A DNA stretch of 64,000 nt, from the NCBI GenBank assembly GCA_000165425.1, contig CT868035.1, positions 1 through 64,000 of the forward strand, in the 5' to 3' direction. This DNA comes from Paramecium tetraurelia. Lineage: Eukaryota. The translations under genes were made by a program, and so were the position numbers. Positions 1-64,000 of the stretch are shown in pieces; the stretch's first letter is position 1, and every line of letters starts with the position of its first letter. The notes under the pieces are model-generated. The model made no database searches and was not told the DNA's origin. It saw nothing but the letters and a program-made list of their open reading frames with translations.

Positions 1-75
1 ATTTCTGTTTCTTCAAATTTCAAATTCCTTATTTCCTCCTTGGATTATCCAGATGTGTGCTCCAAGCTCCAAGAA

Positions 76-164
76 CCCAAACCCCAATACCCAACCCCAA
101 CCCAATACCCAAACCCAAACCCAACCCCAAACCCAACCCCAACCCCAACCCCAACCCCAAACCC
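76..164 (+). repeat. Telomeric repeat tract (mixed CCCCAA/CCCAAA), left chromosome end orientation
   Basis: About 15 hexamers mixing C4A2 and C3A3, the Paramecium telomere mixture. The distal part is degenerate (CCCAATA variants). Confidence 0.9.
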
Positions 165-1056
165 TTTCAGGGGCTCTCTCTTTACCTTCATCATTTCTTG
201 ACTTCTCTTTATGTCATTGCACCCATTCTCAGCCTTCTTCTCTTCTTAATCACTCGAATTGGGCTCAGGGAGACATCTCCCAGCATGCTCCAATTATGAC
301 ATCATCAAGAATATATGATAATTTATTTTTGGTAACTATTTTTTTAAAGATTTATTCCTTTACCTTTAATTTAATGTATGAGATATAAATGAATATTAGA
401 AATGAAAATGGTTAGGCCTTTTATATTCAAATGAAACAAGTCTTTCAAAAAGCAAGCTGGATAATTGTAAACTATTGCAAGAGTTTTTTATTTATTACAG
501 TTTCAGTATATCAACATTCGCAATTGCCATTTTTTCGAGCTTATTAAAGTAGTTTTTGATAGGAAAACGATAAGCATCCTCAAAGAGATGAAGCTTAAAA
601 TTTCCTATATACCATTTCCCTATACGATTCTCCAAAGTAAAGCTTTCTGGTAGTGTTAAACCAACACTGTGATAAAATCTTATGACAAATTCCGATTCTA
701 TCCATTTCACTCAATAAAGCTTCAAAAGTGTTTTATACCTTTCAATTTCTATAATTCATATTTCTAATGAATATGAAATAGCTCTAATTGGACCACAAAA
801 AGAGCATGAATCAAAATCCTTTAAGTATTAAAGTGAATGCTTGATCACAGTTTTAAACTGCTCACCTGGCATGGTATGATAACTCTTTTCTTCTCATTAA
901 GATTACTATTAATAAAAAGGAGGGTTATGTACATATAAATTTAAAGTAGTTTGCAATTTCAAGTTATTCTATATCCACTTCTTACACACATAGACCAATT
1001 AAAATCTTTAAACTTAGTCAAAAATAAGTATATATTGAATAATAAGATCATTTTTG

Positions 1057-1581
1057 NNNNNNNNNNNNNNNNNNNNNNNNNNNNNNNNNNNNNNNNNNNN
1101 NNNNNNNNNNNNNNNNNNNNNNNNNNNNNNNNNNNNNNNNNNNNNNNNNNNNNNNNNNNNNNNNNNNNNNNNNNNNNNNNNNNNNNNNNNNNNNNNNNNN
1201 NNNNNNNNNNNNNNNNNNNNNNNNNNNNNNNNNNNNNNNNNNNNNNNNNNNNNNNNNNNNNNNNNNNNNNNNNNNNNNNNNNNNNNNNNNNNNNNNNNNN
1301 NNNNNNNNNNNNNNNNNNNNNNNNNNNNNNNNNNNNNNNNNNNNNNNNNNNNNNNNNNNNNNNNNNNNNNNNNNNNNNNNNNNNNNNNNNNNNNNNNNNN
1401 NNNNNNNNNNNNNNNNNNNNNNNNNNNNNNNNNNNNNNNNNNNNNNNNNNNNNNNNNNNNNNNNNNNNNNNNNNNNNNNNNNNNNNNNNNNNNNNNNNNN
1501 NNNNNNNNNNNNNNNNNNNNNNNNNNNNNNNNNNNNNNNNNNNNNNNNNNNNNNNNNNNNNNNNNNNNNNNNNNNNNNNNN
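1057..1581. other. Assembly gap (525 N)
   Basis: Run of N. Confidence 1.
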
Positions 1582-3950
1582 AGGTGGTCGAGAATGTGAG
1601 ACCTTGTTATGCTCTTACGATGGGTTTTACATTTCTCAAACTATGTATAAAGGGTTCAATAAATTTGTAACCCGATATATTTCTGATTTCTAAAGGGTTT
1701 GCTCTTTATCCTGTTTTTCCTGTGTGATTTCGCAAATCCTTTATTCCATTTTTTTGATTTCCTATTCCTATTTTTTATTATCTCTCATTTCCGATTAAAC
1801 TTTTCCAGCTTATCTTCATAACTTCCTAATTTTCAATTATGAGTAAATGAACATAACATCTCTTAAGAATTTGTTTGTCCATAAGAAAAACAAGTAATAT
1901 AGACATATTGTTATACTTATAAATCTTATGATTCATATTGTTTCCTGAATATTTCAGTTTAGATTTATTAATCCCAAAACCCTCATTAATGAGTTCCTCT
2001 TTTATTTATCATCACATAATAAAGGTTTTTTCTGAATCCATATGTCCATATTACAATATCTTATATAATGTAAAACGTACAGGTGTCCATAGTTTCATTA
2101 TCACCCCTGAATAGGAGAATATTTCTTATTGCTGCTAGTTAAGTGGATTTCTACAGGGTTATAATTTTGTTTGCTCCATTTGGTACTTCCTATTCGTTCT
2201 AATTGTCATACAAATTCCCAAGTAGTTCACTCTTTCCACTTTAGATATATTAATTTGTCTAACTCATCATTAGATCTATTTGCCATATATTTGGTTTTCT
2301 TAAGGTTAACCTTTAAATCGGATTCTCTTTTCATATGGGTACAATAACTTGGTTAGCAAGGAGAGCCATATCATCCGCACATGCCAGGATTTCGATTATT
2401 TTCTTGCATTCTTTTTGTGGTAGCTTTGCAATTTCAAGATTGATTTTCTAACGAAGGAGTTGTATTACTTGATCAAAGAAGAAATTTAACAGAAATGGTT
2501 TAACGCTGATCCTTGCTGGATTCCATTTAAACCTTATTTTCTCTTTGGTAAGAGTGTTATAAATGTAAAAATTGTAATATAAATTAAATAAGGAATCCTA
2601 ACTCTCTTAATTCATGATATCCCTCTGACAGTTCATTCCTTAAGGGCTTCTCTCTTAATGACATTATAAGCATCAAGAGATAAAAGAATGCTACATTTTT
2701 CTTTTCTACTTAATTTTGACAATATCCTACAAAAATAAGCTTGGATTCCAAATTCTGAGTAAATCCTATTTGGCATAGATTCAAAAATTACTATTGAACT
2801 CTTTAAAATTTGCAGATAGTTCTATTTAATGAATTTTACCAATTACTCTTGACCATTATAGGCCTCATATTTTCACTTTTGGCTAAGTTTCCTTCAACTT
2901 TATTTAAAGGTATCAATCTTTATGCTAAGTAGTCATTCTCTTACCATTTTTCAAGACTAAACAGAGTCATATCAATTTCACATTCTCATTGTATTACCTT
3001 TCTATTATTAGTCTTACCACAGTCATTTGTATAAAATCATATGGTAATGCCTTTTTATACAATTAAATGTATTCATCTGTCCTTTTTAGTATCTCCTCCG
3101 CTCTGATGTCTTGGATAACTGTTGATTCCTCTTGTATTTGATGGATAGTCATGTGATTCTAAATCTTTCAAGCGTTTTGTTCCTCTAATAATCTCGCTAC
3201 CTTTTTCATCTTCTCTCTATACATATGTATTATCTATTTATTATTAGTTATGTATTATTCCTCATTTATTTCGGTATGTTAGTCATCCCTCCTTCCTTCT
3301 CCATCTTAGACTAAATTGTGTGTTGGATAAACTTATGAAATTTCTTTTTATTATTTCTATCCATATCCAAATTTTTTTTTTTTAATTTTTCATTCTATTC
3401 TGTGAAATTCTGGCATTCGTACTAGATCGATTAGCTTCTAGGTTCTATACTCTTTGTCTTCCAATTCTCACCTTTTTCTTCCTCCCTGGATTTTTTATTA
3501 TCTAAAACTGAGTATTACATGTTGTTCCATCTGATAAGCTTGATCATAAATTATTAATGTTGTAGTCAGTATCATTAATTTTGAACCGTTTTACAAATAA
3601 TTATTCTTCCATTCTAGTTTCTTGTTATCAGATCAGATGCTATTTGATAATTTAACAAATCCCCGATTGGTTTTGAGTTCAGATCTATATTAGATTGTCT
3701 AAAATAAGTTTTCCAATAAGATAAGGTATTTCTATGAATACATTTTAATGATCATTCCCAATCAAAATTTAATTATTTCCTAACAAGATTTCCACCACCA
3801 TGGAATTTTAAATTTCTAAATCTTCTCTTATCCTTGCAAATATTTAGGGAATGATTCCAAAAATCAGTTATTTATCATTTCATTCTTTCACATGCCATCT
3901 GTATTCTCATGGTCTAAACCTCATCTGCTCACCATTCCCTGATTCATAAT
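1582..3950 (-). mobile_element. Decayed non-LTR (LINE-like) retrotransposon: reverse transcriptase with probable upstream AP endonuclease
   Basis: Minus-strand RT motifs in canonical order: RLIPLNK (~2910), ENMRPI (~2865), QIGF (~2770), LSLD..AY (~2670), NGIQQGSAL..FLLNFFFD (~2510), ILACADDM (YADD mutated, ~2380), VNYLG (~2225). Weak APE-like GGG, IGDL and LSDG motifs at ~3790, 3660 and 3530. Many frameshifts and stops; boundaries approximate. Confidence 0.85.
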
Positions 3951-6239
3951 TAGTTTGGTGGGCAGGAGACAAATTCTCTGGATGTTTGAATTATGACATC
4001 ATCATAATTTGTGATAAAAAAGTTTTATCTTTTAATTTTATTACATGTCTTAAATTTAAGTCAAAAAGTATAAGTTTTTATTTTTTATTAGAAAAGGGCT
4101 TTATTATCAATGCTAAGCTTATTAAACTCATTTTTATTGGAAATTTTCAAAGCACTACTCTTATTTAAGTATTTTTAATCTAAGCATCTGAAGATAAAGC
4201 AAGATTAAACTAATTTATATATCCAGAATTTAAACTAATGCTTTTTTTACTTTACAGCCAGTAGTTTATATTTCCGACTCAATAGAATGCCCTACTATAT
4301 TCTAAATTCATTTGATTTTGGGCATTAAATTTCTTTCTGAATTTTCCTCTTACATTCACTTTTTCAAGCAATTTAGTATCAAGACCAGATTCATAAAATC
4401 TTTTGGCAAGTTGATTAGGTAATTATTGCTCTATCTGAAAAATGTAACATCATATATTTCAAACATTTACTAAAGATAAGTTAGTACTAAGAAAATTAAA
4501 GAAATTTTGATATTAATAAGTTTAAATCACTTAGTACATAAAGCTATATAAAAAACTTTACACGAACCTTTAGGAGGAAGGTATAAATTAAATAGTTTGA
4601 ATTGGGATTGATTGAGAATTAAAATGGCTATGTAATACTTTTATTTGGTATATATCTTAAAGGATATTAAATATAAATATTAGTATTCCTACTACTCTTA
4701 GTTCATAATTCTATCAAAATGTAGTATAACTTGGTTCATTAGCTAAATTTCCTTCCAAAAGTGGTATTCTATAGGATACTTTAACAAATATTGTCTCAAA
4801 GGTTTATTAATTTTTTGTGTAGTAATTTTAGAATTTCTATATAAAATTCTCAGATTCATTTTATAACAAGATCTTTTAAGTTGAAATAACCATTCTCAAG
4901 CAAAGCAAACTTTTAATTTCATGTAGATATTATAAAGAAAATTAGCATAGGATAAGTCATTATTATTATTTTTTAATTATTAAAATAGGCTACATTAGTT
5001 TAAAAAAGAAATAAATTTTATTTGGATCATTCTTTGCTGACTTAAATACTTGCTATTTTTTATTTTATATTATTGAATTTTGATATGTATACCAATTTGA
5101 ACTTCTATTATGTTTCTTTAATTTTACTTATTTATAAATAAATATTTACATAAAACATAGCTCATTTCTTTATGATTGATAGTGATCTTTAAATTTCTCT
5201 GTAATTATTTTACTAGTTAGTTTTCCAAGTTCAAAATTTGTTATTATAACTTTAGTTAACAGAATTTAAACTTTTAACAACATTACTAAATCAATTAGTT
5301 TGCAGCTTTAACTCAGAAAATTACAAATCTAGTTTCTCACTCTCAAAATTCAAATGAGCACTCTGCGTTTTGAAAATCCTAAAAAAGAGTTGAAATTGAA
5401 ATTCTTATTATTATTATAAAATCAATTCTATTCGTTCTAGCTTTCAGAGCCATAAAAATTAATTCAGATTTGCGTTTATTATTTTAATCATAAAAAATAA
5501 TTAAGTTCCCTATCGATTTCAAATTCTGTACAAAGATTCTATTTCTTGGTACTTTTTTTTCTTCCAATAATTTAACATGAACTTTCTCATATTATCCTTC
5601 AATGCTCTCTACCATAAAGGGAATTTTAGCGATTATCAATATATCGAAAATAATTTCAGCTAGAGATTTGTCTAATGAATGTCCATATTTTTGAATTGGA
5701 ATAGTACAATAGTTAATGTCTGCGGATTTAACAATATGTTGAAATAATTTAGAATTTCAACTAAGAGATCGACTTCTTCATATTTTCAGTAAATTCTTAG
5801 TCATAATAGTTATAAAATATATAAAAATTAAAATATAAAAGACCAGAAAAAAATAACTGAATTCTTTAGAATGAAAATTAATCATATTAATATCTTAATT
5901 TAATTTTAATTTTAGGTTAGATTAGATTTATAATTTGAATGAGGAGATATTTATAAATCATAAGATATCATTTTTAAATACTTTAAAAAGTCTTTTTATT
6001 TTCCTTCTATTACAGTCTGATAGATTACAAAATATTTAACTTGAAATTGAAATTTGATTTACCTCAGAAAATTAAATAGTAGTTTACTCAAAAATTCTCT
6101 TTATAATTCTTTAATAATATAATTTTTTTGTTTTTTAATAATTCTCAAATTAAAAAATTTTACTTTCTGATAGGGCAGTTTTAAAGATATTTAAATTTTT
6201 CTAAATTTATTCGAAGTAATCTCCTAATTTAGTAAAGTA

Positions 6240-6670
6240 GCAGACATATTGTAATGGTATCTTATTTTTTGCAATATAATTTAAATAAGACAAAATTAAT
6301 TGATACTGAGGGTGGTTCTCGAAGTTGGGCTGACACAGTTGCATATACTACCCTCTCTGTCAGAAATATTATCACAATTTTAATGGTTGTCCGAATGAAG
6401 TATCAACAGTGAATACTTTATGCCATTTAAAGTCACTTTACATAATTTAGTTATGGTTCTGTTGTTCCAACAATTGCTTGATCTGCCATCTGAAGATACT
6501 TTGCATCGCTTATTTAAGGTATAATAAACTTTCTTGCTTGGTTTTGATAGCTTTTAACCCTCGGAATCTTGTGTAATTGTGTTATTTAATGAGCATGTTT
6601 GGAATATTGGTGTTTTCGATGGTGCTAACTTTATTTGATATAATTAATAGATCCTTTTGATTTAATATTT
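6240..6670 (+). pseudogene. Possible fragment of a P4-type ATPase C-terminal membrane region
   Basis: Reads DTEGGSRSWADTVAYTTLSVRNIITILMVVR then SYGSVVPTIA, interrupted by TGA and frameshifts. Resemblance judged by eye only. Confidence 0.3.
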
Positions 6671-6849
6671 GAACTGGATTTAGTAGTCGATGTTAGTCCT
6701 CAGGTGAATTTTATATCTGCTGATCGATGTCGTAGACTTATTTAACATACAATATACAAATAATAGATATTTATGCATCTTAATTTATACTTCAAAAACT
6801 ATTTCCTCAATCATTATAATTCGAAAATCTAATTATTTATTTTTTGCAG

Positions 6850-8830
6850 TAAAATTCCAACAAAGCATGAATAGGTAATGTGCATAATTAATTATCAGAT
6901 TTCACCTTTTTACACGACATTGCTTTTTCTACTTCTTAGTTAAGGAAGGATAAGTCAAATTTCTCTATTGTATTTCTAATTCCACCCTCATATAAAAATA
7001 TTGTCCGAATATGACTGATGAGTAAATAAGTGTTAGAGCAATTAATAAGGTTACTCTTTGAATCTTAAGCACATAAACTGGAAGCCAGGAAAGACGCCAC
7101 AGCATATGGGGAAGCTATTAGGCTTCTTCCTTGATGGACTCCAACATGTTTGTTATTATAACCTCTCTAAAGCTTTGAAGACAAGGTCACTCCAACTCGA
7201 GACTTATTTGATTTCTTTTGTAATTTTGTTATCAAAAGATAATCTTGTTCCTTTCTCATAAATAAAAAATATAAGTTATGATTTGATTCCTGACTAAAAT
7301 GAATGATATTTTTGAGATTTAATATTCAAATTTGAATTGAGATTTTTTGATATTTTATTGATAATATTTAATCTACCAATTAAATTATCAAAAATTTTTT
7401 AGATGAAGAATTTTAAATCTATTTACTGATGAATAATCACTATATTTTTCTGAATAAAAAAGATTATCTAACTTTAAAGAGATGATGTTATAAAATTTAT
7501 TAATTCAATTTAATAATTCACAAAATTTAAGAAAGCTCTTTAATTATTGATTCCATTTATTTGACATTTTGTATTCTTACGATAACCTTTACAGGAGCAA
7601 AATGCTATGGAGCTGAGCCCCAATCCTTGATTATCCTTACATTATTTATTTACATTTTGGAAGAATTCTTCATAAGATTTAAACATTCTCCTGCCTAACA
7701 GTTGTATCAACTTTTCATGGAGAAATTTTATCTATATATATTTGATTCTATAAACAACTTAAATTCTAGAAATTATGGTGCATGGGCTTTTTAGTTGGTA
7801 GTCATTGTTCAATCAATCTCATCCAATTTAACCATTTCAATTTTCTAAAAATCCCCTGTTTCCTCTTGAATCTCATTTTCGCTCATATATCTTAATCGAA
7901 ATATAACTTAGATCATTCAAATATGGATTCAAGACCTTATTATTCTTTGAAAATCTTTTGCATTAAAAGATCTTTTTCAGATTTACCCAATCCTGAAAAT
8001 GCCAGATTCATTATTATTGCTAGTAAGATACCTTCAGTAGCATCTAGACAGTTACGATATCTTTTGAACATTGTAATAAGTCCAATAAGATTATATATTA
8101 TGGGGAATTTGGTTTAAAGAGATTGAATTTTTATAATTCTCTTCTATATTTATTTATAGAAAATATCATTATTATCTCATTCCGTTCTATTTTATATCAA
8201 TTCTTACATCCTTCTCTTAACATGAGACAATCTATTTCTATGAAAGAATAGTCTTAATTTATACCATATAAGCATAGGATGTAATAACAAGCTGAAATGA
8301 TGCAGGAATTTTCTTGTTCTGTCTCTTTGTTAATTAGTCATTGAGAGATAAAATTCAAATGAATCCAAATTATCATATTTTCTCGTTTCAGGATAGATTA
8401 TATATGAGTATTTTAACTTTGTAATTTTGTATTTTTATATATTATAGTTTGGTGAGAATCCTACAATTTAATGCATATCAGTTTGACTATCTTATACCGC
8501 CTCTAATTTTCTACCTTTATCTATCTTTGCTTGGTTGCAGTTATCATAATTGTTAGACCATTTATTTTGGAATAATTTTTCTTTAATTTGTTTCAATTAA
8601 TTGACCATTCTAATTAATACATTCATCTAAGTCTTGATACTATTATAAGTATTTGGATCAAGCGCAAATATTTCGATTTAGCTTTCTGTTTTCTTATTAA
8701 AATAGAAGCTGTCCTCTCCATGCATAACTATATGTCTCCAAGGGGCGAAAATTGGAAAATATTCAATCTTGAAAGATGACCCAGAGTTTAGAAATAAAAA
8801 AAGATTTCATCAACAAATTCAAGCGTTTGC
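6850..8830 (-). pseudogene. Degenerate gene of unknown family
   Basis: Long ciliate-code open stretches (e.g. ~8790-8180, LNSGSSFKIEYFPIFAPWRHIV...) broken by TGA and frameshifts. No clean start. Confidence 0.35.
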
Positions 8831-8885
8831 CATAAGCAAAAAATAAAAAAACAGATATAATATATTGTAATAATCTTTTAATTAA

Positions 8886-11800
8886 TCAATTTTCTTGATA
8901 TTACAATCTTATTTAACTTTCTAAAATGTAACTTCCTCTTTATTTAAATAATGTTCGTAAATCCATACCTGATTGATTTATAAATTCTCCTTCAAAGATA
9001 AGAGCCCCTTATGATTGAAATACTAACTATTAGGATAGTAGAAGAATAGTAATATATGAAGAAGCTAAAGAATTATGAAAATAAATACCACTTTCTAAAA
9101 GAATATCATTTTTATATTAAGCCAAAATATCTTTGTAGCGATTATATGAAGGTAAGATCTGTCTTTTTTTTACATCCCATACACGGATAGACTAATCAGT
9201 ACTACCAGATGCTAACGTCATACCATCAGGTGAAAAGCAAACTGTTTGAACCCAAGTATCATGACCAACTAGTTTGGCTTTTTATTCTCCTGTCTTAGCA
9301 TCCCATAAACGGATAGACTTATCATAACTACCAGATGCTAATATAGTACCATCAGGAGAGAAACAGACTGATCGAATATAACTATCATGACCATCTAATT
9401 TTTTTATTTATTATCCTGTCTAAACATCCCACAAACGGATGGTTTGATCATGACTGCAAGATGCTAATGTTAAACCATTAGGAGAGAAGCATACTGATTG
9501 AACAGTGTCACTATGACCATCTAATTTGGCTCTTTGTTTTCCTGTCTTATAATCCCATAAAAGGATAGACTAATCATGACTACCAGAAGCTAACGTTATA
9601 TGATCAGGAGAGAAGCACACTGCTATGACTAAATTAGTGTGACCATTTAATTTGGCTATTTATTACCCTGTCGTAATATCCCATAAACGGATTGTCTTAT
9701 CATTACTACCAGATGCTAACGTTTTACCATCAGAAGAGAAGCATACAGAATTAACAATGTAGGTATGTCCATGAAATTTGGTTTTTATTACTCCTGTCTT
9801 AACATCCCAAATAAGGATTTAGTTATCTGAACTTCCAGATGCTAATAGAGTACCATCAGGAGAGAAACAGACCGAAGAGACAGAATTAGTATGACCATCT
9901 AATTTAGCTTTTTATTATCCTGTCTTCCAATCCCATAAAAGGATAGAGTCGTCTAAACTTCCAGATGCTAATGTAGAACCATCAGGAGAAAAGCATAATG
10001 ATTGAACAGTCTGGCTATGACCATCTAATTTGGTTTTTTATTATCTTGTTTTAACATCCCATAAACGGATAGAATTATCGGAACTACCAGATGCTAATGT
10101 ATTATCATTAGGGGAGAAACAGACTGATTGAACTTAACCACTATGTCCATCTAATTGAGCTTTTTATTCTCCTGCTTTAACATCCCATAAACGGACCGAG
10201 TAATCATTACTACAAGAGGCTAATGTCATTCCATCAGGAGAGAAGCAGACTGATTAAACAACACCATTATGACCCTCTAATTTAACTTTTTAATATCCTG
10301 ACTTAACATCCCATAAACGAATAGACTTATCTACATGTCCAGATGCTAATGTAGTTCCATCAGGAGAGAAGCATACTGATCTGACAGTTTCATTTTGATT
10401 TTCTAGTTTTGCTTTTTATTATCCTGTCTTAACATCCCATAATCGAATTGAGTTATCTGCACTTCCAGACGCTAATGTAGTGCCATCAGGAGAGAAGCAA
10501 ACAGAATTTACAAACATTTTATGGCCATTGAATTGCGCTTTTTATTATCCTGTCTTAAAATCCCACAAACGAATAGTGTAATCATTACTACCAGATGCTA
10601 ATGTTTATCCATCAGGAGAGAAGCATACAGATAGGACTTCTCTACTATGATTTTCTAATTTTGCTATTTGTTATTCTGTATTAACATTCCATAAACGAAT
10701 TGATTTATCTGAACTTCCAGATGCTAATATTGAGCCATCAGGAGAGAAGCAAACTGATGAGACAACATCATTATGACCATCAAATTAGGATATTTATTAT
10801 CCTGTCTTAACATCCCATAAACGAATTGATTCATCTTAACTACCAGATGCTAATTTAGTACCATCAGGAGAGAAACATACTGATAGGACTAAATTACTAT
10901 GTCCAACTAGTTAATGTAAATCATTAATTTTCAAATCTGTCCATTTACAATCAAACAATTAAGCTCCAAATAACTTAACTCCATTAATGTTCACATTAGT
11001 GAATATAGATTAACTGAAGTTGCATTTTGCAAAGTTACCACCAATTAAAGAAGTGTCTTTAATTTCGATTTTCTCAAAACTCATATTAGTAAGATCAACT
11101 TTCATTTCAACTAATATATTAAGTGAGTTAGATCCACCTTAAATAAAATTTTTGTCAATCGCTGTTAGATGCACTAGGAATTTTAAAAATTCTATAATTG
11201 AAACATCCTTTGATATTTTTTTGATAAGATATTTTCTTGTTTCAGCATAAATTTCAGTTGAATAATTAATTTAATTAAATTTATGTTTTTCTAGAATTTA
11301 CATAAGTTTCACAGTTTAATCGATGTTCTTTTATAAAGTCTTTAATTTTTATTGCTTATCAAATATTGATAAATCGTCAACCTTAAGACAGAATTCATAA
11401 TTTTGTTGAGATGAAAAAAATTTTAAATCTTTGATATTCTCTTTGGACATAATTTCTAAAATGGATCTAAATATTTGAGTTTAAAGTTCTTTTGATAATA
11501 CTAAAACTGCATATAAATCAGCTGCTATTAAAAATTCTTATATAGATTTATGGACAAATTAAAAGTTAGTACCATTTTATTAGACTAAAGAACAACTTCT
11601 GATATCCTTTTTATACGATCCATATTAACCATCATCATCAAAATATTCATTTAGCCACTTCTCCTCTTCTTTTTCATCTTTGTACAATAACCCTTATTAT
11701 TTAAATTGCACTTAAGTCATTTCTTTTCCGCTCAATGCTTTTGCAAGGTTAGATGAGTATCTTTTTAAATCATGTAGAAACCGATCAACAAGTATTGATT

Positions 11801-14800
11801 TTCCTAAGTTTCTCTATTTTTCTATTTATTTCTAATAGTATTAACTAATAAACTCATCATAAAAGTCATAACTTGTAAGATTGAATTCGTTCAATGCATC
11901 GCAAATAATTTCAACTATATTTTAGTTTTGAATTGCAGCCTTAACAAATGAGATGTCGGATGCCAAAAGGTTATGTTCAAATACCTTTATAAGTTTTGTA
12001 TTTAGATCATTAAATTCTTACGAAAGCTAAAATTGAATAGGAATTGAGTTTTCCTCTAATTTATTCCAAACTTCAAGAGCGATTTCTTAGTAGTTTATTT
12101 TATCCAAATTTTCAACATCAGTTGAAGTAACCTCTAATTTTTCGTCATAATTTTCATGCCAATGGTATTTGTCTATTTCATTATTAAATTCAATTAGATA
12201 TTTTTTCTATTACCATTTATACATTTGAATGAGATATTTACTTTTGTGGTGCTCTTTAAGCATATTTGAGAAATTTTTTATAAAATTTTATTTCAAATTA
12301 GTTAGCTCAGTTGCTTTTGCCATCATTTCTGGCAATACTTAAACTATTTTCTCTGTACGCAATAGGGGAGGGCTCAACCAATTTATTTAGATTTATCTAC
12401 TTCATCAACTTGTCATACTTTTCGACACTCCACAGTTTTTATAATTTTATGCTTAGACTTCTTAAAGCTTCATTACTTTTTAAAGCAATAAATTCATCAT
12501 TCTTCAAAAATTATTAAATGTTCTCTATTTATTTTTAATTCAACAGAGTCTCATCATTTAACTTTGATACTTCTTACTTTTTCAATTATTATAGTAATTT
12601 TTCCCAACAAATTTCAAACTTATTTATATCCATGACTCCTCGATTTGAAATTTCTGTTTACCATTCATATATTTCGAAAATCAACATTTTTATGCTTTGA
12701 ATTGTGAATTTTTTTAGGTATTCCATCATTTAGTTAGAATCAAATTTTAGTAGCTAGATTTCTTTTAATCTTTCCTTTTCATCAGGCGCAAACCATTTGG
12801 CATAATTACTACTTGTAAATATTTCACTTCTTGTGGTAAAAATAACTAGTGGGTCTGACCAATTCTACTTAACTTTATTATTAATATATAAATTTTTCTA
12901 AATATTTTCTAGTTTCATTTCATCATAACTGTCCATTATCAATAAAAATCCTGAAATCCTTCTTTTCCAGCATCTCCTTACATTCTTTCAATTAGAGCTC
13001 GTCAAACCCATACTCATCTTGACGAAGGGCTTCCTCTACTGCTTAAAAAACTGGATTTTTTAAAGAAGGCAAAGAGATATAAATAGGTATGAGTATTTGA
13101 TTACTAATTTTTTTGTTATTGTTTTGTAATTTCCAGATAAATTCTTCTATCTTCTTTGCTGTAGTACTTTTGCCAGATCCTGCTACGCCATGAATTAATA
13201 ATACTGTCTACTTCTGTTCTAATAAAAACTAATTCACTTCTCCTTCGGTATCATTTAATTATTCAAAATTCATCAAAATACTTGATTTTACTTCTTTCTT
13301 TTCCTCCGCTTAATGAAATATCTCTTAAGTTTATAAAGGAACATAAATGGACTTGACATTTTTGAATGCCGCTTCTTTCAATACTTTCCATTTTCTAATT
13401 TCAAACAGCTATTCAACAGATTTTCCCCTTAAAAATTTAATATCATTACCCATACTTTTGAGTTATTCTTTCATTTAATTGATTTTACCCTCAACTCTAA
13501 TCAAGCCTTTTCTAATATGATTTACAAAATCAGTTACCAATCTAAGTTGCAAACCCATTTCACTAATATTTTCTATGTATTCATCTAATTGCACCGTTGT
13601 TTCGTCCATTTCTTTCAACTGTAAATCTCGTTGGTTGAGATTGGCCTCATGAGAAATTTATTCTTATAATTTATCGATTTTATCCAACATCTACTACATT
13701 TTTTCTGCAATTTTATCATGTTAAGTCTACCAATTCCTTGACAAAATCTACATTTATATACTTATCAAATCTGCGTTTTTTAATAAATTACGAACTCTTG
13801 AATCTTTCTCCTCTGTCCACAGTTAGATTAGGGCATTTTAACAAAATTGCATCATTTTATCTGAAAAGCAATTTAAAGAAATCTATATTATTGTAAAAAC
13901 AAGACCCTATTTAATTTTCCATATATAATTATTGTCAAAATCTTAATATTTTTAAATTAATTCTCCAAGTAATCCTGATTTCTAATTTTATTCTTCATCA
14001 AATTCTTCTTCATTTTGCAGTAAGTAAATTTTTCTTAATTTTGAAATGAGAAATTCCTGATCAATTAAATGGTTTGTAAAAAACCCTAATTCATCTAATT
14101 TTTCCTTAATTTAAACCTTTAAATCATTCAAATCAATATTATTTTCCTATTAAGTAACCTCATTTACTTCTAAAGGTAAATTGTCTAAAATTGTTTGAAA
14201 TTAAAGTTGAAATTTTCCGTCTTCCTTTAGTTATTGTTTGACTTTTGCCCATTTCTATTACTCATAGCTCTTAATCAAGGTTAAAAAATACAAATAAAAT
14301 TTTTAATAGAGATTTGCTTGAACTTCTTATTTATACTTTTAAATTTGATCTAATTTGTCAGAAAAAAGAGTAATTTCCTCAAATAATTTTTACAAAAGTT
14401 CCCTTTCTTATTTAATTAATAATGCTTGTAATTTTACAACCTTAATCATGAATTATAAGAACACACTATATGTCTCTTTATTAAAATTCTTAAATTTTAT
14501 TTTATGTTACATCATTATCAATATCTCTAGGAAGTACATCTTTTTCAATTATTTGATGATTTTCTTTTTGTTTTGAAGTTTACTTATTCAGCTCAACTTC
14601 TTCCTATTTCTCTGTTTTTAATATTTATTGAGAAATCCTTCTCTTCACAACTCCCTATACCTCAATATTCTTACCTTACTAGTTTTAGTAATATTGTTTA
14701 TACTCACTTATTTTTCTTTCCAGGTCCCTCAGCTCCTCATTTATGAGTATTTGAAAAATTTCCTTATCTGTGCATTCAAAAGTTTTGAGAGTTTTAATGA

Positions 14801-17577
14801 CACTTTCTGTTTGACTGGTTAATTCCTCATAGTGCAAAATCTCAATTTAACCAATAGTTTTGTTTTTACTTGAATCCTAGATTTTGCTTAATTCAAGAAA
14901 CAAACTATCAAATTTCTCTAGCTCCAATCTCAATTTTAAGAAATTTAGCTTTTCTTCTGTTAGGTTTTTTATTGATTCTGTAAGAGAAACTGCTTCAATA
15001 ATTTTCATCATTTTATCCATTTGCTAAGAGGACGGAAATTCCTCTATCAATATTTCTCCGAATTCTTTTTCTATTAGCTCTAAATCTTAAATTTCTTCTG
15101 AAGTCAATTATTCTTCTATAGATAATTAAAATGAGAAATATTCTATTTATCCTTTTTATTTTGATAGCTTATGTTGATAATCTTATTCAGAAAATTAATT
15201 GGCTGTTAATTCATTAATAACATTTTTGTAAAAATTAATGTTGCAGCGAATAATTTTTTTTGGATACTCTTACACTACTGAAACTAAAAACTCCTTAAGA
15301 TTTACACATTCTTACAATTATTGTAATTCTTATGGTTCTGCTTATGCTAATATTGTGTAAAAAGAATTCCTAAATGCATCTACTTTTAAGTATATTTTTT
15401 AAAGTTTGAAACTAAAAGTTTAAATACAATGAATTATTTTTATGTCACCAAACTGTTATTTTATCTCTTTTAGATTTCCAGGTTTTGAAAGGGTGAAAAT
15501 TTCATATTTTATCCTTAAAGTCTCCTTAAGAATTAATATCAATTCATCACAATCCTTTTTTAGTTCTTAGTTCTTCTCATCATAGTGAGATATAAAGATT
15601 ATTCAAATAAAGTTTTCAAAACATTTATACCAAGTTATTATTATTTTGTAGGAAAGAAATTTCAATATTTTCTACTTCTTTTTTTAAATCAGCAATAAAT
15701 TAAATTAGATTTTAAGCTGCTTCTAAAAAATTTTTTTAATCAAGAGAATCATCTGGTAATGCAAGAAGCTTCATTTACAAATCATTAACCAAAGTCGCTT
15801 TTTTATCCTTTAGTTCAAGATTTTTTATTTCCTATAAAATAAATTCCTTTTGCTCCTTAAGTATTTTAATTGGATCGGTCTTATAATTTTAATTCAATGT
15901 ATGATTTTATTAATCATCAAAGCTAACTTTTAGTTCTTAAATTGAGAATAATAATACATATTCGAGTAGTTTCAACAAAAATTTAAGTTAAAAGAAATTA
16001 TTAAATTCAATTTTCTTGTTCTAATCGATTAGTTCAATTTAATCATTGTTTTTTCTAAAATTTAATTTCATAATTTTAATTAAATATTGAGTGTTTTTGA
16101 AATATTCTTCTAGGTTGAGAATCATCTTTTGTATTTATGAATTATACGTGCTTTGCGATATTCTCTCATTATACTACCTAGTATCTTTCATACAATTTCT
16201 ATATATTTTAACAACTACTCCCAAATTCTCATAATTTTTTTTCATTTTAGATAATAATTTATTTGGAATTATGAAACCTAAAAATTTTTTTATATTTTCG
16301 ATTGCCAAAATATTTTAATTTTTTTATGGTTCTTAACTTCCTACATTTAATTGGCATTTTAAATATGATCCAAATGTAAAAGGGATATTTTGAGATTGCT
16401 CAAACATAAGAAACTCTTTAAGTAATAAGAAGTTTTCCCATTCTTTAAAACAGTTTTCTAATATGAGTCCATCAAGTTAAAATAATCCTTATTTTTATAA
16501 TGAATTAAGTAAAATGACTGCTTAGTCAGGACTATGATCCATTTAAATAAGTAATCCTTTTCTCTAATATTCCTTCCAAATTTAATTTGATGTAACTGTA
16601 AAATTGAAAGAGTTAGCCAAATATGATAATTTTTATTTTGTTAATAGAGGATTATATATTAAGATTTTCCCAATCATTTATATCCAAAGGTAATGATATT
16701 TCCAAATATTTGAATTTTTCACAATTTTATTATAAATTGACTCAAGCTGTAAAATTATTTCTTCTAGATTTTACTATTTTTCATTCTTAAAATAACATAT
16801 TATCTCCCATTATAACATATCTATCTAATAATAAACTTCAAATTATTTTCGATTTTTATTAGCAACATACATTTTGTAAAGTAAGCAGGCTCCTTGAAAC
16901 AATGATTCTAGCAATTCATTATTTGGTTTCATTTAAATTATTGAACCAATAATACCATTTAAGCATCCTTTTAAAACTATTTCCTTTTCTTTCCTATTTT
17001 TTGGAGCAATCTCGAAAGAAGTTTTTATTAAGAAAAGATAGAGTTCCATTTAATTTTGGATTAAGTCATTTTTCTCTATTTCCATTTGTTATCTTAATTC
17101 ATCAGAAATATCCAAAAATTCCTTTTATAATTCACTTTTCATAAATCTCTCGCCATTTATTAAATGGAAGCTAAATATAACTTTAGATAAAGATGCTGTT
17201 GTCTATAAAATATACAAGCACTTAAATGAATCTGTTCTGATGTAAATTAAACAGCTTTTTAGTAATTTTCTGATTCCCTCTATAATTAAATCGTATGACT
17301 TCACAACACTTTAGGCATTTTTGCTTAGTTTATAGATAATTTCTTCTTAAAAATTAAACCACTGGATTGCAATCATAATTTCTTAAGATTCTGATTAATT
17401 AGCAGCAACAGCAGCCTTAGTTTAAATAATTTTGACATAGGAATCAAATTTAGCAATAAAATTTTATATGTCATAACTATCTGATTTGATGTGTTCTGTT
17501 TTTTGCGGAATGACACTGAAGGATCCGCAACCACCTCCGCGCAATGTAGATTTTGCTTAATGCATTTTGAATATCAT
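8886..17577 (-). CDS. Large NLR-like protein (~2870 aa): helical N-terminus, NACHT NTPase, pentapeptide-like repeats, 14 WD40 repeats; disrupted in this consensus
   Basis: ATG 17577 ([19 protein letters not shown]). Walker [10 protein letters not shown] 13163-13189; Walker [10 protein letters not shown] ~12920-12947; IFTTR and FVHKSIQEF motifs; WD40 array 9150-10910; TGA 8886-8888. Probable 22-nt intron 14489-14510, 28-nt insert at ~15600, frameshifts at ~12951 and ~12360. Confidence 0.9.
9150..10910 (-). repeat. 14 tandem WD40 repeats with exact 126-nt period
   Basis: The xWD/WN motif recurs every 126 nt (~9175, 9301, 9427 ... 10813). Consensus [42 protein letters not shown]. Confidence 0.97.
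10950..11110 (-). repeat. Pentapeptide-like repeats between NACHT and WD40
   Basis: [53 protein letters not shown]: five-residue periodicity. Confidence 0.75.
15600..15629. other. Candidate retained IES, 28 bp between TA repeats
   Basis: TATTCAAATAAAGTTTTCAAAACATTTATA. Removing 28 nt and leaving one TA restores the NACHT gene frame ([13 protein letters not shown]) and removes a TGA. Confidence 0.55.
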
Positions 17578-18515
17578 TTTTTCAAAAAAGATAAATAAAA
17601 ATTCCTCCAGTGTATAAAAATGTTTTGAAACCTCGATAAATATTAAACTCATAATAATATATTATATAAACATTGTTATTGATAAATTGCGATTTGCCAT
17701 GTATTCTTAATTTCATCTTGATTTGAGTTGATAACAAAATAGCATTGATTGATTTTCTGTATTATAAGCTACAATAATATTGTTTTTAAATTTTATCTTG
17801 AAGAAAACTGTGATTTGATATATTGATTTGAATTCACGAAATTGATGCTAAATAATGAATTCTTAACAGCAATTAGCTTCTCAAAGAAATTCTGATCAAA
17901 ACGCATAAAAACAAATTTTATAATAGTATTAAATCCTTGACGTCGCCATATTCACTAGGAATTTAGTAATTAAAATACGGTTTTTTTAGAGTTTCAATTA
18001 GAATAAAAATTATGTTTATAACTAATAAAAAAGTAGAAAGAACAATTCTTAGCATCATTTATTCAATGAAAAAAACAAATAAATTTGATCAAAGTTTAAT
18101 AATTAAAAATCAATTTTCCTTAACAAAGATATTCATTTCTTGTGATGTTTACAAGAACAAAGAATGATACCTATTGAAAGTTGTGGCAAATTTATCTTAC
18201 TTCAAATTTTTTCATACCTATCTTTTGAAGGATACTTTTTCACCTATTGAAACTTTAAGAAATTCTTAAAAATTATAAAAACTGAATGTTAAAAATTTTT
18301 GATGTTTGGATTAGGTCTTTTATAATTGTAAACCTATAACCCAACAAGTAGATTTTATATTCATAAACTAATTGATATTAATATTTAAACTATAAAATTT
18401 GCAATGATTCAGAGTAATTATTTAATATACCAAATAATTTAAGATTAAATTAAAATATTAAGGGATCATTTTTTTAATAAACTCAAATAGTTTTAAATGA
18501 TGAAAAAAAGGCAGG

Positions 18516-21003
18516 ATGCGAATTAATTATAGTTATCAACATAGATTATAAATAATTAATAATAATTATTTCCCAGTTTATGAAGGTTAAAAATTGTAAT
18601 TTGAAGTGTATTACATATTAAAGGCAATGGAGATACATATTTTCAATCTATTAGTTTGATGAAATAATTTTTTGAAGATTGCAAATAGAGTATTGTGATT
18701 ACATTATAAATTAGGGAAGCTTTTAGATTATGATTATCTAAAGGGGCAACCAATATAATTCTATGATAAAATACACGAAACCTACAAATATGCTATTTTT
18801 TCTTATATATGTAAAGGTTGGTACAAGTTAATAATTTCAATTAGGGATATCACTAGATTATTTATAAAAATACAAAGAGGCTATTTCTTGCTATGATCAA
18901 GCTCTTAAGTTAAATCCCCTAAATCAGGAATCATTTAAGTATAAAGGTATCCCTTAAATAAATAATATTATTAGGAATTTCTTTATCCTAACTTGGACAC
19001 AATGAGAAATCTCTTTAATGCTACAATTAATGTATAGAGCTAAATCAAAAAGACATAGAAATATATTATCGAAAAGGTAAATGAAATATTAAAAAGAGGA
19101 ATTTCATTACAGTTTTTAAATCGATTTGAAGAAGCTATAACATGTTATGATATAGCTCTATAATTTTCCTCTTAATTTATTGAGAATAATTAGGGTAATA
19201 ACCATCGTTCATTAATTAGTAAAAGCCCAGGTTTAAATTACTCAAAAGATAAAAAATCAATATGAAGATACCATTTCTACTTATAATGAATTTCTTGAGT
19301 AAAATCCAAAACATCTTTAAACCTATATTAACAAAGGTAAAATTAGATCATACTAATGTTTAGGAATATTACTAAGCTAATTAGAGAGATACGAAGAGGC
19401 TTTAATGTGCTATAATTAAGCAATCAATTTGAATGCAAGAAACTTTGATGCATTAAATGGCAAAGGTATGCAATAATTTATTCTATTAGGAATCTCATTA
19501 CATTATCTAAAAAGATATTAATTGGCACTTGATTGCTTTGATAAAGCTCTAAAAGTTAATGCTTCAGAGATTAGAGCACTTGTTAATAAAGGTAGTATAA
19601 GAACTTACATATTAAATTTTTAGGAATTTGCTTAACTCAATTAGATAGGTATTAAGAGGCAATAATATTTTATGATAAAGCCATCATGATAAGCAAAAGC
19701 TTACTTAACTATTTTATTTAAAAAGGTATCACATTGTTATTTTGTAAATAGGAATTCAATTATAAGAAATAATACTTTTTAATAAAGCTATTTAAAATAA
19801 TAAAGAAGAAGGTAATAGCTTTTTTAATCCGTTAGAATTTAAAGATAAATAACAATAATCAATTTAAACATTAACCTTCTCTGATTAGTAAATTAATTCA
19901 TTTACTTAAATTGATAAGATTTATCTTAATAAAGGTAATGTTTATTAATTTATTGTCTTTAGGTGTAGCATTAAGCTAATTATAAAACTATGAAGAATCT
20001 TTATTTTGTTATGAGTAGGCTCAAAAAATAAATGCCATTGATCCAGAATCTCATATTTAGAAAGGTATATTTAATCATTAATGAGGGATTGCTTTGTATT
20101 ATTTAAATCGATTTGGGGAATCAATTACTTGCTATGATTAAGCTATAAAATTGGACTCAAAAAATATCAAGTGTTATCTAAATAAAGGTATTATATAATT
20201 ATTCTATAAATGCAAAGGAATGGCTTTAAATCAATTAGACTAATACAATGAAGCTATAGTTTGTTTTGACAAGGCAATTTAAATAGATCCATAAGATTAT
20301 GAGATATTTTATAATAAAGGTATTTAAGATACTTAATTAGGTGTTTCATTACAATATTTAGAATAATACAATAGTGCTATGTATTGTTATGATCAAGCGC
20401 TGAAACTTAACCCAAAATATCCTGATTTATATATCAGTAAAGGTAGGAAGTATATCTTCATAAATAGGAATCTCCCTACATATGCTCAAACGATATGGTG
20501 AAGCTATCTAATAATATAATTATGCTATTGAATTGAACAAAGAAAATGCGGAAGCTTATTATAGAAAAGGTATTGATGACTGTTTAATAATAACATAGGA
20601 TTTTCATTATAAGTATTAAAGAAATATTAAGAGGCTCTGAATGCGTATGATCTTGCGCTTAAATTTAAGCCATAAGATATAAAGGTAATTATTAATAAAG
20701 GTAGTATATATTTTATTTGTTAGGGATATCTTTAAAAAAAACTTTTGATTTTTAATTGCTTAATGCTAATAGAATAACACCAAGAAGCGATAATTCAGTT
20801 TGATCAAGCTATTTTAATTAACCCAAATGAATTAGATGCTTATATTTGGAAGGGTAAATATTAAAATCATTTTAGGATTCTCACTAGAAAAATAGCATAT
20901 GTATGTAAAGGCAATCCAAACATATAGACAAGTGCAAATCTTATAAGGAAATTAGGAGAATGAATATTAATTAAATATTTTTGCTTGGCAAAAACAGCAC
21001 TGA
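18516..21003 (+). CDS. TPR-repeat protein encoded largely by 102-nt single-repeat exons
   Basis: Repeats such as GISLHYLKRYQLALDCFDKALKVNASEIRALVNK. About 19 short GT-AG introns, those in the repeat array phase 1. TGA 21001-21003. Start codon uncertain. Confidence 0.88.
20733..20762. other. Candidate retained IES, 28 bp between TA repeats
   Basis: Exon 20724-20853 is 130 nt instead of 102. Deleting 20733-20760 yields the 34-aa TPR GISLMLIEQHQEAIIQFDQAILINPNELDAYIWK. Confidence 0.65.
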
Positions 21004-21042
21004 GATAATTCAATTTATTATCAAAAATACAATACTATAATA

Positions 21043-22454
21043 TCATATTTTAATAATTTTTAACAATTTTGTTTTAATTTCATTTAAATTGAAATCATGA
21101 TTTACTTTTTGTTTAAATTATTTCTCTTAGCAATAATTCATGAATTAGCAAACGTGATATCCGCAAGAATAACTGTCAGTTTACTTACCAGAACATTCAG
21201 AGAACTACCTTTTAGGTTTCTCTATTTTTAGTAACTTTTCAAGTGTAATAATTAACTGATAATCTATGTTCATCTAATCAGTAGTAGTAGGCTTTTATAA
21301 TGAGTCAAAAACTGTACAAACATTCTGTTTTAAATCAAAAAGTAGAAAATACCAATGATAGTTATTCTTGTTGACAGGCATACCTATTTATGAGTATATT
21401 TCTTTTAGGTCATAATTCAGATCTTTAAATTATAGTAATTCAGCTTCAAAGATGTCCTTTGTATGTTAATCAGTATAATTTCTTCCAAAATTAGTAGTCA
21501 GAGTAGTTGGTAAAAATAGGATCCTATTTATATTTTATCGATTAATTGTTTTCTATGAAAAATAAGTATTTTCACTTTCTAAATTAAGATACAAAACATA
21601 AGCATCGATAATACTGCTTGTTAATCGTCGATTATTTTCTAAAATCTAAATATCCTTTAAAGAAATTTGTTAGTTATATTTGCACCAACTTTCACAAAAG
21701 AGTGATTAGTTTTGATACTTGTTAACTTAATTGTAATTATTTACTTATAAACCTGTTTAAGCATCAATTATTCTAATCTTTTTGTTAGGGGCGCTTTTTG
21801 ATCTTTAATTTCTTCCATCATCCTTAAAAATACCATTTTCAAATTATCCTTAAAATTTAATAAGAGTAGATTTGCCACAATACTCTTTTCCATTGCCATG
21901 TAATATGAATTCTTTTTTACTTAAGCAAACCATAAATGAGCCTTCTTGAATTTTAAATTTTGGGTTCATATCGTTATCAAATTCAGTAAAATATAACTTC
22001 CCATTTTATACATAATACTATTATGTATTTGAAAAATATTACAATTAAGGCTGTGAGTTGAAATAAAACAGTAATTTCTCAATCATTAAAAGATTCTATT
22101 TAGATTAATTAGTAGAAATAAGATCATATTTTAATTACTCAGCTTAAGTTAAAAAGTTCCTCGGGTCGTTATTTGAAGGTAATTACTAATCATAGATTTA
22201 ACTTGTAGGTATTTTTTGTGAAGGGTTGATAATTGATATTTCACTTACTTTTTATGAAATTTTATTTTATTCTTCAGTTTTGGATTATATATTTATAGGG
22301 TAATAATTATACTATAATTTTTATTGAGTTGAATTGAAATAATTCGATCTTCTATTTCTAAAAAATGAAATGATTATTACGGCGAGATTGATTGAATTTT
22401 TTTAATTCCTTATTCACTTGATACATCTGATATTCGGTAATTTTTGTCGCTCAT
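21043..22454 (-). CDS. Ulp1/SENP-family (C48, clan CE) cysteine protease, ~462 aa
   Basis: ISLKDIQILENNRRLTSSIIDAY; MPVNKNNYHWYFLLFD (catalytic His); VFDSL (Asp); KQTDSYSCGYHV (Gln/Cys). One 23-nt intron 22358-22380; TGA 21043-21045. Confidence 0.85.
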
Positions 22455-23832
22455 ACAGAAAAATTTGCAATAAATTTATAATTATAAATCTCAATATTTT
22501 GATTAAGAATTTAAGTTTGTTGTAAAATTTATACTAGAGGTATAAAAATTTCTATATGATTTTGAATTAATTCTGATCTAATTCTCTCAAGTCTACAACA
22601 AGACTGTTAAGACAATTAGTACAAAAATAATAATTAATGCGCTTTGTTACCCACCAAGATGCTCCAATAAAGTTATAAGTTTAAGTATTATAATTAATGC
22701 ATAAACATAATTCAATTCAAAAGCAATTATAATTCTTTATTAAAGTATTGCTTAATAGTTTCTTATATTATTTCAATTATGGTTTGATCACAGTGGAATC
22801 AATATTTATTAATTGAGCAATTTCTTTCTATTTAAATGAAAATTTTAAGCTAACTGAGTAAGTCATTAAATAAATAATGTACAATCAGGCAAAATCAAGA
22901 CTTTAAAAGTTATATTCAAAATTTCTAGGTCTCTTCTTATCTTGCATTTAATAAATTATTTACAGACAAATACTTATCGATTATAAGGATTATTGTTTTA
23001 ATTATTAAATCCGAGAAAAAGAAGAATATTAATAAATAAGGTAAACCTCAAGGATAATATATTTTCATTTTATTTCCATTGAAAATAAATCTATTGTAAT
23101 TTCATTAAAATAGTTCTTAGTAAAATCTATTAGGCTTGTTGATATTGAATTATCAATAAAAATTCCTAACTTCATTACGTATATCCTAGTATAAAAGGAA
23201 AGGATAAAACCATTTAATCACATTTGATGACATGATTAATAAATTAGAACGAAAAGATTAGAATTTAGAATCAACAAAAAAGAGCTCTTTAATAGAGTTA
23301 AGACTTCTCTCTTATTATATTTCTTTATTTGGCAATAATATAAAATTAAATTTTGAAATTCATTCATAATCGAGAGTAAATGACTAGAAAACATCTATAT
23401 TAGTAATATATTAATTAGATTGTCTAAATGAAAATTTATACATAATTATTAGAATGTAGAGTTTGGCAATTAGAGCTGCGATGTTATAATTAATGCACAA
23501 GAATGGCAATTTTTCTGAATATTTTTATAAGAAATTCGCTTTGCCCTTCTTCCTTCACTTGAACATAAATACATATGACTTTTAATATGTTGCCGAGTTG
23601 ATTAAAAATATCAAAGGAACTTAAGTGGAAAATTACAAATAATTATAATTTGATCTTAGATGGAATAAAATATATCTGAATGATTCCCTATAGTATATCG
23701 CTTGAATAATTTCACTCAAATTGGGCTCTTGCTCATTATAGAAATGAATTAATTTGTGATTAGGCAATAATAAAAAAAAAATGAGTTAAAATTGTTTAAT
23801 AAATTTTCCCTATATAAATTCAATAATCAAAA

Positions 23833-26800
23833 TCAAGAGGACATGAGTAGTCCGACTACAATTGAGGTAAATCCAAGAATATAACCAGAATCTGTATTGG
23901 TCTCGTTACCAGTGCTTGAATTATTGTTATCAGTATTGTTTGGTTGGACGACAACTGTTCCACATTGAGTACATTTAGAGCTTGCTGGATTCCATGAGTA
24001 AAGATATGCTGTCAAAGTGTAGCAATCTCCTTCCTTTAATGTATCAGCAGTAGTAGCAGTGCAGACACCATTGACTGTTGAGCAAACGTTGTATTTCTTT
24101 TAATCCCAAGTGTAGAAGAATTTGCAACTTTAGACTTAAGCAGCATATGTAGCACAAGTGTGATCAACACAAAGTTTGGTTGTTGCGTTCATTTAGCATC
24201 TATCATTAGCTTATGTGCAAGCATTAGTATCACCTGCTGCTGAAGCGCAACTAGTCATCAAAGAGCATTTTCCAGTTGTGGTTCCTCCAGTGGTGGTTTC
24301 AGTCCAAACACAAATACCATCAGTTCCTTTGGAATTGCAAGCAGTCTTGGTAGCGTATGTTGAGCAGTTAGCTTTAGCAATACAAGCGGTTCCATTTGAA
24401 ACACAATTGGCAACTCCTTAACAAGCTTAGGTTGTTGTACCATTTGGAATATCTGAGCAGATCTTAGTTCTGCAACTTCCAGTAGCATCAGCTGCAACCC
24501 AGAAGCAAGCTCCTTCAGTACCACCAGCAACGTTGCAGGCTCCTTATGTTGTGTAACTATTACAAGCTCCCTTAACGAGACACTTGACTCCATCTGATGT
24601 GCATGTCTTCAATCTGGAAGAGCATTCTGATTCTGTAGTGAAGGTTAGATCTGAACATTATTAATCTTTGCATTATTTGCCAGTATCATCCCAAACGCAA
24701 ATACCAGTTGATGTAATACCTCCATTAGCATCTTTTTATGCTCCATCCTTGTTTCTGAAACATTAGTTTTGGGTATATGTTGAGCAAGCAGCCAATGAAA
24801 TACATCCAGTGACGTAATCAGATGTACAATTTGGATTAGCTGAAATACATTCATCATGAGTTAAGTAGAAAGCATCAGCACATGAGGAAAACTTCTTGCA
24901 AATAGTGTCAGTAGCTCCTTTAGCGGATACTGTTTAGATACATTATCCATCTGTTCCTGTCTTGCATCCTCCCTTAATGTTTGTGGCTGCACAACTTGTA
25001 ATTCCAACACATTCAGTTCCATCAGTTGTACAATTTGAAGAAATCAATTTGCAGTTGGGATCAGAGGTCCAATCTAAACTCTTGCATGATTCATAAGAGA
25101 AGCAAGCTCCAAGGGTAGAATCAGCATTCACATATTTAGCAATCCACAAGCAAGGACCATCGTTACCTTCAATGCAAGCAGATCTAACTTTAATATCTTA
25201 ACAATTAGTCATTTTAGCGCATTTTCCATTTAATCCTGCTGTGCAACCTGTTCTTTGTTTTTAGCAAGCAGCATGGGTTGTTCCAGCAAAATCTTTGCAT
25301 TCTTTTAATCTACAATTATTAGCCTCAGTGTCCCATTAACATTCATTCTTGTTACTGTCAGTAGTACAAGCAGCGGCAACATTAGCAGATGTGCATGCTC
25401 CCTTAAGTGTGCAACCTCCATCTTTCTTGGTGGTACATGTTCCAACTGAAGGTGTAAAATAGGCAGTACATTAAGCTTCAGTTGTCAATGATGTTGGGGC
25501 AGTTGTGCAACTCTTGTTTGTGCAATAGGCATCTTATCCGGTTGGAGTCATCCATTAGCATTGTCTAGTATTTGAATCTGTAACACATCCAGCTTCAGCT
25601 AAAGCTTAACTGCAGGTTCCTCTTTTAACGCAATTAACTCCATTTGATGTACAGGTGGAGAGTGCTGCTTTGCATAAGGCATCAGTTGTTAATGGGAAAT
25701 CTTCACATATTTTAGTCTTGCATTTAATGGCGTCAGTGGTGCAACCAGATAAATAAGTGTCACATTCTGATTCTGATCCAAAATTTGGTGAATTTTCACA
25801 TTTCTTTGTTATGCACTTGCTTTCAGTTGTATCCCAGTAGCATTTTCTCAATGATTTGTCAGCTGATCCTTCATAGCATTGATTTTATGTCATTCCTTCA
25901 CAGGCTTCGGGTATAGCAACGCAACCATTATCTGTTGCGTTAACAGTGCAATTAGCTAAGTAATCCTTACATAAAGTTGGAGTGTTCACAGTTTCTTAAG
26001 CTGTTAAGCAGCTCTTATTGGCACATACAGTTCCATTCCATCCACATAAAAGGTTCACACCTTTGTCATCCTTATCACTACTAACCTTACATTGTCCTTC
26101 ATTAGTGTATGAACTACATGTTTTATATGCAACGCATCCTTAAAGTGTTGGTGTTCCATTGACATCAACAACATTTACTGTGCATCCAGCGAGATATCCT
26201 CTACATCCTTCATGATCATTATAAGATGCAATTGGAGCAGTGGAACATGATATGTCAGCACAAGTAGCTGGATCAGTGTTGGTATTCCAAACACAACTCT
26301 CATCTTTTGCATTTTTCTTGCATTATTCTTCTATTGTATATGAACTACAAGCAGCCTATGGAATACAACCTTGGCCAATTGCCTTTTCTGCAGTTGCTTT
26401 GACTGTACATTTTCCAACATTTTAACATTTAGTATGAGTATCAAAACTTGATGATGCTTCAGCTGCAGCGCAACTTTTATCAACACATTTAGCTGCTGTA
26501 GGATTCCACAAACAATCACCTCCGCTAGCATTCTTAACGCAGGCACCCTAAACTGTATATGAAGCACAATTAGCTCTGAATTAACATCCTCCTGCTCTAA
26601 GAGCACAATTTGTTGAAACTGCTTAGCATCCAGCTAAAGTAGTAACAGTAGAGGCTGCTGAATCACAACTCTTTTAAACACATGATGTTCCAGAAACTAC
26701 ACATTCTCCTTCATTTTTTGCATAACCACACTCTGTAGTAGAATATAATCCGCAAGTATCCTATATGGTGATACAAGCAGTTTTGGCTGCATTAACTGAG

Positions 26801-29800
26801 CAAGTATTTAAGAACCCTATGCAAGCCTCATAAGTAAATGGACCAGTATAACTAGCACAAGTGGGAGCTGTAACAACGGGGGCAGTGATGGCTTCACATC
26901 CAGTTTTATCTGTTTTAACCTGGCAATCATATAATTTACAAATTGCATCGGTATATGAAATTGCTACTGCTCCTGTTTTAAAGAGTTTTACAGCGGGGCA
27001 AGGATCGGAAGCAGCACCATCATATACTTCACATGCAGCACCGGCAGAATTTACAGTACATTTCGTTTCCGTAACTCCTGAAAGACAACCTGTGAAAGGA
27101 GTTAAATAATCAGCGCAATCATCTTATTTCTCAATACAAGCAGTCAATTCCGAATTTACTGAACATGCATCACTACTAATTCCTTTACAATAAGCAGGAG
27201 TCAATCCTACACCAGTTATTGTACCACAGCCGGCTGTAACAATTACTGCTGCCCCAGTAGCATATTTGCAAGTAGTACCACTTAAATAGCATTTTCCTTC
27301 ATCTGAACCTGTACAATTAGCTGCCAAAGTAGCTGCACATGTAGCAACTGTCATCACACATCCGGTTCCATCTCTTTTGAGTGTACATTAAGGGTTATAT
27401 GCTTGACAAGTGTCATAATTGAATGGACCTGTGAAAGCTGCGCAGTTTGCAGTACATTTTGTTCCACTTGTCCATGTACAAGAAGCTTTCTTGCTCTTGC
27501 AAATTCCAGGACCAGTTCCAGCAATATCACTGCATTTAGTTGCATCTACTATTTTGGCACAAGCAGGTCCAGTTGTATTCCAATAACAAAATTTATCAGT
27601 ACTACCCCAAACACAATTTCCTTCTGTCTAACCTGCACAGCTTGCTGTTGCAGTAAGACAACCTGTGCCATCTACTTTCACAGAGCATGTTGCACTCAAA
27701 TATTAGCAATATTCTAGTGTAAATCCTGTTCCTGTAGCTAGGGTGCAGTCGATCGTTGCATTGGCGCATGCTCCACTACTCCATTCACATTATTACTTTC
27801 TGCCTATTGTATGTGCCACGCAAGCACCTTCATTCTTAATTTCTGCACAAGTAGCTTATTTCAAAGCACATTTTCTCTATGTTAATGTACATTTTTTTGA
27901 AAATGTTTAACATTCATCATCATTATCATAACTAACGGAATCTTCTGCATCTGCACAAGATTTATCTTTACAAGTACCACTAAAATTACATACATTTCCT
28001 GCTGTGTCTATTTTGCATTAGCCTTCGACAGTATATTTATCACATGCAACTATATCTTAGCATTTATTTAAAGCTGCATTTACTGTACATGTGCCAATCG
28101 CACCTTTACAGTCATCATGATTGTAAGCATCCAATGTGATATTTGCACAAGTCTTATCTCTACAAGATGCTGATTTTACATCCCAATAGCAATCCTTAGT
28201 TTAAGTATCACTAACTTAAATCAAACCTGACTATTTACAAGCAGCTTCAGCTAATCCACTGCAAGCTTTAGGTCTGGGAATACATTTATCTCCAGCTGTA
28301 TTAACGACACATTTCAAACTTTAATAACCCCAGCAACCACTTTAACTTACACCAGCTTTTAAAGAAACAAGATGTGCATTTTCACATTTAATATCAATGC
28401 AAACTGGAGAAGCAGCATCAGTTTAATCATCCCATTAACATTTTAATGGAGTAATAGATCTAGTTTATTCAATTTGGCAATTATCTTATAATTTTCTTGC
28501 ACCGCAAGTGGCAGGAAGATCAATACAACCCGCTCCATCATTATCAACAACACATCCTGATTTATAACCAGTACATCCAGCACTTGTAGTATAATCAGTA
28601 GATGAGGCAGTAGAACAAGATTAATCGACACAATTTTTTCCATTCAATCCACATTTTCCACCACCCTTTTTAATTTAGCAACCTTCTGTAGTGGTAATAG
28701 CTTCACATTTGATAGGTAAGTCCATACATCCTAAACCTGAATTATCTAAAGTACATGTAGATAGATATGAATTGCACTATGAATGGGTATTAAAGTCTTT
28801 GGATGCTAAGGAACATTACTTTTAATAGCATTTTCCTTTGAATACACAGGGTTTATTATTTAAATCAGTATTACAATTAGCCTCTTCTTAAACATTTTCG
28901 CATGTCTTCTCAACACAAGTTGAACCGCTACCTACAGTACATGTACCTAAAAAGGCATTGCATAATGAATGGTTGTTATTTGAGGTAGGTGAATTAGTGC
29001 AAATCTTAGTCCAACACTTTCCACTATCCCAGAAACAAGTTTTACCAGTACCATCTGTTTTACAGGCAGCTTCCAAATTTATTGCCTCACAAGTTGTATT
29101 AACTCTGCAACCTCCTCCATCTTAAGTCACACATTTTTAATTTGGTAGATAAGCTTCACATTATTCATTTGTTGTATTTGTTTTTGGAGCATTAGTGCAT
29201 GATCTATCTTAACATCCAGAAGTAGCACCAGCTTTTGCTGTGCATGTGGCCATAAATGTAGTACATTAGTCATGTCCAACATATTGACTACCAGCATTAT
29301 CACAGGTCTTGCTTTTACAAGCAGCTCCATCCCAATGGCAGAGAGCTCCAGTTAATGTTTTATCACAAGCATCCTTAATAGTTGCAGCACCACAACCAGT
29401 GTTATCTGTGCATCCACTTCCTGTGGTAATACATTTTTTCAAATAGGATTAGCAACTTGTATTAGTTTTGTTTGTGGCCAAAGCATTTGCACATGTTTTA
29501 TCAACACATGCTGTGCCATTCCAGAAGCACTCTTCATTCAAATTATTGGTAACACATGCTGCTTAAATTGCAGCTGAACCACAATTTGATCTTGTAACAC
29601 AACCCCCACCTTATTTTGTAGTACATGTTGAAATAAAGTCTTTGCAAGCTTAATCTGTAGCCAGTTCAGTTGGAGCATTATCACATGTCTTATCTATACA
29701 TTTTCCTTTACTCCAAAAGCATGCTACTCCTGATTTGTCCTTAACACAACCAATTTCAGCAACTTAATCTTCACATTTAGCTCCCAATTCAATGCAACCT

Positions 29801-30375
29801 CCTCCTTCTTTGGCTGTACATTTAGAAAGCTAAGCTCTGCAGGTAGCATCAGATACTAATGTAATTGGCAATTTAGGGCAGTCATCAGCATCTTCACATT
29901 TAGGATTAGCTGCATCTGCTGTGTTCCAGTAGCAATATCTTCCTAAGGTATTAACAACACATGATTTAGAGGTCTAATAGGTTGAACATGCTGCTTTTTC
30001 GACACATCTTACTCCATCTGTAATACATCTGGTTGAGACTGCTTAACATTTTGCATCATCATCATAGACAAATGGTGTGCATGCAGTGAAGTGAGTACAA
30101 ACCTTGCCATCCCATGCACAAGGGTTTTTCTTTGGACATTCTTCTGCTGTATTGAATTAATCACAGTAAGCAGCAAAAGTTGTTGTATCTGTTGGTGTTG
30201 TTGGTGTTTCAGTCACTGCACATGCTTTTTTTGTTTTATCCCATGTGCAACCAGTTCTTTTTGCACAATCTGTCTCTGTGAGCATTTATGTGCATGTACA
30301 AGTTGTAGCTATTGTAACTGTCTAGCAGTTTGTTAGTATTACTAACAATGCTATCAATAGAATAGTTTTATTCAT
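23833..30375 (-). CDS. Variable surface antigen (immobilization-antigen family), 2180 aa, intronless, probably GPI-anchored
   Basis: Signal peptide MNKTILLIALLVILTNC, periodic Cys-rich units, hydrophobic GPI-type tail SGYILGFTSIVVGLLMSS. 6543 nt; five Cys-rich ORF-track fragments checked along the gene share this frame. Confidence 0.95.
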
Positions 30376-31636
30376 TAAAGTATTAATATTTAAAAATTAT
30401 AAATAAAGGTATTTAAAATGCTTGAGTATTAATAATTTTAGAATTTCAAATAACATCATATTTTTAGATAAATAAATAATCAAAATTTATTCCAGAATAT
30501 AATCTTGAAAATTTGAAATTATTCTTTAAAATAGCGGAAGGCTAGACATAGCTAAGAATGAAATGAAGAAAAGAAGAGTTTGTCTCCCCAACGACAATTT
30601 GACATTGATAGTCCAGCTGTAGATGTGTCCAATCAAGAGTGTAAATATACTTCTTAAAACACATATAAACATTTGTATTTGAGATCATTATCACTTTTTG
30701 TTAATCTTATGACGATAGAATACTTATTAGAAGAGTTTTGATGGTAGAAAGTCTCAATTATTTTTATATCAAACAAAATTTTTATATTTAAGTTGCTTAC
30801 CTCATCAAGGTTATACTCTTCTGATAAAAATTCTTGATAGAAATGTTTTCGGCTGTCCCTTCTGAGGAATTTGATGAGATTATATATTCTTTTTAAATAC
30901 AATTATTTTTCCAAGGCTTTGACTTCACAGAAACCAAATTTGATGTCAAATTCGATAAAAAACAACTAGAACCATTTGCAACTCAGACTATTGCTGTTTG
31001 CTTATCGAAATGGATGCATTCTTAATAAAAGAGTATAAGAATGCTAAAGTACGAAAAAACACTGAAAAGAAACAAGTTAAGAAATGAAGAAATTAAGAAA
31101 ATAAGAAGTAAGAAAGGAAATTACATAAAGACCATCCTTAGTTTGATTATTGAAGTTCATGAGTTATATATGAAATTCAAGTCAAAAGTGTATTCATCTG
31201 AATAATTAATAATCTAGAATTCTAAAACCTTCCGAAAATCGTAGAATAGAAATTCCCTGCGTTATTACTCAAAGTTATTAAAAGCGTTTGAAGAAAAAGA
31301 AAGGACCACAAGTGTTCAATCTATAATAAATTTAGTAAAAAACGACATTTCCTTTATTAATTCAAATCGAATAATTAGTGGCAAAAATAACTCAAATTTT
31401 GGTCAGGGTAATAATTGGCTTTGGAAGAATATTTTGTTGCTACATTTCGTATTAGGTTGGTTAAAAGGAAATAGGTTAAATTAATTTAGAAATTCTTATT
31501 ACAAATACTTATTATATTAATTAATTAATTATAAAATTTATATACTGATTTTTTATATTAGGATATATTAATGAAAGAATATTTTTTGCTAAATATAAAC
31601 AGAAATATCTGTAATTCAAGTATTATTTATAAATAA

Positions 31637-34139
31637 ATGGATTAAGAAGTTCAAGTTAAGTATTTTAGGCTCCCCCAAAAGGAAGATGGTGAAAAAGGGT
31701 TGCTGATCTCCATTCTCGATTGTTCAGGATCAATGTCAAGCTGTATATTTAATCCAATATATTTTAGATTGGAAATATGTTTCCATTTATCATAATGAAT
31801 TGATACAAAAGGCATCCATGTCAATAGCCATTACTTTTGACACAGCCGTCAAAGTGTTGCAACCAAATGAAAATATCCATCCAAACATAAACTAATATGG
31901 TGGAGGAGGTACCAACATAACATGTGCATTTGTTGCCTTGAATTAAGAAATTAAAAAAAGAAATATCACAAGTGATTTAACAGTGGTCTTTGTATCTGAT
32001 GGGCAAGGAAGTTATGACGAGAAATAAATTAAGTAAGATATGCCTACGGTCTAAAATCTAAATTTCATCTGCATTGGAGTAGGAAATGGATTCCCAACGC
32101 ATATTTCAATGAGTCTTAGATCACTCTATCACACAGGTAACTTGTCAATACCTCCTGTGTTCATTGTCTCAGTCCAAGAATAATATGCATCCAAATCAAG
32201 AGAGGATTACTTGGATTCAATATTCAAAGAAGAATTTGAATCTGTCGGTGCTATATTAAAGCCAAGAAAGTAATGCTAGACTACTCCTTGCTTGTCCTTC
32301 CCTTGGAGTCAGGAGAAAACAACAATGGTTTGGTCTGGCAGTTGGGTTGGAAGCCATGACCATGAAATTATTTTCGATGGAGTTGTAGTCTAGGCCTCAA
32401 ATCCATCCGAGCCTATGATTTTAGAGTTGGCATCATATTGGTTATAGAACATTTAGTTGCTCTCATTGAAAGCAAAGGTAAGATAGGAAGCATAAGCCGC
32501 TCTTGCAGAATTAGAGAGATTATCAAATTAAATTCCAAAACTTTAAGGTTAGAAGAAATAAAAGACTTTTGCTTAGAGAGTGCAAGAATCATAAGGTAAG
32601 GATACAGGACTCTCAGATCTCGTTGCTGAATTGAAATTATTCACATAAGACTTCACATTAAATTAATTAAATGACAAGGATGCAGCTGACAGATTGAAGA
32701 TAGGAACTAAAGTAGGTAAATTTCACAATAAGGCTCTTAAATTTGCTGGATTATCATTAGAGGATTTTACTAAGGCCAAATAATAGTTCATTGAGTGTCT
32801 TAAGTAACATAAGTTCGATGGCAATGATGGAGATAGATCCATTATGACACTATAAAGTTAGAAGGAGATATTATAAGAAGAAGATCTAATCTATGGATTG
32901 GAAAACTGCACATCTCAATATTAATTGGTCACCGCATTCCCAATAATTGGTTATGGATTGTAGGTCAAAAGATCAAATGCAAGTATGATTGATCCATACA
33001 AAATTGAAATTGTCTCTGTAGTTAGGATCCACAAATTTTTAGATTCAGTTTCCTTAATCGAGCACCCTCAACATGAATTAAAGTTTTAAATTGGAAATGG
33101 AGAGGAGGAGATTGTAAATTGTATTCTCCCCTTGTACACAAAGAAGAATGAGGATCTTAAGCCATTCTTCAGATCTTTATTATTCCACACAATAATGACA
33201 TTCGTAGTGTGCGAGAACGCAGATGTGTGTTTTGATTATTCATATGCCGCCTTATTAGCTAATACTCTATTGTTTTTGATTAGGTAACCAAAGTCTGAAT
33301 GGACTAAGGAGATGATAAGTTTGATCAATGAATCCTATACTTTAGCCTATGGGTAAAAATATAAGGGGTACACAGAAAAGTTAATTAACAACCCAATCTA
33401 AACCTTGGTTGATGTTAATAAGGATTTCGATACTCAATGTTAAGATACAATCAAGGCAGTTCTTATTTTATCAGCTGAGAAGGATAAATTATAGTAGGAA
33501 TAGGTAAGAAATGTCCTTGATAGATTTGTGGTTGAAACTATCGGGAGAGTCTTGAAAGACATGGCTAGTAAGGATCACATCAACATCTTCTTCAATGTCG
33601 AGAATGAAGCTTAAGTAATTGGAGTATTGAGCGAGAAAATCATTAATGGATTTGACAATGAAAAATTGAAGGAATATAAAACTATGTCTGCAATTACTTC
33701 TTAAATATTCGTCGAGGTTGAAAAGATCTAGGTTGAGGATTTGTAATTGCAAATGGCATTCAAAAAGGATGAAGTAATTAAATTGTTATCCCACTCTAAA
33801 TACAAATATGAAAACTTATAAGGCATTTATGAGTACTTTATGCTTGAGGAAATCCCCTAAAATTTATTTATCGCAGCAGTATTCCATGCAAGATACCAAA
33901 GATCCATTGAGAGAGCAACCAATGAGTTCATTGCAGATCTTGATTAACTTAATAAGGAGATTTAATTTGTGAAGAAGAAGTCTGTCAAATTGGATGTGTT
34001 GGAGAAGTGTAAAGTAGAAATCAGAAGCCACGTTCAGAAGATGGGAATCAGCAATATGTTTGTGTAAAGAATGCCTGGATTTGGAATAAGCAGAAGAAGA
34101 AGAAGAAGACCTAATGTGAATAAGTTGTAGCAGAAATGA
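31637..34139 (+). CDS. vWA (MIDAS) domain protein, ~825 aa
   Basis: ILDCSGSM, GGGTNI, VVFVSDGQG. 25-nt intron 31743-31767. Arg-rich C-terminus, TGA 34137-34139. Confidence 0.85.
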
Positions 34140-34198
34140 TGAATTACAATTAATATAAATTTATTGATAAAATTAAATTATATATAGAATTCTACTTA

Positions 34199-35013
34199 AT
34201 GTTGCTTTGCCCCCCAAATTTATGTATAAGAAAATTTCAAAATAGGGCATTTTGAGAACCAGAAATCAATCAGTATCAAATATATCATATGCTAAAGCGC
34301 TATAATTGTGTTGATGACTTTACAATTCATATATTTGATACTCACATTCAACAACATAAATGAGATGAATAAAGAATAGAGTCTCGTTGATAATTTAGAT
34401 TGCATGGAGAAATATGGAATAGACATAAATAACATAAGAATCTATAATGTGCTCGTCTTTGAATGCTATATACCGGTACTTGCATATTTCATATTGTCTT
34501 TATTTTGCTGTCAACTATGCCATGTTGATAAGAAGTAAATAAATTCCATAACAATTAGACTTACAGGGTACAGAAATAGATTGATTAAGCAATCCTTTAA
34601 GTTAAGACTCATTATAAGGATAACTTTTGAATTGATAATTGCTATTATTCTAATGTTATAGTTTATAGAGGTAATAAATGTTAATTAATCCATTATCGAT
34701 GTTTGTTATTCCAATTAGTTGGTTTATCAATTTGATATGAAATTATTTTACCCATGCATCATAAATTTAATGGTATTTCTGCTTTTGGTTGCATTTGATA
34801 ACACCTGCTATTTCATAATTGTTTGCTACACCAATGACTTTTATTGGGGATGCTATCATGATGAGGAACTCCCTATTATAAGTGTTGTTGAGACATAATC
34901 GTTTAGTTTTGCAAAGAACAGTGTAGAAAGCTCAACTGATTAATAAAGTATTTAATTTAAGGATTAAATTAGAAAGTCAAGAGGAGAATCCCTCTCCTTA
35001 TTTTGGTATCTGA
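34199..35013 (+). CDS. Hypothetical multi-pass membrane protein
   Basis: ATG, a 22-nt intron and several hydrophobic segments. Exon structure only partly resolved. Confidence 0.5.
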
Positions 35014-35070
35014 AACAGAAGTGAAATATAATTAAATAAATTTACAATAAAATTAATAATAAATTAAGCT

Positions 35071-35349
35071 ATGGGGAACGATATACAGCGAGTATAACAA
35101 TTAGGGGATAGTATAAGATAATTGCGAGAAGATATGGATGCATTGTCCAAAATTACACCTTAAGTTGAAAAGATGGTTGCATTGGCAGGCACCTTAGAGT
35201 CTACAACTAAAAATGTAATTGAATCTTTTAAGTATAAGATTAATGAGAATATATCTAAAGTGAGCAAAACAGTTTCAGATGTTGAAGATAAGACAAAAAA
35301 AGTAAAGGAATTGGTGGATAAAGTACCTGCAGGCATGAAATTTTTTTGA
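35071..35349 (+). CDS. Small helical/coiled-coil hypothetical protein, 92 aa
   Basis: Intact ciliate-code ORF MGNDIQRVQQLGDSIRQLRED...VPAGMKFF-TGA. Confidence 0.7.
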
Positions 35350-35549
35350 GAATTAATAAATACATTTTATTTATTTATACATATATATGTATTAATTTAT
35401 TCAAAAAACTTGAATATTTTAATTTCTATTTAATCTTTAATAATAATATTATTAATGACATATTATAAAATAATTTGCAATTTGATTGGATGGAACTTGA
35501 ATCTTATCCCTGAATTTAAAAGATCCTTCCCTAATATTTATAATTAACA

Positions 35550-36108
35550 ATGAAATCAATTGCAACATTATTCATTACCATCGCAATAGCCTCATGTGTG
35601 TATACACCTGCTGAACGTCAATTCAATTAAGAAGCCCTGACTGGAGCCTATGCTTTTAATAAATTGTCTGAGCCATAACATATTTCAAATTGTGGAGATG
35701 ATGCTACTTAGATTGATCTTTTTAATTTTGTTGGCTATATGCTCCAAAAGGCTGACAAAGCAAGTGTGTCTTAATTATTGGGATTAAAGAAGGAAGTGGA
35801 TGACTACTTTAATGTATTGAACAATGTAATGATTTTAGGGACTTCCCGAAGAATACACAAATTGTTTGTATGCTGAGCCAGAATTTTTGGAGATTTGCAC
35901 TATATATGGATTGAAGGAGACAGACAAGATGGAATAGATTACCGATAAAATTTATCAATATGCGATGGGACACTTCATTGCCACTAAGAAGGAGATTCAT
36001 TAGGGTAATCTATATTGGAACACTTATCACGAATACAATGATGCCGGCTATCTAATTGCCAGTTTTACCAAGAAGGCCTTAGTAACAGGAGTCGAATATG
36101 TTGAATGA
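35550..36108 (+). CDS. Secreted hypothetical protein, ~177 aa
   Basis: Signal peptide MKSIATLFITIAIASC. One 25-nt intron restores the frame to TGA 36106-36108. Confidence 0.75.
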
Positions 36109-36138
36109 TTGTTTGAATAATAACATTATTTATGTATT

Positions 36139-36776
36139 TCATAATGTTTCAATTCTTGCTTCTGATACTTTGGCTTCTTTGCTGTCCCAACCACTGAATA
36201 AATAGGCTGCAAATCTGTAATTTTTGTTTGGGGGCAACTTAAAGGTTATGGATTTGTTGTTCTCTCCAGCTTTTCTGATAGAGAAGACATCCCCATTTCT
36301 AAGACATTCTATAATTTCCCCTTTATGCACTTCGATACCCAAAGATTTCTTATCGAGTGCTTCATCATTGGAGGCAGCAACCACTAAATGATAGATTGAG
36401 CAATATTACGTTTGTCCGAATAGACAATCCACATTCCATGATTCAATCCATAGTTACAGTTTCCGGAAAAGTCAGTTTCCTTGATGATATCGAAATCAAC
36501 AACTCCAATTCCTATGCTCTACGAAATAAATATAAATTTAACTGTTTAAATTGTGTCACAACAAATCTTGACTTTTAATATGTCTTATTCCTTGGCTACT
36601 TCATCCAGAAGAACAAGGCCTCCCTCCTCTTGTTCTTCGACGACAGCTAGATTGCCATGTACTTCAACATATTCGCTTTTGTATGTTGTGCTGAAGTTTC
36701 TTGCTTATGCCAAACTTCCAATTTATTGAAACTGTGGATCACCTATAACTGTGTTGCTGGTTTCGCAATTACCCAT
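36139..36776 (-). CDS. Hypothetical protein with possible SPRY-like beta domain and N-terminal MGNC acylation motif
   Basis: MGNCETS start; IGIGVVD and GEIIECLRNG...YRFAAYL segments; 24- and 26-nt introns. Confidence 0.6.
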
Positions 36777-37176
36777 TACTTTATTAAATAAATGATTGAA
36801 AATATTTTTCCATTTTATACACTAAATTGTTATTAAAGAATTAATCTTAGAATTCTTTAACAAAAAAATTAAATTGTAATCAATAATTAAAAATTAAGAA
36901 CCAACAACTAATTTTGTGAAACAAATACATATCGAAAATGACGATAATATGGGAGATTCCATTTTTAGAATCAGCCATATTATTCGGCAGTTTCTCGATG
37001 GGTATTAAATTACGATATTTTTGAGATTGAATGATGGGGGGGTGAATAGGAGAGTCATCTATGACGAATATTCATTTGATGATAAATATGGATAGATTTT
37101 TTTTATTATATATATGTATTCATTAATATAAGAATGATGTAATAGTTTATGTCAATATAATTTAAATAATATTTGT

Positions 37177-38607
37177 ATGTAGAAAATCATATTCTTAACC
37201 TTCATTACTTTGGGTTTATCCAGGTTGAGTTTCAAAGAAGGCTCTTACAATTACAGCGATATATTTCGAAGTGAAGGAGCATTTCCTTAGGGGACAAAAT
37301 GCAAAAAGGTTGATGCCAAGAAATTGGATCCTCTGTTTGATGATACTCAAGTGATATATTCCGGATATTTGAGTGTGTACGAGAACAGTAATGCAGCATT
37401 GGGATTTATATTTTACGGAAGTCAGAAAGCCAAAACAGAGGGTGAGCTCTAGAATTATCCCACTCTGATTTGGTTGAATGGTGGACCTGGATCATCTTCC
37501 CAATTAGGTAATTTTATGGAGTTGGGACCATTGTTGACATAGAGTGACGGTAGTTTCAAAAAGAACAAATACGCTTGGAATACAGAATACAATGTGATTT
37601 TCGTTGATCAACCCATTGGTACAGGTTTGGCTTATGTTGAGAAGCAATCTGAAGTACCTACAAATTAAAAATAAATTGGATAACAATTTTTGTACGCTTT
37701 GAATGAATTCTTATTCGGAGCAAAGGGTTGTGTGGAACAACAAAAAGTGAAAGGCTTGGCTTAATCACCTTGGTTTGTGTTTGGCGAGAGCTATGCTGGC
37801 AAGTATATATGAAGTTGACTTAGGTATGTTCCAACAATAGCGAAGGCCATCTTGGATTATAATGTTGCTGCACAGAAGAAGATTCCATTGAAGGGAGTGG
37901 GGATCGGAGATCCATTTACAGACCCATATGCTGTGATCGCAGAGTATGCTGCCTATTCCTTCAATTTGGGTTTGATTGACATTCAGGAGAGAATGCAAGT
38001 GGACTCGATATTGGCTTACGGGTTGACTGAGTTGAACAAGGGCAACACTTTGGCTGCAAGGGATGCTTTCGAGGAGTCTCTGGACATCATCATCACTCAA
38101 AGTGGAGATATGAATGTGTACAACGTTCTTCAGTATGGCAATTACGGGGAGACTGAGAAATGGGTGGAGGCCTATTTGAATAGAGTGGACATTGTGAATT
38201 AGTTCGGATTCAGTGAGGATTGGAAATACAAAATCAGTAATGCTGACGATGGTCCAGTGCAGAAGGCTTTGAAATATGACTTCATGTTGAGGGATGTCGT
38301 GTTGACAGTAGAGGAAGTGGTTAAGAAGATCCCATTTTTGATTTACAATGGACAGAATGATCTCATTTGCTCAACTCCAGGAACTCTGAGATGGGTGTAC
38401 GATTTGAAGTACGAGAAGATCGAGGAGTATCGTCAGAAGGACTTTGAGGTGTTGAAGATTACAGGGACTGAGAAGATCGTGGGATATCATAAAGAGGCTG
38501 GAAATTTGGAGTTGGTGTTGATTAACAATGCTGGACATCTGGTGCCTACTGACTAGCCTGAAGCATCGTTGTAGATGGTCACCACATTTGTTAATAAACA
38601 TAAATGA
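37177..38607 (+). CDS. Serine carboxypeptidase (S10)
   Basis: Signal peptide; WLNGGPGSSS, FVDQPIGTG, GESYAG, NGQNDLIC, NAGHLVP. One 21-nt intron. Confidence 0.95.
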
Positions 38608-38670
38608 AAATGAGATTTATATAATAACAATATTGGAGGAGATATTTATTATTATTATTAAAAAATACAA

Positions 38671-40025
38671 ATGTTTGGATAGGTGGTGCATAAATTCCAA
38701 AGAAACCAAAATCATCTGCTAAGCAAATACCTCAGGGCTGGAAATAGGTAAATTAATAAATGGGATGTGTAGGTCCAATCCATTCGAGAATACCTTGACC
38801 ATCCTCGAAGACCCTGCTCATCATAGAAAGCTATATCTTATCGGGTCAACACACGCCTCCACTATGTTGGCCTACAGAACCTAGAAATTGATTAATGAAG
38901 TCAAGCCTGATAGTGTCTATGTGCAAACCAACCAAGAGTGGTGGAATATTGTTAAAAATATCGAGGGAGTCACATCTCAATCCGAATTGAATGCCTACAA
39001 TGATGTATTAAGAGGGGCTTATAAATGGCAATTGGAGTCTGGAGTCAGGAATTTCAGAAACTCAGTCTTCTGGGCACGACTCTACTCTTGGTTGGGTTTA
39101 ATGTAATTTTTGAAAGGTAAATAATATCTATTGATATTTAATTTCAGCATTCAACAGTGATTTCCATCCATTCATTCCAGGCTTAGAAGTGAAGTATGCC
39201 ATCGAACAGGCTCGTGCTCAAGGTGCCAATGTCGTCTTCGGTGGCTTGGCAATCACCAACGATGACCTCTTGTCATTGAAAGTACTCCTCCCCATATATA
39301 TATGCCCTCTAGACTGAACCAAGATTTGACCCCCTCAGTGTTTCATTGAACTTCCTCAAACTCCTCAGTCAAACTAGATGGAGAAGAGAGCGATAGGATT
39401 TGGCCTTTCAATTGGCAGTCCTTGGAGGAGAGCAATTCGCTGAATCAGTCGACAAATACAGAGCCTCTTGGTTTGTTAAGCTTTTCGAGAAGTTGAGTCC
39501 TCATTAGAAGAAAATCTTGGTGGACAGAAAGGACATTGAGATTTTTGAAACTCTTTACAAACACACTCCAGGAAAGACCATCGTGGCAGTTGTTAATCAA
39601 TGGCACACAATGGGAATTGAGGCTCATTGGAGACACACTACTAAGACTTAGATCGACACTGAACCCATCAATCCCATTGGAGATTTGGATTTGGAAGCAC
39701 TCAACGAGGATTTGGTGGTCAACGACTTCTTGAGACAATTCACTTCGAGAATTACTAAAAGTGAGCCTGCTTCCACCAGAGCCTACATCACTTAGTATTA
39801 TAAGGATGTGTTCGAATATGAAAGATGTAAGAATCGAGTTGTTAATTGTTTTTTATAGTCAGACATGTTGAATTCGATGGTCACAGTGATCCTCATCAAT
39901 TCCATGGAGGCAGTCCATTTGAAGGGGGCTATAAACACCATCATCCACAATTACCGGCTGATGTCAGAAAGTAAATCGAAGAAAATTGGAAGAAATAATA
40001 CGCCCATCATCACGAACACCATTGA
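38671..40025 (+). CDS. TraB-family protein, probably mitochondrial
   Basis: KLYLIGSTHASTM...INEVKPDSVYVQ and FIPGLEVKYAIEQARAQGANVVFGG match the TraB pattern. Four small introns; His-rich C-terminus. Confidence 0.75.
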
Positions 40026-40165
40026 AATATTATTCATAAATAACATAAAAACAATATTTTGGTTATGAGGTGCAATGTCGCCCAGTTATAATTCAAATTT
40101 CAATTTGACAGTTCAGCAATTGAAAAACGGAATAATTTGTTCGTTTTTGTGTAATATTTAATTAA

Positions 40166-41274
40166 ATGAAAACCATTTTTGTTTTGGTATTAGTGATTGC
40201 TCTTGCAACCAGTTTGAAATCCACTTTCAGACAAACACCCTAAAAATTGTAAGCAGAATTACAAAAATCAAATTATGGAAAGGCTCTCTTGCATTTGCTT
40301 GAATTACATTCAATGGCTGGAGGAGCTGTAAGTGAGTTGATTGATGCCATTGAGTAATTGGATGACGATTTGATTGATGGACTCCAATTATTGGAATTCA
40401 ATTTCCAACAAAGAACAAATCAACACAATGCTTTGGTCGTCTAATTGAATTAACAAATGAATGATGCCCAAATTGATATCAGCAGATCAGAAGATGTCAT
40501 CGAAAATCTCTTGATCCCAAGAAGAGAGTAATTGGAAAACAGAATCGCAAATCTCGAGGAAAACCAAGAAATAAACAGAAAAAATTACGACGAAGAGGTC
40601 TTGATCAGAGAACAGGAACACGAAGCATTCGAGGCTCAGATCGCTGAATTAACTGATGCAACAGCTGCAGTTGACGATGCCCTTGCTCTCTTACAAACTT
40701 TGAGCAATCCCTCATTGGCTTAAGTCAAGAAATTCTAAAACTCACTCAAGAAAATCGAACAAAGTATCAAACCAAGATCAAAAATGGCTCCCTTTTTGAA
40801 GGCTCTTCTTACATTGGCATCCAATCAAAACTTCTCAGATCAAGGAATCATTTCTTAAATCGTTGATGCTTTGAATGAATTCAGAAATGCCATCGTCGAT
40901 AGCATCAATGACCAAACACTCGCCGAAGCCAATGCAGTTGAAGAATATGAAGAGAGACTTGCCTAATTAGATCACGAACATATTGAATTCCAAAGATAAA
41001 TCAATGCTGTCAATGTTGATTTGACTGCCACCAACAGTAAGTCATTTTCTCTACTATTTCCATAGACAAGATTGATGATGTCACTGAGTTCCTTAACCAA
41101 AGAGTCGCTGATTTGAAACAATTCTCAGCTGAATTACAATTGGAAAACGATAACTATGCTGATGAAACTCAAATCTACAACGACACCAAGAACGAGTTCA
41201 CTAGAGAACAATAAATCACTGAATAAGCTTTGGCTTTGGTCCAATCAGTCGATTTCAGCCATATTCAAGTTTGA
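40166..41274 (+). CDS. Trichocyst matrix protein precursor, ~359 aa
   Basis: Signal peptide, pro-region YGKALLHLLELHSMAGGAVSELID, acidic heptads, SNPSLAQV and ASNQNFSDQ junction. One 29-nt intron. Confidence 0.9.
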
Positions 41275-41898
41275 GTATTAATAATAATCGACCCACATAA
41301 AAATTAAACATTTAATTTTATTTATCAAAAACTAATCAAATAATGGAACAATTCAAAATTTAAGACATCTTATCCTGCAAAGATCTTAGAAAATAATAGT
41401 ACTCTTACAATTCTTGCTTTGATGATAGTTAATTGATTTTAGGCAAAGAAGTTACTCACAAAATTATACTATGAATAAGGACAGAAGAGTATAGTTTGTA
41501 TCAATTTTCGTTTATAACTACTTAAAAGGAGTCAAATAGAATTAATAAAATACACTTCGAATCATACTTAATAGATTTCTAGAATTTTGATTGATGTGAA
41601 AATTAAATATATTTCAATACATAATCCATCTTATTAAAAAACAAGTTCAAAATTCTTTGAGTACAAATATAAAATAAGAACTGTTGCCTCCATAAGTTAA
41701 AAAGTTAATACATACTTTGAAATTGATGATTTGGAGGTTAGAATATATTAATATCCCTAAAAACATTAAAATTATTTGGAACTCCAACATAGAAATTTCG
41801 ATTTATGAATTTTTAGAAGTAATTGAAACCAACCATCTCTCTCCTCTATATATATTTAATGGTATTAATCAAATGTAAAATAGTTACAAAATCATATA

Positions 41899-43876
41899 TC
41901 ATTAACCCAATAGTTTAAAATGTTGTCTATGTTTTTTATAGAAATTATTCATGTATTCATTGTATCTCATTTCATCAATCATGCCCTAATTCAATCCTGT
42001 CAACAGTACTTCTCTTTATGAACCTATACATTATGATGAATGAGTACTGATAAGTGCTTAGATCATTAAGCTTAATTTGTCGATTGCTTCATCATCAAAC
42101 ACACTCACATATCGAAAACTAAGCACAATAAAATCTCTTTCTGGCAGTTATTTGATTTAAGCTATGTGATTCTAATTACTATGAATGATGAAAATACCTT
42201 GACATTGATGTAATTGATGGCTCCATTGAAGCGATAGATGGCAAAAGACCCTTTGAATTGATTGGTGTCAGGGAAATCATCTTCAAGTCCTAGAGTGTCA
42301 TCTCTCAATTGCATATCAGTTCCATCCTGTTACCTGACACAACTTCGTTTGATTAATGAGTTTTTCTTGAAAAATAGAATTGGAATATTTACTTGTATTT
42401 CATCAGAACTGACTATAACTTCAGAAGCGGCTGCACTCATTTTTTCAGCAAACTACAACATAGCATACATGCTTCCTATCATAGTGCTTTCAATAGCTCC
42501 ATAATATACACAAATGATTGATATTGTAATTTGTTTAACTAAAATTAATCTCCTTTTGGTTCTCCACAGCATTTTCCAAATAGGGCCAAGTCGGACACAT
42601 GTAGGCTGAGTACAATAGGATACCACTCACAAAATACAGTGGAATTTAGAGAAAGTATCGACTGAATAGTCCATAGAATAGAATGACAGAGAGTCCATTC
42701 AGAATAGACGACCATCTATTCATATTCCTGACTCTGATATTCAAGATGATTAATCTGATAGATGCACAACATGGGATACTATTGAAGATGCCTGCACAAA
42801 TATTGGTTAAAGACACGCATAGAATCTCTTTGTCGTGATCGCATTTGACTCCCGTGAAGTATTCAGCCCCTTTTGCACACAACAAATTCTGTATGGTGAT
42901 GTAGAATGTCATTTTAATGGCGTACACAAACAGAAATATGAGTGTCCACATGTCTGGCTAGAAATGAGGACCACCACTTTCAATGAAAGACAGTTTTAAA
43001 CTTACATCTCCGTAAACATTCTTTAAACACTTTTCTGTTGGGAAGAGTATGCCAACCATCAAGCCAGTCAGACAGACTAACACAATCAAAGGCAAGTCCT
43101 TGTTGATCTTCCAGCCGAAATAGAGTAGAAGGAATATGAAGATTGATGCTCCGAAATAATATAGATCTCCTCTTCTGAAGAATTCTACTTTATCTGGGTT
43201 ATTATACCTTGATACATCTCAAATCTATCGTGGTATACTTAGAATCCTCTGTTGGAATGCATGTCACTCAATCCAAACGCATAATCAATGTAGCCATTTG
43301 CAATTAGAAATAGTAATCCCAGATAGTAGCCCTCGATTACGTAATTTGGCATGAAATCGATCAGATGATGCCACTTCATATGACTCAGGATGTAGATTTA
43401 CAATCCAATCATGATGGTCACCCAGGGAACTGCTTCATATCCATATTTTTATACTATTTAATAATTGAATCCCGCGGCCACCCAAGTAGGTGCATAGATC
43501 GAATGATTGCCTTTGGGAATAGGATGATTATGATACTTCCACTAAAGAACCCGTTGATCAGCCCTCCAATCAAAGCGGAGGTGTAGGCAGCTGAGGGATT
43601 GCCTCCAGTGTTGTTGCCAGCATTCAATATGAAGGGCATATTCATCATAGCCTACGTCATGCCACTCTTCCAGTTCTCTCTAATGAAGAAGAGTGCAGTA
43701 TTAACATTATGGACAGACAGATGGCTGATTCTGGAAAATGCATTTTTTATGGACAATTTGGTTTGATTGGTCGATCCCTTGACCAAACTATCGTGTGGAT
43801 TGGACAGTTTCTATTCGATTCCATCCAATGCTGGCAATTCCTACTCCATTAATGGAATTTTGTGATCTGCATTCAT
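41899..43876 (-). CDS. SLC26/SulP anion transporter with STAS domain
   Basis: ENWKSGMTQAMMNMP...PSAAYTSALIGGLINGFFSGS; DHDKEILCVSLTNICAGIF; STAS-like AIYRFNGAINYIN; TGA 41899-41901. Confidence 0.88.
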
Positions 43877-43961
43877 ATATTATAAATTAATAATCGGATC
43901 AATCGCATTATGCTATATTTAACAATAATAATTTAATTTAAATTATACATTATATACATTA

Positions 43962-46457
43962 ATGCTACGACCTTATCCAATTGTTCTTGTTCTCCTATTG
44001 AGCTCGGCATTATCCGATGATACCAGCAATGGTGACATTCTCGAATTCACAGCCACTCGATATCAACTATGCTTAGACATTGAGAATTGTAAAAACTGAT
44101 CATCATCATCATCTAGTTGATATCACAAATTCAGAAAGATAATCTGTCTTAGATTCCATATATTCAGATCGAAAGGAAGAACTCTCAAGTCAAATAGAAA
44201 AATGGATTAATAACAGCTACGTAATATCTTCCGATGAATATTTTATCGATCTCTAATATTACACTCTTCCCTGGTTGATCCTCGCTATTGCAACTATATT
44301 TTTATCAATCATATACCTTTGGATAACCATATTGCCAAGGTAAAATGGTTGAAGTATCTCATAGTTCTATGATGAATTGGCTAAAGTCACATGGAGAGGA
44401 CGAATTCATTTTGAATGCCAAGCGATTTCATAATTTTGGGATTGTCACCATTGTTGTACTAAATTTCATCCTCATAATAGTGTCCATCATCGCATTGGTA
44501 ATCATCATTCGTATTTTTAGGTGTACTCAAACAAGGCACTCAATGGACTGGATTATTCAAGTTGCTACATGGCTTCATCCTTCGACGATTTGCTTGGAAG
44601 AAAGGATGAAGTCTTCACTGGATACAGTATCTTGTAAGCTGATTTCAATTCATTGACAACTACCTTCGCTGATTTTCAAACTGAATTGAAAAAACTCTAT
44701 CAAAGTCGAGTGTCCCTCACTCTACAATCGCAATAGCAAGATGTCATAGAATTTAACGATTAGTACATTTCGATATCATCATAGACTGAAGAGAAACGAG
44801 CCCAATTCTCCTCTCCCTATTTTGATATCCTCGAATGGAACCAATACCGTAGCGGCTAAGGAATCCTATTTCTCGAAAATGAAAATCGTATCCACATTGA
44901 ATTATCCTCATAGATCGATTACATGCTATCCACAAAGGAAGATGACGAATACCTCACCTATCTTAAGTACTATGACCTAATCAAGCAGGAGGAAAACAGA
45001 ATGCAATTGGCAAGCCAAGTGGACGAGGTCAAGGAATATTATGGGAATATCTTTTAGAGATTTGGGTCTTTGGAGACTTCATCATTAGCTCTTAGAGATT
45101 CCAAACTCGCACTCCTATTCACTAAAGCCTAATAATAACTATCATACATCGATAACTCTCTGCTTAACTATGCTACACTATTCACTGATTTCCATCAAAC
45201 TCTAGGTGATGATATTAATAAATACGTTGATTCGATTATTGGCTTATTAATAGTGTTAATCATATTCGCTTTCATTCAAATCATTTTATGGTTGGGCCAT
45301 TTGATTAACAAAAATCTCAAGATTAAAAGAGTCATCGATATCCTCTGGTTTTTGTGCAATCTCATACTGATTGGAATTTTAATTGTTAATATCTTCTTGC
45401 AATCCAACTCCTATTTATCCAAGGAATTATGCATCTACTTTGATGGCCTCATTAACAATGTAGAATTCTACTCACACCAATAGATCATTGAATTTTCAGA
45501 AGCCAAAACTGCCCTCCATTCCTGTCTGTATGGCGATGGGAATATCTATAATCAATTAAACCTCAATTCCAGATTCAAGGACATCAGGACCTACATTAAT
45601 AGCGAGAATGGACTTTTAGAAGAAATACAGCGACTCAATTCAAATCAAGCCCTCTACCTCCAGAAACTGAACAATAACTCCCTGACCATCACTTCAATTC
45701 TAGATGGCACCTTCATTGACTTAAACCAAGATGAGAGCGATGGCTTGAATAAGATCATACAAGAGTTTAACTCCCACAAAGATAAGGAGAATTGTGCAGA
45801 ACTCTAATCCTCATTATGTACTGATGGAACCTACCCAAAAAGGAATGGAAACTTCAACGATTCTCAAATGTGTTGGCATCCCTCATACCTGATCACTAAA
45901 TACACTTCATCATGCTTGGATCAGCAGGATCTATTTTACAAACTAAAATTGCATTTCCAATCTCAGGCTCAAGGATGGATTAGAACCTAATTGTTGGAAT
46001 CTTAATTTGTATCTTAAAATTTAGATCTAAATTTAAAATTAAATCAATACATCAAAAACCATACCACTTTTATTGAGTTGGAACAAAAGACCCTGTCCAA
46101 TTTATACAGTCTACTTAAGGGGGCCAATTGCACATTCATGAAGGTAATTGTATCATCACTTCAATGTAGGATGACTTGAATAAGATGTTAGATGGCATGT
46201 GTGTGGTCTACTCATACTATCTTAATAAAGTGTCAGTCCTAACTATAGTTATCGCCTCCTTGCTCTTCCTTTCAGTTTTATTTAATTGCTTCACTTCAAT
46301 CAAGATTTCATAGATGGAAACGTACGAAGAATATGCTTCCACAAAGGTGATCAACTTTGCAGGATCCAGCATGTTCAGAGCATCAATTGAAATTAATTAA
46401 ATAATGTAAAATGAAAGCCCAATGCACATTACTAGCACATAATTGGAATTCAAATGA
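43962..46457 (+). CDS. Multi-pass membrane protein with signal peptide (prominin/tweety-like topology)
   Basis: Signal peptide MLRPYPIVLVLLLSSALS, several TM segments, large Cys-containing loops, NCTFMKDDLNKMLDGMC before the last TM, several introns. Family assignment tentative. Confidence 0.65.
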
Positions 46458-47371
46458 AACAATTCAAAACTTAAAATTATTCTGTATTTTATCCTAAATT
46501 TTATTCAAGCATCAAAATTTGTCTCTCGATCTCCTGGTTTTCTTCCTAAATTCTCTTGCTGTCATTCAATAACTTTGCGAACTAGTAAACATGCCATAAC
46601 AATCAATACATGTTGGGTTGTTCTTTATTGCAGTTGATCCTTCAGGTGCTAATTCTTTTCCAGAAACTCGCTAATTCTTTGATTAAAAATATCGTGGTTT
46701 TATGATTAATCATATGAAACGTGATTGATCATTTATATGCTTGCATGTTGCAGGTTCTCGTGTGGCAACATTTATCGTATTTTTGCCTAAGCCTTCAAGA
46801 ATTTCTCAATAGACTTTTCATACTCCTTAATCTATTAAAGATACTCCAATTTCTTTATGTGGTACGGCAAATCCTTTTGAGTGGGTTGACAATACTTTTC
46901 CTTCAGTTATCTCTCCTTCTTAAGAAAGGCAGTCATCATAGCTTGCATCTTTTCACAGTAAAAAATTAGTTCTTTATACTAGGAATAGTGTTCCTTAAAT
47001 TTCACAATCTCTTCATTGAAATACTGCTCGTATAAAGCCAGATAAATCTCATTTTGATCGCAATCAGGAACCACAAGGTCTTGGATGACTAATGGATAAT
47101 CGGGCAATTTCTCCCATGATTCCTTGGGTTCATAGATGTGTTGATTTAGTTCTGGTATTATTTTCTATGCATCGTTCCCTTGAGGCACTTCCTAAATTTA
47201 CATCTATTTTACTGCGTTTGAATTCTCATTTGGCAACTCTATTGAAATCTGTGGCACTACTTATACTGTATTCTGTGAGTCTGGCAATTCTATTTTCGGT
47301 TATTTCTATTGCTTCTCCTGTTATTACTACTTGATTCGATTAACATTGTTTGGATCGAAGTGAAATCTCAT
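46450..47371 (-). CDS. Hypothetical coiled-coil protein
   Basis: MRFHFDPNNVNRIKQQQQEKQQKQPK... open frame with a 28-nt intron near 46570-46600. Confidence 0.6.
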
Positions 47372-47434
47372 CCCTTTTATTTTAAATTTATAATTGCAGT
47401 ATTAACGATATATTGAAGTATTAATTATATAATT

Positions 47435-50400
47435 TCATTGCATAATGGAGTGTCTAATCTACAGGAGTTGGAGTTCTAAACTTAATTGGTTGGATTTATT
47501 CTTTCTATTCTAACAATTGCAAATTTGAATCAGTAGTTTGATTGCCTCCATTAAGAGATCTGTTTATGAATATTCAAATTATTACAAAATATTGATAGCA
47601 GCCTCAACTTTCTATGCTGCCTACTCATTTTGCTATTGATTTTAGAGCAATTAGCCTAAAAGCAGTAGAATATTTGCATATTTGATTGACTGATATTGAT
47701 TGCATTTCTCAAAAATCGAAACAGCTTTGTTGTAATTGATGGATGCATTGCTGCAGTCCTTTCTAGAAAAGTACAATTGACCAATGTCTGAGTAGATATC
47801 AGCGATGCATTAATGACTCTAAAATAAACGAATAGCACACTGTAAGGCACTTTCATATAGATTCAAAGCTTCATTGAAATAACCGCTTTCCATTAGATAA
47901 TGTCCAAAAATGGAGTAGATTATAAAATAATAAGGGTGAGAGGATCCGAAGTAGGAATCAAGGATTTAGAGTATTTATTCAAAGTATTACAGTGCAGTAT
48001 CTAGATTGTCCATGCTCATTTGAATGATTTGCAGAAGAGGCTTGATTTGACTTGGGTGGCCAGGCTTAGTGAAACATAGAGCCTTATTAGCATTCTCACA
48101 ACTCTCCTCGCATAATAGGTAGGAAAACACATCATCCCCTTCTTTTCGTAGTAGACACAACTCCAAAGACCACTTAAGAGATTGAAATAATTATTCTTGA
48201 TTCATAATGTTTTTTCTCTTTGATTTTCGAGCTATTTTCGATGTGTTCAACAGATAAGCCTTCTATTAGACATTGAATTAAGGTTTCTCCTTCAAGGGAA
48301 AGGATTCCTTAAACATTCCATTGATTAAGGCAGGTGAAATAGCGAAGGATATATCACACTGTTATTACAGACTGTAGAGCAGCATTCCTTTGTATTGCAT
48401 AGAAAATCGAGATGTTACATCAAGGTTATATGAATAATCATACCAAATCTATTTTTATATGATTTAAATCCAAAATATATCAGATTCTTTTCCAACACCC
48501 AGCAGGAGATTCAAAAAGTCAAGACAACTTTCATTTATCAAATTGGATGATAATTCCAATACAATTTTGATGTCCTATACTTCCTTAGTGTTTAATTCTT
48601 ATATCATCGAAAACTCCAAAATGTTAGATTGATCACTCTGCAACTTTTAAGATAACTGATATTTCAGATTCTTCATTAGATCGGCTGCATTATTTCTTAG
48701 CACCTTCTTACATACTCTGCTGATCATATCACAAATACAGAGATCCTTGATATGTTATAATGAACACATCTGACAAATTTTACCAATATATTTAACATTG
48801 ATACCAGATTGATGTAATTGTTCACTCAATTGAGTTGAATCAAGTGGTAAATATTCAAGAGATTCAAATTTACTTATCAGATCATTTAATAGTTAATTTT
48901 GGAGGAAATTGGTTGCCTACTCTTAATTCATTATAATCTGCTTGAGTTTCAGAGAGTTTGATCTATTTCAAATATGCATCAGAATTTAAAGGTTTGTTCC
49001 AACTTCTTACAAATTCTGGTCTCAATCTGGAAGTGTTTTGCACATTCTCTTAGAGTATGACAGGCATCAAGTCTCCACATTTTAACAGATAATACAAGGA
49101 GAGATTCTGAGGAGGGAATTCATTGATATTCTATTCATTTTCAATCCATCTCAATTCAATGTAATCTTTTATTAATTTTGTGAACTTCTTAAAATAGACT
49201 CATCGGAATCACATTGCTGATCATCTCATCTTCAAAGAATTTATGTTATTTTAGATTTAATCTGATGCTAATTGAATTCATATATTGCTGGATGGCATTA
49301 TTCGTAATAAATTAGCCATCTAATGTTGGACCATGAATTAAAGTAGAATCATCAATTGGAGGAACTGCCATAACAAAGGCTCTGACTCCTTTGTAGTCTA
49401 CTATACATGACAATGGAACTCTTAAAGGGTAATTGGATTCCTCCTAAATTAAAAGTTCAATCTATTCAGCTAATAAGGATAGATAACGAAATTCTATCTT
49501 AGATATTATCAATATTTACCATTTCCCAAGGCCTTTAATTAAGACTCTTCATAAATTTAGATTTCCTATTTACCCTGTTAAGTGTGGATTTCTTGAGATT
49601 TCAATTGGCAAAATGATAATTTGATGAATAACCCATCATGACAATAGAAATCATCACCAAAATCAATAGTATTATCCTAATGACTGTACATTATGTACTT
49701 GTCCTCATTCAAACAATCTGTAGGTTTTATGGTTTTCATTTAATTCGGCAAACATAATTCATCAATAATGGTTTAACACACATCCATAGCATGATCTCTC
49801 ATTCTCCCAATAGATTCATGCAACACAAAACTATTTGTTATACATTCCTCAATAGTTTTTGGATCCTTCATATTAGCTAACTCTATAGCTTATAAATAAT
49901 TATAATTCCAAGCTGTCTTGATTCTATTCTTCACCATATTTTTTTTGGATTCTTCCTTATTCAACACTGTTTATTCCTATTTCTATTGTTCCTACAAGAT
50001 CTTATTTTCTTCTTCTAATTATTGTTCTTTTTCCATTTTACTCTTCAGTTCTGACTAGTGAATCTCCTATTCTTTTTGCTATTGTATATGTAGCTCCTCC
50101 TACCTTTGCTGTTCTTCAGACTTCTATTTATCAGCCTGTTAGGCTTCTTTCTATTAGATTTCCTTCTATTAATTCTCCTTTTCATTAGTATCTTGTTGTT
50201 ATTAGATACTGTTCTTTTACTTTGCTGTCTCAGATTGTACCATAGAGGGCTACTAAGGTAATTACTGCTAAACTTAGCTCTGTTGTTGATCTTATTATGG
50301 GTATTTTTCAGGATGCTTAACTTTGTCAATTATCTGAGTAAACTCTTTCAAAATGTCAGGTTTGGAAAATGCTATTTCCCATATAATGATTTCCTTCTTC

Positions 50401-50825
50401 TTCGTAATTACTATTGGTTATTGAGCAGCCATCAAATCTCTCCCATAACTGCTATTAACACTCATGTTTGTGCTCCTATTTTTCATTTTAGATGGGAATA
50501 TTGCATCCTTTGCCATGAATGTTATTTCAATCGAATTCTACTTTTTTGCCTTTTCTGGTGGTCCTATGTATAAAATATTCTCTATTATCACGGATATCTT
50601 TGGTTACATCTTCTACAAGTCGTTCATCTCTATTTATCATATATCAATAGATTTACATTTTGGAACTTTGAAATAACTAAGCATACAATTTGATAGTTGA
50701 ATGACTCTTTTATTCCAAAACATCTTTGAAGTTGATCTCTTTTCCACTTAGAAGATGTTCGATTGATCCTGCACTATAGGTTTGTTCTTGGGTTCAATTT
50801 ACTAAGAGGATATCGAATTGTTCAT
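47435..50825 (-). CDS. Clu-domain protein with N-terminal PH-like domain and Gln-rich coiled coil
   Basis: VEKRSTSKMFWNKRVIQLSNCMLSYFK (PH-like); Clu motifs VPLSCIVDYKGVRAFVMAVPPI and LRPEFVRSWNKPLNSDAY; TGA 47435-47437. Confidence 0.8.
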
Positions 50826-50858
50826 AGTATTGAAATCAATAAATTATTATTATAGATA

Positions 50859-51147
50859 ATGAATTAGCATTTGTAGAAGTTGGAATAGATTCTCATTAAA
50901 TTTAATGACAAGCACTAACTAGTAAATGAATATATGAATTCTTATAGTTAAGAAGAGGAATATATGTCGGATTTATTATTAATGCAGGCTTATTCTACTC
51001 ATAAGTAATTAATACTTCTTTCACAATTAGATGACTAAATTTGCCGCATTGAAAAGAATGCAAGAATATATGGTTGAAAAAACCTAACAATTCGAAAGCA
51101 GATTGAGCTCTGAGCAAGAGCAAATTATCAAATCTCTTAAAGAGTGA
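50859..51147 (+). CDS. Small single-TM hypothetical protein, 78 aa
   Basis: Two 26-nt introns give MNQHLQKLEQILIKFNDKHQLLRRGIYVGFIINAGLFYSQMTKF...KSLKE-TGA. Confidence 0.65.
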
Positions 51148-51972
51148 GTGTGAATAAAAGAAACTTTAAATCAAAATACAATTAATCATATAATAAATAA
51201 AGCAAATTCCATCATATAACTTATATCTGATTTCTGTCTAGATAATTATATCAATATTTTCTGTTTATAAGATTTCTGAAGAAATTATCTCAGATTTCTT
51301 ATAGTTTATATAAGTTTAGAACATTTGTTTTATTATTATAACCTACTTTTCATTCTCTTAAAAAAACAATATTTTATAATATATTTAATTCTGCTTGCTC
51401 AATTCAATGAGATCATAATAAAATTTATATACTCAAATATTGCAGAATATAATGTTATTTTTAGCATTTATAATTATTACAATTCTCATTTCTAACATCT
51501 CTAACTATTTCTTAATACAGAATAAGTGAAGAAGGATTATGAAAAGAGAAAACCTTTATTCAGACTTTAGAAATTTAGAGCTCAATTCAATAAAGATCCA
51601 AGTTAATGAATTTGATTTTTGTTGAGATGACTGCTTATATTGTTAAATATTATGTCCAAAGGAATAAATTTTGAGATAATACTAATAATACCAAAACTTA
51701 CAACTTAATAAGTATGAATTCAAACTTTTTTACTTTTTACAAGTCAGATTAAGTTTCTTTACTTTTATAAATTGTATTCAACAACATATTAAATTTATTC
51801 TAGGTATTCACCCTACTAATAATTGAATCATAAACTAATAATTGTGTTGCTCATCAAACATTAATCTCAATTTATTGATTGCAAATTGTTATTCTATAAA
51901 ACAATTAACAATAGAATTATCGACACTGTGAAGTCGTTTAGAAATATATTTGAAAAATAAGTAATAATTAAT

Positions 51973-53304
51973 ATGGACTCACTTTAAGACACTGAGTTTT
52001 TGGATCTGGTTGAAAAATGTTAGAAAATAATAGATTAGTACGAATAGGATGATGAAATTTCTACTGTTTTGTTAATTGGGAACCATTATTCTGGAAAAAG
52101 TACTGTTTTCAACTTCTTGAGTGGTGCAAATTTTAACTTTAATGATGAAGCAAAATAAATCGAAATAGCTAACAAATAGGATAAATTTTCTTAGATGAAT
52201 AATGGAACAAAATCTATTACAAAGACACCACTAAATGTCTATAAAAATAATTAAAATAATCATGTAATTATTGATTTTCCTGCTGAATTTTTAAACACTG
52301 ATAAATCTAAAGATCAATAATTAATTAAACTTTTATTTAACAAGGTTGTAACTTCAGGACCGATTAAACTTATTTACATTTTATAATGTTATGATGATTG
52401 CCTTCCAAATAGAGGAACTGATCTTGTACATTTCTCGAAAATGTTGAATAATCCGAATTTTAGTTTACTATTAAATAAAAATCATTCTGAGAAATCAGAT
52501 GAGTAACTGATTTGTAAAATAAAAAAATAATGGGAGGAAAGTTATTAGATTAATTTTAATAAGACACCAAAAAAAGTTGAATAAATTCATATTTTAAAAA
52601 AAGCATACAAAAACTCATTAGAAGTAATTTTTAATGATTACTCGCGTAAAACTTTATGGTGTTTGATTGAATAAGCTAAAGAAATAGAAATTAAACCATT
52701 AGAAATACCTTATGGAGATGAGCTTAATTTATATAAAAATAATTTAGAATGGGAATTTGTTAATGATTATTTGAATCATCTCTTATAAGAGAATTAAAAT
52801 TAGAAGGATTAGAAATAAACTGAAAATGATGAAGAAGGTATTTATGAAAATATGTAAGAATTATTTTATTTTGTAAAAATAAGAAATCAGAAAACAGCTT
52901 TATAATGGTATTAAAAATTCTTTGAACTTTGCAATAAAATAATACAAATTACATCAATTAACAGCAATAAAATGGTGGAAAGTAAAAATTTCCTAAAAAT
53001 ATTCTAATATTTAGAATAGGGATTTAATAAAATCAATTGCTAGAGTAATTTGGATGTAATAATTTCATTTGTAAAAAATTAATTATAAAATATTGAAGAA
53101 ATCTATCAAAAGAGAAAATAATATCTAAATATATAGCAAAATCTTGAAAAGAAAATGAACCTATAATTTAAAGAAATTTAGAATACAATAAAAAAATTGT
53201 TAGAAGGATAGTTCCAATTGGAGAAAGAGAATTTACGATTGAAAACAGAGAATGAGAAAGAAAAATTGTAAAGGTAAATACTAGAAAAATAACTTAAATT
53301 ATGA
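51973..53304 (+). CDS. P-loop GTPase-like protein (AIG1/MMR_HSR1-like G domain plus coiled coil), 443 aa
   Basis: VLLIGNHYSGKSTVFNFLSG (G1), SITKTP (G2), VIIDFPA (degenerate G3). 1332 nt from ATG to TGA. Confidence 0.8.
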
Positions 53305-54032
53305 ATAATTGATATTAAATTTTATCAAAATAGTTATAATCTATTCTTGTTATTAATATTATATGCTACGAAACAACTTTTTAAATTTAATATTACACTT
53401 CCTTATATTATCAGTCAATTAATACTGGTTTGAATATTGATTAAATTTCTTCTAATATATTATCCTTTTAGCTTTATTTTCACTCGATCAAACTTTTCTT
53501 AGAATCTTAACATTGTTAATATTGTTTTCAATTTCTTAATTTATAATATAGTTATAAACTAAATTTGATTTTTGAATATTCTTATTAACAAAATGATTTC
53601 TCTTCAACAGATATTTTGGTAAAAAGAATAAGATTGATTTCCTATTGCTTTAGCTGATTAATTGTATAGGAATAGGAATAAATACATTAAATTTGATTCT
53701 TATGATTATTTGTAAATGAAGGCCGAGTTTCAATTTTCTAATCTATTTCGAAACTTTCATTTTGACTAATTTTATGAATGTTGCAGGTTCCATATTTTAC
53801 CTACTATTATTCTTATTTTAATTATTATTTAGTGCAGTATTTACTCAAATAGACTAATTTCAATTATACTGCCTCAACATTATATTGAAATACTGAGAGA
53901 GTATAAAATCTTCAAATCAGTCTCGCTTTTGCATCATCCCCAAATCAAATGAATCAATTTAAGTGCTTCTGAGTGTATGAACATATATAAGTAATACTGT
54001 TTTATATATTTTTATTTATATATTTTAATATT

Positions 54033-54399
54033 TCAATATTTTTATCTACGAACACCTGCCAAACATGCTCTATAAATATTTCTAGGGTTTTCTGGGAACA
54101 TATCAGCGTGTATTCTTAAATCTTCAATATTGTCTTAAAATAATTGTATTTTTTGATACCCAATTCTCCCTTTTTGGTCCACATAGCTTCTGCTGTATAC
54201 CTTTTGCACATGCCTTCTGCTTCTTATCTTAAAACAGAATCATTCACTCTTCCAGTAGCATAATCACATCCTTTCCAGCAAATTTGGATTGATGGGTTGT
54301 ACCATGAGAAGACATCCTAACACATGGCATAACATGTGCCTCCATTATATCTCAAAATTTGACCGCCTTTTAATAGCATAAATTCAAACCTGTTGCCAT
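54033..54399 (-). CDS. Small Cys-containing protein, 105 aa
   Basis: Introns of 23 and 26 nt give MATGGQILRYNGGTCYAMCQDVFSWYNPSIQICWKGCDY...RACLAGVRRQKY-TGA. Confidence 0.8.
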
Positions 54400-54488
54400 T
54401 AAATTGAAAATATAAAATTAATAATAATAAAGGAGAGATTATTTAGATTTAGATTAATTTATAGAAATAAATCATATAATATTAATTA

Positions 54489-57022
54489 TCACGCTCCTTA
54501 TGGGAATTTCATCATTTCTAATTCCTTTATGATTTCCTTAAAAGAAGGTCTCTTCTCTGGATCTCTATCCCAACATCTCTTAGTTAGTCGTGTAAAGACC
54601 TCAGGAGTCTTTTTCGGAATAGTTGGTCTAAAATCGTTATTCAAAACATCTAAAGAAACTTATAATCCAGTGATATCTAATTAATAGAATAGATTATATA
54701 CTTCTATAAGGAGGTTCTCTTGCAGCAATTTCCCATAAAATTATACCAAAACTGAATACATCGGCTTTTTCTGTATAAACTTATCCTGCAATTACTTCTG
54801 GAGCCATCCATTGATATGTTCCGATCTTGCTGGTCATGTAATTAGATAGAGTTCTAGTCCAACCAAAATCTGCTAGTTTAGTTCTAAATGCTTCATCTAA
54901 TAATAGATTTAAGCTTTTTAAATCCCTATGGAGAATAGGAGGATTGAATGAGTGTAGATACAACACTCCTTTTGCAGCATCGAGTGCCATTTTTCTACGA
55001 TCTTCCCAAGTTAAATGAATATCATGATTTTATATGACCTACCACAAAGATCCTCTTTAACAATATTCCAGTACAATTGCTAGATTAGGTGGTTTGGTAC
55101 AAGCACCAAGAAACATTACTATGTTTGGATGTCTAAGAGCTTCCATGGCATGACATTCAGACAGAAAATCTCGGATATGATTTTCATTCATTCCGTCTAT
55201 CTTAAACATCTTAACAGCCACTACTGTTTCTCTCCATTTAGCTCTGTAAATGACTCCATAGCCTCCCTCACTTATTTGTTTCTCTAACATAATGTCATTG
55301 AAATCTATGTCCAAACTAGATTAAAATATTCTATGTTTGATTGGTCTCTCTGGGGAGATCTCTAATGCAGAGATATCAAATTTAGATTATTGTTTTTTTA
55401 TTTGCCTTTAAATATATGATTCAGTTGTTTATACTTTCTGGTCTTTAACTTTTTTTTTGGATATTAATTCATTTTTCATTCTGTCATATTTTTATTGTAA
55501 TTAAATGTTTTATTATTTCAGTATTTCTTATTCGTTCCTATACTTTTCAACCTCTTCGTTTAACTTATCCTACTCTTTATGGTTATTGTCATTTTCATCC
55601 AAAATGATCTCCAGGTAAGAGGGTGACAATAATATGGAATGGAAATTACCACACACAATTCTCTGGGTTTCAGGTACTGTGAACAATAGCTTAGGTGACA
55701 TGATTCCCTTCCCATTCACACTTGGTTATCCTGTTAACTATCCATAGATATTGGAACCCCATCCATATATTTACTTATAATCTGCAGACAAAGCCATACT
55801 GTGATTTCTTCCTGCAGATACCTAGGATATAAGAGGTAATCCTGAGATCTTGATAGGAACATCTGAACTGCTCAGATCGTTGCCCAATTACCCGTGAATA
55901 TTATCTCCCATCGAGTAGACTTCCCCTTTACTTGTTAGAAATAGAGTAAACATTTCACCCATCTTCATGTCCAATACACATTACTAATTGTTGAATTCAT
56001 CTACCAATTTAATTTGAGTAGGCTGTTTATGAAAATCTTTATTGGATTTACAAAAACCCCATAGATAAGGCTTACCACCTTCGACTATGCAACCTGAATG
56101 TGCTAAGCCACAACTGATTTTCTCCACTTTGAAATGAGACAAATTCTATATCAATTTAAACTCACTGATTGTCAAGTTCTCTTGATGTCCTAATGCATAT
56201 GACTCCCCAAAACCACAAGAGAAGATTCTATTTTTGTTAGTCAATATTACAGTGTGTAATGCACCACATGCTACCTATTGAACTGCTTCATCATTTTATA
56301 AAAGAATTTAACATTAACTTTCATTGGGATTCTTTTATTTGATCTTTTCCTTCATCAATACCAGCTGCTCCATTATGTTGTCTATTGATGAGGATCTCTC
56401 CTTCAATCCTGGAGATGTTGACTAATCTGCTTCGTTGACACTCTTCATCCTCTTGTGACCCTATTATTGCTCTCTTGCCTTGCCATTGCTATTACCAAAT
56501 GGCAACAATCCATAAACAAGAGTGGGCTGACTAATGTTATCAAAACAACCCAAACCTAATTGGCCTTTCAAATTTAAACCCCAAGAATACACTTCCCCTT
56601 TGGCTGTCAACATGAATGTGTGTTCAGCACCGCAAACTACACTGGTAATTCTTTGATCTTTGAAGATTGGAGTCAATTTGGGTTGAGTGTTTGATTCATA
56701 TCCCAATTGTCCGAATTGGTTGTCCCCAAATCCTATAACTTCATTTTTATTATTCACAATGATGGTGTGATTTTCACCTGCTGAACACAAGGTCACTCCT
56801 TAGTAGTGTGGAGTGATGTTCTTGTTGTTCTTGAGGAGTTAGCCACAAGTGTTAAGTCCTACATTCTATAACACTCTTACCCCATGAGTACAATTGAGTT
56901 GTGTCTAATTGCAATTATCTTGGAGATTTCGAGAAATCACTGTATGATCTTGGTGGTCGGACATCCTTGTCCTTGAATTGTTTGAGCATCTTCCTTGATT
57001 CTGTCAAGTCATTCAATCTCAT
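54489..57022 (-). CDS. RCC1-repeat plus TKL-group protein kinase, ~828 aa
   Basis: RCC1 repeats ([33 protein letters not shown]); kinase motifs [28 protein letters not shown]. Introns of 22 and 25 nt. Confidence 0.95.
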
Positions 57023-57265
57023 ATTAGTTATTTTATTTTTAAAATTCAAATTTAATAATATTGTTAGATTATATAAATTAATTGATCCCTAAGCACTCTC
57101 CTGATAAACGATATCAAAATGGAATCGAAACAAATCAAAAATTGGGTTCAAATTGAAGACCTTCTCTTTTGAGATTCCATTTTTGAATCCCAACCTATGA
57201 ATTTCCTTCTCGCCTCTCTCTCTTACGAGGAAATGCATCTTTGCAATTTAATTAATTATTTTAAC

Positions 57266-58467
57266 ATGCAAAGAAGCCAATCGTTTTCAGAGCTCAAGGT
57301 ATTAAATAATTGCATTCCCATTGAATTCTTTGAACAGAAGGGTCCTCAATACTATTAAAATCAATTTCAATAATATTAAACTATATTCCAATAGAGTTTT
57401 GCTCTGCACACAAGATTATGCCAAACTCCATTGTAAAAGTATCAGAATTACGATTTGGGGAACACTGTAATCAAGTAGGGGACAGTCTAAATTAAAATAA
57501 ACAGCGGGAGTTTCACTAAGACCAGCATCATTTTGACGCGAGAGAAGTTGGTGATTGTGGAGGACAAGCAATGGGGACAAGTATACAATCTCAGGTACTT
57601 GGCCTACACTTTGGCATAGGTATGAATATCCTCATGTATCATGGTTAGTGTAACAAGAATCAGTTTAAATTGTTCAAGTTGGAGTTTAAGCAGTATAAGA
57701 AAATTATAATATTTAAATGCAACGATGAAATTGAGGGGAAGCTGTGGTATTAGAGCATCAGGATGATTGAGGAGAAGTTCTTGAACGAGATAGAGAAGTT
57801 GCAGGTGAAGGAGTTGTACTTTGGAGTGGATTTTGTGAGGGAAGAGGAATTCTTGAATTGGGCAGAGACAGGGGATATTCTATTGTTCGAGTAAGCACTC
57901 AATTATAAGGGAAGGACTGATCATTACATGGCCAAATTGCAAAGAGGCATCACGAGGTCGAAGTTCGATCATGTAGGCATGGTAGTCAGAGATAAGTATT
58001 CAAATGATGTGTTGGTGTTTGATGTCAAAAACTAGGCAGTAAAAAATTAAATTCGAGTTTTAGGGAGTAGATCAAGAGTTCTGGAAATACTTTATGAAGC
58101 AGAACAATCTCTACAGGAAAGTGGCGGTTAGAAAATTGTTGAATGTCGATAGGGAAACTGTAAATTGGAAACTGCTGGAATTTATTGATGTATAATTAAA
58201 AATTACAAGAAAGTTAAAGATTAAGATTACGAAATCAACATGATGAAGCTCCTGCAATAGCAAAGTGATGGACTTATCAACAAAGGGTATTTTTGCAGTG
58301 AGTTGATTGCGAAAGCGTATAAATATTGTGACTTGTTGCCTCAGTAGAAAGCAAGTTCGACTTATTGGCCAGTCACGTTCCAAAAGTCGTTGAAACTCTT
58401 GAATAAGGCCCAGTTGAGTGAGCCAATAGTTATTTTGTTGGATTATGATATACATTATTAATTATGA
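57266..58467 (+). CDS. PH-like domain plus permuted papain-like NlpC/P60 (YiiX/YebB-like) enzyme
   Basis: FKCNDEIEGKLWYQSI (PH C-terminal helix); ETGDILLF, SKFDHVGMV (His) before YFCSELIAKAY (Cys), the permuted order. 5-prime exon structure uncertain. Confidence 0.8.
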
Positions 58468-59644
58468 ATTAAAGTAATTAAAATATAGTGAATAGACATG
58501 GATTTCAGTGGAAAACAGGAATAAATTATTATCAAATCGGAGTTGCAATACTGTACATTGGACATTACTTGATAATCTTATTTCAAACCTTGGATTATGT
58601 AAAAATAGTATTTCAAAGTTATAAGAATCAACTTTGGATTTTGGTTACGCTTTTCTCATTTATCATCTCGATATTTTGGCTTGTCACCACAACAATAGAT
58701 CCTACCGATCGGGAGATTTACATTTAGCAGAAACTGAAAGAAAAGAAGTAATGAACGATGATCATTATAATGATAGTTTGAAATACGAGACTTAATTGAA
58801 TTGCTATTGCAAAGTATGTCAAGCCTATGTTAAGGCACCGTCAAAGCATTGCAGATAGTGCAACAGGTGCACAGAACTCTTCGATCATCATTGTATTTGG
58901 TTGAATAATTGCATTGGGTTAAGAAATTATAAATATTTCTTTATATTAATAGTACTTTTAGAATTTTATTTAATTACTGTACTAATTATTTCAATATTTG
59001 TCAACAAGATACTTAGCTATATATACATGGGACTCACTATTATTTTGATGATTCCCGTCACCTTTTTACTCGTCATGCACATCTACTTTAAATGCAAGAA
59101 CATGACAACCTATGATTATGTCTTATCCAAAAGGAAAATGGAATAGAAGACCTCCTAAGAAAAGTAGTAGGATGGTACATCAAATCAAACTAATCTGCAA
59201 ACCAACATCATCTCTAGAAATTATCTACAACAAACCAACATCAACGTTTAGACTGCTCCTCCGAAACCCAATCTTATCAAAAAAGTGATCAATTGGGATC
59301 AAGAGGATGCAGATGTGGAAGAAGAAGACAGCTACCACGCTAAAGAACCATTGCCATTGCCTAGTTCGAAGAGTAGTGCCAGATAAATGGATTCTTAGTG
59401 TAACTCTGCTCACAAGATGACCTGTCCCAATACTCTCAGGTAATTTAATTTAAATCTCATTGATAGAGGTAATATATCCACAATTCAATTGACTGAAACA
59501 AAACCAATCCGATCTTTGTTTAATGTGAAAGATTTTTAATAAATGATTGAAAATTAATTGGTGAATAACGTAAATGAAGGTTCCATCATTTAATTTGATT
59601 CAAAACATTCACAAAAGACTAATCAGATTGAGATCAATATATGA
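58464..59644 (+). CDS. DHHC palmitoyl acyltransferase
   Basis: [41 protein letters not shown], four TM segments, TTYD motif; TGA 59642-59644. Confidence 0.93.
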
Positions 59645-59734
59645 AAAAATTTGAGTTTAAATATATTATCCATCCCACAAAATTTTACTTCGGATTATCT
59701 TAAGATGAATGGTTTCTAATATTATTTATAAATT

Positions 59735-61630
59735 ATGTAATAAAATGAAAATGATTCTCAACACGATGACCCTCAACCATTACAAGAGGAAACCAAAGAA
59801 CAATAATAGGTTGAAAATAATATGGAGGTTAACCCAAACTAAGAACAATAAAATGAAACTGACAAATAAAATGAGCAATTCAATATTACTTCCTAATTTC
59901 CAAATCATGAATAGTAAGAAGGGAACATCGAAATAACTATACTAGACACTGAACAATAGGGTGATGCGAAAGAGACCTCAAATTAGAAAGGGGAGATCAT
60001 CAATTAAGAACAAGCACAAAATGAGTAAGAAAACATAGACTAAACTAAGTTAAATAAACAAAATTCAATCAATAACCAAAATCAGGATCCCTCTCTTTCT
60101 AATAATACCACAGTCTAGCAAGACAATAGCTAACAGAATAATAAAGTGACATAATAGGATTAGTAATAGAGTAAGGAGTAGAAACAATAGGAAAAGAAAG
60201 GGGAGGAGAATGATTAAGAAAATTAGGGATAAAGAAAAAATTAAAAAAAGAAGACCACCAAAAGGAGAACTACTAAAGTTGAAATCTAAGAAAATTAGGA
60301 AAAAAACAATCCTGCGTAATCAAACACTAATATTAACGAGGAGAAGGAAAAAGAAGAGCAAGAATAAATTTAGCAAAAAATTGAAGAATAAAAGCAAATA
60401 GAAGAATTGTAAAGAAAATAGGAATTAGAATAGTAAGAATAATTATAAAGATAAAAATAGCTAGTTGATAAGGTTTATAAGGACTTGATTTTTCCCCTTA
60501 AAAGGTCTTAAAATAAAAATGGTAAAAAATTAGATTCTAGCTTTGAAATTTAAAGCGAGAAGTTTACACTAGAGTAGGTAAGGTGTAAAAGTGCAAAAAG
60601 ATATTAAAGGGAAAGAAAGCCAAGAACAAGAAGTGCAATTAATTAGGAGTTGTTAGACTTTTACAATAAGATCAATCCTCAATAACATAAAGATCAAAGC
60701 AAAATGACACCAAATACATTACAAAGGTTAAAAAAATAATAGGAATTAGAATAGATGAAAAAAGATTGTGAAAGATTAGAAGAATAACAAAATTAATAAT
60801 AAAATGCCTTCTCTTAACCATAAAAAGAAAATAAATCTAAAACTCAGAATAAATAAAGAGCTTAAACTCAGGCCAAAAAGAAATTAGAAGTCGTTGTGAG
60901 AAAACGTAAGAAAATTAAGATTAGAAATGGTCTTAGAGAAAGAATGCTAATTGATAAAGATAAGGATTCTTAATTGAAAGCCTTAGATTTCATTAGAAAA
61001 ATGTAGTAGAATAGAATGGCAGCCGAATAAAAAAGATAAGAATAACTTGAAAAGATTACTAACAAAATTTCAAGTGATATCGAAAGTTTGCGATAAGGAA
61101 GTCAAATATATAAATAAGAGTAATAAAAATAAAAAAGAAAATAAGCATTAGAATAAATTACAAAACAAGAATAAAAAAGGTATGAAATGATGTTGGAACA
61201 ACAGAGAAATGAAAAATTTGTGAGAGAATTAAAAGAAAAGTCTGCAGTCAGTAGTCATTATAGTGTCAAAAAACTGGCATTAGGGTATTCGCCCTCTCTT
61301 GTTACAGAATTAGAAAATGGATAAATCTAAATTGAACAAATTATTGATACAAATAGAAAAATGAATGAAAATCAATTTTTACTTAAAGAAGAATAGAAAT
61401 AAAGGATAAAAGAGAATAAAATGAAATAATAAGATTATAGCAAGTAAGTAAGTTTGTTACATTTACCTAAAGTAAACAACAAGAAAAATTATGAATTACT
61501 TAATGAATAACTTTCTACTGAAAATAAGGAACCCTTGCCTTAAATCAAACAAAAACACAAAAAGGCTTGGTAAATAGAATAAGAATTGATGTAAAAAAAG
61601 CATCAAAATAGCGAATAATTGAAGGAATGA
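59735..61630 (+). CDS. Gln/Glu/Lys-rich coiled-coil hypothetical protein, ~631 aa
   Basis: 1896 nt from ATG to in-frame TGA in the ciliate code; low-complexity charged sequence. Confidence 0.75.
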
Positions 61631-61915
61631 TTATAATTTTATCAAAATTAATATAAAATACAGTATTTTTATAAAAAACCCATATTTGTTTGGACATGAT
61701 ATAATACTGAAAATAAATATTGTTATATGGAAAGTGTTTTCAATTAGAGTGTGAACGTAGTACATTGAGAATTAAATTAACAATTCTTTTGATTTTAATA
61801 TATTCATTCTGTTTTAAATTAAATATATTTAAAGTTTGAATAAAAAGGAATGGAGATGAGAATTCTTGTTAAATATTAAACATTAATGTACTATTTATTA
61901 AGCATTTGATTTAAA

Positions 61916-62227
61916 TCACTTTTTTTATGTATTTTTAACTTTTGGTTAAGCCTATGTTCCTGCTCTGAAACCATTCTTTGCTCTTCTAGCAATAGATTTC
62001 AAATATCTCATTCTTCCTGTTCCTGTTGATCTTCTTCTAGCGACTTTCTCTCCCCATCCGCTGTCTATTATTCAATTAATGGATTTACAAAGTCTCAATC
62101 TTGCAGCTGGATATCCGCATGATGCACATCTATTTTTTTAAATATGGAAAGTCTATCTGCCACATCTTTTACAAAAAGTATGAGTCTTTTGATGTCTCTT
62201 ACCGATTGCTGGAGTACCTCTTGCCAT
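61916..62227 (-). CDS. RPL37: 60S ribosomal protein L37 (eL37)
   Basis: [46 protein letters not shown]...[14 protein letters not shown]. One 24-nt intron. Confidence 0.97.
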
Positions 62228-62310
62228 TGAAATTTTAATAAAAGATTTAATTAAATATAAAAGTCATCACTAAATGAGATAATCCATTATTATTTATTTA
62301 ATTTCTTTTT

Positions 62311-62528
62311 ATGGACATTCCCCTTACAACCATTATTTTGATGAATCCTAATGGAACTATTCAAATTGGTACTCAACCCTGGTTTAAAGGCAAGAAGGTG
62401 ATGAAATGTTACTAGTGTCAGTAATCAATTCAATTATGTTTAGAAGTAACATTGTTTTTGAAGGCAAATATAACTAAATTAAATGCACTAAGTGCAACAC
62501 AGTCAATCAAGTGCCCATAATCTAATGA
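62311..62528 (+). CDS. Microprotein with LSD1-like C4 zinc finger, 64 aa
   Basis: A 23-nt intron gives ...VMKCYQCQSNIVFEGKYNQIKCTKCNTVNQVP-IIQ-TGA. Confidence 0.65.
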
Positions 62529-62600
62529 TCCAATTTATTTATGTTACAATCAACTATCAAAATAAACTATAGAATTCATATTTCATGATTTCTAATAAAC

Positions 62601-63720
62601 ATGGATCTCATTAATTCAATTAATATTTCTAATATTAAATATAAACAATAGAAATACTCAGATTTTTAGAATTCTCTTAGAAATCAGACTAGATATTTGC
62701 AGCAAAGCAATAAAAATTAGTTTTTTGTTACAACATATTTAATAGGCTATCCATATAACTAACAAATATTTTGATTATATTCTAATATATGAATTTTCTC
62801 ACTTTAGGCTTATTAATCAAATCAATAAATATGTCTACAAAAACTCAGATCAACATAGTTTATAAGCAGACCCTTTTGTTAAAACCTTGTATTTTATGAT
62901 ACTCTCCAGTACTCCTATCAATAGGTCTAAATATTAAATGTTTCATAAAACCAGGAATCTTTCTTTGCATGAATAATTTCACCATGCGATTATTTAATTC
63001 ATCTATATTAAGAGATAATTTGATAAAATAGATATTTTAATTAAATTAGTCTAATTAGTACTCAATTAAAGGATATATATAGATAGAAATATGCTAGATA
63101 AATAAATTACAGAAAATTTAATATTAAAAATACATTTATACAACATATTAAGTATGATTTTTTAAATCATAAAATCTAAATTTAAAAAATTCAAGTCAAT
63201 TTATAGATAATGAACAATAACAAAAGTTTAAGCAAGAAGTATTACAATATTACAAATAAAAAATTAAAATTAATGATAGTAAAGAATAGAAAGATAAATT
63301 AATGATGATATTGTCAAATTAGTTCGGAGAAAAATATGATAAATAATATTCAATGTTAGAAATTCTTACACATTAAGGAAATAGAAAAGGAACGATGCTA
63401 AAAGTCCAAAACCAGAGAATAATACCCTTTGAAATTGATGAATTTTAAAAAATTCATAAATATTATTAAATAAATATATAGAGAGAACTTGAAGATTTGC
63501 TTGAAATTCTAAAATAATCAAGGTTTACTTACAAGATAAAAGTTAAATTAAAAGGAAAGTGGATGTTTCTATTAACGAATAAGGAAAAATAACCTTATAG
63601 TTTATAGAATAATAAAAACTTGAATTTTGAATTAACGAAATCAATCATCAAATCATATTATATAATATTAGACTCCTCTTTCTAATACCATATAGACAAG
63701 AGCTTATTTTAGAGTCTTTA
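62601..63720 (+). CDS. Hypothetical protein(s), structure unresolved
   Basis: Long ciliate-code open stretches with frame changes I could not resolve. Confidence 0.3.
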
Positions 63721-64000
63721 CACAATACTATCAAATAAATTTTTTTATTTTTATAATTTATTGTAATATAGAAATTAATTATTTAAAACCATCAAGATAC
63801 GTAATTGCTGTTGTAAATTAAATTGTTGAGAAACAGACTTGAACAATAGTCCTCTTTGTAGGGATACTTGAAAAAGGGAAAAAAGGACAGTTTGGATCCT
63901 TCCATTGAGAAGCTCAAAGGTAAGACCTTGATATAATTTGATACTGTTATTTAATTCAATTTGTGAGTACATTTGATATTTGATGTTTTTAGAGATTGAA

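Follow-up and report, generated by a model that had tools for sequence, protein, structure and literature searches.

The stretch of DNA analysed here (the window, 64,000 nucleotides of Paramecium tetraurelia contig CT868035.1) carries a NACHT-WD40 (NLR-like) gene and a gene for a Ulp1-family (C48) cysteine protease, both on the minus strand, as well as a TPR-repeat gene located between them on the plus strand (Table 1). The start of the NLR gene and the stop codon of the protease gene are separated by 3,466 bp, and the TPR gene contains an intron at about 19590-19621, as indicated by plus-sense RNA reads with a 32-nt GT..AG joint. A first-pass annotation had depicted the locus as a NACHT-WD40 gene with a neighbouring protease; the genes and the N-terminal motif described below stand, but the NLR frame is broken four times and the TPR gene lies in between.

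Table 1. Features of the NLR-protease locus (positions are those of the window).
Feature	Position	Strand	Basis or remark
NACHT-WD40 (NLR-like) gene, about 2,900 codons	8886..17577	minus	tblastn and ORFs
WD40 array, 13.6 tandem copies of a 126-nt unit, 74% matches	9172..10884	minus	repeat detection
Walker B LLIMDSYDE	12919..12945	minus	P-loop frame reached only after a 1-base difference at 12950
P-loop GVAGSGKST of the NACHT NTPase	13163..13189	minus	sequence
Variable linker (about 15 residues), then conserved N-terminal domain that matches no known family	15619..17520	minus	profile searches
LRGGGCGS motif (ubiquitin/NEDD8-tail LRGG, then Gly-Cys)	17521..17544	minus	translation
11-residue leader MIFKMHQAKST	17545..17577	minus	translation; second Met at -7 (17565)
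TPR-repeat gene (approximate limits)	19018..21074	plus	Pfam TPR matches
C48 (Ulp1-family) cysteine protease, 462 aa	21043..22454	minus	Pfam and gene call P0018

The NLR gene is colinear with a 2,822-aa homolog of P. pentaurelia (P0002), and tblastn follows it successively in frames -2, -3, -1, -2 and -3 at 55, 38, 62, 76 and 57% identity. The frame shifts near 15590-15625, 14510, 12950 and 12385, and because of these four breaks the annotated protein is only a 653-aa N-terminal piece (public gene call P0101, 100% identity, same start at the ATG at 17577). The base at 12950 is absent from five of six RNA reads and from contig X3, which has one base fewer there and also lacks the bases at 14510, 15587, 15611 and 15624; three of the four breaks are corrected by independent reads. 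With its four frame breaks, the window copy may have become a pseudogene in this strain.

Much work has been done on NLR-type receptors of animals, plants and fungi, and now also of bacteria; to our knowledge, very little is understood of how they work in ciliates, and our literature search turned up no publication on such Paramecium NACHT proteins. The NACHT pieces of the window score below Pfam cut-offs (AAA_22, 20.2 vs 27) because the frame break at 12950 splits the domain. Homologs exceed the NACHT cut-off (26.7 bits) at the position matching the window P-loop, with 31.0, 39.5 and 41.7 bits for the colinear P0004, P0006 and P0010, and PF05729 is in the precomputed list for 12 of the 16 long homologs. 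Pfam WD40 matches 14 stretches (E 5e-171), forming a C-terminal repeat sensor domain. Fungal NLRs of the HET-E/HET-D type also join a NACHT NTPase to highly similar tandem WD40 repeats (PMC12222747). Unlike them, the Paramecium protein carries an N-terminal region of about 1,400 residues and an LRGGGC head which, among the relatives looked up, were found in Paramecium only. The N-terminal domain has no sequence match in Pfam, NCBIfam, PADLOC or PDB, and its 56 relatives among 1.84 billion representatives were all from Paramecium where looked up; structural atlas searches gave only weak leads to helical-repeat folds (scores <0.9).

The earlier annotation placed LRGGGCGS at residues 12-19 of this protein, which is confirmed by the minus-strand codons 17544-17521 (TTG CGC GGA GGT GGT TGC GGA TCC) read from the ATG at 17577, a start that P0101 shares and that lies directly 3' of GAAAAA. 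When the 64 kb are translated with code 6 in all six frames, a single LRGG is found, against 0.40 expected, and LRGGGC would be expected by chance 2.8e-4 times in the same translation. The motif has 67% GC compared to 27% for the NLR gene, and RNA structure does not account for this GC-rich stretch (z 0.76). Since RNA reads have zero coverage across 17214-17915, support for the start comes from comparison: a Met is kept at -11 (n = 26) or at -7 only (n = 6) in all 32 close relatives, which argues indirectly against a true start downstream of the motif.

At P4-P1, the L-R-G-G exactly matches the precursors of ubiquitin, NEDD8 and ISG15, and natural precursors of this type can have Gly or Cys at P1'. 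Such precursors, however, carry a folded beta-grasp domain before the tail, whereas only 11 residues precede the motif here. No ubiquitin-family Pfam match was found in the in-frame upstream extension, in 13 further minus-strand ORFs of at least 40 aa up to 19.1 kb, in the scanned part (most) of a 14th ORF (18536-19423), or in the long-leader paralog models, in agreement with the first-pass annotation. The window protein begins with MIFKM rather than with the Met-Gly of co-translational N-myristoylation, and no fetched family member begins with Met-Gly followed by Cys (MGC or MGGC). N-myristoylation of the NLR would thus need prior cleavage, there being no Met-Gly start.

The conservation of LRGG-G-C in paralogs, proposed earlier as a check, was borne out. 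Of 79 family proteins fetched, 36 carry the motif, as do 27 of the 30 relatives that retain the N-terminus (judged by the conserved QWF block preceded by 45 residues or more), spanning five P. aurelia species; among the three exceptions, P0103 looks like a retained 8-codon insert and P0057 and P0062 look like garbled models. It is kept in P0067, P0069, P0072 and P0089 at 19-26% identity, and P0067, P0069 and P0072, the three of these placed in a tree, lie across branches that add up to more than three changes per site. Among 25 distinct N-termini, column frequencies are L 1.0, R 1.0, G 1.0, G 0.96, G 1.0, C 0.96 and G 0.88, against an entropy of about 2 bits per column in the leader and the next 13 residues. 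Judged from these sequences, chance is excluded as the source of the motif in the family. The leader itself shows a weak pattern, with Leu at -10 (0.64) and -8 (0.52) and Ser at -2, so that its role may go beyond capping the site. Downstream of the Cys, a small residue, a Ser or Thr at position 4 or 5 and often a Lys are found, and two paralogs (P0089, P0106) present Cys-Cys.

We tentatively regard the motif as a signal for N-terminal maturation, conserved in a family that is specific to Paramecium and includes the NACHT-WD40 proteins, a reading to which we give clearly less than even weight. In this reading LRGG would be a protease site and the cut would bare a Gly-Cys N-terminus for myristoylation and palmitoylation, the whole forming an embedded acylation site of a known type. 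The NLR would be synthesised with an 11-residue (sometimes 7-residue) leader whose end is a ubiquitin/NEDD8 tail; a Gly-Gly-specific cysteine peptidase would cut after Gly15, the exposed Gly16 would be N-myristoylated and Cys17 S-acylated, and the lipids would tether the N-terminal domain, hence the whole STAND protein, to a membrane. Two of the three invariant glycines would then serve the protease and one would be the acyl acceptor. Both conserved halves, LRGG and Gly-Cys, would fit this idea, and their joint retention supports it, since acylation alone needs no LR-GG and a protease site alone needs no Gly-Cys. The sequences establish the motif, its near-invariance between variable flanks, the conserved start Met and the lack of a ubiquitin fold, and from these features we infer cleavage, lipidation and membrane targeting for the NLR family.

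Embedded acylation sites and acylated plant NLRs provide precedents. Cleavage of AvrPphB, ORF4 and NopT exposes an embedded P1' Gly and Cys near the N-terminus, which are then myristoylated and palmitoylated, the acylation site existing only once the protein is cut (PMC2708883). Proteolysis also unmasks acylation sites in caspase-cleaved animal proteins such as huntingtin (PMC9880554). These are self-cutting bacterial effectors or caspase substrates, whereas the Paramecium carrier is a host NLR-like protein with LRGG before the putative cut. Plant coiled-coil NLRs (RPS5, PML5 and other "PML" proteins) are likewise STAND/NLR-type proteins with an N-terminal Gly and Cys; membrane localisation and cell death require their acylation sites at residues 2-4 (G2, G3, C4 in RPS5; GCC(2,3,4) in PML5) (PMC11467418). 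By contrast, the plant proteins begin with Met-Gly, are modified without prior cleavage and have an NB-ARC-LRR body, whereas in Paramecium the leader hides the Gly-Cys and the body is NACHT-WD40.

Several observations count against the cut-then-acylate reading. A purely constitutive anchor would be simpler as an MGC or MGGC start. As noted by the first-pass annotation, the window NLR has Phe at P5', five residues into the putative new N-terminus, and it thereby misses, in the LRGG register, the N-myristoylation pattern G-{EDRKHPFYW}-x(2)-[STAGCN]-{P}. Applied to 31 distinct sequences, this pattern fits 17 for a cut after LRGG (P5' Ser/Thr in 17), 25 after LRG (P5' Ser, Thr, Ala, Gly or Asn in 25) and 27 after LR. 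Moreover, what ordinary deubiquitinases and Ulp/SENP enzymes bind is the folded body of ubiquitin or SUMO, and the 11-residue leader offers no such body. The pattern within the leader, a start backed by comparison alone and the four frame breaks of the window copy also weigh against this reading. The adenovirus protease, which has a Ulp1-like fold, counts on the supporting side. It cuts short linear (M/I/L)XGG/X and (M/I/L)XGX/G peptides, including Cbz-MRGG-rhodamine (PMC4246237). LRGG/G fits both of these consensus forms, and the short peptides that are cut contain no ubiquitin fold. However, it is a viral maturation enzyme, whereas the neighbour in the window matches Pfam C48 and not the adenain family, and we know of no adenain-type virus or element for this Paramecium locus.

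The difficulty of cutting a bare tail, since proteases of ubiquitin-like proteins recognise the folded body, favours instead a leader that stays in place. The N-terminus would then be a flexible tail with Cys17 S-acylated, otherwise modified or bound, a moderately hydrophobic ML-L-h start making the first membrane contact and LRGGG acting as a recognition element or hinge that matches the ubiquitin tail only by coincidence. The Cys in 96% of the 25 distinct N-termini, its doubling in P0089 and P0106, the Leu preference of the leader and the lack of any fetched family member beginning with MG all agree with this alternative, which we consider only slightly less probable than the cut-then-acylate reading. 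It does not account for the strict retention of Leu, Arg and precisely three Gly among paralogs at 19-26% identity, and palmitoylation sites have no such sequence requirement.

The near-invariance of Gly-Cys and a short, propeptide-like leader of 7-11 residues would also agree with autoprocessing at this bond by an N-to-S acyl shift, of the Hedgehog/Hint type or as in an Ntn hydrolase with a short propeptide, with Cys17 as the new N-terminus. We judge this barely probable, as Pfam, NCBIfam and PDB searches with the downstream domain gave no Hint, intein or Ntn family, the sole structural leads are the weak helical-repeat ones and the invariant Leu-Arg would be left unexplained.

The leader in place of a plain MGC start might otherwise be accounted for by a tripwire, in which the ubiquitin/NEDD8-tail mimic baits the protease of a pathogen or symbiont (for instance, a clan-CE deubiquitinase from a bacterium or a GG-specific maturation protease from a virus), so that the cut occurs during infection only and lipidation of Gly-Cys drives the NLR to the membrane and switches it on. 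The family turns over fast (best relatives only 55-69% identical, many of them fragments) and has near-identical tandem WD40 repeats like the fungal NLRs. A precedent is provided by NLRP1 and CARD8, innate sensors with a linear protease-site mimic near the N-terminus, NLRP1 sensing cleavage at that mimic (PMC7857732). In NLRP1, however, N-terminal degradation releases a C-terminal CARD fragment, whereas in Paramecium the N-terminus presumably holds the working domain and the site shows conservation instead of rapid change. Such sites usually evolve fast, unlike the near-invariant LRGGGC, which could nevertheless be expected of a copy of the host ubiquitin tail; no pathogen protease is in evidence, and we hold the tripwire to be improbable.

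For the cut-then-acylate reading, the neighbouring C48 enzyme would be only one candidate among possible LRGG-cutting proteases. The earlier claim of an intact protease gene 3.5 kb away is upheld. The gene (P0018, identical at 100%) consists of exon 1 (22454-22380), a 23-nt intron (22379-22357), exon 2 (22356-21046) and a stop codon (21045-21043), and it is covered by low-level minus-sense RNA reads. Pfam Peptidase_C48 (PF02902) scores 39.0 bits for the 347-aa ORF and 38.2 bits for P0018 (gathering cut-off 20.7). His359-Trp360, Gln417 and Cys423-Gly424 are invariant across 28 paralogs, Asp376 is present in the window protein but absent from the 90% list of the alignment, and the HW, DSL and C-G blocks align with the active-site blocks of yeast Ulp1 (1euv); the catalytic His, Asp, Gln and Cys are thus all found.

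A dedicated partnership, in which this protease would be the LRGG-cutting enzyme of the NLR, draws on this intact and transcribed gene. One member of the C48 family is specific for NEDD8, and the PDB matches of the C48 profile include SENP8 (Ulp1 9e-12, XopD 6e-7, SENP2 2e-6, SENP8 3.5e-6, ChlaDub1 1e-3), from which specificity cannot be read. The top match is nevertheless the SUMO-specific Ulp1, followed by XopD and SENP2, and the TPR gene on the opposite strand separates the two genes. Regarding co-location, the 54 other NLR-family proteins lie on 49 other contigs, only one of which apparently carries a C48 paralog, about chance level: a P. primaurelia contig of 240,141 bp with family member P0005 and the paralog P0041, only 39% identical to the window protease. 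Conversely, the contigs of the closest C48 relatives (P. octaurelia, P. pentaurelia) match no NLR-family member. The partnership suggested by the first-pass annotation is not supported and appears very improbable, so that the earlier interpretation as a whole is upheld in part.

In the literature searched, we found the two parts of the combination proposed here described only apart from each other: acylated NLRs in plants, and acylation unmasked by proteases in bacterial effectors and caspase substrates. If confirmed, cut-then-acylate processing would mean that proteolysis-gated lipidation controls a STAND protein, and it would raise the question of which enzyme cuts a bare LRGG tail devoid of a ubiquitin fold. 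Were the tripwire true, it would represent effector-triggered immunity in a protist through protease-gated lipidation; should the leader stay uncut, the motif would still be an unexplained, strongly selected element. A strictly conserved ubiquitin tail joined to a Gly-Cys head on a lineage-specific NLR-like family thus offers a concrete and cheap experimental handle on the NLRs of ciliates.

The octapeptide LRGGGCGS that the first-pass annotation had noticed near the N-terminus of the NACHT-WD40 protein (NLR) is indeed encoded there, and its conservation makes the case stronger than the sequence alone could show. Translated in six frames, the 64 kb contain LRGG a single time, for 0.40 occurrences expected, and LRGGGC is expected 2.8e-4 times in the window; at the level of sequence comparison, conservation is a stronger argument than these chance expectations. 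The family was collected by three protein searches, with at least 16 longer proteins, at least 18 of similar length and at least 56 among 1.84 billion representatives in the matches listed, and reached at least 79 proteins with the addition of cluster members P0110 and P0111. All 20 proteins whose species was looked up, as well as all named matches, belong to Paramecium tetraurelia, P. octaurelia, P. pentaurelia, P. primaurelia or P. sonneborni; an additional, Logan-only record falls in a cluster with a P. pentaurelia protein.

The motif is present in 36 of these 79 proteins, the remainder being mostly N-terminally truncated fragments. Comparison of the N-termini, suggested at the outset as a check, revealed that it is kept in 27 of the 30 relatives that have the conserved QWF block and at least 45 residues upstream of it, as well as in four distant paralogs (P0067, P0069, P0072 and P0089) at 19-26% identity. 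Two of the three exceptions, P0057 and P0062, appear garbled at the motif, and the third, P0103 of P. octaurelia, reads LRG, an 8-residue insert and GGGC over residues 5-20. This insert (IYTGMEL plus G) looks like a putative unspliced 24-nt intron in the gene model, which would put an intron inside the motif. Single departures are found in short or fragmentary models, namely GGGF (P0055), RGDGC (P0087) and LLGGGC (P0106).

Among 25 distinct N-termini with a Met at -11, column frequencies are 1.0 for L, R and the first G, 0.96 for the second G, 1.0 for the third, 0.96 for C and 0.88 for the following G, and the flanks vary, with an entropy of about 1-3 bits at the ten leader residues that follow the Met and at thirteen residues behind the motif. 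Such a Gly-Cys pair could be read as a site of autoprocessing between the two residues, the least probable of the readings considered; distant paralog P0067 has the variant LRGGGSC. A tree built from 32 sequences with the motif, with long branches flagged by the tree program, places three of the four distant paralogs in their own clade; inner branches measuring 1.05 and 0.72 changes per column set it apart from the main clade, and terminal branches measure 0.8-1.45. The literature searched gave no account of this motif, either for Paramecium or for NACHT proteins, and a metagenome scan for paralog DNA, intended for a synonymous-site test, returned 60 pattern matches and no relative.

By comparison, the motif probably also lies within the translated protein. 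The ATG at 17577, directly preceded by GAAAAA, opens the minus-strand ORF described here and is also the start chosen in the public gene call P0101. Upstream of it the frame has no stop as far as 17712 and contains additional ATGs at 17700, 17672 and 17651. In all 32 motif-bearing close relatives a Met stands before the motif Leu, at a distance of exactly 11 residues (26 proteins) or only 7 (6 proteins), a count that includes seven models beginning further upstream, which argues against a real start downstream of the motif; the window protein has both Mets. The three raw RNA runs are 3'-biased with a depth of at most 1.7x and have zero coverage at 17214-17915, and support for the start comes from comparison. 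The stretch between the NLR start and the neighbouring TPR gene (17578-19017) has neither RNA reads nor a recognisable minus-strand domain, and its ~1.4 kb are long for a Paramecium intergenic region.

The earlier observation that no ubiquitin fold precedes the motif held on a wider search: neither the open frame before the motif nor the long-leader paralogs encode a ubiquitin-like domain, and none was found in 13 other minus-strand ORFs upstream or in the scanned part of a 14th (18536-19423); an upstream ubiquitin exon or domain was thus rejected. An intron creating a Met-Gly start was discarded as well, the only GT within 60 nt before the motif lying inside the motif itself, and so was an RNA structure in this GC-rich stretch (z-score 0.76). 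A short motif common to the NLR and a neighbouring gene, in the manner of amyloid-signalling NLR/effector pairs, was rejected because LRGG occurs once in the window.

The window is macronuclear DNA with 30% GC, in which TAA and TAG encode Gln. A tblastn search with the 2,822-residue P. pentaurelia homolog P0002 recovered a single colinear NLR gene spanning 17577-8925, in frames -2, -3, -1, -2 and -3. In homologs, a region about 1,400 residues into the protein passes the Pfam threshold for NACHT, and the WD40 array of the window exhibits the high internal repeat conservation described for the NACHT-WD40 NLRs of fungi. Comparison of the N-terminal ~650 residues with Pfam, NCBIfam, PADLOC and PDB sequences matched them to no known family; Atlas leads for this domain are weak helical-repeat similarities with scores <0.9, and the model in the Atlas itself has a pLDDT of 0.48.

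Features of the window
Feature	Position	Strand	Remarks
Run of N	1057-1581		525 N
WD40 domain	9172-10884	minus	NLR gene; 13.6 tandem copies, 126-nt unit, 74% matches; 14 WD40 repeats
Walker B	12945-12919	minus	NLR gene
P-loop	13189-13163	minus	NLR gene
Motif LRGGGCGS	17544-17521	minus	NLR gene
TPR-repeat gene	19018-21074	plus	approximate limits; 32-nt intron
C48 protease gene	22454-21043	minus	462 aa; two exons, 23-nt intron
Surface-antigen gene	23833-30672	minus	2,279 aa; Paramecium_SA domain, 25 stretches, E 5e-208
ORF with internal MGNCETS	36027-37058	minus
RCC1-repeat protein kinase gene	54601-56964	minus
DHHC palmitoyltransferase gene	58445-59644	plus	Pfam DHHC, E 6.7e-26

The annotated NLR protein covers the first 653 residues only, the public annotation ending at the first of four frame breaks (15587-15624, 14510, 12950 and about 12385). 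The breaks are not introns. At three of the sites independent reads or contigs are short of 1-2 bases, a loss that restores the frame. At 12950, one base is missing in five of six RNA reads and in a contig of the independent sequencing run X3, and this deletion brings Walker B in frame; at two other breaks bases are likewise absent from X3, at 14510 for one and at 15587, 15611 and 15624 for the other. A correction of the fourth break, near 12385, was present in none of the X3 pieces listed. The breaks are either errors of the window sequence in the form of small indels or the mark of a broken copy in this strain. One low-depth X3 contig (depth 4.6) carries an extra, frame-breaking T at 17498, 23 nt 3' of the motif; it was taken as an X3 error or a variant because the window spacing agrees with all homologs.

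The first-pass annotation had further proposed the nearby C48 protease as the possible enzyme acting on the NLR. The gene itself is intact, as stated: it scores 39 bits against a Pfam cut-off of 20.7, and its His-Trp, Gln and Cys-Gly are invariant across 28 C48 paralogs and match the blocks of yeast Ulp1 in an alignment. Its transcription is weak according to RNA reads, and a surface-antigen gene lies just beyond it. The protease and the NLR correspond to public P. tetraurelia records (P0018 and P0101, respectively) on a 245,749-bp contig, at 100% identity. Proximity is the sole link between them, and a transcribed plus-strand TPR-repeat gene separates the two. The paralog profile matches Ulp1 best (9e-12), followed by XopD, SENP2 and SENP8 (3.5e-6), from which the substrate is not readable. 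As a proxy for co-location, contigs of family and C48 proteins were equated by identical size in bp, equal size being no proof of the same contig and giving no distances. Among the matches listed, 54 other family proteins on 49 contigs of distinct size shared one contig size with 30 other C48 paralogs, the 240,141 bp of P. primaurelia recorded for P0005 and P0041, and a rough estimate, with a contig at ~0.5% of the genome, expects about one such coincidence by chance. P0041 is moreover just 39% identical to the window protease, and the closest C48 relatives, P0019 (81%, P. octaurelia, 280,681 bp) and P0020 (59%, P. pentaurelia, 245,014 bp), lie on contigs whose size fits no family member among the matches listed. 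The intervening gene, the Ulp1-like profile and a sharing close to chance thus do not bear out the partnership; a dedicated role of this protease is very unlikely and its proximity is probably due to chance.

Both ubiquitin and NEDD8 end in the tail LRGG. The motif Gly-Cys is followed by a small residue and then Ser/Thr, frequently with Lys as well, a succession that resembles, by analogy, the heads at which many signalling proteins of membranes are doubly acylated. The main rival reading, which we regard as possible, has the tail uncleaved, flexible and S-acylated. A faint sequence pattern in the leader itself counts against cleavage followed by acylation; palmitoylation alone, on the other side, needs no Leu-Arg. 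A further point against is that, of 31 distinct sequences, only 17 fit a myristoylation pattern if the cut falls after LRGG, with 25 fitting if it falls after LRG, and the Phe at P5' of the window protein, a caveat raised earlier and confirmed here, is outside this pattern in the LRGG register. The DHHC palmitoyltransferase gene, 41 kb from the motif, is too distant to mean anything alone. The internal MGNCETS of another ORF is like a canonical Met-Gly...Cys acylation start of a shorter gene model, and ordinary Met-Gly acylation starts may on this basis be in use in this genome.

Ordinary ubiquitin-like proteases require a folded modifier, which also counts against cleavage followed by acylation. 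A tripwire for a pathogen protease is unlikely, and a protease site alone would need no Gly-Cys. The adenovirus protease has a Ulp1 fold. Among the precedents for cleavage followed by acylation, this enzyme cleaves short peptides at (M/I/L)XGG|X and (M/I/L)XGX|G (PMC4246237). For AvrPphB, ORF4 and NopT, a cleavage exposes an embedded P1' Gly and a nearby Cys, which are then myristoylated and palmitoylated (PMC2708883). The plant NLRs RPS5 (G2, G3, C4) and PML5 (G2, C3, C4) depend on N-terminal sites of this sort to localise to membranes and for cell death (PMC11467418). On these grounds and on the two halves of the conserved motif, cleavage followed by acylation is ranked first, as a plausible if tentative reading of it. 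LRGG would be the protease site, two glycines serving the protease and the third being the acyl acceptor, and exactly three glycines is what such a division would predict; cleavage would then leave the Gly-Cys of these Paramecium proteins for acylation.
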